Shown: positions 1 through 55,879 of the stretch, one piece after another | How the letters are laid out: the number at the start of each line of letters is the position of its first letter | Numbering within the stretch: the first letter of the stretch is position 1 | Assembly: GCA_001938485.1 (NCBI GenBank) | Contig: MQRK01178631.1 | Coordinates: 6,518 to 62,396 of the forward strand | DNA: 55,879 nucleotides | DNA from: Girardia tigrina | Lineage: Eukaryota | Reading direction: 5' to 3' | Notes under the pieces: model-generated | Told to the model about the DNA's origin: nothing | The model's database searches: none | The model's input: only the letters and a program-made list of their open reading frames with translations | Position numbers and translations under genes: made by a program

Positions 1-69
1 TCATTCGTAAGAGTAGCTTCTGCCATGTCTACCAGCAAATATAAAATTATGTAATTATAACACACAAAA

Positions 70-955
70 AGATATGGTGTCTATATTACGTGTTCTCAAA
101 TAGCTGCCGCACCCTGTATGTATCCGTGCATTGTCCTGGATAAGGAAATGGGGTCTCACAGGCATTTTTTCGGATAATTCATCGATAAACACATGGTACT
201 TGATATTATCCAAACTGCCCCTGGTCCTTCTTTGTCTGTGGCCATCACCACCGACATATTATTCCCCCTATTTGTAGGTAACACCGATATTCACAGGTTC
301 TCCTCTTTTAGACCGCCCTGTTGTCCTTCTCGTCCAAAGGTTGAAACCGATTTCATTAATGTAGACACATTGATTAATCCGCCAATCTTCTTTCATAAAT
401 CGCCAGGCATATTGAAATCTGATTTCCTTTACCCGATCAGAGTGATTTCTTGTACTGAGCCTCTGACTTTTTTATTGTGATTAACTAGCCATTCAGGAAT
501 CTGGATATTGTAGCTTGTGATACATTGATTCCTTGATTTTCTTCTAGAAATCTCTTCATTTCGGACAGTGTTGATTTGGAGTTGTCCTCAATGAATTATA
601 TTAACAGTTCGCCCACTTATTTTATGATTATTGGCTTCATGTAGCCTCCCCAGTTTCCAAATGATATGAGACCATACATTCTATTCTTATAAACTATTGT
701 TTTGGCCGCCGATTCGGAGATGTTTAGTTGTCTGGCCAGGTGAAGTAATCCTCGCCCATATTATATGCTCTAATGAGCCTTTCTTTATCGATTTCTGCAA
801 TTCTAAATGCCCATAATTATTCGTAGTTAAAATTAAATTAAAATTGCGATTTTCTTGTTTCCTTTTCTCATTATCATCCGTCATGCTAAAAATGCAAATT
901 AATAATAAAAACGAAAGGTATGAAATAACAACCTCGTGTAAGTGTTGCTCGCACT
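70..955 (-). mobile_element. Degraded IS630/Tc1-like (DDE_3-type) DNA transposon; its terminus is interrupted by the LINE at 964
   Basis: Minus-strand frames read CVYINEIGFNLWTRRTTGRSKRGEP (first catalytic D motif, degenerate) and QDNARIH (second D), with frameshifts. The probable terminus continues after the LINE as GGGAATA at 3744-3750. Confidence 0.7.
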
Positions 956-963
956 ACTAATTG

Positions 964-3735
964 TTCAATTTTCAGGTACCGATTGGAAGTTTACCAATCA
1001 AAAGATCTGTGATGTTGTATGAGGAGCAAGCACAAGATCAAAGCGAACTCCCCCGAATCAAAAGTGGCTACATGGTCACCTAGAGGAGTTAAAGATACAT
1101 ATTGGAGAAAAATGGGCGAGGCAAACTGAGTTTGTGAGGAATAGAAACTACGACACTTTTTCCAGGTGGAAATCCAGCAGAATACTTCTCCAGAAGAACA
1201 TCAGAAGATGGAAACGTCAAAGAGTCGAGGCTCTAGGCCAACAAATCGAGAAGATACTAAACAATGACGGAGAAGGAAAACTGAAGGAGCTCACTACGGA
1301 ACTACGTATCCTCTGTAAATCTCAATCGAAGGAGAACACTCTGTGTACTACGTCGAACCCTATTGGGAACAAGGAGCTGACCAACCACTTCAATAATCTT
1401 TTTAGGGCCCCATTAGAGCAGAAGGAACGGATTAATATCACTGGAGACACTCTAAATCTCGATGATTTGGATTCTCCTCCGACGAGAGAAGAAATAACTC
1501 AGGCAATGAAGCAGTTGAAGAGTGGTACAGCCGCGGGATCTGATGGATTGATCCCTGACATCTATAAGTGGGGGGGTGTGTGAAAATACTAACCCTGCTG
1601 GAGGAGTGCTTTAGGAACATATGGAACGGATTAGAGGCATTCCCATCTAGTTGGAGAGAGGTCAAAGTGGTGCTTCTTTTCAAAGGGAAAGGCTCTCGAA
1701 AAGATCCAAATAACTACCGAGGCATTTTTCTTTTAGATGTAGGAGGAAAGATTCTAGCCAGAATCATCCCGAACCGAATCACTCCGATCACCGAAACGAT
1801 ACTGGACGAGTGGCAGTATGGATTCCGGCCGGGAAGAGGAACTCAGTTGGCTATAATTTTCTTTAGGAAATTGCAGGAGGAAGCGCGATACAAGAACATT
1901 AATATGTATGTCATCTTTATCGACTCGAAGAAGGCATTCGACAGTGTCCCCTGGAGTCTCTTCTATGGAGCTGTTTAAAGAGACTTGGGATAAGGGGGAG
2001 AATGTTAGAGATCATCAAAACTTTCTATGAGGGATTCGAAGGTTCTATAGGTGATGAAACCTTCAACATAGATAAAGGAGTGCGTCAAGGTTGTGTTTTT
2101 GGGCCGCTCCTGTTCAATATTGTATTCGACACGGTTGTGAAAAGAGCAATATTGAACGGTCTCTCTGGAGGAGTGATGATGAAAAATGAAGACGGAAGCT
2201 TCCTTGAGATCAACAGACTAGCATATGCTGACAATCTCTGCTTCATCGACACGGACTGGAACAACCTGATAAATAATTTGAACATTTTAAATGCATCCTT
2301 TTTAGATTTAGGTCTCAAAATTAACATCGGTAAAACCAAAGTTTTGAACCTAAACGGAGATGCTCGGATCATTACTGCTGGGCACCAGCTTGAGGCCGGT
2401 ATTGAGTGGGTCTCTAGCTTTTGTTACCTAGGATCCACGATCTCTTCAACAGGAAATGTGGACGCGGAAGTGAAAGAAAGAATCAAGAAAGGAGCCCAGA
2501 AGATCCGGGATCTGAGACCAGTGCTGAAGAACTCCAAACTGAGTATGAGGAATAAGAAGAAAGTAATCAACGCATGCATATTCTCCGTAGTCTACTACGG
2601 CTGTGAAAGCTGGAGAACTGCTGACATGAACATTAAGAAATTACATGCCCTTCATAACCCATGCACGCGCATAGTTAGGAAGAAACACAAAATTGAAAAG
2701 ATCCGTATGGACATCCTGGACATTGGACTCCCACATCCCATGGATATTATCGAGAGTAAACGGCTTACTTTCCACAATAAGACAGAAACAAAAACTTCAG
2801 AGGAGTACAAGACAATCAAACGAATCTGGAAGGGAGAAATACAAATGTGGAAGAAGATCAGTGGGAGGAAGAAGCAATCAATTTCGGAATGTCTTCGAGT
2901 GGACATACAGTGGCTATTTAGGGATGATGCGGTGTATGGAGATTTCATTAACCGCATCAATCACAGAGATCCTACTGTATCGAGGGAAACATACATAAAC
3001 TCCTTAATTCGATCAGTAAGACTCAATAGGACAAGAACAACTGTACCGAAGCTGATCAACGAGAGAGACAAACGTCACCAATGTCCAGTAAAAAGATGCT
3101 ACAAGGAGTTTGCTGAAAAGAAGGAACTGAATAGACACATGAAAATGGACCATGCGGTGTCCACTTCCGCTAATCCTGATCAGCTCAATGAGATACAACA
3201 ACAGCAATTGTCATTCCCATGTACACTATGCCAAAAGTCGTACAAAACGAAGGGGTGGTTGACCAGGCATCTCTACCGGGATCATAAATTGGAGGAGACC
3301 GAAAAAATTGGAGAACCGACAATGATACCAGCGCAAACCAGTACAACAACAGAAGAAAGAGTCGTAGAAAACCTCAACATTCCAGGCAACCAGATTCAAT
3401 CTGTGACGGACTAAATCGACTATCTCGACGGCGGTGGAAGAAAAGATCGGTACTGAAGAAACACATCTAACTTTTTAGATCTAACTGCAAGGGTGGAGTT
3501 CAGATGTCCCTTTCGTGGATGTACGAAATCCACGAATACAGACAAAGGTATGCAGAACCATGGCTATACAACCCATGTGTGATCGTTTCTCACAGGGAAG
3601 CCGAAAAGATCTCGGAGACAGAAACTATCCGATCCAGTAGGAGGCCTATCGGGGGGCTGCTAGTGATTCTTTAGTTTGGGTGGACCTACTAAAGAGCCTA
3701 GAGGCTCAATACCATTCGAAAGAGATGGGAGGCCC
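964..3735 (+). mobile_element. 5'-truncated RTE-like non-LTR retrotransposon (LINE) with RT and three C-terminal C2H2 fingers; copy 1
   Basis: ORF pieces 1134-1583, 1568-1978 and 2002-3414 join by frameshifts into one RT: PPTREEI..K.G.AAGSDG, NYRGI, QYGFRPGR, FIDSKKAFDSV, GVRQGCVFGPLLFN, LAYADN (YADD mutated), GLKINIGKTK, YLGS. Fingers: CPVKRC..HMKMDH, CTLC..HLYRDH, CPFRGC..HGYTTH. The ancestral ORF ends DPVGGLSGGC* at 3663. An 8-bp TSD ACTAATTG lies at 956-963 and 3736-3743. Confidence 0.93.
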
Positions 3736-4453
3736 ACTAATTGGGGAATATTCAAAATTTTCCATTTTTTTATTAAAAAATATTTTTTATTAAGTGCTCT
3801 ATTTTTTTATTAAATGAACTTAAAATAGGTGTGTATTATCTTGTGTATGTTTGTATTTTGTGTGTGTTTGGCGTGTGTGTGGTGTATGTATGGGTGAGAA
3901 AATATTTATCATATATTATTTTTTATTAACTGTAAACATACGTTATTAAAGTGTGTTTTCATTTAATTTTCTACCTTCTCATTGTATATTTAATTTTAGA
4001 TTTGGATTTTATTTATGGATTTTGTAAAATACTGTCCAATATTTGTTATTAACTGAAAGCCACAGTATATTGACAACGGAACTGATTAACTAAACACCTT
4101 CATTTTATCTTTCTGTTAAATAGTTATAGTTTAATATAATTGTATTAAACAATTGCATATTTCTTTTTATTTATATTGGTTCTGGATTCGAAAAAATTAT
4201 AAAATAAATAAAAAACTGTAGATGTAAAATTAAAAATAAAAATGTTTATTTATATTACGAAAAAGGAAATTATATTTTGTGAAAAACATTCATTTTCGGA
4301 TTGTTTAAACGCTTCGAAATAATCTAACATTATTGTTGGTGTTTATATGTGACTTTATAAATTTGAGGTGATTTGTAAAGAAAAATAAAAGTTGTATATG
4401 ACTGGTGTTTTTCTTTTCAATTTTATCAGTTGGCTAATTTCGCTAAAAATTTC

Positions 4454-5274
4454 TGTTGTGTGCCACCACAGTCCCGTTTTTTTATTATTTGTTGAACAAG
4501 AAAATTTAGAAGCCATGTAATTATGTTTGTGTTTATTTTAGTTATATTCGTGTTCATTTTTTATACATCGCCGTCGCAAGAGAGGACAAGTTTTACCAGA
4601 TGCCTAACCACGCAAAAACTTTCCTCCCAGAGAGTCTGTACACAACTAAATTCCTCTGGCTCAAGGACTACACATCCAACGGGTTGAAACTACCCTACAC
4701 CGGACCTAATAAAATCATTGAACTTTACCCCAGCAACCCGAAAATCATCAAGGACGGCAAAACTATCACAGTCCACCTCAATAACACCAAGCCCGCCTTC
4801 GTCGTGGACGACACCACCATCCCGGACAGCAATAACATGACCAGTTTCCTCTCTGACATGCTCGAGATGACCGTCACCGGTAAACCGCTCATTACCACCA
4901 ATCCAACTCCGTGCGAAGGAGCCAGCGGAAATACTGCAACTATTTCCACGACACCGCACGTCGAAGACAACAGTGATCAAACATCACCCGTTGACATTGT
5001 CGTTACTAAGCAACGCAACTCTCACATTAGACCTGCCAGATTCACAAGTTTGGTACCCATGCAAACCCCAACGGGCATCACCGGACTCCGCAGGCTCGAA
5101 CAATAACCTTCCGCGTTTCCCTTCCGGCGTGTCTCGTGTCTTTCGTTCGGGGGAGTTGTATTGTGTGCCATCACATTCCCGTATTTTTTAATTATTTGTT
5201 GAACAAGAAAATTTAGAAGTCATGTAATTATGCTTGTGTTTATTTTAGTTATATTTGTGTTCATTTTTTTATAC
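4454..5274 (+). mobile_element. Miniature, internally deleted Gypsy-like LTR element with two ~115-bp LTRs
   Basis: Direct repeats at 4454-4567 (TG...ACA) and ~5159-5274. A polypurine tract GGGGGAG precedes the second repeat. Internal ORF 4600-5106 carries an integrase C-terminal GPY/F-like motif (LPYTGPNKII...GKTITVHLNNTKPAF). Confidence 0.75.
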
Positions 5275-5879
5275 TTCTTTGTATGTAAATGCCTTTTCCT
5301 ATTTTGTATTTGTGGATCAAAGTAATTGGAAATTTAATTTCAGAAATCAAAAAAATATTATTAAAAACGAAAAACGAATTTGTTTTAATCGATGATTAGC
5401 GTAAGCTAAAAATTTTTTGAAATAAAATAAAGAAATTGAATATCAGCCTTACTATTTTTTACTTATAATATCATCAATTGAATCGCTCATTTGATTCATT
5501 CTCGTTAATCTGTTTTATGCCTCTTTTAAATACTTGAAAACCGTTAGATTCATTTCCCAACTGCATCTCATGTTACTTGATATTGAAATGGATTTGGAGT
5601 TTTGATATTTTTGTCTGCTATTCTATATGGACAATTTATTAACGATAAAAATTTAATGATCTTTAACTCAAACCCAAATAAAACCGATTAATCCAATATT
5701 TCTCAATGGCCGAATTTTCATCACAACAATCAGCGGCGTGGCCGTTTTCTCGGTGCTATCGTCGCTTTTTGGTCGCGTGAGGGTTTGCCGATTTTGCGGT
5801 TCGCGGGCCCGTGGTCCCGACGAATATACAACAATTCTAAATACGTGAATGCAATTAAGTCAAGTGATGAGATTAATAG

Positions 5880-6135
5880 CAATTTAAAATTGATATTAAT
5901 CGTATGATTCAAATTCATCAATTTGATTAAATGTGTATTGTCTCGCAATTTGAATAATAAACATCTCAGAGATAAATTATTGATCGAACTATTTTTGAAA
6001 AATGCCGACGTAAACAAGAATGATTTAGTCAATTTTGTTGAATTCGTTCGATACATTGAAACTCGCGACGAAATATTAAATCTCGTATATCGTGAGATAG
6101 AATTAAACATGAATAAAATGATCAGTCTTAATTGA
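5880..6135 (+). pseudogene. EF-hand pair fragment resembling the N-terminus of calcium-binding mitochondrial carriers (SCaMC/SLC25A23-25)
   Basis: LFLKNADVNKNDLVNFVEFVRYIETRDEILNLVYREIELNMNKMI follows the SCaMC EF2-EF3 pattern (D.NKDG.LDF.EF..Y....E..L.L.F..LD.N.DG.I). Upstream frames are broken and no carrier domain follows. Confidence 0.5.
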
Positions 6136-6819
6136 TGATTAATTAATTGCCAGAGCTTTCATTTTTATTAAAGAATAAAAATTAGTCCATGTCACTTGAA
6201 ATCTAATCTGAGACAGTGTTATTCTTTATACTGTCGTTCCTATATAATCAGTGACGTATTGATTACTGATTAAAAGACTACATAAATCGATCGGAAAAAA
6301 GTAAAAGAATAAATTAATTTAAAAAATAGGAAGAAGGTAATTATTGAGAAAGCTTTAAAAACGGTGCGAAAAGTTTAAATATAAATTATATATTAAAATC
6401 ATCATATTTTTGTATAAATAAAGTCATCCAATGGAGACACTAAGTACCTCACGAACTATCTAAAGTCTAAGAATAATGATGAAACTTTTCTTTTAATAAA
6501 CTTGTAAAAAATGTGCAGACTAAATAGAGATATATTTTAAATAAACGTATTGTTTTGATTCAATTTTAATAAATTTATTTATTCACCTCTCTATAATCCA
6601 ACATATTAATAAGGGTTATATTTTATGTTATAATTGAAGTATTTTGAATTTTTTATTGATGTTTTGAGATAATCCATGTCTGTTGAAAAAAATCAAGGGT
6701 CTGAATAATCCAAAAGATTGAGAAGCACTAGATAAATCGATAGATGGATTTGTTTTACTTCGTTGGAATTTAAATGAACATAAAGATATATGACGACCTA
6801 TAAACGGGGTGTGAAAGTT

Positions 6820-6955
6820 CATTAACTTTACCCCAGCAACGCGAAAATCATCAAAGACGGCAAAACTATCACAGTCCACCTCAATAACACCAAGCCGCCT
6901 TCGTCGTGGACGACACCCCCATCCCGGATAGCAATAACAGGATCAGTTTCCTCTT
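6820..6955 (+). repeat. ~135-bp local duplicate of the Gypsy integrase-tail fragment (4717-4853)
   Basis: Near-identical AACTTTACCCCAGCAAC...CAGTTTCCTCT. Confidence 0.9.
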
Positions 6956-9369
6956 GACAAATAAGTTGACAACCATAAATATAGCAAATCTTCTAGATTT
7001 AAAAATACAAAAGAAAAATTAAATTTAGTTTTAGAAAACTTCATTGAAAAAAATCTATCATTGAAAAATTTTTTTCTTATTAAATTTTGTTTAAGAAATT
7101 TAGGTTACATACGAAAATAATGAGAAAATGAACACTAATGCTTCGCAACATATTTAGATTTAATAAATACGTCGTTTTAAAATAAGTTCAGATTTTATCA
7201 AAAAGTTCAATTTTTCAAATTAATTTTATGTATTTTCCATATTTATTATAACGAATCACTTCAAGACGAAAACTTTCATTGTTATTAAAATGGTTTCTGA
7301 TTCGTAAATATGTATGAATTAGAGTTGTACGTATTTATAAAACGAGAAAACGTTAACTACAATATTATAATTAATTAGGTGTATTTTGAAAATGTAATTT
7401 TGGATATTTAAAAACAAATGGAAAATTCGCGATGTTTTGTGTACGTTCTTCAAACTGTTATTTGCATTATACCACTACAATCGATACAACAAATATTACA
7501 TTGATTAATACACCGATTGCATTATTATTTTATGGACTAAATTTCCCTTTCAATATTTAATATCCAATTATTTTTTTTAATAGAAAATTTTTTAAAAAAA
7601 CAAAATTTATAATTAAATATTTTCTAATTTGTTTTAATAATGTAAAAGGGACAGAAATTTCGTAATCAGTTCAAATGAAAATTTAAAAATGTCTTAATCA
7701 TGAAAATTACTTGCAAACCATTTCAATGAAAAAATGTTTTCCTTTTGGACAAAAACCAACCAATTATTGATGGTATATTAGAGGAAAATGAGAATTTCGA
7801 ACATAAATCGTTGAATCAAAGAAAGTTTCAAATCTCTTTAATATCACTAAGATTTATGCGTCATTCAAAATACTAACGGTTATAACCATTGGAAAATGAA
7901 TTTCCTAACAATATAATAAGAAATTCATTCATATTTACTACAAGTTATAACATTTTCAGAAAAAAATACTTAGGCTTACCTAAAAAAAACAATGGTATAA
8001 AAGAAGGATATTGCTGTGATCAAGTTGTTCTTCATATTTTCAATTTTATCCTTTTTTCAATTAAATTAGAAAACTTTGGGGAAAAATTCATAATAACAAA
8101 AGAAGAGGCTGTTTTGAATTATGAAAGGTCTTATAAATAATTGCAATTCTCTCATTTTATATATGAACATATTTCAATTTTTCCCCGGAAAATGTGCTTA
8201 AAAGTTATGATGCATGGAAAAAAATAATATCGATATCAAAAAAGTTGAGGAACTGAAATGATATTTCTGAAATATTGCTTCCATGAATTCTTAACAGACA
8301 TTAATTCGTGTAAGAAGAATGTTAAAATTAAAATTTTTAGCCTCACGAAAAATATTTACACTTAATATCACTAAGTGATCTATCTCCATAAATTTGATAT
8401 TAATATTTTCAAATAAAACATTTTTTCCATAAGAAAACAGAAAATAATGGTTTACATATATCAATGCCTTCGGAACTTCTTTAATAAGTCCTTCGATATT
8501 AAAAATATTATTTTCATCACACTTGACAAAAATTCTTTTTTCAAAATGATTTTAGAAAGAATAATCATAATTTTCTTTGATATTTATAAATTTAACTACT
8601 TAAAGACTTATATTTAAAATTACGATTATGCGATAAAATTCTTTTTTAATTAAAAAAATATGATCTGTTTTTACATTTGTAGCTTTATCTATAATTGTCA
8701 GGACCGTTAACAAAACATTCATTCAGTTATACTTTTTGATTTGGTGACGATGTATCTCATTGTCGAAGAATGTTTTACTATCTGTATTTTAAAAATAACC
8801 TTTGTGAATTTTGATTACGGCTTCCAAATGGATAAATCTTTTTAATTATAAAAAAACTTATTCATTAAGAATGGCGGGAATTTGTAATTATTAAAATATC
8901 TTAAACAACATTTTCAAAATTTATTATATAATGATTTTCAGTTATTAAATCGAAAAAAAGAAACTATTCCGATCTAAATTATGACCCACTTGAATCAAGG
9001 TATATTTTATCAGATCATTTCTCAGAGAATTCTAAAATTTTTAAATCATAAATTTCGACAAACCTGATTCCAAATACTATTAACATAAACATTATTTTGA
9101 GATATGTTCCACAATAAACCCTAAGAATGCTTGGTTTTTGCTCTTATCTTGCTTATAAATCTTGGTATCTCTGCAAACGGATCGAAGAGCATAGTCAAAT
9201 GGATAATTAAGTAAATATTGCTAAACATAATAAAAATGTAAACAACTAAATCAAAAAGTTAAATTTTTTACATCCATTCTTTATGCAGACCGAACTCCAC
9301 TTTTCCAACAAAGATTTAATTACAAAAAGTAATTTAAAAAAACAATAAAAAATTAATATAAACTACTTA

Positions 9370-9600
9370 TAATTTATAAGTAGATCTTATTCAAATTAAT
9401 ATTGTCCTGGAACTCCGTTTTGTTCCCATTTTGGGACCTTAAAATGTTTTTCGTGATCAAACTTTCATATTTATTGTCATCGAAAATGAGTAATTGTACA
9501 AAGTTTAGAGAAAATTGACTGAGTAAAAAGCTTTCAAAAATTGGTTACTAAATTCCATGGATATATACATAGAAAATAAGCTAATATAAAGAATCTAAAA
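9370..9600 (+). repeat. Dispersed non-autonomous repeat (possibly Helentron/DINE-like); inverted copy at ~28365-28545
   Basis: AATTTATAAGTAGATC...CTGGAA.TCC...CAAAGTTT.GAGAAAATTGA.TGAGTAAA is shared with the reverse complement of 28365-28545. The family assignment is a guess. Confidence 0.65.
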
Positions 9601-9765
9601 AAGTAAACGATTTTCAAATTATGTTCATCGACCTAAAAATTATTGTTATAGTGATGTGTAATTTAAACATAGAAATGTATTAAAAAGTTAAAATAATTGA
9701 AAATATTATAAAAATAATTGTCATTGCCTTTTTCTATTGGCTTTATTGTACAGTTTCCCTAAAAA

Positions 9766-10236
9766 TTATATACTGGTAGGACTAAAATTAAAAGCTTGGA
9801 CTGGAAACTCTTTAAAACTGTTTTTGCTGGAGAGGTTGACTGCCAGCATCCGGGCCCATGAGAATGCGGTCCACCATTTGTTGATCTTTTTGTCGTTGGC
9901 AAGCCGAGTTCGTGAGCATTCGAGGGAGTAAACGAAAAGTAGAGACATGGCACTCGCCTTACTGCCACTCGCAATATTATTGCCTAATCCTACAAAATAT
10001 GCATCATTTTTTGACGCATGAAACAGCACTTTTATTTTATTTTTCTCTTCCGAACGCTTTGTCACGCCCAACTGAAAACTTCGACTTTCTACTTTTTTTA
10101 TACAAATATTCAACAGTTCCGAGCATGTATTCGTATTTAATCCATAATTACTAAGTGATCGATTTAAAGCTTCAATTCTCATCTCATTTCTCGAGATCCC
10201 AGTTATTTTTGAAAGACTTTCAATTATGAAATCCAA
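9766..10236 (-). pseudogene. Chimeric ORF containing an ADP/ATP translocase (SLC25/ANT) fragment
   Basis: KNKIKVLFHASKNDAYFVGLGNNIASGSKASAMSLLFVYSLECSRTRLANDKK matches the ANT helix-3 region (NLASGG.AGA.SLLFVYSLDYARTRLAND.K). The FPVQAFNF motif follows it. The N-terminal ~60 aa are unrelated. Confidence 0.75.
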
Positions 10237-10466
10237 ATTATTCTACGATTGAAACAATTCAACATTTTTATAAACAAATATATAAAGTATTGAAATTAGA
10301 ATTCATTTTTTTATTTTTAATTTCAGTAATTTTTGATGTGGATCATTGACTCTAAACATACGAAAATTTTAAGTTTAAAAGTTAATTATTATTTTATCTC
10401 AAAATTTAAATAATAATTCCAATGTTTTTGTCCAAACTTAAAACGTAAGAATTTTTTATTCTAATC

Positions 10467-10870
10467 AGTAGAGCTCACGATTTACAGCGGCATGTTGTGT
10501 GTCGCCCTGGAAACTTATACAAACAAATAATAATACAAGTAAAATAACTTTATATTCTTTTTCTCTATTCTTATTTCTCTTCTTCAGCCAATCACAATAA
10601 ATATTCAAAGAAATATATCAAAACATTTACATTTTATCTTTTGTTAAAAAGACTGAACCGTGAACTAGCAGAATTTGTTGTGATAGAGAATATCATAAGG
10701 GTGACAACACCATGTCATAATTTGAGAAAGAACGTTACACATCAACTGAAAAGTTCGATAGTGCAATGTAAACTTTAGCAAGTGCTGCTAAACAAGGTAC
10801 TCTGTTTTGTAAGGCACTCAAAAATGTAATTACATCAGCTTGAATTACTTCACGAAATAAAAATATTACC
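10467..10870 (-). mobile_element. hAT transposon 3' fragment (C-terminal dimerization region)
   Basis: Minus strand reads RVPCLAALAKVYIALSNFSVDV*RSFSNY, matching the hAT SVDVERSFS motif. Confidence 0.6.
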
Positions 10871-12464
10871 TGCAATTATTTTTTAAGTTATATGATTTAA
10901 TCCGAATATTTATATTTTAATAATTTCCTATCAGAAATTAAATAGTAAATATTAATTACTCATTTTAATATAGTACATTTAAAATTAGCGGTTTAATCTT
11001 TAGCAAATGTGCATTTTATCCATAATTCATGCATAAGGAATTTAATTAACCTTTTTCTCAAAAAACGATTCTATATTAAATTTATATTATTCTTAACAAA
11101 ATTGTCTATATTTTCTACGGGAACCATATTTCATTTAAAATCTTTTCAAGATAAAATGCTAGGGTTGGTAAGTGCTACAAGTTTTTTTATTCGTTTCATT
11201 GTATACTCTTAGTGACGCTGCATCATAAAGCCAATAAAAAAGGCAATCAAAAAAATTTTGAAATTTTTGGCAATTTTATTTAAAATTAAATTTCTTTTAC
11301 GTCTTAGTACATTTTTTATTTTTTTTGTAGATTGAAGAAATAAAAGCTTTTTGATTATAAAAAATATATTTTGACGTGATGGATTTTAAATAGAAATTTG
11401 AAATTTTTATATATTTGGCTTTATAAATTATGTCCTCAAAATTGTGGTTCATAATTATCATACATTGATCTAGACTGAAGTTTTCTATCATTTACGAGTC
11501 CTTTCAAGTGGTATTTGTGTTGTCTCTTCAAAATAGATGACACTTGATATAATTGGATCGATATTATCACAGAATGATGTATGTTGTAGAGAAAGAGTGA
11601 TTGCATACGGATTCCACAAAGTGAATAAACATGACTGGGATATTATATTACGAGAAAGGAACTGCTGGCAATGTACTACTTTGCACAACACATCGTATAC
11701 GACAAGAATTTTTTAATAAGAAGGGATCAAAAAACCGTTACTTTTATGATTATTAAGAACATTCAGACAAATCTCGTTCGAATTTTTATTGCAATCACAT
11801 TTAGAGTCATTATGACTCTCAGAAAGTCTTCAATCGTTTGTCATATATCTAATTGGTTTTCTTATTTCTCTTTTTAATCATGATTATTCGAAGAATTTTT
11901 CTAAGTCATTTTTTAAAATATTCAACTTATAAAAATTATTAATTAAAAATAATAATTTTTACCATTTCTCAATAAATCCCAAAATAATAAAAATGTCATC
12001 AAATTATTAAAAATGCATTTAATTTAAATTTTACTAAAAAATATTAAACTTAATTTTAATTGTTAAATTGAAAATATGAACTTATAAAATGATTTTAATT
12101 ATGTTCGAATAGTCAATCACTTTAAATTTAAATAAAAAAATACCAATTTCCATCTGGGTGGGAAAATCACCATTCTAAATTCAACATACTTAAATCAATT
12201 TACAGTATCAATACATTTACACATTCAAACAATTTAAAATATTCCTCACAATGATGATAAAAAACTAAATAACTGTACGATTTCAAACTTGGATAAATTT
12301 CTTTAGTGAGTAGGATACGATAAAAAAATACCAGAAAGATGAAAAGCACTCTAAAGGCAATGCAATGTCAAAAAACTTTTAAAAAGAAAGTTTTTAAAGT
12401 GAAAAAATATTATTTTGATAATGTTAATTGAATTGCTTTATTTCTATTACACAAAAAGATCATT

Positions 12465-12990
12465 GTAATAAAGTTCCTCTTAACTGCCACCATCTATTAA
12501 CGTCCAAATATTCTGAATTTTGTCAATTTCACATAGAAAGTTTCTATCAGCCACCAATTTCTGTTAATTACCATTTTAAAAAATTCTAAAGTAGGGCCCA
12601 GTACAGCATTAAGACTTCTCCCTCGGAGCTCGTTGAATGATGATGGTATGTGTGAGATTGATGTGGTGACAATTGATGAAACCATTGATCCCGGATCGAG
12701 ACACCTCCGAAACATCCAGATTTTAAAGTTTTTGTGATTTTTAAATGATTGTAAAGTTCCTCTTAACCACCAGTTTTTTTAAAAAATGGCGATCAACATA
12801 AATTGGTGGCTGATAGGAACTTCCCATTTGAAATTGAGATAAATCTGAAGTTTTGGCGGTTAATAACGACTTGTATGGTTTTCAGTCGATTTCGTCGGCT
12901 TCCCGGCATCTTTATTTTGTTCCTTAGTTTCTTAACTGCCAAATTTTTGTCAGGTCCCGTTTCGGACGGTTACGAGGAACATTACTGTAT
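12465..12990. mobile_element. pogo/Tigger-like MITE
   Basis: Terminal inverted repeats TAAAGTTCCTCTTAAC and GTTACGAGGAACATTACTG-TA, plus an internal second left-TIR copy at ~12751. Confidence 0.55.
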
Positions 12991-13469
12991 ATTCTAATTG
13001 TTATCAAAAGATCAACCGTCATCATCAGATTAATATAACAGTGATATATTTGAATTTAGATCATCAAAATGTAAGTGATGTTGATTGTCTTCCATTTATG
13101 TTTTGTTATATCTGTTTATAATAGTCAAAAGTAGGTAATGATAAAATTGTGACACAAAATAAAAACTTAAATAATTTATGGAGAATTTTCGGTGTATATA
13201 AAAATATAATTAAAAAAATCATTTATCAATAAAGAAATAGTTATGTTAAAATTTGATCAAAAGTATATCATTATAATGCTATTTAATAATTATCAATTTA
13301 AATCAAAGATCGAAAATATCTTTAGATATTATTATTATTCAATTTCTCACATACTTAATAAATTAAATTTTGATCATTTCAAAAGCGAATTAAATATACA
13401 ACCCATAACAAAAAAATAAAAAACAAGATAGATAATAATTATTATTATATTATTGGTTTTATTTTTACT

Positions 13470-13670
13470 GTTACCTACATTGAGGGAATCAGAAAATGAA
13501 AAAATATAATATTAAACATAATAAAAAATATTTAATTTTAAAAATGTGTCTAGATCAGGTAAGATTGAAAGTTTGTTAAGTGGTAATTATATCACTCCAA
13601 CTGGCTTATGATCCAATTCAGTTTATCCGTATCAATGTCATGAGTATGACGCCCCGTACATCGGAGAGAT
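13470..13670 (+). mobile_element. Penelope-like GIY-YIG fragment
   Basis: KIESLLS...TPTGL*SNSVYPYQCHEYDAPYIGE parallels SNLVYQFLCNGYNATYIGET of ORF 33975-34487. Confidence 0.6.
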
Positions 13671-14431
13671 TTTTTTTGATCTCTATAAAAGGATTCAGGA
13701 ATAAAATCAAAAAGAAAGTGATAGTAAAATTGCTAAACATAAAAAATATTTTAAATACTGAAGTTGAGTAATTACTTATATTATAAGTAATTTTAATATT
13801 TCGTATTCAAAATTGAATAATTACTGGGAGAGAGTAATGTTTGAAGCATTGATGATTAAATCCTTTGATAATAAAATCAATATCTTTTTCAACTTTATTG
13901 AGAGTATTTTTATTTAGTAATAGCATAATGAATACATAAACTGTAATTTTGTATATAAATTTCCACATATAATTATTAATTTAGTCTGGTGATGATAATT
14001 GATCCGTCGAAATTAATTATAATATAATATGTTGATTCTTTATGTTGTTTTAGTAATAATTTATCATCATTTCTCGAATGTTTGTATGAATTTCCTTTAT
14101 ATATTCATTTTCTTTAATTGTATGACTTTTCAATATTAATAATATCTTTATTTATTACAATAGTTTACCTTAACCTATACTGATGCTACCTATTCTATCT
14201 ACTATGTGTCAACGCCTATATTATGGCTCTCTTTTTTGATCTTTGAAATTCATTCTCTTTATAACAATTCTCGGACAAAAAATAATTATTTGTCTTGATT
14301 TCTTTATCTCGTTTGGTTCATCAATAGAAGCATAGAATATAATTAATTTTTTATTCTGTTTATTAACTAAAAATTATTTGAAAAAACAAAAACTAATTGT
14401 TGTTTATAAAGTAATACGTAAATAATGACTA

Positions 14432-14500
14432 CAGTGGAAACTCTTTATCATCACACTTTTAAGTAGTTTCTTTAAGTGTGACTATATTGAGGTTCCATGG
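14432..14500. mobile_element. 69-bp Tigger/pogo-like MITE
   Basis: TA|CAGTGGAAACTC ... GAGGTTCCATGG|TA, with internal TCACACTT/AAGTGTGA symmetry. Confidence 0.6.
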
Positions 14501-15538
14501 TATTAATTGTTAAAATTACATGCACATCGTCTCAGCAATTAGTTTTGAAAATTATTTTCAGAATTTATGTGGACATTTTATCAGATGCCGCACAAAAAAA
14601 TCTAGAAAGACAATAAAATGTATCAAGAAAATACTTCTTCATAAAAATAACAGTCTCTCTTATATTTTAACTTGTTAAAATTAGGAAAACGTGGCAAACT
14701 TCCGTATTTCTAGCCAACATAATTATAATACAATTATAAAAATCTTTTTAACTCTAAATTTAAAATAGAAAGTTTAAAAATCTATTTGAACAAAAATTTA
14801 CAAATCATTCGAGGTTTATACACTAGAAACCTTAATAATTTAGAATGTGATATCTGAAATAAATTGCTACAAAAATTAAAGATTCTTAATGGTTTTTTAT
14901 ACATTAATGTAAAAAAACAATTAAAAAGGATATCTTTTGTAAAAAAATTAAAATTTATAATATTTATTCCAAAGAATAAAAAAATAGGTAAGATAATATA
15001 ATTTATACCAATAAAACTTAAATGAATATTATCTTTTTTTAGTAAAATGAAAATAATTCAATATTGTAAAATTTCAACTGAAAAAATAACTTAAAAACTT
15101 TTTTAATAAATAAATTATCCAACAAAATCTTTTTCTAATCAAACAAACAAAAATCTCAGTATTAAAATCAACAAACCTCCCACAATGAAAAAAAAATCTT
15201 ATTATTAAATTCTCAATATCAATAATTTAACAATAAAAAAATCATAAATAAAATAAATTTGTTTATATAATAAAATTTGTAAATCGAATAATAATTAATT
15301 AACGGACAAGAATTGTAAAAAAACAAGCACATAAAAAACGTATGTGTATTTCTTTATTTCCTTTAAATTTAAAACAACAAACATTTTAACCGCATTTTTC
15401 AAAATCGATTAAATATTAATTCAAAATAACTAACAAAATTTTCTCGGGTTTTTGGTTTCGATTTTTTACGAATTGAAACAAAAATTTTATTTTTTCCGAA
15501 ACCGATGTTTTACGATTCTCATTGCCCAATCGATTTAG

Positions 15539-18500
15539 ATGTCTGATAATCGTTATTATGATGAAGTCGGAAATCGGAAACTGACAACAAACAATCGAAA
15601 AACTTCAAAGTAAATCGAATATTTTTTGACGGGTTTTAGATTTTTATCGCTATTTCATCAGCTATCAGCAAATCGCTAATCGATCCTCATCGTTATATTC
15701 GGAGATCATGAAAAACGTCAATCGATCTCCGAATTCTCAATCGGGATCGAATTATCGACCGGAATCATCGGTGTCGATGGAGTTCCTCGACATCCCGCTT
15801 CCCAGAGATTCGCCGGACGCGAAAATCGCGGCGAAAAACGGTCGAAAACGCCCCTACAAACCGTCCAATCGAATCGACGACGACAAATCGATCAATTCCA
15901 AGAAGAAACCGATCGTCAGTAATGATAATGTGCCGGTGGTCGGTGGGGCGGCGACTCCGGTCGTCGGCCGGGTCGAGAACGCGATTCGGCTGCCGAGTAT
16001 CTGCGGAACGCGCTCGAAAAATCGATTCGGATCGACGTGGGGCGAGCGGTCGGTGAAGTCATTCAAAATCCTGGCGGAGGTGGGCGAGGGCACGTACGGC
16101 CACGTGTTCAAGGCCGTCGAGAGGCGGACGGGCGCCATGAGAGCTCTGAAGAAGATCCGATTGGAGAACGAGAGGGAAGGGTTCCCGATCACGACCGTGC
16201 GCGAGATCAAGATTCTCCAGCAACTGGCGCATCCGAATATCGTGAGGTTGAGTGAAGTCGTGACCGATTGTGATTTGCGGGCCGGTGTCAACAACGACAA
16301 TGGCTTCTATCTCGTGTTCGAGTACATGGACCACGATTTGTTCGGCATTCTCGACTCGGGCATCTCCTTGTCCGATATGCAGGTGGCGTCCATTATGAAG
16401 CAGATCATCGACGGGCTGTGTTATTGTCACAAGAGAATGTTTCTGCATCGCGACATCAAGTGCTCGAATATTCTCGTTAATAATCGGTAATTTTTTGGTT
16501 TATTTATTGATTATTTTAAAGGGAATATTATCATTATGATATATCACAGAGGCGTTTTTGATTTTAATTGTCAATTGTGCCATTGGACGTTTAAATTTAG
16601 GACTGTATTTTGGTACTTTCACGCGCGTGTTAGATATTCGTTTTTGCACATTATCTTCATTTAAGTGACTCAAATGTCTCTCTTGTTTCGGCTTAATTAC
16701 ACATTTGATACTGCTATTTTTAATAATTTCTTATATTTTAAAAAAATATCGATTTTTTTTAAATTATCAAAATTGAATAATAAATAAATTTTATTAAGAG
16801 AAAAAATATTTTAAAATTATCAATTGTTATATAACATAATATTTAAAAATTCCAAAAATATATTTCAGAAATAAATTAAAATATATTATTTAAAAATTAT
16901 CAAATTTTTACTGTAAGAAAATAATAATTTATTAAATTTTTTTAAATTTAAAAAATAGCATTATTTAAATAAAGACTTATAAAACATTATCTTCGTATAA
17001 TTTTTTAAATTGTCTCTGTTCTTTCAATCAATATAAAACATTTGATTCTGTTATTTTTTAATTAATTTAAAAAATATTTAATAAATTATTTTAATTAATT
17101 TATTAAAAATGTTTTATAATTTGGAAATAAAATATCGATTTTTTAAATTATCAAAATTGAATAATAAATAAATTTTATTAAGAGAAAATTGATTTAATTC
17201 CGAGAAAAAATATTTTAAAATTATCAAATGTTATATAACATAATATTTAAAAATTCCAAAAACATATTTCAGAAATAAATTAAAATATATTATTTAAAAA
17301 TTATCAAATTTTTACTGTAAGAAAATAATAATTTATTAATTTTTTTTAAATTTAAAAAATAGCATTATTTAAATAAAGACTTATAAAACATTATCTTCGT
17401 ATAATTTTTTAAATTGTCTCTGTTCTTTCAATCAATATAAAACATTTGATTCTGTTATTNNNNNNNNNNNNNNNNNNNNNNNNNNNNNNNNNNNNNNNNN
17501 NNNNNNNNNTTATCAAATGTTATATAACATAATATTTAAAAATTCCAAAAACATATTTCAGAAATAAATTAAAATATATTATTTAAAAATTATCAAATTT
17601 TTACTGTAAGAAAATAATAATTTATTAAATTTTTATAAATTTTTTTTATTATATTTTAAAATTATCTAATGTTATATAACATAATATTTAAAAATTCCAA
17701 AAATATATTTCAGAAATAAATTAAAATATATTATTTAAAAATATTTTTAATTAAAAATTATTAAAAACGTTTTATAATTTGGAAATAAATAAAACATAAT
17801 ATGAATAAACTTTTAAATATTCTTGCTGGTTTTTTTTTCAGTTAATATATGATAATTTAATTATATTTATATTAATTTAAATTATTCGATTTTGAGTATT
17901 TAGAAAAATCGATATTTTATTTTTAAAAGTATAAAAAAGCTTGTATAAAAGTGTGTAAAAATATTTGAAAAATCCTAAAAAAACATTTTGAATTTAATTA
18001 AAATAATTAATACTCTCGAACAAAAAGAATTCTTAGAAACACATTAAAATAATTTATTGAATTATTTAAAAAATTATCAAATTTCATTTTTGGTACCGTA
18101 GCCTTTGGGCCGTGGGTGCACTCAATTATGCTTGGGTTTTGAATATGCATTTGAGAGTCTCAGTAGGCGAGGAACCTGGTGGCGCCTATCTTCTCTTCAG
18201 GTATGGATGGCCGTTGGTTCCAAGGAGCTCATCCGCCCTTTGCTAGGTTTTCTTTTTCATCCTCCTGGTGTCCACACACCTCTTCACCCAAATTGCTCTG
18301 GTTGAGGCAGCCGGTTTAGTCGCCAACCATTCAAATTTTTACTGTAAGAAAATATTTTTTTAAATAATTTATTAACGTTTTTAAATTTAAAAAATAGCAG
18401 ATTTAAATAGACATAGAACACTATCTTCGTATAATTTGTTAAATTGACTCTTCTTTCGATCAATATAAAAATTTGATTCTGTTTTTTTAATTAATTTTAA

Positions 18501-19759
18501 AAATATTTAATAAATTATTTTAATTAATTTATTAAAAACATTCTATAATTTGGAAATAAAATATCGATTTTTCTAAATTATCAAAATCAAATCATTAATA
18601 AATTTTATGGAACGGCTAACGATCTGCGCCCCACAAAAATTTATAATTTATAATTAATCGAAAATTAATTAATTAATAAATAAGTACATAAATCAATTGA
18701 ATAAATAAATTATTAATTAAATGAATAATTAAAAATAGTAATAAATAATTAAATAAATCATTAACTAAATAAATTACTTTTATATTGATGCCAAAAGTCT
18801 TAGAAAAATGCCTGCTATTAATTTGTGTGAAAGAAGACAGATTGAAAGTTGTTCCGTTGAAGACTCCATCACAAGATTTGTGCCGGACAAACAGACAGAT
18901 GAAGCTTGTATAAACGCGTGTAAAAATATTTGTAAAATCCTAAAAAAACATCTAGAATTTAATTAAAATTATTAATACTCTAGAAAAAAAGAATTTATTG
19001 AATTATTTAAAAATTATCAAATTTTTACTGTAAGAAAATATTTTTTAAATTAAATTATAAATAATCTATTAAAAAATAGCAGATTTAAATAAAAACGTAT
19101 AAAATTCTGCTATTTTTTTGAAAAATATTCAATAAAAACGTTCTATAATTTTGAAAATAAAATATCGATTTTTCTAAATACTCAAAATCGAATAATTAAA
19201 ATTAATATAAATATTATTAAATTATCATATATAAACTGGCACGAATATTTAAAAGATTTTTTGAAAAATTACATCAAATAAATATTTTTATAAATTATTA
19301 AAAAATTGTAGAAAATAAATAAATATGTTTTACAAAAACGAATGTCCAATACACGTGTAAATTGTTTTAAATTTCCATTGATTTATACTCTGAAACTGTT
19401 GGGGACCGATAACCAAATACATCCTTACTACCAGCATCGATTGCACCTTTATTCCCGGGATAGGATGAACGGCGATGAGTGTTAACCTTTTTCGGAATCA
19501 GGCGTTCAGAGATACTTCTATTCATTCGGCATTTACCACAATCTGCAAGTTCTTATCATCCGAATTAGACGATCGATCGGATCAGTGTTTGTCTTTCGAA
19601 CAATTAAACCACTTACTTTTGCTTCATCCTATAATAACGGATCAACACGCACAAATAGTCTAAGTCCAATAGAAAAAGAATTTTAGAATGCGTAATAATG
19701 ATTTTTTTAAAATATTTTTGAAAAATTAAATTTGCTTTAATAAAATTCAATATTTTTTG

Positions 19760-19798
<39 letters not shown>

Positions 19799-22700
19799 TC
19801 AACCATTGTAAAGACACTGTCTTCACCGAACAATCACACATTTCGACCTTGGACCCAACGCCTGGATAATAGAAGTTAAATGTCCCTGGGACGCAAATAG
19901 ACAATTCAATGACGCTTACACAAGAGCCTGCGACCATAACCTCGACGTTCAAATGGACCTTATAGAACGTTTCCACAAAACCGAGGTTAGGATCTTCCCC
20001 TTTGTCATCGGATGCCTTGGAAGATGGCATCCGGACAACACTCCCCTACTTCACGCCATTAGATGGTATGACGATGAGGTCAAAACTTACGCCACTAGAG
20101 TTGCAAAACGAAACATCGAAACATGCGCCAAACATTATAGCCGACACCTCTATATTTCTAACGAGGAAATCATCAGAGACGGCACTGCCTAACAAACAAG
20201 CAGTCGAAACCCCCTAGTTGCACCCTGTAAGAGAGTGCAACTCTTCGCCGTGACGAAGCGAAGGTAGAGACGCAAGTCATTATTCGGTTATCAAGACATC
20301 TCTACGAAAGTATATATATATATACTTTTCAATTAATTGAAGTGGCAAACGGGTTAAAAAAATAAAAAAAATCATGAAAAAATCTCAATATAATATGAAA
20401 AATATTTTAAAAATACACGTTTTAAATTCATCTTGCCACTAAGGAAGAAGTTTAAATAACTATGAATAAAAACTTTAGATCTGGAGTCTATTTTGCATAA
20501 AAAATAAATTTTTTTTCAAATTTAATTTATTATATTTAACGTCAATATTAAAACGATAATTTTTCATATTAAATACATTTTTTTCATAATAAATCGATAT
20601 TTTCATGTTAAATACATTGAGAAATTTTCATATTTAAATGACAATTTTTCATATATTTAGTAAATCCTACATAAAATTGACTAATTCATGAATTCGGCAA
20701 TTACACCATTTCTGCAAACTGTTGCCGAATTTACGAATTAGACAATTTTTTTGTCGATTTTATAAATTTGGGAATTACACAAATTACACACACATATATA
20801 TAAATAATTTTATACTTAAATTAATTAAAATATACACATATAATAAATTACTTTGAATGACTTTACTTTTTACTGGTTGTTGTAACCGTTCAACTCGATA
20901 TGGCGTTCGTGGACGGGTAGAGTTGATCGGCGAACCAAGAGCACATCAAATTGCTCATCTTCGTCTGACCCACCGACAATGTCAGATCAGTTGGAATGAC
21001 GATATTGATTATTGTGATACATTGATAAAATAAAAAAATGCAGTCACCATAAAGATCACTACACTATAACACAACTCTTCCCCGGTATGTACAAATTCAA
21101 AAAATATTTTGATAAAAAAGACCAATATTTCTATGAAATTTTGTTATTAGATGTATGAAATTTGTAGAACTGAAGTCAAAGTTTATTGATAGAAATATTT
21201 GTCATTCATCAAATTATGTTCCCATATTATCGACACACTTCTGCCATTTGAGCGGTAACTTATTGAGGCCATTTGAATAAAAATTTGGTGGACGAGAATC
21301 TATAGATTTCTGGAATTGATTTTGTTGCCTATCAAAAAGTTGTTCAAATCGAGGAATAAATGGTAACCAGTTAGGGTGAGTATGGGTCACAGTCCTAAGT
21401 GCTGTATGTGGTTTTGAATTATCGTGGAGCAAGATGGAAGTCGACCTGTTTACCCAACTCGATTCTTTCTTAGAGTTTCCGCATCATATCTTCCAATTCG
21501 TTGTAGGCATCTGGTGTGATCGACAAACCAGGATTCAAGTAGTCATAATGGATTAAACCTGCGACAAGCCACCAAACACTCACCATCAGCTTCTTTTTAT
21601 GAATCTTGTACACGTTATCTCGTTCATAGTTTCTTATTTCATTGAGAATACGATTGTATACTTCCTCATATCATCGTCGTTTCTATGATGCTTAATATCC
21701 TGCAATGAAACAGTCGTAATATTCGTCATTTTTTTACTGAGATATCACAGTGTTATTATATTATTAATTATATATGTATTTATTTGAATAAAACATAATA
21801 TAGATAATATTAAACAAGTAATTAAAATTGTTTCTCTCTCTATATATTATATATCTCCTTTATCTTTGATTGACTTTTTACTATTAATTTCAAGTGAATC
21901 TAATGAAAATTCCGGTCTTATTATAACTAAGAGAATATTGCGGAATTCTTTTCAAAACTTAATTACACTTTAATTTAATTTTCAAGTTTGTAACAGATAA
22001 TTAATTGTTGATTCTCAGAATCAGTAATTTTTACTTGTTATTGTTAATATTCGACCAAACATGATTTTTGTTATCGATCGAGTTTATTTCAACTTCCGTT
22101 TTTAGTTACAAATTGAAAATAACGGATTGTTTTTTTAGAAAAACTAATTCCAGTATTATTTGAATTATTTAAGTGCACCAATTATAAAATATATAAGATT
22201 TCTATAAATACTGTCGTTACATCATTTAATTCTGGACTCATTTCTTTGGAATCTTGTTGTTCTTTTTCTATTAAATAACAATTTTTATTAGCATTATTAT
22301 TTGTAATGTATTAAACAAAATTATTCAAAAATCTTGTCGAATGTGAATGTTCCTAATCCGCATTTTTGGCGTTTAGTGCAAGGGACAACTTTATAAATCC
22401 ATAACACAAAAAAAAATTTTTGAAAATTGTCCAGGGTTTTCCAGCTGAATTGATGCTCTGAGTCTGAAAATGACCTTGGTTTTGCTCAATGAGGTCAGGT
22501 TTTTTGTTACAGAAATTTTAAAAAAATTCGATTTTTCTTAAAGAAAAAATAGTGTGGAGCTGAGAAACCTGAAGATTTTTTCCGTTTTCTTCAAAAAATA
22601 AAAGTCTACATATCCAAATTCCTTCAGTTTTTATTTAGTCCATAAATATACATAATATAAGTATAAAAATGAGCTTTACGTGACACAAAATTTCAGAATT

Positions 22701-25226
22701 CAAGACATAAATCGGCGTTTCTTCGATTCCCGTGTCTGAGCAGCTGCTGGGTTGTCTCTCTTCAGCGACCAGCAGTAGTCCGTCATAATGACTGCGTCGT
22801 ACCTCCCATGGTTCGTCTCCTCCATTTAGCGCATTTAGAACATGAAGTACATCTTTATATTCATCAAACAACTGAGTTTTTGGAAGGCCTCTAGTGTTTC
22901 TGATGAGTCTGGGGTGGTTTGCTGCCTTTGTGTTCCCTTTTTTCTTTATCCGATACTTTTCCATTGTCTGTCGATTCTTCTGATTTATACCCAGTCAATT
23001 CGGGTTGCCGCGAGGAAAATTTTTGGCATTGCTGTTTTTCTGTGTTCCCCAGGAAGTTGTTCACCCCCCTGCACAGACGATTTCCACGCGTGTTCATGGA
23101 GTTTTGGAACTCCACCTAAGAGGTGCAATTAAATTACCCTGTTCGTGGCATCTTTTTCAATTAAATTTTTTTATCATCATTATCTTCATCTTAGCTACCA
23201 AAATTATTTTCATCCAACAAAATATCAATGAGCTACTCACGAATATCTTGATCTTCATCTACCTCATCTTTAGAATCTTCAGATTCTTCATCGCTTTCCT
23301 CAATAACTACATCTTCAACGTCTTCGTGTTCATTCGGATAAAAATTGATTGTGGTTTTCTTGAAGCTATTTTTGATGACAGAATCTGGAACTGAATCCCA
23401 CGACTCTGATATCCATTGACAAATCTCTTCGCATGAAGCTCTCTTCAAATTTCCTGATTTCGTATATTGCTTATAACCATTAATCATCCAATTTTCCCAA
23501 TGACGACGTAAATGAGCTTTAAATGATTTATTGACACTGATATCCAAAACTTGTAATTTTTTGTTAATCAACCTGGAATCATGACCATTAAGGTTCCATT
23601 TGCAACAAATTTCGATTTGACTTCAGCAGTTCGATGTCCAGGAGCAGAAATCTGGCATAAGAAGTGATTTTGGATTAAAAATTGCCATTATTCTTCTCAA
23701 CCATATTTTTTCAAACTACAGAAGAGATTGTTCATTAGCTGATACGATCTTTTTGGTATTGTTTTGCGGCGGAAAATGACATATGCGGGCAATTTATAGC
23801 CATCAGTAGTAAACACATAAGACGACTGTAAATCGAGATTTTTCAGCACCAGTTGTTGCGACGCGAACATCAGAAGAACCTTTTTGGTCAACAGTAAATT
23901 TTGATGGCATATCAAACGTTATAGGAACTTCGTCCATGTTACCAATGTGTTGAAGAGAATATGCTTCTTTGTTTTTTGAAACAAAATCCACAAAATTCAT
24001 CATTTGCTGTTTCCAATCATCATGAAGTTTCTGACTAACTGAACTTGCTGTACGCACGGTATGTCTATTTCTCTTCTTGAAGCTTCTAATCCAAAATGTA
24101 GAACCTTTAAATCTTTAATTATCATTCGTACAACCATCCTCAAGCTTCACTTAAAATTGATGTTCCGGAAACAACATATCCTTCTTTTCTTTGTTTCAGC
24201 ACCTATTCTTTGAATTTTACTTCCAATTCTGGCCATTTATCGATCGAATTCTCTTCACAACTTTTGCTTCCTTATTTCCTTTGGCTTCCATGAGATCCTT
24301 CTAGTTTCATCGTTGAATTTGATTGCGATGAACTTTGAAATGTTCAGCTGCCAATGAATGTGAAGAATTTAGAGCGTAATTAACAGCATCCAGTTTAAAT
24401 TGCAATGTATTGCAATAAGTCTTTCGCTTTGCACTTGACATTTTTAGAGTACCCCGTTTTGTGGTAAATTAAAACTAATTTTCATTTAAAAATAAAATTT
24501 TTAAAAAAGCATAAAAAACATTATTTAAAACATTTTAAATAAAGTTTTTAAAAAAAGCATAAAAAATATTATTAAAAGCATTATTAAAAAATTTTAATTA
24601 AAAATTTAAAAAAAATATAAAAACATATAATAAGATGGCACCTAAAAAGGAAAAACACAAAATTTCAGGGTCTAAAAAAATTTAATAAGGTGGCACTTAA
24701 GTAAGCAGTGGTACCTCATAACCATAAAACAGGGTAAATTAAATTAAATTAAATGTCCTTTATGAGCTGGCGTATCTGTGATTCATTGAAAATACCAGCA
24801 TTTAGTTTCTCAATGGTATTGATTTAACTCCACTTAAGCGGTGCGATTAAATTAAATTAAATTAAAGCGAGGGACTCGATACAGGTAGTTGAAGCTCCTC
24901 CCATTCTTGTACAGAGCATGAGTAAACTGTTTCATGTTTAGCGGAGGGATCAATAACTTCTCTCCGTCAACAAGAAGTTCGTTTATGATATTTCTCGCCC
25001 CAGGTACTAACTGCTCTCGTGCCAACCACTCTTTCCTTAAATAATGCTGGGCTCTGTCTCCACTCTCCAACATACATATAAAGCATGAGTACTTCGTGAA
25101 CCCGGACTGCTGACCAAGTAGAAAGTTCACCATCATTATGTCAACGCAGATCATCTATTGGTTCTGCTCATATTGGATTTTGTCGAGCAAGTACTTCAGT
25201 GATTCAAATTTCTCTTTGAGAGTTGT

Positions 25227-25258
<32 letters not shown>

Positions 25259-28200
25259 NNNNNNNNNNNNNNNNNNNNNNNNNNNNNNNNNNNNNNNNNN
25301 NNNNNNNNNNNNNNNNNNNNNNNNNNNNNNNNNNNNNNNNNNNNNTAACAAACGCCATTTTAAAAGTTTTTTATTTCTCAAAACATGTTTCGCCATTACA
25401 GCATCATCAGTTGTGAAGTAAATTTCAAATTACAAGTCATTTATATGGCACATTGACTATTACATAATAATTCTTTTTTTAATTAATATTAAAAGATTTT
25501 AATATGATTGGATAATTCACTTTGAACATTTAAGCATGGTTTTAAATGCTTTATTAATAATGACTCAGTGACTAGCCTCTCATGATGTGTCGAAATTTTT
25601 CAGTTCAATATATAAAGTCTAATATAAATATAATATATATATATTCAGTCTAATATATAAAGAATGAGTCGAAATTCCGAAAACATTGATTTATACCTCT
25701 GGTAATTTTATGTACAATTTTGTTTCTGGTATCTGAAGAATATCTAAAAAATTACCGATTCTTTGAAGGAAACGGAAATTAATTAATTCTTTAAGGTTAA
25801 TAGAATAACAACTAAATTTTTTGACTAATTTCTTTATCTTTTTCGTAGTTATTATGCTTCGAAGAATCTCTTCCATATTCTTTTTAAAGTAAACATTTTT
25901 TTCATCCAAGAAGTTCAGTTAAGAACAAAACATATTTTCTTGATTTCTTGGTAATTTATTTAATCGAGCTGTCCTATTCTTATCGATAATAATAATTATA
26001 ATTTTTTTAGTTAAAGAGAATTAAAATTATTATTATTTTTCATTTCACATTAGGGGTATTACACTTTCCCGCCTTTCCAATTTGGATTTGTAATTAACAG
26101 ATGTAAGTCCGGAATAGCATTCAATTTTTTCTTGATTTCTATCGTGAAAAATTGCTTTATTCTTTAAATCTATTATCGGTTTTTTATTTGGTAAAGGTAA
26201 TAAATATTTTGAAAAATTATTATTATTATTTATTCATAACATCGATTTTAGATTCCTAATATGCATTGCCATTACAGTCGACATTCTGAAAATGGGGCAT
26301 TGTTTCTTTGGGGGGCATATTATTCAATAATAATTTTGATTTAATATTCATTTTATAAGAAAACTAAAACGAAACAATTCTAATATTCCTGCGATAAATT
26401 CTAATTCCGTTTTGTGTGTTGATTCAAAGTTTCAAATAAATATTCTGAGATGAACTTCAAAGGGTTAAATAATATATTTATGTATACAAAAAATTATCAC
26501 GAAATATTACTAATAGATGTCTTAATATTTAAATTCAGTTGCAAAATCAGTTTAGTTGTTTCATCACACTATTTTCTTCTATATAACACGCACAATAATT
26601 AGCAGTAATTGACAATTTGGTGATAAAAATGTGCTGCACGATATTCACTCTGTGTGTTTTATCCATAAAATACAAATCGGTATTACAACTATCGAAACTT
26701 GTAAGATGAATTCTTTTGAATCACTCGCTTTAATCACTATTTGGTGATACTTTGATGTACGCCTATCTAGATTTTCGTCTACTTTTACTTAGTATATTGT
26801 CCTGAGCAATAGAATAAAATTTTAAAAATTACTGACAATGTCAGAAGAATTGTTCTGCTTTTGATTTTAGCATTGCATCTACCTATATTTTATATACATA
26901 GCCAGATTTTAACCAATGGTATTTTTATAAAATTTAATTTATCATTTTCCATTCTCAGACCGAAGAAGTACAAGATTAATTTTATTCTATTCCATTTGAC
27001 TTCCTAGAACTATACCATTTATTCCTGTATTTGCGACATAACAATTTAGGCTGCCAGAAAACAATTTGTCTACAAAATTTATTGAGTTTTTAGTAAGTTT
27101 TAAAATTCTAAACAAAAAAAGGTAAACAAAATGTTTAAGTGGAAACCAGTACTTAATTCTGGTACGCAATAAAAAAATCTTATTCCTTAATTAAAAATTT
27201 TTAAGCCACTCAAAGTTTATTAATTTCGACGGTTTATCGTCAGAACAAATGATTTTTCAAACGAAATTTACTTATATAGTGCAGTTAATGATTATATAAT
27301 CAATACGTCATCAGTACATCATTTAAAATCTCAACAAAGTTATAGAAAATGCAGTTTGAACGTTAATTTTAGGACCCAAAGATCTTATATATAACGCTTC
27401 ACATGTCACTCTCCCAATAATTTTTAAATTTCGTTTGAAAAATCATTTGTTTTGACGATGACGGTTAAACCGTCGAAATTAATAAACTTTGAATTTCTTA
27501 AGAATTTTTTTGATAATTTACCAATTTTATTTCAATTTATTTGCAATTATTCCTTAATATTTTTCAAATTTGGTTTTTCCTTTCTTTTTATTAGCTTTCT
27601 ATATATTTATACCATTTCCAACCCGGTAGTGTCATTTTCCAAATCATTAACATAATTTTTTAAATATTAAAAAAATATTTTTTTTTCATTTTTATAAAAT
27701 ATTAAAAAAAATTATATATTTTATTTCGTATTTACTCTTTACTTAAATGTAAATATTTTTTGCTTCCTAATTTAATTCAACTTCAACTGCTTACATCCAT
27801 GTCTTAAATTCATGTCTTACGTTAAAATAATAGGGCCATATAAAGACAAAGAATATTAAGAATATTTATTAAATCTTCACAAAAATATTTTAACTGCCAC
27901 ATCGTTCTTGCCCTATTCTCCAGTATCCGCATCATATATTACTGTAATTTCACTCAATAACCTCACCAATTACTCCCATTATCAGGTTTCCTAGAGTACT
28001 TTCACCAAATCGCACACAAGCAAACTTCTTGATCTTTGAAAAAACATTTTCTAAGTCTTTCAGAATCAATTCAAACCCATAAGTAATTCCCTCAAGATCG
28101 TTTCTCCTGTGAATTTTCGCATTGTCCATTAGAATCATTGACCGTCGTAAGTGTTCTCTCTAATTCGAAATATATTGACGACACCTGTTAGTAATGTGGA

Positions 28201-31172
28201 GCAAAAAATATTTACATTTAAAATTAATGAAAACAAATAAGTATTTTTAAAAATTGAATCTATATTTCAAATCAGTTCAAAATAAAACATGATTTCCAAA
28301 TGAAAAATTCTCAAGTTAAAATGAAAAAATTGTATTCCTTTTTTTATGGAATTTAGAAACCTATTTTTGAAGGCCTTTACTCAATCAATTTTCTCCAAAC
28401 TTTGCACACTTAATAAATGAGGACAATAAATGATTATGCGAAAATTTTATCAAAAGAACTTTTTAAGGTCACAGAATTAAAAAAAAATTGAAAGTTTGGA
28501 ATTCCAGAGCGATATTAATTGAAAAGGATCTACTTATAAATTATATTACGCAAAAAATAAATTGAAAAATAAATAAAGTCCAGTAAACTGATTTAAAGTG
28601 TAACTAGTAAATACAAATTTTTTTTTATCTTTAGGCGGGCGGGTAATATAATTTTTTATTTTTCTACTGTTTTTTACAAGCCTTTATTACGTTTCATTTG
28701 TTTGTCTATCTGGATGCATCAAATCTTGCGATCGAAAATTCACCCACTTCCCGTTCACCTAGCGACATGAAACTTTATTCTAGGTGAAAAAACAAATTTT
28801 CTTCAAAAATTTTGAAAAAAAATAATTTTTTTTGCAAAAAAAACACTTACAATTATCTACAAATTTATACACTGTATTACATAACAATCTTTTCGTTTAT
28901 TTTCATGAATGAAATTAAAACTCTATCAAATTACCAAATAATAATAATTATTATTCACCCCTTCCCGTTCACCTAGCGATATGAAACTTTCAGGACTGAT
29001 ATATTCTTTTTTTTTCTAGGTGACAATACACTTTTTCACTGTCACTGCTCATCTACCGCCTTTAGTTTGACCGCAAAAAGTAATTAAAGTGTCGTTCTCA
29101 TGTTTTCCTGAGTAGTAGGCTTTGAAATTTGCTACATCTAAATACAAATAGAAAGCGGGTTTTCGCCTAGTAGGCTTTGATAATTCAGTCAAAAAATGTG
29201 GGAAGTGGGTGAAATAGATACAGAACCGCAAACAAATGACAAATTATAAAAGCTTGTACACCAAAAATCTTTTTGGTATGATTGAAAATATTTTGTTAAT
29301 TAAAACTTTGTCGCCAAAGTAGAGTTCTGTCTGTATAAAAAATGAAAATAAAAATATTTTTTTGGTTTACTAGTATAACTTTTTTTAGAAAAAATTTTAT
29401 CCAGAAAAGAAGATATTAAACGTGTAGTAAATGTTTACCTATAATTTTGTGTTCAATGGGAGGGTAAAAAAATTTTCAAATATCTCACAGAAATTATACT
29501 ATTTTCAGAGAGGTTAAAATCAATTTATAGTCGCGATTCTGGTAGGAATTATTGAATTTGTAAATGTTTCGTTCTTTCCATAACTTCATAAATATTGAAA
29601 CCTCCACCAACCCCCCAATTAACATGCCCCAGTTTTAGACGCTCGTCAGTAATTCTTATCTTTCACATTATTAAATGAAAACCGATTAATTAATTTCGTG
29701 TTTTTTCATAATAATAATGGAGAGAGTTTTATCGGTTTTATTTGGTAACGCAGAGGAGAAGTGAAAATTGCCGATTTCGGTCTGGCTCGTCGGTTCTATG
29801 CCGACAATATCAAACGGCCATACACGAATAAAGTGATCACACTTTGGTACCGAGCGCCAGAACTACTGCTCGGCGAAGAGATCTATGGAGTTGCGATCGA
29901 TGTGTGGTCAATCGGGTAGGCTCGATCGCGATGCAGTGGAGCGAGTTTTGAATCATCGTTTCAGTTGCATCATGGGGGAACTGTTCACCCGTCGAACGAT
30001 GTTTGCCGCATCCAACGAAATGGACCAATTGGAGGCGATATCGAAGGTGTGCGGCACTCCCAATGCCGGTATGTGGCCCGACGTGTCTAAATTGCCGCTG
30101 TTTTCTTCGTTCCGCCCCAAATACAACTACAAGCGCCGACTGAGAGAATACTATTGCACGTGAGTCGTTGTTCACATCGATAATAATCGATTTGATTCGG
30201 TGTTCTCGGATTAGATTACCGAACAGTGCGCTCGAGGTGCTCGACTGGATGCTCCAACTGGACCCCAAGCGGCGTTGCACCGCCGAACAAGCTTTAAACA
30301 GTTTTTGGCTGAGGAAAGTCGATCCGAAGCAAGTCCCACCACCCGAGTAAGTGACCTTTCAATTATCGATTGTTTCGTTTGTTTTTTTTTTGATTTTTCG
30401 ATTACACATTTATTCGTCGAATCTCTTTTTCAATGATTGATATCAATCAATCAATAAATCAATTTCTATTATCGATTTGTGTGTGTGTTTTATTGATCAA
30501 CTTCAGTTCAATGATTATCGATTAAATAACAGTAAATTGAATTAATTCGATCGATTTTAATGTTTTAAGAACATTTCAATTTATTTTAATGATTCTATTA
30601 TCGATCTTTGATTAATGCGGGTAAATTTTCATTGAATGATTTTGTTTTTCAAGTGCAAATTAGAGTTAAACATTTGAATATTGATTAATCGTTTCAGGTT
30701 CCCAAAAGACAAAGACTATCACGAATTGTCGTGCAAGAGGCGGCACAAGCAAAACCACTCGGACACCGGTTACAAATCATCGAAGTCCAGCATCAAACCC
30801 CAGCCGAGCAGCAGCTCCAACAATTCTGAAGAGATCTCAGCGGCAAATCATCCGTCTTTCGAGTTGCCGGAGAACGTATTGACAGAGTTGAAATCAAAGC
30901 TCAGTAAATTGTTCCCGAACTCAGAGAAAATCGAGGACATCTTCAATACCTCCAGTCTTTCAAAGGGTCAGTTGGAACAGATGCTCGAGCCCTACATCAA
31001 AGAAATGATCAGTAATTCTCAGAACGGTTTCGTGTTCCCTCCATCAGACCACAACAAACCAGTCATAGAAAACAATCAGTCAGATTTTGGTTTCAGTGCT
31101 ACAGATTCCAATGATCCGTGCCATTCTATCAGTCCAAAAACTTTGTTAAAGAAAAGCTGTAAATATGTATAA
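15539..31172 (+). CDS. CDK12: Cyclin-dependent kinase 12/13-like; exons 15539-15609 (tentative), 15662-16486, 29754-29915, 29965-30159, 30215-30346, 30698-31172
   Basis: Motifs [127 protein letters not shown]. All GT-AG junctions keep frame. The protein is 619 aa with the tentative first exon, or 580 aa from ATG 15708. Confidence 0.93.
18085..18330 (-). mobile_element. 246-bp non-autonomous retroposon (Ingi/Vingi-like, RIME-type)
   Basis: GC-rich island with an 8-bp TSD TCAAATTT (18077-18084, 18331-18338), inserted in a repeat unit whose empty state is visible in sister units. Its 5' end resembles the Ingi/L1Tc Pr77 signature (recalled, not searched). Confidence 0.75.
18233..18328 (-). ncRNA. 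Putative HDV-like ribozyme (Pr77-type) at the 5' end of the retroposon
   Basis: P1 GGUUGGC/GCAAUU (imperfect), P2 CCG/CGG, P3 CUG/CAG closing the 7-nt loop CCUCAAC, P4 UGGGU/ACCUA with an inner GGUGU/ACACC hairpin, then a GCAAAG joiner. Confidence 0.55.
19397..19671. mobile_element. Probable solo LTR
   Basis: TGTTGG...CCAATA termini, flanks GAAAC/GAAAA (near-TSD), and higher GC than the surroundings. Confidence 0.5.
19797..20310 (+). mobile_element. 3' end of an RLE-type (R2/R4/NeSL-group) non-LTR retrotransposon inserted in (TA)n
   Basis: One frame reads [10 protein letters not shown]...[16 protein letters not shown] (restriction-like endonuclease C-terminus), with a stop at 20192. (TA)n tracts at 19763-19796 and 20311-20324. 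Confidence 0.8.
20674..20749. repeat. Imperfect palindrome (MITE-like)
   Basis: AAATTGACTAATTCATGAATTCGGCAA / TTGCCGAATTTACGAATTAGACAATTT. Confidence 0.7.
21190..21610 (-). mobile_element. mariner transposase fragment
   Basis: [17 protein letters not shown] and [18 protein letters not shown] motifs. Confidence 0.85.
22830..23136 (+). mobile_element. 3' end of an unclassified retroelement with a terminal hairpin and (TTAAA)n tail
   Basis: Ends AACTCCACCTAAGAGGTGC-AATTAAA, with the tail continuing at 24735-24754 after the pogo insertion. A second tiny copy lies at 24826-24866. Confidence 0.5.
23137..24734 (-). mobile_element. pogo/Tigger-type (DDE_1) transposon, degraded
   Basis: Termini TA|CCCTGTT...AACAGGG|TA. 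Motifs [51 protein letters not shown]. Confidence 0.9.
25350..25610 (-). mobile_element. Penelope-like element 3' end
   Basis: Reads [24 protein letters not shown] (GIY-YIG C-terminus), followed by a hammerhead motif. Confidence 0.75.
25375..25417 (-). ncRNA. Minimal type-I hammerhead ribozyme (Penelope pLTR)
   Basis: UUCACAA-CUGAUGA-U-GCUG UAA UGGC-GAA-ACAUGU-U^UUGAGAA, with palindromic stem III. Confidence 0.8.
27194..27510. repeat. Foldback/MITE with ~75-bp inverted arms
   Basis: TCAAAGTTTATTAATTTCGACGGTTTA..CAAATGATTTTTCAAACGAAATTTA and its reverse complement at ~27425-27495. Confidence 0.8.
27860..28210 (-). mobile_element. IS630/Tc1-like transposase fragment (internally deleted)
   Basis: ILMDNAKIH...ENVFSKIK motifs. 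Confidence 0.65.
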
Positions 31173-32944
31173 AATGTAATGAAAAAAATAACTCTGATTT
31201 GAAATATATTATCTTTAATTTGTCTTTGTTTTCATTTTTATTGTTTTGACCAAATAAATTGCTTTTACAAATTGATTTGGCATAATTGTACTCCATTGGT
31301 TATTTGTTTTTATATTTTGGTAATTATATATATATAATACTAAAAAATGTTAATATAAGAAAAAAAGCATTTATTTTAATAGGTTGTCATTGACAACCTT
31401 CCGAGAAGTTAGTGACGTTTTTATTAATTGTAATTTTATTAACTTATTATAGTGATTTCACACTATTTTCCTATTCAGTCTCAAAATTTCCTGAATTAAG
31501 TTATAAGAAAAATAAGTAATTCAAGATTAATTATTTAATTAATTTTAATTTATCGGTTAAATTAAACTATAAAATTATAGTTTAAATTTTTTGTTTTCGA
31601 AAGTATCTCTTTGAGGTGATAGTATACGCCGTGAAACGTATATACCTATATGTTCAAACGTAGAGTTTTTTAGATTTGCGAAACATATTGAAATATTTTT
31701 CTGTTTTTGTTTCGTAAATTTATTGTCAACTCTGAATATAATAAAACTATTGATGTTGCTAAAATGATCGAATGCTTTTTTATTTTAAATATTAATGTTC
31801 AAACATTTATACCAGTCACATTATAGACTCAATATTATAAAATATATATTTTAAAAATAATTGAAGTAATTTATATTTTCGAAAATAATACTTTGCATAT
31901 CTTTGAGCTTTCCTGACAACAATATTATGAAAACTACATTGGACAGTGATCTTATCAATCGTTGGTACGTTAGTTTATCCTCCAAATTGTACTATTTTCG
32001 ACAATTTATTATTAATTTGTGGTTCCTGTTGTCATTTATCTATGAAATTGGTCGACTCTTAAAATAAAACCCTAGCAACAATTTGGTACTTGAAAAATCA
32101 ATCTGCACCGTGAGTCAAAACAAATGTTGGATGAAAACACAACGTATCATCATTGAAACAACTCGAAGACTCGTTAAAACACCAAAAAAAAATATTGCTA
32201 TTCTTTCCGTTTAATAAAATTTTTGAAATTGTATAAAGATTGCTATAATTATTAAAATTCAAAACATTATTTTTTCCATTTAATTTATTTAACCAAAACT
32301 AAACAATTTAGATTTTTTTAATAATTGTAATGTTAGCCATGTAATATATTAATATAATATAATAATGATACTATTTAATTAAAATTTTTTATATTTGTAA
32401 TTTCAAAATTTCTTTAGTTTAACACAGACTAATTGTTTTTTTTAGATTTAGTCGAAACTACTTTTTTATTCTCTCAATAAACGAAATGCCTTGAAAAAAT
32501 TCAATTTTAAGCGAAAAATTATTAGATTTATAATGATACAACATGTGTAATAATTTTTTTCACTATTCACAATCTCGCAAAAAACATTTTCCAAACAATT
32601 TTTAAGCTCGAATTTTATCTCTAAAAATACCGACCCAAAAATTTTCAATTTATATTATTAATTTCTAGAAAAAATCTTCCATTATATTTCCATTTCTAAA
32701 ACGAAAATTTTTTTCCAAACAAAAATTCACAACTAATTGAAAATTATTGCATATGTTTGTTTCTTTTAATAATCATAATTAAACTAATAAGAGACGCATA
32801 ATCTATTTAAAATCGGTTTCATTTTTTCTCGTAATTTTAGATTACAAACGCATGATTTCGAAATCGATTGTCTTTTTTTCCAAACAGAAAATGAATTTCA
32901 TTGTAAAATAAACGCCGCTAGATTATTGGGAAAATAATTTAGCA

Positions 32945-33475
32945 ATGGACAATCATGCTTCAGTTCATTCGTTAGACACAAACGATTTGTTAATGATGCG
33001 ATCTCACCCTAATTGGAGTCCATCGAATGGAATTAGTAAAATCAACCTGAAAATCGAAAAATTGTCGTTGCCATCGTTTCCGCCGACTCAAGATTACATA
33101 AATACGAACACAAATTCGATCGGTCACGCTAATTTGGATAGCGACACTCGCCAGTCGATTAATTCCATGGAGAAAGTCAATTCGAGCAACTGCAAAGAGT
33201 TCTATAAGTGTCAATTGTGTCAGGAATCGTTCGTCACCAAACAGGCTCTCAAGCACCACAAAGACAGCAATCACAACGAGCGGAAAACATTTCGCTGTAC
33301 GTTTAGCAATTGTCTCCGAGCGTTTACGTCGGCCAATTATCTGAAGAATCACGTCGATATCGAACACACGGACTCCATGGATCACAGAATTCCGTGTCCA
33401 AAGAAAGGATGCGGATTGATTTTTCCGAATAATTATCGTTTAAAACGACATATTCGACAGGATCATAAACGTTAG
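32945..33475 (+). CDS. C2H2 zinc-finger protein (3 fingers)
   Basis: Intact 176-aa ORF with CQLC..HKDSNH, CTFSNC..HVDIEH and CPKKGC..HIRQDH. Its composition resembles the CDK exons. Extra exons cannot be excluded. Confidence 0.85.
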   Translation: MDNHASVHSLDTNDLLMMRSHPNWSPSNGISKINLKIEKLSLPSFPPTQDYINTNTNSIGHANLDSDTRQSINSMEKVNSSNCKEFYKCQLCQESFVTKQALKHHKDSNHNERKTFRCTFSNCLRAFTSANYLKNHVDIEHTDSMDHRIPCPKKGCGLIFPNNYRLKRHIRQDHKR

Positions 33476-33791
33476 CGTTTTTTGTGGAATCTTTTTTTAA
33501 TATTTATATTTAATTTGGTAAAAAAACTAAATTTGATCACAGTCGATTTTAAAATTACACTTCATTTAATCACACTCTTTGTTTGACATTGAACTTTTTG
33601 TAAGGTAGTTGATCTATTGAGAGAACCACAAGTTTCAAAGAAAACAAAACTTTTAAAGTCTGTATTAAAAATTACAGAAATTTCTTTTTAAAAACAAAAT
33701 CATCGACGATAAGTACAAATATGAATATTTTAAAAATTAAATGTAATTATTATTAATTATTAATCCAGAACACCAATGAACTCAAATTTTA

Positions 33792-33844
33792 TTGTCGCAA
33801 TATATTTCGGTGGATTTTCCACCATCTTCAGGCTGAATTAACAA
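33792..33844 (-). ncRNA. Minimal hammerhead ribozyme
   Basis: UUGUU..GC-CUGAAGA-U-GGUGGA AAA UCCACC-GAA-AUAUAU-U^GC-GACAA. Confidence 0.85.
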
Positions 33845-34700
33845 CAATTCCACTGTCTTATATATAGCAAATTGATGATTATGCAAACATCTTGCGTAAT
33901 AACTAATTAAATATTTTCAACAAATTGGAAGAGAGACTTGTTTGTACATTAATGGACGGATAATCAATAATGCCTCACAAGTAACTCTCCCAATAATTTT
34001 TAAAATTACTGCACAATATTTTAAAATTAGTTGTTTTCACCTCCGACTTACAACCCTTCATGTGTCCAGCAATATTACTCCCATTACCCAATCGTCCATG
34101 CTCCTGAATCCGTTTGCGGAGATGACGAGACGTCTCTCCGATGTATGTAGCGTTGTACCCATTACACAAAAATTGATAAACCAGATTGGAACGTAAACTC
34201 AAAGGAGAACGAGATTTATTGCTGAATATACTTTGAATTTTGTAAGATTTAGAAATGATTTTTAAATTCAAATTTTTACTATCGATTGATTTTAAAATAG
34301 ACGATTTAAATTTTTTGTAACCTTCTGAATGAGGAACGATTAGCGTATATCCAATATTAGAATTATCATTAGATAATTTATCGGGTTTTAATTCGCCTTT
34401 ACCCTCATGATCTTTATTCATTAATTTATCTATCGTCTCATTAGTTAGTTTCTCTAAAAATGATTTCGAATATCCATTTTTCTGCAATAGTTCTGTTAGT
34501 TTATCTATGCTTGCATTTTAAAATATTGTGCAGTAATTTTAAAAAAATATTGGGAAAGAGTTACTTGTGAAGCATTATTGATTATCCGTTCATTAATGTC
34601 CAAACAAGTCTCTCTTCCAATTTGTTGAAAATATTTAATTAGTTATTACGCAAGATGTTTACATAATCATCAATTTGTTATATATGAGACAGCGAAATTG

Positions 34701-34753
34701 TTGTTAATTCAGCCTGAAGATGGTGGAAAATCCACCGAAATATATCGCGACAA
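34701..34753 (+). ncRNA. Minimal hammerhead ribozyme
   Basis: CUGAAGA at 34714-34720, stem II GGUGGA/UCCACC, GAAA at 34737-34740, palindromic AUAUAU stem III, AUC^ cleavage after 34746, stem I GC/GC plus UUGUU/GACAA. Confidence 0.88.
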
Positions 34754-34890
34754 TAAAATTTGAGTTTAATGGCGTTCTAAATTATAAAATTTTGCCATTA
34801 TTTTTTTAAATTTCTTATTAATAATTATTATTTATTATAAATTATATATATTTTGAAAATATAATTTGATTTAAGCTTCTTTTATATAAT

Positions 34891-34937
34891 TATTTGACAT
34901 GTTTCGATGCTTACACACATCATCATCAGCAATATTT
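34891..34937 (-). ncRNA. Minimal hammerhead ribozyme (inverted pLTR of the second Penelope element)
   Basis: UAUUG-CUGAUGA-U-GAUG..CAUC-GAA-ACAUGU-C^AAAUA. The first stem-I pair is mismatched. Confidence 0.75.
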
Positions 34938-34989
34938 GAAATTTATTATTTGAATATCTGAATATTTCAATTGTTTTAATTAAATAATA

Positions 34990-36950
34990 TGATTTTAAAA
35001 GGTGTATTAATTTTAAATGTACAATTAAAAGAAGAAAATACTGAAGAATACAAACAAATCATCAAAATAGCTTATTCCGAAGGATTTAGAGCTTTTAAGA
35101 AGAGTATTTGTAGAAGAGTAGTGTCAACGTAGTCTCTGTCACATCTGTGAGATATTATAGAATTAAATTTAAAGTAATTAAATAAAATATTGCACAATCA
35201 ACAAATTTAGAATATTTCTAAATTTGTATTATGTAACTATTACGGGGTCGAGAGCTGAGTTAACCTTTGACTCTCCATTTATTCTGTATATAACTGATGT
35301 ATGTGTGTTTGTGATTTAGTGTATTTAAATATATTTTAGTCCAGATCTTTTGTCTTCTAACAACATCCAAAGTTCAAAGTTTCCTCTCAAATAAATCGAA
35401 AACAGTTTGTAGATTGCAAACTAATCTGATATATAAATTTAATTGTCACGGGTGTCAAAATTCGTACATTGTAGAGGATTAAGAAAGGGAGAGCAAGACT
35501 CTGAGAAATCGCTCCAGTAGTCAAGAGTAATCTACTACCAATCCGAAGCAAGAAAGCTATCATGTACTATGGTTCAGAAAACTGGCGAACTAACGAAACT
35601 CTGATAAAGAAATTAGAAGCATTATACAATATGTGCACGAGAACAGCACTAGGCATCGACAAAAGAGAGAAAGTCAGGATGGAGACAATTAGTATTGAAC
35701 TTAGTCACCCAATGGACATCGTTGCCAGAAGACGGCTCCTGTTCCACGTTCCTCTGGCAACCGTAGAAGGTCAGGAATGCGTACAAAGAATACTCTCAGG
35801 TACAATAGAGAGCGACTCAAAGATCGGAGGACGGAAAAAGCAAAAACTATCGGAATGCCTGCGATTCAATGTGAATTGGTTGTTCGGAGAAACCGCCAGT
35901 CTCGACAGTGTTATTACTCTGCTGCAGAGTGGTGCTCAACTCCGAATGCGAGATAGACTCGATTATCTAATTCGCTATGCGAACACAGTAGGAAAAAAAA
36001 ACCACAGACTTGCCAAAGCTAATCAATCCAAGGATGAATACAGTTCGTTGCTATCTCGAGAACTGTAACAAAGGATTTGCAGAGAAAAAAGGACTGAATC
36101 GTCATATTCGTGAAGATCACCAGAAAATTATACCGGACGCAGAAAAGAAAGCATATCAGTGCCCATATTGCTGAAAAAGCTACTACGCTCAGGGGTGGTT
36201 AATAAGCAATTATTGGAAAGATCATTCATCAGCAAATATTCCAGAAGAAACAGTTACCAAGACTAAAAAGAAACCTCGCAAACCACAGAAAGACAGCAAC
36301 ATCAGAGAAAATGAAGACTTACCAACAAGTACCAGAACATTTCAGGTACCAACCGTCGGTGCGAGCACATCAACTGTTCCCCAAGAAGCGATCTTCTCAG
36401 AAGTACTGAGTTTCCGTCTAACAGACCAAACGGCAAAAGGAAACTTCAGATGTCCTTTCGCTGGCTGCTCCAAGTCCACGGGATCGGCCAAAGGAATGTT
36501 AAACCATGGAACATCCGACCATGGTTGGTCGTTTCACACTTGAGGACAGAGGAGAACTTGTAAGCGGTAAGCTGACGACCCCGTAGGAGGCCTATCGGGG
36601 TACTGCTAGATTATTTAGTGGGTGGACCCTCTAAAGAGCCTACGCCTTAATACCATTCGAAAGAGATGGGAGGCCCACATTGGAGAGACAATTCATCATC
36701 TCAAAACCCGGATTAGTGAGCACTCGCAAATGAGTCGATCGAGTAAGGTTCTTGATCATTGGTTATGCTGTAATGATAGAACCTCATCCATTTCAAAAGA
36801 TGAGTTTTCTGTTCTACAAAAAGGATTCGATTCACATTACGAACGCCAGTTTTGAGAATCTCTACTAATAAGACACTACAACCCATCAATCAACATTCAG
36901 AATGAGTAAAGTAAGGTTATTTCAATACTTAAAAATTTTAATTAAAATAT
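34990..36950 (+). mobile_element. Second Penelope-like element, interrupted by an LTR-like insert (~35110-35364) and by LINE copy 2
   Basis: IKIAYSEGFRAFKKSI / SKVQSFLSNKS..TNLIYKFNCHGCQNSYI|GETIHHLKTRISEH...ESLLIRHYNPSINIQ reassembles when 35472-36682 is removed. Confidence 0.85.
35472..36676 (+). mobile_element. LINE copy 2 (divergent subfamily of 964-3735), 5'-truncated
   Basis: YYGSENWRT, HPMDIV..RRL.FH, GGRKKQKLSECLR, fingers ..LNRHIREDH, CPYC and CPFAGC..NHGTSDH, and the end DPVGGLSGYC*. Same 3' terminus as copy 1. TSD ACATTG at 35466-35471 and 36677-36682. Confidence 0.92.
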
Positions 36951-36995
36951 GTTTTGCCATTATTACTCAATAATGCTTTAATAAATTATAATATA

Positions 36996-37103
36996 CTAGC
37001 GCGCTCGGCCCGCTTCGCGGCCCTCTCTTGCCGGGGGTTCAATTTTTTTTATATTATAAAAGCCCAAGTCACTCACTGCCTGCCTCACTGCCTCACTAAT
37101 GCT
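36996..37103. mobile_element. Helitron termini: a minus-strand 3' end (hairpin plus CTAG) and a plus-strand 5'-like start running into the gap
   Basis: CTAG at 36996-36999 lies 7 nt from the GC hairpin GGCCCGCTTCGCGGCC (37007-37022). It is followed by TATATTATAAAAGCCCAAGTCACTCACTGCC microsatellite-like sequence typical of non-autonomous Helitron 5' ends. Confidence 0.65.
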
Positions 37104-37876
37104 NNNNNNNNNNNNNNNNNNNNNNNNNNNNNNNNNNNNNNNNNNNNNNNNNNNNNNNNNNNNNNNNNNNNNNNNNNNNNNNNNNNNNNNNNNNNNNNNN
37201 NNNNNNNNNNNNNNNNNNNNNNNNNNNNNNNNNNNNNNNNNNNNNNNNNNNNNNNNNNNNNNNNNNNNNNNNNNNNNNNNNNNNNNNNNNNNNNNNNNNN
37301 NNNNNNNNNNNNNNNNNNNNNNNNNNNNNNNNNNNNNNNNNNNNNNNNNNNNNNNNNNNNNNNNNNNNNNNNNNNNNNNNNNNNNNNNNNNNNNNNNNNN
37401 NNNNNNNNNNNNNNNNNNNNNNNNNNNNNNNNNNNNNNNNNNNNNNNNNNNNNNNNNNNNNNNNNNNNNNNNNNNNNNNNNNNNNNNNNNNNNNNNNNNN
37501 NNNNNNNNNNNNNNNNNNNNNNNNNNNNNNNNNNNNNNNNNNNNNNNNNNNNNNNNNNNNNNNNNNNNNNNNNNNNNNNNNNNNNNNNNNNNNNNNNNNN
37601 NNNNNNNNNNNNNNNNNNNNNNNNNNNNNNNNNNNNNNNNNNNNNNNNNNNNNNNNNNNNNNNNNNNNNNNNNNNNNNNNNNNNNNNNNNNNNNNNNNNN
37701 NNNNNNNNNNNNNNNNNNNNNNNNNNNNNNNNNNNNNNNNNNNNNNNNNNNNNNNNNNNNNNNNNNNNNNNNNNNNNNNNNNNNNNNNNNNNNNNNNNNN
37801 NNNNNNNNNNNNNNNNNNNNNNNNNNNNNNNNNNNNNNNNNNNNNNNNNNNNNNNNNNNNNNNNNNNNNNNNNNNN

Positions 37877-37914
<38 letters not shown>

Positions 37915-37918
<4 letters not shown>

Positions 37919-40900
37919 GTATTCTCTATGCTTTAGTATCCATCCTGTAACTTCATCGATTGTATGTTTGGTTAGATTTCCACGGGTGTTTTTTATCATT
38001 CTATATTCAATGTAGTTGTTAATTTCTTCTCTTAAATAATCTTTGAATGGCTTATTTAGGACAATGCCCATCAACTGCAAATATGCAGTCATTCCCGCTG
38101 GAATGACAATAAGATCAATAACACTGGTTAACGAAATTTTTGAGATTTTAATATGATTTACAGTTTCTAGATCAATTTTCCCCATGATTTCGAATATACT
38201 ATATGTTTCTCTCCGTTGGCTATAAAATATTTTATGTCAATTTTATTATTTTTTCCAAATATTTGCTGTATGTTTATATAAATATTAATTATAAATATAA
38301 TTATAATTTATGAGTTCTTATAATTAATATATTGTCTTTATTTTATGATAGCACAAACTTATTGAATTGTTTTAATGCATAAAATATATAAAAATTATCA
38401 GATGGCAGTAGTTTGATTTCCCATTTATCATGTAAGGATCAGATGAATAGTATTAATTATTATGAAATGTACTAATTTTTCAGATTATTTCCTTTTTAAT
38501 CCAGCCTTCAAATAAATAGGACTTGTAAAAATCATCCAGATAGGTTCTGTTACATCTACAGACAAGTTACCTTTCCCAAGAGAAAACTCAACATCACTGA
38601 ATTAGTGAAGAAAAGCTACCATGCTTACTTTGGCGTAAAATTAGGTGACCAGGAAAAAACGTTTGCCCTTCATTTTTGTTGCCAGACCTGTGTCAATAAT
38701 CTCCGTGGATGGTGGAACAAATCGAAGGACTCTCTCCCCTTTGCTGTTCATATGATGTGGAGAGAGGGTAGAGATCACTTTACTGACTGTTATTTTTCCT
38801 AGGAAAATCTTGAAGGTAAAATAAATAACATGAACATTCAACTTTATTAGAGTACATTTGACCAATAGTATGTTTTATAGGTGTGACAACTAAGAAGAAG
38901 AAGCACGTTGTGTATCATGATGTACCCTCCGCTCAGAGACCTATTCCACATGGTCCTGTGTTGCCAATTCCTAAACCTCCTGACTCTTCTTCCACTTCAT
39001 CATCATCAACCACTGATGTATGCAGTGAAATCGATGCTTCAGAAGAATCATAAATGGACTGCAAGCAGCCCAGGCTATTAACGTAGGCAGAGCTCAATGA
39101 TTTGACGAGGGATTTGGGTTTGTCGAAGGATTCTTCACAGCTGCTGGTATCGCGACTCAATGAACATCATTTGCTGTCGGCAGATGTGACTTACTACTGG
39201 TATCGAGATCGTGAGGAGTTTCGCCAGTTCTTCACAATGGACGAAGAAGCATCTTTATTGTGTACTGCAATAATATTGGTGGTCTAATCACAGCATTGGG
39301 TGTAGTGTATCAACCTAAAGAATGGCGTCTCTTTATAGACTCCTCAAGTCGCAGCTTGAAAGCAGTCCTCCTCCTTAATGGTAAAAAAAGTAAAGTGTTC
39401 CTGTTGGCCACTCAGTTCAAATGAGCGAAACGTACAACAACATAGAGCTTGTACTAAACTCTTTGAATTACAAGAGTCACGAGGGGCTCATTTGTGGAGA
39501 CATGAAGGTAAGTATTTGATATATTTAGCGTTTCATTGAATCTATAATTTTTTGACATTTATTGTAGGTTGTGGCACTTATTCTGGGTCAGCAAGGCGGA
39601 TACACAAAAAACCCATGCTTCTTGTGTATGTGGGACAGTAGGGATGACCAGAATCATTTCATGAAGAGTGCCTGGCCAGCCAGAGATGAGCTTGTACCCG
39701 GTTCTCACAACGTACTATCACAACCCCTTGTGGATCGACGAAAAATTATACTCCCGCCTCTTCACATCAAGCTTGGGCTGATGAAAAATTTTGTGAAGGT
39801 ACTTCACAAAAAATGGCAAAGCTGTCATTTTCTTGAAGAAGAAATTCCCAAAAGTCTCACGAGGTAAAGATACTTAAGGGAATCTTCGATGGACCGCAGA
39901 TAAGATAGCTCATGAAAGATCCCAATTTCGAAAAATCACTTACGCAAAAGGAGAAAGGTGCATGGACTGCCTGAAGTCGATTATCCAAAATTTCCTGGGC
40001 AACCACCGCAGCGAAGACTACCAGAGAGTTGTTACTGATCTGCTGAAGCGTTTCCAAGCACTAGGTGCTCGCATGTCTATTAAGCTCCACTTTCTTAGCT
40101 CTCATCTGGATTACTTCCCAGACAACTGCGAGATTACAGTGAGGAGCAAGGAGAGAGGTTCCACCAAGATATACGAGTCATGGAGGAGCGCTACCATGGC
40201 AGCTGGGACGTGAATATGCTGACCGATTATTGCTAAAGCCTGTAGAGAGACTCGCCAAATGCCTCCCATGCCCACAAATCCAAGAAGAGACAATTTATTT
40301 CATCTTAACTTTTCCTGAATTTAATGTTTTACATGACAATAGAAAAATAGCCTGTAAAATGTGCATTTAAATAAATTAAATTGTGTGAAAACAGGGCCAT
40401 ACGAGAAAAACCAATAACATATTCGGCATCAGTATGCCAAAATATTATATAAGCTTGATGTGTGGATGCATAATCCCATATCAGTAATCCCCTCTTGCCA
40501 CTTCAAAACACCAATAGAAAATTTAAATCAATCCATTTTTAAGCACACTTTGGGTTGACCAAGCCTTTTCAGATTGTAAAACATGTATACCATTGTTCTT
40601 TCTTACAGTATCCTTTGTGTCCTTGACAATGACAATGGGTATGGTTTTTGTGCCATCAAGTCTTATGTCAAGGATACATGCAACTCTTGAAGATTCATAG
40701 CCAGTTGATGGTAAATGTATTGATTTGTTTCCTCGAATATCAACTGTAGCCTGCAAATTCTCACCATAAAAGACTGCAGTTTCATCCATTGAAATGCAAT
40801 AATCCGGTGGATATTCACTTATATTAAATTGTTCTATGAAAGCATTGCTTCTTATTGATCGATCTACAACTATTTCATTGCGCAGTTTAAATAAGGATGG

Positions 40901-41590
40901 GGATTTCCTAATGATAGTCCGTTTCTCTCAAAAAACTATTCAACCAATGTTCTGATGTCTTGAAATTGATCGAATCATCTGTTTTTACTAACTCTACCAT
41001 TTTTTGAATATCTATTCTTTTAACAATTATTCTGTTTAATCTTCGATCTGTCAACTGTATATCTTCAAGTATAGGATGGAGGACTTTTCTCCCGCCAACC
41101 TCGATTATAGATGTTCTTCCTTGCATTACTGAATCTCTAAATTTAATTTCATCGGGTCCTCCAACGTTTTATCATTTGTAAATCATGCCTTATTCCACGA
41201 CAAAACAATTGGTTAGAAGAATGAAGTTCTTTCGAGAATTTTAAGTCTAAACTCAATAGTATAGTTTTTTCTCGGACTGTGTTAGTCATGTTTTGTTTTT
41301 TAAAAAACAACAATATTTAAACAATTTTTTCGAGGAATAATGTATGTTATTTAAAATAAACACGATTTTTTGAAAAAATATTAGTTATTATTACTTTTTT
41401 TTCAAAATGTTCCACCACTTCAAAAAAAATTGAAATTTCATTTTTTAATGATTTAAAAAGCGGGTTTTTTTAATTCTTTGATTTTTTTTACAATATATTT
41501 TCTGGTAGCTAGTAATAAGGTAGAGGCTTGTATTAAATTTTTTTACAAAATGGAAGAAAAAGCATATGTGGCTTGTAATAAGGAGAACAT
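37915..41590 (-). mobile_element. pogo-type transposon split by a Chapaev3 insertion
   Basis: MDETAVF..STGYESSRVACIL.I..DGTK and LIWDYASTH at 40465-41290. IDLIVIPAGMTAYLQ..LNKPFKDYLR at 37915-38121. Confidence 0.8.
38122..40460 (+). mobile_element. Chapaev3-like (CMC) transposon with an intron-containing, degraded transposase
   Basis: Starts TAA|CACTGGTTAAC. Motifs FCYI, YFGVKLGDQEK..HFCC, WREGRDHFTDCYF, WRLFIDSS.RSLKAVLL, LGQQGGYTKNPCFLCMWDSR, LPPLHIKLGLMK, MSIKLHFLSSHLD. GT-AG introns at ~38815-38880 and ~39508-39567. Confidence 0.85.
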
Positions 41591-41645
41591 CGTATTTATA
41601 TATATATTCTATAATTATAAAAAAAAATAATAAATAAAAAATTTA

Positions 41646-41681
<36 letters not shown>

Positions 41682-41796
41682 TCTATAATTATAAAAAAAT
41701 TAATAATTCTGGAAACTTCCAAATATTTTTTTATGTTACTTATATAATTAAATTGCAAAAAAAACATGTTAAATTACATTTATTGATCAACTTATA

Positions 41797-41909
41797 AGGG
41801 TTTCTACATAATTTAGACCCCTTGTCAAATATCTTGGAAAGCGGCTTAAATTATTTGAAATGAGGCTTAACTTTTTCGACAAGAGGTGTAAATTATGCGG
41901 AAAACCCTG
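41797..41909. mobile_element. hAT-like MITE
   Basis: AGGGTTTCTACATAATTTAGACCCCTTGTC / GACAAGAGGTGTAAATTATGCGGAAAACCCTG inverted arms. Confidence 0.6.
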
Positions 41910-42284
41910 TTTTACTTAAATAAATATTCTTCAAAAAATTTTGATTTTTTTAATAGGTCTCTTAGTAAATGAAAAACACGTTTTGATAAAACTTAAACAT
42001 ATATAAAATTAAAATTTAAATATTTTGATTTTAAACTACTAGAAAGCTTTATAATAAAAAGTTTCCCAACGATTAAAACGTAAAATGTTGAGTTTATTAC
42101 TACTTAAAAACTTAATTTTATCTTAAAAAATATATAATTTTATAAAATTTAAAAGGTTTTAAACTATAATAATATATAAACATAATAAAAGTATAAATTC
42201 AAGTATTAACGAATAAAATAATGCTAAATAAAAATATTTAATATTGTGACAGCTTTGCTGTTTTGCTTTTTAACATAGTTTAAA

Positions 42285-42400
42285 CATATATGATTTCAGT
42301 TTCGTAATTACCATCTTTTTTTGTAACTAAAACATCAAGTAAAGTAAGTCTATTATTAGTCTCAGTTTCAATGGTGAACTTTATGTTTGGATGTACTCCA
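42285..42400 (-). mobile_element. Penelope-type RT fragment
   Basis: NIKFTIETETNNRLTLLDVLVTK matches the PLE motif IKFT.E.E....LPFLDV. Confidence 0.6.
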
Positions 42401-42812
42401 TTCATTATATAACTTAATTAAAAAAATATATTTGTACAATATATTTGTATTTTCGGCCGATGATAATTTTAAAAAATTTTGTAATTTAATAAAAACTAAT
42501 CATTTAAAGTTTTTGTTGAAACCTTTTGTTCTCTCAAGCGATCAAACACCCGAAGGCTTTCTATTTTGAACGAAACTTGACTTGTGAACAGTAATGATTT
42601 TATGAATGATTATTGTAGTAAATTTTTTTGATTGTTCACTATTTTGCAAAAAAATATTTAATTTTTAATGAAATAGATATTCATAATTGACAGAGGAAGA
42701 GTGATTTTTATTTATATCTCAATAAAACTATTAGGTAAATAAATCATTAAATACACAAAGTCAGTAATATTGGGGGATTTTCACCCCTCCCTAGGTACTT
42801 TAGAGACATTTA

Positions 42813-43751
42813 TAGGGTGCAGCAAAAAAACGTTACAAAGTTTAATGCGTCCTAACACAAAGTATTGTAACGTATCCAAATAATTATTATTTTATCGGAT
42901 TCTCCATGTTTTTGTGTACTAAGAACTGTATTATGAATAATATTGTGTGTTGACTTATTGTACTATCAGCATGTTGAATACACAGTGCAATTGTAGAGCT
43001 GTTTCATCTAGGCAAACGTTAATGTGAAATAGTTTGTTTGCCAGGTGTTTCAAAGATAATGGTCTCTCGTGTTGTTCCGCAATTCAAGGAACTTGGTCCC
43101 GATGATCGGCATCCAGCAAGTGGAAGAAAGCTCACCGTCAACACTTCTGCAAATCTCAAGGTCATCAAGAAGCGAGTGCAGCAAAATCCGTGGATCTCCA
43201 TGAAAAAAAATCGCTCGTGAGACCGGTAACAGCGATCGATAGATGCGGTGAATGGCAAAAAAGGAGCTCAACTTCAAGCCCTACATGCTACGAAAAGTTC
43301 AGCTCTTCACGGAAGAGAACAAGCGTGTACGGCTGCTAAGATGCCGTCAACTCAAACGTCGGGCCGCTGGTCAACTATGGAAGCGTATCTTCTTCACGGA
43401 CGAGAAGCTGTTTATTGTCGAACAAGGACACAACTACCAGCACGACAAGATCTGGTCCACAGACACTCCAGGCACCTCAGTCGTCGTCAAACACCTTCAA
43501 AATCTGGCATTGGTGACAGTGTGAGGGGAAATCTGCGCCAGTGGTATGATCCCTCTCGTTTTCGTCGAACAGCGGGACAAAATCAACCAAGAACTCTACC
43601 GACACGACATTTTCTAGACCAGCGTAGTTCCGTGGGCACAACAGTACTTCGGTGATGCTGATCGAACGTTGCAACAGGACTCCACCCCGTCCCACAAAGC
43701 GAAAACGACTCAAGCATAAAAATATGAGTAACGTTTTTTTGCAGCACTCTA
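42813..43751 (+). mobile_element. maT/DD37D-like Tc1-mariner element, internally deleted
   Basis: TA-flanked TIRs TAGGGTGCAGCAAAAAAACGTTAC / GTAACGTTTTTTGCAGCACTCTA. Motifs IFFTDEKLFIVEQ and LQQDSTPSHKAK. Confidence 0.85.
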
Positions 43752-44630
43752 TAAACGTGTTTGTGGGATAATTTCAATACATTCATTAATTTCAACATAT
43801 CTGGACTTCAGATGAATTTTTTTATCTATTATATAGTTGAGAACGTGGTTCTCTTTGCCTCTCCATCTGACACCATTCATTATCCATAATCCTACAAAAC
43901 GTTTTAGTAATTATTTTACACTTGTTAAGAAAGACTACTTTTAATAAATTTTTAGTGAAAATCCAGACTGTTTGTAATTTATCCAGGCCATTAAAATATT
44001 AATGAATTGTAATGAAATCAAAAATATCCGAAAAAATAACATTTTTTCCGAATGATAATATCTTATTACTAGTTGAAACAGTTCTAGGGAAATATTTTTA
44101 TTGCTTTTCAAATTGTATGGAGTCACTTAGTACAAAATCATTTATATAGATTTTATTTACAAATAACAGATTCCGTCCAAATAATGAAATTAAAGAAGTA
44201 GGTCGATGGGTTGCGTTTCTGAACCAAAAAATTTCATACTAAAACATTTTTTTATGATTTTTTTTATACTTTTAATATTTTTTTATAATAATAAATTAGT
44301 CTAAAAAATTAAAATTATGAATCAGTGTTTGTAAATTTATTTAATATAACAACAATAAATATTATTTTTGACAATTTAGAAATCCAACAGTTCTTTTCAC
44401 AAATTTCTTTTACATTGAAATAGTCGAAATTTACTTTTCTGTCAAAATTATATATTTTGGAATCTAAGTACTAATTTTCAATTTTAACTCGTATCCGATT
44501 TTTTCAAAAATTGAGACTCATGATTAAAAATATTTCGATATTAAACTACTAAAAATTAAGAAGAAACAAAAATTAAACATTATTTCCGTAAAAAGGCAAA
44601 CATAATTGCCTTTCTATTTATCTGATATTA

Positions 44631-45288
44631 TGAGGTGTATCTCAAAGCACTCCAAAAACCCCTCATAGAGGTTGTCCAGCATTTGAAGCAGCTGTTATTA
44701 ATCTGTCAAGCAATTGTGCTTCATGACAAACAGTAAGAAGTCGTGGCATCTATCTCACAGAAAATTTCTTCATTTTGAGCTCTGTGGTCATGAACTTTCA
44801 GGCATGTTGATAAGGACCGCAATCTCATTAACAATGACACCGTCAATGATTTCCTCTATTGCTTTTGTATTTTCCACAGTTGATGAGGTTGTTGGTCAGC
44901 CGCTCTTGACGTCATCCTCTAACGATTGTCGACCATTCTCGAATCTTCGTACTCACTTGTAGATGACACTTCGACACATGGTTGCATCACAAAATACACG
45001 GATAAGAATTGTGTAATGTTAGCTGGCATTGTGTCTTTCTTTCATAGACAATCAACAATTTCACGTTGTGCTCCACTACGTCTTCCATTTTTTTTCTGAA
45101 ATACAAGAAATGAGAAATTCGTAAAACATTTAACTATATTCATACATATAGTGAGCTAATCACGTCTATCCTATTTTCTTATTGGTTGACATCTACAAGA
45201 CCACAAAAACAAAGAAGCAGGTAATTGTAACCCATGCACATGCAGTCACAGTGAGTTGCTTTTTTCATGAACTTTTGAGATATCCTCG
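44631..45288 (-). mobile_element. Deleted mariner element
   Basis: TA-flanked TIRs TGAGGTGTATCTCAAAG / CTTTTGAGATATCCTCG, with HTH-region remnants (F.NGRQSLEDD..SG.PTTS). Confidence 0.75.
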
Positions 45289-46689
45289 TATTACATTAAA
45301 CATCTTCGAATCACTCAAATTAGTGTTTAAAGAGCTTTTTTAGTGTTAAAAATTATATGACCATCTTAATAAGGGCTCATTAAATATACTTGCTTTTTTT
45401 CTTGTTTAGTGTTTGTAGCCATACACATTAATTGGATAAAAATATTATATAATATGAAGAAATGTTTAAACAATTATTTATTGTTATGTCTCTTGGTACT
45501 ATATTCCTAAAAATTTTGGAAATTCAAAATTATTACCGCTTATAGCCGGTCCAAATTTAATTGAGAAGAAAAAATGATCAGAATTCTGGTATTTACACTG
45601 TTCACTTTTTCGCCTGACAAACGTTCTTGTTTGAGAACAATTTAATAATTTCGTGGGAGGTATTTGAAAAATCAATTTCCAAAATCATTTTTACTCAATT
45701 TGTACATTTATTATAAACAATTCTCAAACAAAATTTTTAACTATTTTCTTTATTAATAATCATTCCGCAGATTTCTATCTTCCCATAATTTTTCATTTAT
45801 TTAAAGTTATAATCAAATTAAATTCATATTTTTTATATTTTAAATATTTAATTTTTTTTAATCATATCCTTAAATTAATTTAAAATTTGAAAAATAAAAT
45901 TTTACAAATATTAATAAATTTTTTTAATAGAATTCAAATTTTAATAAGATTATTATTTTTAAAAATACTGTTTTATCTGTTATCTGTTTTGATCAACTCA
46001 TTTTTCTAAAAAAAATAATATTTTAATTTAAATGAATTTAAATTCAAATTTAAAATATTTAAGTATTATTCTAATTAATTTTTAAAATTTTCAATTTGAT
46101 TTTAATTCAAAATAATCTTTTTTTAAAAATATTTAAATTTTGATCAGTGAATTAAAATTAATTAACATATAAATTTAATAATGAATAATTTTTCAATATA
46201 AAATTTTCTTACATTTTCACAGTCTAAAATGGACACAAAGTCGACCAGTTATGTGAATGAAAAGAAAGTAAATAAAAAATAGAATTTTATCCAATATTTT
46301 AAAATTAAATTTGAATGTGTTATTCTAATTTATGCTTCGTGTGAAAGATAATACGTTTTTATGGTGATTTTCTAAACAAAACCGCTATTTTTAGATTTGA
46401 TGACATACTTAGTTATAAAATGCAATAAATTTATGCAATGAAATTAAAACATTTTAAATATTTTTACATAAAAAAACTATTTTCAGTCACATTGACATCT
46501 ATTTCGACACCTTTTCTCGATGCTGCAATTTCTCTGTTCACTCTTTATTTCTCTCTGCTAATAAATAGGGAACTTCACAACCATACCCGCTCATATAAAT
46601 GTTGACTGTGGACACGATTCCAGTGTTGAGGTTAGGTTTAAAGGATTTTCACAAATAAACGGAGCACCTATACTTATATTGTTATAAAC

Positions 46690-47830
46690 TCTTTCTCAAC
46701 AAATTTAATTTAAAACGAAGAAAAATGCTTATTAAAGTCAGTTACGATATCTCGCAAAGTTTCAATGTTGATCTCAACGCTCGTTGTAGTGATTTCTCGC
46801 TCAGACTTTACACATGTTTTTTTCCCAAGATACTCCGGACCGAATACTCGAGAGTTGTCAAATCTGATGAGCATGATAACGATATCAATCCAGTTGTTAT
46901 ACAGTGTGTTCCGATTAACTTTACTATACATTTTAAAATGATGCTACTTCACACTTTGCACAAATCGAAACTATTATTTTTCATACTTCACGAACAGTAA
47001 CTACATATGTTAAACACATGATAAATAGTACTTTTTACTCAATCCTAGATACCTCAGCTGTAATTACACCTTAAATTGTGTACAGAAGTGAAAATTTTTC
47101 TAAAAATTCTAGGGTATCAGGCAAAGTCACCGAAAAATATGACTTTACACAAATTCGAAATCTGTCTCAATTTAAACGGAACATCCTGTAAATGCAATTT
47201 TGAACCACATCAGGGCTGTATCATGTCGAAATGGTACTTTACATACTAGAAGTAATATATTCCAAGTACGTCCATATTCTCCCCGGAGTTAACAATTTTT
47301 AAAGGTTTTTCCTGTGTATCAAATACCCGTGCATACCGTAACCGACTCTCCGGTCTTGGCGAATCTTTCGAATAAATGTCTACATTTTTGCGTTAAATGC
47401 TTGCTTAATGTCAAAAAGCCTATTGTCTGTTAAAAATCATTTTTCTGTTTTGGTTTCTTGTCAATCATTTAAAAAGCTCCTCAGATCACATTTTTCTTTT
47501 TATTTTGTTTGTTGGCTTTAATCTTTACCGTTTCTGATATTTAAACAGTGCCAGTTCCAAATCTTGTAACAGAATTTCCCATGCTCGTGTCTAAGAAACT
47601 CAAATGATTTTGAATGATTCTATTTGAGAGTTTTCCTCGGTTGTTTGATTTCGATGGATCATTCCTTTTGTACATTAAATATTCCTCTTGTTTCTTGTTG
47701 TCTTCTTACTTAAAGTTTTTTTTCATATTAAGAAATCTAGCATTTTGTCTATGATCACGTCCTAATTCATACGCTTAAATAACTTCGTCTTCCAAAGTCA
47801 TTTCATATTTAACTGAACAATAAAAATCAA
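46690..47830 (-). mobile_element. Highly degraded maT/DD37D-like transposon
   Basis: Broken frames give MIF.TDNRLFDIKQAFN, SVTVCTGI*YTGKT, S.DLTTLEYSV and IETLRDIVTDF. Confidence 0.6.
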
Positions 47831-47937
47831 ATAATGTTTTTTTGAAAAAAAGTTTTTTAAACAATATAGATATGCGTTCCATTTATTAAATATTTATAAA
47901 CGAATTTTTAAAAAAGCATTAAAACATTGATCTAAAT

Positions 47938-48291
47938 CAGGGGTCTCAAACTAAAGCTATAATGAGGGCCGTGTGTGACAAAAAAAACCATAAGGGCCGC
48001 ATGACTGAAAAATTTTCATACAATAATTCAAACACATAAATCTAGATGTTAAAAGGAAAATCTGTAATTTTATAAAATACTAGACTGCTAAAGTTAAGGA
48101 TCATTAGATTTTATTTTAATATTTTAGCATTCATTATGCTGCTTTCTTACATTAAAATACTAAAGTTAATGTTACTGTGAAATCAAGCCAATCATGATTT
48201 TAATTGTTAAATAAGTTTGGTTAAATTATAAATCTATGTTTTTTCGTTGCGGGCCGCATGCGGCCCGCGGGCCGCGTGTTTGAGACCCCTG
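47938..48291. mobile_element. hAT (Charlie-like) MITE
   Basis: TIRs CAGGGGTCTCAAAC / GTTTGAGACCCCTG, a perfect 8-bp TSD ATCTAAAT (47930-47937, 48292-48299) and GGGCCGC subterminal repeats. Confidence 0.92.
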
Positions 48292-48387
48292 ATCTAAATT
48301 GATGCTTGATCTTTTTTTCGTTGAGCAACTCAATCGAGCATTTTAACCTTGATATCGGTCCAAAAGGTCTTGACACTGAACAAAATA

Positions 48388-48599
48388 CTGTATTTTTCCG
48401 TGTATAAGACCCCCTTTTTTGTCAAAATTTAATGAACATTTAAGGCGAATTTTCAAAAATTAGTTAATTTTTGAAATATTTCTCCAACACAAAAGATTTC
48501 AATTTATTTTCTGGAAGGAATTAAGGTACTTTTTTGAACTTTTTTTCCAAAAATGCACACCCAAAAATAATGGGGGATCTTATACACGGAAAACTACGG
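48388..48599. mobile_element. pogo-like MITE with TA TSD
   Basis: TIRs CTGTATTTTTCCGTGTATAAGACCCCC / GGGGATCTTATACACGGAAAACTACGG. The empty site is visible in the duplicate at ~51390-51405. Confidence 0.9.
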
Positions 48600-51500
48600 T
48601 AATACAAAAAACAAAGGTGGTTAGATATTTTTTCGCCATCTTTATTTTCAAGATATTTTATTTGTACTTAATTTTTTGGTTTAACAATGTATTATCAACT
48701 GTAGAATTTTCGTGAAAACATTATCCATTTTTATTCCTTTTGTACCAAAATGCTTTTTCTTCTGTCATTTATTTGTATTTTTATTTAACAAGAAATCAAT
48801 GGGACATAATGAACTGAACTCAAATCTGTAATAAAACGGTTAATTTTTTTCAAGAGTACTCTTAGATATATAACATGCAATTAATTACTATTGGTGATTT
48901 CTAGAGCAATTATTTTAGGATCTATGCATAAATTATACGGTAACAACTCAATAATGTGGCCAAGTTTTTGTCTTCTATTCCTAATATCTATCCAACTAAT
49001 TAACCGATAATAAACGGCCATTTTTCTATCAAAGAAAACAAATTTCTAAAATAATTTACTATTTTATTAGATTATAAAACCATGAAACACTCCTATCTTA
49101 CATCCGTGGATTGATCGTTCATCAAAGGAAAAACATTATTTGCAAATCCACAGAGAATTATCACATTCGTAGAATAGTCGTTGTACATCGCTTTAAACTA
49201 GACGTCCCTTTACGATTCTTTTACCCTTATTATTTCAATAATTGAATATAATTTCCTTTCCCACACATCTATATAACCTTTCTTATAATAACAAAAACGC
49301 AATTGTTTTATTTTTATTCTTGGCTTTTCTCCATCTCCTTCCATGCATTATAGGTATATAATCTTTAGTGTAAAACTAAAGATATTTTTTATAAATCTCA
49401 TCAATGGGAATTTATATCCTTCAATGGTTTTTTTACTTATTTGTAAAAAAACTATCATAATGTGACTCAAGATGGCAAAGAATACAAATATCATTGTATC
49501 AAAAAAGCCTGGTCGTATAATTTTATTAGCCGCCTTTTTTGTTATTTGTACAAGAAAAATAAAAGTAAATAATTGAATAACTAAAAATAACAAAAGTTTC
49601 TTATGAAGATTGTTTAAATTTACTTACCATATTTTTTAATAAGTACGTTAAGTCTGTATAAAGTTATTTTAATATTTTTTTTGTATTTTAAACCCGCGTT
49701 CATTTATCTCTTTTCCTCTAGTATTTATCTTAACATTTAAAAATTTGATACATCAAAGTATTTTATTTATGAATTTCTATTATTTTTATTATTTTACTTT
49801 TCAATTTTAAAAGTAAAGGACTTCTTCATCTTCATTATTATATAAATAAATAAATAACAATTAATTTTTTTTATTTAAAAATCCTTTTTATATTATTAGT
49901 AGCGTCAAGTATTTGTAAGGGTTCCTTTAACCTTTAAACAATTATGAATGTGAGCATTTTTTGGAAAACTCATAAATTTTTAGAATTTTTAAAATTTAAA
50001 ACTATCATATATTTAAATTTCAATAATTATAATTTTATCACATAAGAAATAATTGTATATATTAAGATTATGGTGAACTCGTTTAAATTTTTAAATTAAA
50101 TAATGAAAGTTTCAAAATATTTAAAATTAAATATTGAAAATCCTTGCACTTTAAAATGAGTTTTAAATAACTTAAAATGGAATAACAAATCTCAACATAA
50201 AATAAAATGTTTTACAAATAAAATAAAAACATTAAAATAATTTTAAAGTAATATAAATTTTTTGTTGATTTAATTAAAATATGTTTTTACAATGGAATAA
50301 AATAAGTAAAGTTCAAATAATTTTAAAGAAACATATATGTTAATTTTTTAAAAAAAATGTTAAAATAACTTTTAATGGAATAGTAAATATTAAGAATCAA
50401 ATAGATATTTAAATCCTGAACCGAAAGACTTTTAATACAATCATATTTTAAAATATGACTAACTTTGAGAATTATAAATTTGTAATAAAATAATATAAAT
50501 TTAAACCTTGTAAAGCAATTATTTGTAGTTTAATTATATAGATATTAAATTTTTTTAATCTAAATCAGACAATATATTAAAATATAATATTGTTAAATTA
50601 TTGTAATTAAAAAAAATGATAAATTCAATTCGTAAAAATAACTATATTAATAAATTACATATCAGTATTTATAATTCAGTATTGTATGTATAATCAATCT
50701 AGTCAAAAAGAAAACAAAAGAAAAAATCCTCAATTAAAATTTTTTTTGAATAATTGTTAATTGTTATAAAAGTAAAGTTTTGCGTTTTCATGACTTCAAT
50801 TATTGATCACGAACCCAAAAATGAATAAACTAAAGATTTTTAATCTTGATAATTAAGTTTAATTTTAACTAAAAATGAATTTATTCTTTTAAAACCATAT
50901 TTATTATTTTTAATATACAAACATAAAATTAATGTGGCAATTAAAATTCAATTTACCCTAAACAATTTCTCGAAAGTTGGTGTAGTCTTTCATCTTAGCA
51001 ATTAAAAAAAGGAACAAAATGTTTATCATTTTTTTAATATTGGTCCTCGTACCTTTGATGGTTGGTCAATTAAAAGTTTCTTAATATTTCTTCCTTGGGA
51101 GATTATAAAACTAATGAATTTTTACTACATGTTTACTCAGTTGAATATATTTCAGTGTGATTTTCAAATTTTAAAATAAGTAAAAGCAAAACCATATTAA
51201 CAGATTATAAAAAATTATTCGACCACCCCTGACATATGTGTTGACTGATAACAATGTCAAAGTCGTCTTATAGAATATTTATGAACGAATTTATAAAAAA
51301 AGATGAAAAATTGATATAAAGGGATGCTTGATCTTTTTTTCGTCGAGTAACTCAACCTTGCTATCGGTCCAAAAGGTCTTGACGCTTTTTGAACAAAATA
51401 ATACAAAACACAAAGGTGATCAGATATTTTTTTCGCCCTCTTTATTTTCAAAATATTTTATTTGTACTTAATTTCTTGGTTGAAAAATTTGATCCTATGA

Positions 51501-52958
51501 GAGGTTATTATTAATCATTCAATTATTATAAAAATAATTCATCTTTTAACAATGTTAAATATTAAATTTATTAATGCTGTTATTTATGTTATGAAATACA
51601 AAACTTATATTAAATTTTGATTTATTGAATTTTGTAAAATTTATTTTGTAGATACATCAAAACCAAAGGTTTTCAATTTGTTAAACTTGAGTTCGTTTAC
51701 AAATTGTCAATTTTATGTTTTACTTGGAAAGTGTTATATAAATATTTACCTTTGAAAGAGATCAAGAAAGATTAGGTAAAATTGATGATCATTGAATCTT
51801 TCAAAATTTATAAGGATATAAAGCGTCATAATAAAGTAGAAAAATATCAATAAAGCTAATTTAATAAAATAAAAATAAGAAAAAAAATTTTATATACAAT
51901 TATTATTAAAATTATTATCATAATTAATTATTATCATAAATTATTATTAATCACCAATTCTTATAACGATCATAATCATCATTATTATTATTTTTTAATA
52001 ATTTCAATAAATTTGTATATTTTTTTAGATTTTGTTTTACAAATTTTCATTATCACTTTCCAAAAGATTAAAGACGAACAATTAAATATATTTTCGCTTC
52101 TCTTTTCATATTCTTAATTTACATAAAAACAATGTGTCTAGAGGAATCATTTCAATAATTAATAAATTAATTTTTATTTTTTTATGTAATAATTATTAAT
52201 TTTTTTCCTTTCTGTTTTTGTTTTATCAAATTTTCTATTTTTTTATTATTATTTGAAGTTAAATTAATTGGATTATTTGAATTATTTTATATTTTTTTCT
52301 TAAGTCATTGTCTATTAGTAAAGTTATGATTAAAACTTTTTCAGTTAAATAAATAGAAGAAAAAGAATAAAAAACATGTTAAATATGGTAACATTTCTGG
52401 ATGCTTTATGGAGTAAACATGAATGATAAATCTGCAATCAACAGCTCTGTCCTTTCATAAATACATTAATGTAATTTATTGAGTTATTAGAATACGCAAG
52501 GTTTCATGAAAGTTTCGTCAGCCTTGATTTTAGACAGAGATGTATCACAAATTACCATTAATGTACAATGTTCCTTGTCCAAACATTGACTTGTATCTTG
52601 TACCGAAAAAAAATATTAAACTGCTTTCTGGATACACTCTTTACTGATTTAAAACTGCCATTAATTTCCTTTGGAACCTACTTAGAATCTGACAATTTTA
52701 TAACTTCTTTTTCAGTCAAAGAAGATCTTCTTGATTAAGTAAAGTTGTAAATAATACCTTTCTTTAAATTTTAACAGAATATAGCTTATAATGTTTTAAT
52801 TTGGTACAATTTTTGTGGCAAAAAGTTTATCCTATTATAATTAAAAAAAATCAAGAGGATATTTATTAAACATTTATTCCTTAAGGAATATTGGTATAAA
52901 TTACAATAGGGTGTAAAAGTTAGTATTTCATATTGTTACCTTATCATTACTTACTCTC

Positions 52959-54166
52959 AGGAAGACACGAAAAATTGTGAACGCCTGTATATTTTCCCTA
53001 GTTTTTTTATAGATTTGAAAGTTGGAGAACCACTATGAAGAACATTAATAAACTACAGCTGCTTCACAACTTATGTACCAGATATATTTTAGATTTGGAA
53101 AAATAGAAAAAAATCCGTATGGACACTATGGACAATGGATTCTTGCTATCAATGCACATTATCGCCAGTAGACATCTGGTATTTCATTGCAAGATTGAAG
53201 CGAAAGAAAAGTTCGAATACATCAAACGAATCTGGACAGCGAAGATGTAAATGGGGAACAAGATTAATTGGAAAAAGAAACAATCCATCTCCGATTATCT
53301 CCGAGTGGATATACATTGTCTTTTCGGGTATGATGCCGTCTACGATGACTTTATGAATCACATCATACACAGAGACCCAATTGTAGATTGTGACATGTAT
53401 GTGAACTCCCTAATCAGTTTAGGCTGGGTCCATCGAACAAAAACAAATGTACCAAAACTAATCAAGCAGAGAGAAGCTTCTACAATTTTAAAAAGTGTGA
53501 TATTACAAGGAGTTTGCCGAGCGAAACGAGCTATATAAACTTTTCAGGAAAGACCATGCAGCGGCGGCCACTCCACATCCCCAAACAGAAACGATAATGA
53601 CGATAAATGCCGAAGAAGTTGCAAAAATTTTCAAATAGGTATTTGCTGTAAAATGACCTATAAAATAAAAGCGTGGCTGAAGAGACACGTCAATAAGGAT
53701 CACAAACTGGATGGGGCCGAGATTGTCGGAATCTCATCAAATCAAGCAGAGCCGATCAACCAGATCAGAAATACGATTGGGGAAGCCGATAAAATATCAA
53801 ACATATTCCAGAAACTCAAAATCATTTAGCAACGGAACCTCAGACTATCTCCACGGTGGTTGAAGAAATGATCAATGCCGAAAAAACACATCTGTTTTTT
53901 AGGATTGCAGATTTATCTCAGAGGACAGAATTTAGATGCATCTTTCGCAGCTGCATAAAGTCTACAAATACAGCCAAAGGCATACAAAACCCTGGAACTA
54001 CAATCCATGGGTAGGCGTTTCTTATAGGGAAACCGAAAAGATATCAGAAACCGAAGTAATCCGACTCCGTGTCAGGCATATCGGGGGACTGTTAGATACT
54101 CTCTAGTTTTTTGGGACACTTTAAAGAACCTTAAAGCTCAATACCATTGAAAGAGATAGTAGGCCA
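52959..54166 (+). mobile_element. LINE copy 3 (same family as 964-3735), degraded
   Basis: IVNACIFSLV, KKKQSISDYLRVDIHCLFGYDAVYDDF, VPKLI, finger remnants, SDSVSGISGDC*, and the terminus CAATACCATTGAAAGAGATAGTAGGCCAAC. Confidence 0.9.
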
Positions 54167-54175
54167 ACATAATTG

Positions 54176-55308
54176 CATAATAATTAATATTTTTAAGAAC
54201 TTTTTGATTCTCCTTGGCATTGATGAAATAAATCTTTGACACAACTCTAGTGGTTTTCAAAGCAACATATGCGATCTACGTCTACCAGTAAATGGAGAAG
54301 AGATATGATATTCAAGGTAGAAAGCTTCGTCTACATGATCTCTCATAGATTTTCTATGGAGTTAAGATCTGATGAATAACTGAGCCAATCAAGCACTGTG
54401 ATTCGGTTTGGCTGAAACCATTGAGTGACTGCTTTAACTTTATGACATGGTGCTGAATCATGCTGGAACACATTAAACTGAAGGTTATGCATCCAGACGG
54501 ACCATTTCTTCTCTAAAACAGTCTGATAATGTTGGCATCAATTATTTTATATTTGGAAAAATACTAAAGATTACCCTATCACCAAAGACAAAGCACCCCT
54601 TTACTATAATTTTAAGTGAGTGTTTCACATTAGAAGAGTTGTATTCAGGAGGATGTAGAAAAAATCCCTGAATGTTATATCGACAGAATCCACTTTAATC
54701 TAAAAGGAACACAGATTTATAATGGTCAATTATTCAATGCTAATACGTTCGACAAAAAGCTAAACGACGTTGAGCAAAAACCTTGGCCATTAGTGGTTTA
54801 GGGTAAATAGCGCGTATTAATAGCTGCAAATCCACGTGTAACCGTCCTCTAATAGTTCGAGCGGGCACATGTACAAATTATGGAAGCTTTACCTTAACTT
54901 TGGAAGATATAACAAAATGATTTTTTTTGATCAGACGTTTTTTGATCATTCCTCATAGTAGTCTTTTGGTTGAACTTCATTGAGAATTTTGTTCACAATT
55001 GCATATGATATAGATAGCCGTCTAGCAATAACATTCTGATGGTAAACTTCTTTATTGAGTAAAATGATGGAAGTTTTCCGTTCTCCTGTGATGTCCTTTG
55101 TACGAGCCATTTGTAATGTTAAACTAAAAAGAGATTATAAATAATTAATGAATAATCAAATCATCATAAAAATAGTCAAAATTAATGAAATAATTTAAAT
55201 GAAAATAATTAATTTGAACCATTAAATTCAATTATAATGTCTTATTTTACATAAAAAATGTAATTATACCAAATTGACCAAACAATTCTAATTTTATGGC
55301 CAATACTG
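54176..55308 (-). mobile_element. Tc1-type transposon, degraded
   Basis: TIR-like end CAGTATTGGCCATAAAATTAGAAT at 55308. Motifs MARTKDITGERK, FQHDSAPCHKVK and SSMPRRI. Confidence 0.85.
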
Positions 55309-55879
55309 TCTATAATGCATAAATCCTTTCATTAAATTCAAATACCCTTTTATTCCACACTCAATAATTGTCATTTACTTAAATATACTTAAATTTACAT
55401 TATATATAATTTCATAAAATAATGTTTTAAAGAGATTTTTTATTATAATTTGAGAATATTTAGATTAATGTTGGAAAACCGAAACTTATTTCATACATTA
55501 TAATGTCTTTCACCTACCCCAAGTGTGAGGAATATTTTAAATTGTTTGAATGTGTAAATGTATTGATGATGTCTGTTGATTTAAGTATGTTGAATTTAGA
55601 ATGGTGATTCTTCCATCCAGATGGAAATTGCTATTTTTTTAATTAAATTTAAAGTGATTATTAAAATAATCATTTGATAAGTTCATGTTTTTTAATTTAA
55701 CAATTAAAATTAAGTTTAATATTTTTTAATATAATTTAAGTTTTTAATTTGTATTATTAATTTGTATTTTTAAGCACTTTTTAAGCACTTTTCATATACC
55801 TTCACTGTATTTCATCTTGTCAAGAATGGGCCATTTACTTTTGCCTATATCTCAGCATTTAGACCACATAGAAACTTCA

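Follow-up and report, generated by a model that had tools for sequence, protein, structure and literature searches.

Target-site duplications ending in ATTG most likely reflect a short insertion consensus in a tail-less, three-finger lineage of RTE-group LINEs

Three copies of a LINE family lie in the 55,879-nucleotide stretch of Girardia tigrina DNA analysed here (the window), which is AT-rich (~30% GC). An earlier note, made from the letters of the sequence, had described a target motif AC-N0-3-ATTG common to the three copies and had placed each of them in or next to another transposon. The locus raises the question of whether this family selects its insertion sites, at which step of integration a preference would act, and which part of the element would exert it. 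All three copies are on the + strand, and together with the domains identified in copy 1 they are as follows:

964..3735, + strand: copy 1, a 5'-truncated LINE without the APE part, with frameshifts and stops in the RT and C-terminus
1568..2450 (approximate), + strand: copy 1 reverse transcriptase domain, in two frames (Pfam RVT_1, E 4e-15 and 1e-12)
3076..3144, + strand: copy 1 C2H2 finger 1 (Pfam)
3214..3285, + strand: copy 1 C2H2 finger 2 (Pfam zf-C2H2)
3505..3576, + strand: copy 1 C2H2 finger 3, in a later frame past a frameshift, matching residues 644-667 of P0207
3643..3735, + strand: conserved 3' end, comprising the last codons, a stop at 3661-3663, a UTR of ~72 nt and a predicted GGCC-GGCC stem
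35472..36676, + strand: copy 2, 5'-truncated, of a different subfamily (80.6% amino-acid identity to P0073)
52936..54167, + strand: copy 3, 5'-truncated and decayed, of a third subfamily

Copies 1 and 2 have different best-matching database proteins; copy 1 is 87.5% identical to P0207 in amino acids, and P0207 is 93% identical to the query made from copy 1. Pairwise DNA identity was 54.5% for copies 1 and 2, 64.9% for copies 1 and 3, and 50.4% for the remaining pair, and alignment of the three pre-insertion sites shows no more than 4 bases in common. With sites that are not related in sequence and copies just 50-65% identical, the insertions were independent events. Searches of the window with nhmmer and blastn (3' end) and with tblastn (ORFs) returned no fourth copy. 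A scan of bacterial and archaeal genome contigs gave eight loci, none of this lineage (24-33% identity, in the RT region only). Within that scan, a bacterial MAG (L001 2937-7190, L002 and L006; CBDHDV010000077.1, ...143.1, ...186.1) carried intact tandem eukaryote-type LINE ORFs of ~1400 aa, whose C-terminus resembles a restriction-like endonuclease and which are likely eukaryotic contamination.

The junctions of the three copies carry the following target-site duplications (TSDs):

956..963, + strand: copy 1 left TSD, ACTAATTG, checked letter for letter
3736..3743, + strand: copy 1 right TSD, ACTAATTG, its initial AC ambiguous between element and target
35466..35471, + strand: copy 2 left TSD, ACATTG, inside the Y-I-G codons of a Penelope GIY-YIG
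36677..36682, + strand: copy 2 right TSD, ACATTG
52929..52935, + strand: candidate copy 3 left TSD, CATATTG, one base short relative to the right side
54168..54175, + strand: copy 3 right TSD, CATAATTG, preceded by an A at 54167 that is unmatched on the left

The duplications reported earlier for copies 1 and 2 proved exact by letter comparison. Copy 3 had been described as lacking a matching left TSD, and here the candidate CATATTG had been overlooked: it differs from CATAATTG by a one-base indel, and the protein homology of copy 3 reaches ~52932, near this candidate. The 3' junction of the same copy reads ACATAATTG at 54167-54175 (letter-for-letter check). ATTG is the end of all three TSDs, which measure 8, 6 and ~8 bp in copies 1, 2 and 3, and it lies at the distal TSD end in each case, in subfamilies merely 50-65% identical. 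The proposal that the duplications end in ATTG now holds at 3/3 sites, but its second half, that a G follows, does not (G, G and C).

Which bases belong to the element and which to the target was judged at both ends. AC is matched by the target at two of the three sites and C at all three; the base preceding the left TSD of copy 3 is T, not A. Because the leading A of the copy 3 junction is not target DNA, AC is most likely the element's own end, as had been suspected. The terminal AC is probably the element terminus and gives 1-2 nt of priming microhomology. At the 5' side, microhomology may shift the apparent TSD end by at least one base. A T directly follows the ATTG of the TSD at all three 5' junctions (964, 35472 and 52936); in copy 2 it occupies the place where the reading frame suggests G and is possibly an untemplated base.

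The surroundings of the copies bear on whether ATTG is target DNA or an element-encoded tail:

1..885, - strand: decayed, tentatively assigned IS630/Tc1-like transposase remnant adjoining copy 1
35369..36843, + strand: Penelope GIY-YIG coding remnant interrupted by copy 2 (tblastn, empty-site frame)
52920..52928, - strand: K-Y-stop codons left of copy 3, likely the end of the host Tc1 transposase (empty-site frame)
54176..55310, - strand: decayed Tc1 element, host of copy 3, 5' end approximate

Deletion of copy 2 and one TSD copy made the Penelope GIY-YIG frame continuous through Y-I-G, and this empty-site frame matches the intact neighbouring Penelope GIY-YIG at 33975-34517. Since excision restores the frame, the 6-bp TSD of copy 2 is target DNA and not tail. 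At copy 3 the host is a Tc1 element (Pfam DDE_3, E 9e-5; NCBIfam IS630, E 2e-4), and the empty site puts a C-terminal K-Y-stop in frame, which we take to be the usual ending of Tc1 proteins and which also ends the Tc1-containing P0048. A K-Y-stop no more than 10 nt from the site is expected by chance with P 0.004. On the left of copy 3, a search for the other terminal repeat of the Tc1 found none, which slightly weakens the assignment. The view that ATTG is target rather than tail is thus borne out by host frames restored without the element at copies 2 and 3. As to the proposed hosts, Penelope is well supported and Tc1 is supported, while the IS630/Tc1 assignment at copy 1 is weak (NCBIfam IS630, E 0.056, with DDE-like motifs read by eye and the other end beyond the window). 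Taken together, the three junctions are real and consist of target DNA, and the three TSDs stand on firmer ground than in the earlier note. A probable Tc1-type terminal region, unlike the host Tc1 of copy 3, was also seen twice (87%), at 12021-12250 and 55524-55742. A further Penelope GIY-YIG fragment lies at 33709-34828 on the - strand between 320-bp inverted repeats (89% identical), and other Penelope remnants lie near 13525-13830 and 9139-9222.

The type of element was determined from relatives, since the APE is known from these only and the window copies are 5'-truncated. In two near full-length relatives, P0001 (1145 aa, 49% identity) and P0002 (1169 aa, 47%), a single protein combines an APE with intact catalytic motifs (PF14529, E 1.5e-6 and 5e-7), RVT_1 and three C2H2 fingers; neither contains PF20049, nor any RNase H family at E up to 1. 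Their contigs are ~4.0-4.1 kb long, a size that fits one ORF. An APE plus RT protein (in the relatives), 5'-truncated copies, a common 3' end and TSDs together identify an APE-type non-LTR retrotransposon.

At least two fingers near the C-terminus were found in 38 of the 231 proteins collected. In a tree of 64 of the 161 complete-RT rows, 23 of the 26 multi-finger rows formed one clade (SH-aLRT 100), and the remaining three fell among ordinary RTE-like rows. A bootstrapped tree of 45 rows recovered all 15 chosen core rows as a 100/100 clade, joined to RTE-like and RTEX-like rows at an unresolved fork. By sequence comparison, the element is placed in the RTE group as a distinct lineage, relative to rows whose labels come from Pfam PF20049, database names or sequence motifs and not from a curated reference set. 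A search of the main text of mostly open-access literature, outside Repbase and Dfam, turned up neither an RTE lineage that carries three C2H2 fingers at its C-terminus nor an ATTG target, so the lineage may already be catalogued.

The odd part of the element's 3' end is the missing tail. All 18 RTE families of Table 2 in PMC6007223 end in repeats, and no poly(A) or repeat tail separates the conserved end from the TSD in any of the three copies. Copies 1 and 2 reach 90% identity in their last 75 nt, compared with an overall value of 54.5%. The final ORF codons (3631-3663) are kept in P0001, P0002, P0058, P0207 and P0208, including the 47-49%-identical relatives, probably because they overlap a 3' RNA element. 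A predicted fold closed by the first and last GGCC is the minimum-energy structure in copy 1 and near the minimum in copy 2, but the fold is weakly supported, with z values of -1.65, -1.69 and +0.90 and one compensatory pair among 26. Stem-loops conserved at the 3' end are usual in 'stringent' LINEs (PMC3747384). A ribozyme or other known RNA at the 3' end was rejected, the three Rfam matches in the window being sub-threshold and none lying at an element end.

The strength of the ATTG signal was assessed by 100,000 draws from the window, with LINE copies and N removed. A TSD-like repeat in the uncertain left window arose by chance with P 0.007 for copy 1 and 0.005 for copy 2, and the one-edit match between the left and right TSDs of copy 3 with P 0.035. 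For a common 4-mer abutting either cut, P was 0.00049 with three sites and 0.035 with the two perfect TSDs alone; for a common run of at least 4 anywhere within 8 or 20 nt of either cut, it was 0.003 or 0.009. Post-hoc free choice of motif position lifts P from ~5e-4 to ~1e-2, and all of these values come from a window itself chosen among many and from n = 3 sites, one with an imperfect TSD. The ATTG signal exceeds chance for a single window.

That the signal is nevertheless coincidental is rather unlikely in our estimate: the element would insert loosely in AT-rich DNA with 1-2 nt of microhomology, and ATTG would be fortuitous, in part through TSD ends shifted by 5' microhomology. The P values obtained with free motif position or from the two perfect TSDs alone agree with it, as do the 768 occurrences of ATTG on both strands, the many windows screened and the flatworm RTE SR3, which the available text of PMC1291365 credits with an AT preference only. 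Against it, the third TSD was placed by the left-right match and the host frame, not by the motif, yet ends in ATTG at the match boundary. A deliberate choice of other transposons as safe havens is a different way to read the same sites. All three copies lie in or beside TE remnants, with a nominal P of 0.02-0.035 at a recognisable repeat and TE share of at least 27% of the usable window (33% with 50-bp margins). This share is a lower bound that counts the recognised part only, TE spans were partly read by eye, and the three flanks were inspected more closely than the rest. Tx1 in Xenopus does target other transposons. Here, however, the hosts are unrelated (Penelope and two Tc1/IS630 types) and have no significant sequence in common apart from the motif, and selection removes insertions in genes. 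We consider transposon targeting very improbable; the position of all three copies at TEs probably reflects the survival of insertions outside genes.

The earlier note had looked to the C-terminal zinc fingers for specificity. We judge it improbable that they read ATTG, or a longer spaced motif, and so fix the second-strand cut. The fingers do mark the lineage, through the 23 of 26 multi-finger rows in one clade; their recognition-helix positions are conserved at 25-35% overall identity, and position 3 of finger 2 is aromatic in 27 of 29 proteins. The ESM Atlas placed the finger region in generic C2H2 clusters only. The canonical linker of C2H2 finger arrays is short, whereas the linkers in P0207 are 22 and 77 aa, so the fingers do not form a tandem array. 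The C-terminal fingers of L1Tc, moreover, bind nucleic acid independently of sequence and have a chaperone role (PMC5814959, PMC3820030), and the proposal is not supported. An upstream look-alike, GGGTGT...AAA, was rejected as an extended motif: it occurs at sites 2 and 3 with P 0.06-0.08 and at different distances from the cut. Its form GGGTGT-AAA-TT-GT spans 35450-35465 at site 2 and 52909-52925 at site 3. Recognition might instead lie in the RNA, if it ended in, or continued into, a stretch resembling the junction of copy 3 and picked targets by longer RNA-DNA pairing. The three 3' junctions do align as gapped versions of one 9-mer, and tail-target pairing has been proposed for RTEs (PMC6007223, PMC13295347). 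However, every junction equals its own left flank and there is no common tail, copy 2 has no extra templated tail bases, and 3' pairing leaves the cut after ATTG unexplained; we give this explanation very little credence.

With a probability of about 0.55, our main reading is that of a dispersed RTE-group LINE that inserts by target-primed reverse transcription at a short target consensus, a bias of the L1/Bov-B/ingi type that is likely read by the APE, the fingers being likelier RNA-binding or chaperone modules. The APE is favoured as the putative reader of ATTG because the fingers are widely spaced and those of L1Tc bind without sequence specificity. The relative site specificity of ingi has likewise been attributed to its endonuclease (PMC3820030, PMC5814959). 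Most likely, the consensus is strongest at the second-strand cut and amounts neither to true site specificity nor to transposon targeting.

During target-primed reverse transcription, the first nick falls at the start of the TSD and the second at its end (PMC2881922), and the position of the second cut is LINE-specific (PMC4245944). The sequence of events may be pictured as follows. The protein would bind the tail-less 3' end of its own RNA, which is conserved and presumably structured. The APE would then nick the bottom strand ~6-8 nt before the end of ATTG, as the TSDs suggest. A primer would anneal to the final 1-2 nt of the RNA (C or AC) to start reverse transcription, the microhomology being visible at the junctions and its role being suggested by analogy with RTEs. 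Cleavage of the top strand right after ATTG would yield the TSDs of 8, 6 and ~8 bp. In the simplest form the motif would set an 8-bp stagger, and the primer of copy 2 would have been shortened by 2 nt. Two of the three TSDs are 8 bp, and therefore such a stagger, combined with trimming of a single primer, accounts for the data just as well as the 'variable priming' proposed before. Of the claim that the second cut is fixed after ATTG, the presence of ATTG at 3/3 ends stands, while 'fixed' extrapolates from three sites only.

The comparison with known elements shows how much of this is new. RTE-type insertion signatures are established, namely Tn-TA and a first TSD base equal to the RNA 3' end (PMC6007223, PMC13295347), and Bov-B TSDs start at T|A (PMC13295347). 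The second nick of L1 prefers TNTN|AA at a near-fixed spacing, and priming alters TSD length (PMC2836564). The short consensus is a variant of a known phenomenon because these RTE signatures and the L1 second-nick motif exist; the view that motif and priming are unusual for RTE-like LINEs was overstated. RTE-clade LINEs with Tn-TA (Bov-B and plant RTEs) share with this element the APE-RT protein, an RTE-group RT and a conserved 3' end, as well as the identity of first TSD base and RNA end; T|A starts the TSD here in copies 1 and 2 (2/3), as in the Bov-B signature. The T-stretch near -10 of the RTE signature is not evident in copy 2 and not consistent across n = 3. The element differs from RTE-clade LINEs in having no microsatellite tail, in TSDs of 6-8 bp, shorter than their 10-12 bp peak, in a motif at the distal TSD end where theirs lies upstream of the first nick, and in three C2H2 fingers without PF20049. 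Measured against the strict RTE clade, the lack of RNase H is present and the 3' microsatellite-like tail absent, and the TSD trait (7-15 bp, Tn-TA) compares with 8, 6 and ~8 bp and T|A at 2/3 sites (n = 3). The TSD start fits known RTE behaviour, and ATTG at the TSD end is the new part.

Outside the RTE group, ingi and L1Tc (PMC5814959, PMC3820030) are likewise APE LINEs with C-terminal C2H2 fingers and a degenerate target consensus. They differ in ending in a poly(A) tail, in producing a 12-bp TSD, in placing the consensus upstream of the first nick and in encoding an RNase H, a domain not found here. Human L1/Alu (PMC2836564) shares a second-nick motif (TNTN|AA), near-fixed spacing and a TSD length modified by priming, and differs in its poly(A) priming, ORF1, spacing of 15-16 bp and strong motif at the first nick. 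R1 and Tx1 are the sole APE clades named as site-specific in the available text of PMC6007223. Site-specific APE LINEs of the R1 and Tx1 clades share the recurring target motif and the APE, but insert at a single long site within a multicopy repeat; the present motif is only 4-5 bp long and lies in unrelated hosts. AC-N0-3-ATTG occurs 159 times (83 + 76) in the 56 kb of the window, and the specificity is therefore not of the R1/Tx1 type.

A bolder account is tentative, and we lean against it: a deep RTE-group lineage (at least 23 divergent proteins) would have replaced the repeat tail by a folded blunt 3' end, gained three C2H2 fingers, and come to read ATTG at the second cut, a trait kept between subfamilies that differ by 35-50%, with the first nick and priming free to vary in position. 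Little is known of what positions second-strand cleavage in LINEs (PMC2881922, PMC4245944). If the account were true, this APE element would follow its strongest sequence rule at the second cut, the most poorly understood stage of LINE integration, and with a compact tail-less element that obeys a 4-base rule there, domain swaps could put the question to the test. Proteins of the RTE type are under development as gene-insertion tools with random integration (PMC13708176), to which a natural motif-biased relative would be useful. Should ATTG be due to chance, there would remain a separate lineage of the RTE group marked by its three fingers and its unusual 3' end, mainly of interest to transposon curators. 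Most likely, the locus is less exotic than first read: its LINEs belong to a distinct RTE-group lineage, tail-less and with three fingers, that inserts at a short consensus.

The window contains further features. A host-like ORF with multiple C2H2 zinc fingers at 32912-33475 shows weak similarity to the fingers of the LINE (E down to 2e-5). At 4456-5277, two 115-bp direct repeats flank an ORF that by eye resembles an integrase C-terminus, possibly a miniature LTR element. A CDK12/13 gene lies at 15630-16490, 29837-30163 and 30678-31172, its coding stretches separated by ~13 kb filled with TEs; within the gene, a complex array of direct and inverted AT-rich repeats spans 16717-19307. The best named single-domain matches of this gene are flatworm proteins; two higher-scoring rows, one from a mite and one from a record flagged as a contaminant, cover about two thirds of the query at 54-55% identity.

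Follow-up and report, generated by a model that had tools for sequence, protein, structure and literature searches.

The window, by which we mean the whole 55,879-nucleotide stretch analyzed here, is AT-rich eukaryotic DNA (A 35%, T 35%). It contains one non-LTR retrotransposon family in three copies, all on the plus strand, whose single ORF encodes an APE endonuclease, an RT and three C2H2 zinc fingers (Table 1). A CDK12-like exon is also present in the window; its best named matches are at 60-69%, and many of them come from flatworms. All three copies of the retrotransposon are truncated at the 5' end, and stops and frameshifts disrupt each of them. Their amino acid identities to P0031, an intact relative, are 90% (copy 1), 46% (copy 2) and 53% (copy 3), and the copies therefore represent three subfamilies. 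Copies 1 and 2 share 40% amino acid identity over 329 codons.

Table 1. Positions of the retrotransposon copies, their 3' termini and the flanking target-site duplications (TSDs) in the window
Feature	Position	Strand	Remarks
Copy 1, TSD, 5' copy	956..963	+	ACTAATTG, 8 bp; T precedes; last G perhaps also the first base of the element
Copy 1	963..3737	+	5' truncation at about P0031 residue 289 (intact relative, 1188 aa); stops and frameshifts
Copy 1, last 11 codons and stop	3628..3663	+	SDPVGGLSGGC, stop TAG; synonymous sites conserved
Copy 1, 3' UTR	3664..3737	+	74 nt; 63/74 columns identical to copy 2 (85%)
Copy 1, candidate stem	3669..3694	+	(C)TTTAG / CTAAA(G), loop GGGTGGAC; pair probability 0.96 in copy 1 (within a longer helix), 0.37 in copy 2
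30-mer common to copies 1 and 2	3708..3737	+	identical to 36649-36678 of copy 2; contains the CCAUUC-GAAA-GAGAUGG hairpin (3712-3728) and terminal AGGCCCAC
Copy 1, TSD, 3' copy	3736..3743	+	ACTAATTG; first two bases AC are the conserved last two of the element
Copy 2, TSD, 5' copy	35466..35471	+	ACATTG, 6 bp; T precedes
Copy 2	35472..36678	+	other subfamily; 5'-truncated near P0031 residue 793
Copy 2, 3' UTR	36610-36678	+	69 nt; read from sequence
Copy 2, TSD, 3' copy	36677..36682	+	ACATTG; overlaps terminal AC
Copy 3, possible degenerate TSD	52929..52935	+	CATATTG, versus CATAATTG at 54168-54175; 4 nt exact; picked by eye
Copy 3	52936..54168	+	third subfamily, more decayed; 5' boundary +/- ~10 nt
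Copy 3, 3' UTR	54096-54168	+	73 nt; read from sequence

The protein collection includes intact relatives of 1188 aa, in which one ORF encodes the APE endonuclease, the RT and, at the C terminus, the C2H2 fingers; three finger motifs are visible in the protein alignment of the family. In P0026, PF03372 matches residues 2-239 and PF00078 residues 534-780, placing the APE endonuclease N-terminal to the RT, and the best solved relative of this protein is LINE-1 ORF2p (E = 5e-33). A domain search at E up to 0.1 revealed no RNase H family in P0026, P0044 or P0049. The intact 1188-aa ORFs, known as proteins only and not as DNA, come from contigs of just 3889-3925 bp, which would leave no space for a gag-like ORF1. 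The order of endonuclease and RT and the footprint of TPRT (truncation, a common 3' end and a TSD) identify the element as a non-LTR retrotransposon of the APE type. By architecture and motifs the family is RTE-like; the RT tree, restricted to the 152 of 169 proteins in which 260 or more residues of the RT query are covered, includes no named clade reference. P0031 falls in a 37-row clade of this tree (SH-aLRT 97), where 31 of the 37 rows carry at least two C-terminal finger motifs, compared with 6 of the 115 other rows.

Further copies were sought in several collections. Viral contigs gave no match to the 21-nt pattern, the gapped pattern, P0001 or alignment A3, no match was found on plasmids, and the ESM Atlas returned generic zinc-finger clusters and nothing else. 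A metagenome scan left one locus out of 66 candidates, which was dropped as a relative: it consists of a 16-residue zinc-finger match with no RT. Prokaryote genome contigs likewise yielded one locus (L002) out of 119 candidates, a distant relative at 30% identity. About 220 nt precede its ORF, and its 5' UTR contains a match to an HDV-like ribozyme that falls below the gathering score (E = 0.0025). This match would agree with release from host co-transcripts, the role that HDV-like ribozymes are thought to play for RTE elements (PMC6765202). The L002 contig stops 15 nt past the stop codon, in ...GAAC, before any callable 3' end, and there is no second copy in that genome, the other five matches being RT fragments at 23-28%.

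The 3' ends of the copies are far more alike than their proteins. Copies 1 and 2 have the same terminal 30-mer, which at up to three mismatches has no other match in the whole window; two matches occurred in 0 of 100 shuffles. In copy 3, 26 of the last 30 columns are matched, and its 3' UTR is ~74% and ~69% identical to those of the other two copies, measured on a slice that took in one stop-codon base. A sequence-only model of the three ends recovers just those three in the window, none in seven other loci, and has no match in L002. These data bear out the first-pass annotation where it described clearly diverged proteins with an exactly shared terminal sequence in copies 1 and 2, a degenerate version of it in copy 3, and a 3' UTR of about 73 nt.

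Upstream of the terminus, synonymous sites are saturated between copies 1 and 2: over 329 codons, third positions are 33% identical, and 14 of 38 four-fold sites agree. In the last 11 codons, 9 of 11 third positions (82%) and 6 of 7 four-fold sites are identical, and both proportions differ from those upstream (Fisher p = 0.0016 and 0.023, respectively). Given this saturation upstream and the conservation of the last 11 codons and the UTR, the data support constraint at the nucleotide level on the last ~110 nt, i.e., the final 11 codons plus the UTR.

The peptide encoded at the start of this segment is also shared outside the window. PVGGLSG is found at the ORF end of copy 2 and of four intact subfamilies (P0001, P0002, P0003 and P0219; 50-68% identity). 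A frameshifted relative, P0042, reads on into the UTR as ...FGWT..., which is the peptide obtained from TTTGGGTGGAC of copy 1 in the same frame. The constrained module thus appears to begin near 3630, about where it had been placed before, and to be limited to one branch of the family, since PVGGLSG is missing from subfamilies at 36-41% identity (P0004, P0005 and P0065).

A terminus shared in this way could reflect recent ancestry instead of selection, if co-resident subfamilies had exchanged their 3' ends by template switching or recombination. Such an event would agree with the gradient of matches between copies 1 and 2, which going upstream are 30, 24, 23, 20 and 16 per 30 columns, and with the position of all 11 UTR differences upstream of the last 30 nt. 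However, differences and indels are interspersed among conserved blocks with no single breakpoint, and PVGGLSG is kept in five lineages with differing residues on either side, so that several swaps would be required. We regard a recent exchange as improbable.

The junctions of the elements with flanking DNA were analyzed for duplicated target sites, a feature absent from the first-pass annotation. Clear TSDs are present in two of the three copies; the copy 3 junction is degenerate. In copies 1 and 2, the TSD adjoins the end of the element (8/8 and 6/6 bases, respectively), and its 5' copy sits at most one base from the start of homology to the intact protein. The chance of such matches, estimated from random window stretches of 20-56 nt, is 0.002-0.008 for copy 1 and 0.03-0.08 for copy 2. 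The dinucleotide AC constitutes both the first two bases of the two clear TSDs and the last two bases of the element in all three copies; GGCCC, GGCCCA and GGCCCAC are all possible ends of the element. Each clear TSD starts with A after T, giving a T|A step at 2/2 clear insertion sites. The T stretch of the RTE Tn-TA signature was not evident by eye, with no TTT near -10 at either of these sites. Compared within the window, the six flanks are mutually unrelated beyond the TSD, and insertion into a repeated target was rejected on this ground.

Because the TSDs of copies 1 and 2 directly adjoin the element end, no visible tail was inserted with these copies. In the 20 nt past the end, the longest A run is 4 in copy 1 and 2 in each of copies 2 and 3. 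The final 150 nt of the copies contain neither AATAAA nor ATTAAA; a single weak variant of the poly(A) signal, ACTAAA, was found there in copy 1. The microsatellite-like 3' tail expected of the RTE clade is also absent from copies 1 and 2. Copy 3 is ambiguous, its flank containing CATAAT twice, 8 nt apart; similar recurrence is seen at 3% of window positions. The earlier statement that the elements lack a tail consequently stands for poly(A) in all three copies and for tandem repeats in copies 1 and 2; with regard to repeats it is less certain in copy 3. Taken over three junctions, one of them degenerate, the data support a fixed, tail-less 3' junction.

The same junctions bear on a simpler account, in which the copies are ordinarily related, protein constraint preserves the C-terminal peptide, and the shared end is merely where the alignment stops after short tails have eroded. 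Every copy is indeed dead and decayed, and the copy 3 flank is AT-rich with a short repeat. Yet constraint on the protein would leave synonymous sites and the UTR free to change, and copy 1, at ~10% protein divergence from intact relatives, has a perfect TSD adjoining its end. Already contradicted by the TSDs and by the conservation of codons and UTR, this account is largely refuted, and we consider it highly improbable.

The sequences that follow the element are AC-TAATTG, AC-ATTG and AC-ATAATTG in copies 1, 2 and 3, with ATTG no more than 3 nt from each end, a motif spotted post hoc at n = 3 sites. Random triplets of flanks from the window share a 4-mer starting in the first four positions in 0.5% of cases (0.1% if G or C is required), and TAC-W(0-3)-ATTG occurs at 31 of 109,939 positions. 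The presence of ATTG in all three 3' flanks hints at either a target preference or a tail concealed in the duplication. In the latter case, the RNA would continue past GGCCC as AC(W)nATTG, either as an encoded mini-tail or as donor flank in read-through transcripts, and would anneal along the whole future TSD; the tail would then vanish in the duplication, and new sites would resemble old ones. Annealing of flanking sequence has been proposed for Drosophila R1 (PMC2718515), and the doubled CATAAT of the copy 3 flank would be in line with it. However, a spacer of 0 to 3 nt is ill suited to annealing, an endonuclease preference at both nicks would produce an identical picture, and memory of the flank would be expected to drift over the divergence between these lineages. 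A hidden tail of this kind is, in our view, unlikely.

We analyzed the folding of the terminus, which had been annotated as structured. None of the single-sequence folds of copies 1, 2 and 3 beats shuffled sequence: the z-score was -1.16, pieces of copies 1 and 2 gave -1.45, -1.22, -1.46, -0.92 and -0.77, and copy 3 gave +1.49 and +0.31. Consensus folding gave z = -0.63 for copies 1 and 2 and z = -2.31 for all three (10 of 500 shuffles). Under the 28-pair model proposed earlier, 89% of cells are paired; two of the 28 pairs changed on both sides, both through the decayed copy 3, and covariation among the three sequences is not distinguishable from shuffles (46 of 500 as high). An alternative model in which terminal GCCU/AGGC replaces one helix scores the same (91% of cells paired, 49 of 500 shuffles). 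The z-scores of copies 1 and 2 (-0.77 to -1.46), together with covariation at the level of shuffles, do not uphold the term structured.

The proposed stems do not hold as a set. CCAUU/GAUGG is the sole helix that is dominant in both better copies, with mean pair probabilities of 0.67 and 0.74, and the UUUAG/CUAAA stem is plausible from the folding model. The hairpin at the end of the ORF (TAGG/CCTA extended by CCCCG/CGGGG) is dominant in copy 2 alone (0.97-0.98); copy 1 instead favours pairing of GGCCU with the terminal AGGCC (0.89). The GAGCC-TAGA-GGCTC hairpin was rejected as a conserved feature, since its pair probability is below 0.12 in the copy 1 ensemble and three of its five pairs are disrupted in copy 2 or copy 3. 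Pairing of AGGCCCAC with GTGGACCT was likewise rejected as a conserved feature on pair probabilities and alignment pairs; GTGG/CCAC reaches 0.18 in copy 2 and less than 0.12 in copy 1. Three partners compete for the terminal AGGC. Back-translation of P0003 and P0042 suggested an outer A-U/U-A exchange in the ORF hairpin, which was dropped because of a mismatch in three of six lineages.

A search of Rfam at E up to 10 returned just two chance-level matches for copy 1 and none for copy 2, hence nothing credible for either, and ARAGORN detected no tRNA. A tRNA-like element was rejected on both results and a known ribozyme on the Rfam result for copies 1 and 2; inspection by eye for hammerhead, HDV, twister and pistol cores revealed none. 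These searches concern the possibility, raised in the first-pass annotation as precise 3'-end definition without polyadenylation, that the RNA makes its own end, through self-cleavage or a host RNase cut just past ...CCCAC that would leave a defined, non-polyadenylated template. A fixed end without a canonical poly(A) signal and a tRNA-sized UTR with several possible stems would suit such processing, and in copy 1 a predicted multi-branch fold could be closed by GGCCU of the ORF and the terminal AGGCC, leaving CAC free. Besides the negative searches, the closing stem is not favoured in copy 2, and the LINE ribozymes described in PMC8501958 and PMC6765202 are located at the 5' end. We give this possibility little credence.

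We lean towards the view that the last ~110 nt act in cis as the recognition signal of a stringent RTE-like LINE, which primes at a fixed base through AC microhomology. A role in recognition by RT is supported by analogy with stringent LINEs, which require their own 3' ends for retrotransposition (PMC3747384); RTE 3' ends are ~100 nt long, contain a hairpin and are common to SINEs too (PMC3747384, PMC6007223). The APE endonuclease would nick the bottom strand at the T|A step (T|AC on the top strand), and the protein would bind the module, probably by its C-terminal zinc fingers plus the RT, the CCAUUC-GAAA-GAGAUGG hairpin being the likeliest shared element. The ...CCCAC of the RNA would lie 9 nt beyond this hairpin, and its AC, a 2-nt microhomology, would pair with the exposed GT-3'OH; the priming point would thus be set by the distance from the hairpin and by AC against GT at the T|A nick. 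Reverse transcription would begin at AC regardless of the RNA beyond it, whether read-through or poly(A), and for this reason no tail would be copied. A second nick 6-8 nt downstream would give rise to the TSD. The module would, in effect, substitute for the microsatellite tail of described RTE families. RT can start at an internal site of a longer RNA, which has been reported for SART1Bm (PMC7265360) and proposed for R1 (PMC2718515), so a tail-less DNA junction does not reveal how the RNA ends. Against this reading, the AC could be due entirely to the preference of the endonuclease, in which case the element would end at GGCCC; moreover, there are three junctions, no significant folding or covariation signal and no T stretch, and the module is not family-wide.

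The family resembles the RTE clade (Bov-B, plant RTE-1, schistosome SR3 and Perere-3) in its apparently single ORF with an APE endonuclease followed by RT, its dispersed insertion with short TSDs, the HDV-like match in L002 and its short 3' UTR (69-74 nt here), reportedly recognized as a feature of the clade by Malik and Eickbush in 1998. A conserved 3' end of ~100 nt with a hairpin is common to both (PMC6007223, PMC3747384), the hairpin being a candidate here. As in Bov-B, the TSD begins with A after T (PMC13295347), and in animal RTE elements one or two bases of the 3' end coincide with the target (PMC6007223). In contrast to the copies in the window, which have no microsatellite, 18/18 RTE LINE families in Table 2 of PMC6007223 (which leaves out some families of its Table 1) and 7/7 plant RTE families (PMC3747384) end in microsatellite repeats, and Perere-3 ends in a GTAA repeat (PMC8501958). 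With 6-8 bp, the TSDs fall at the lower limit of the 7-15 bp given in PMC6007223 or under it. The three C-terminal C2H2 fingers also set the family apart, and by eye no upstream T stretch was seen at the two clear sites.

R1 elements are site-specific in 28S rDNA, with 14-bp TSDs and two ORFs, whereas our family has apparently a single ORF and flanks that show no relation to one another outside the TSD; R1Bm is not known to carry a poly(A) tail. UnaL2- and ZfL2-type ends carry a microsatellite tail after the stem-loop, unlike the present copies. Ingi elements have C-terminal C2H2 fingers, and Ingi/Vingi elements share dispersed insertion and, apparently, a single ORF with our family. Tailless retropseudogenes show that integration without a tail occurs; they derive from passenger RNAs with variable ends, whereas here an autonomous element has one fixed end. 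R1Bm and Drosophila R1 are similar to our family in being of the APE type with an invariant 3' junction and in the flank-to-target annealing proposed for them (PMC2718515). The stringent CR1/L2-type 3' stem-loops of UnaL2 and ZfL2, likened here by description and not by sequence, resemble it as short conserved 3' elements thought to be read by RT (PMC3747384). In the L1 clade, no 3' repeat is listed for 5/15 green-algal and 9/233 flowering-plant families (Table 3 of PMC3747384). L1Tc has a 5' HDV-like ribozyme (PMC6765202), as the relative L002 may, and RNase H, absent from P0026, is present in Ingi (PMC13708176).

What appears new is an RTE-like 3' end that would function as in stringent LINEs yet without a tail; its parts are each precedented, and the evidence consists of three junctions. 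According to PMC13295347, it is not yet settled what the microsatellite tail contributes to LINE priming. A dispersed element with a fixed end and no tail uncouples recognition of the RNA from annealing of the tail to the target, and a cis element of ~110 nt, together with the intact 1188-aa ORF recorded as P0031, makes it possible to put the tail question to the test. Gene-insertion tools based on RTE-type elements are under development (PMC13708176), and for these, exact 3' junctions and a short cis element would be useful. A bolder proposal, which we hold to be doubtful, is that the copies belong to an undescribed tail-less lineage of multi-zinc-finger RTE-like elements in which the RT is positioned by the ~110-nt module, itself overlapping the end of the ORF, and T|AC-W(0-3)-ATTG is a semi-specific target, possibly by annealing of the RNA beyond the element along the whole future TSD. 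If true, it would be a dispersed LINE with target choice steered by the donor flank and with exact 3' junctions.

The literature searched holds no account of a tail-less multi-finger RTE-like family; Repbase and subscription papers lay outside its scope, and tail-less RTE families may be listed in the supplements of PMC6007223 and PMC13295347. The available portions of PMC5035012 and PMC1291365 contain nothing concerning tails. Among the 24 public sequencing runs listed, 20 contain part of the region 2900-3760 by word matches, which say nothing of junctions, expression or host range, and one alone does so at half of its words or more.

In the RT tree, the intact 1188-amino-acid relative of the LINE (P0031) falls in a 37-row clade of APE-RT proteins (P0065-P0148), 31 of which carry at least two C-terminal C2H2 motifs. 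Nearly all members are unnamed, and no description of the clade was found in the open-access literature searched.

A more distant relative (30% identity) is encoded by L002, a contig from the prokaryote genome search. Here a match to the HDV-like ribozyme drz-agam-1 lies 5' of the ORF, at 93-171 on the plus strand (E = 0.0025; 26.7 bits, gathering threshold 37), and manual inspection allows a P1 of 7 bp, pairing CCAGTCA with TGACTGG. The protein is annotated as bacterial, and L002 (1-3725), a LINE contig of eukaryote type, is included in a bacterial metagenome-assembled genome, probably as contamination. P0079 bears a similar bacterial label.

The flank of LINE copy 3 (window 54168-54185) reads CATAATTG, then CATAATAATT. 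A recurrence of this kind (CATAAT twice) is seen at 3% of window positions; the repeat could reflect slippage or chance.

Other features of the window
Feature	Position	Strand	Remark
198-codon ORF, GC-rich in AT-rich surroundings	4510-5106	+	No match in Pfam search
CDK12/13-like kinase exon	15630-16490	+	Best named matches only 60-69%
187-codon ORF with C2H2 zinc fingers	32912-33475	+	No RT adjoining
GIY-YIG domain fragment	33975-34517	-	PF01541, E = 4e-5

The GIY-YIG fragment probably derives from a Penelope-like element, and the zinc-finger ORF is probably an exon of a host gene. Because its named matches are so distant, the kinase exon likely comes from a fast-evolving animal lineage.
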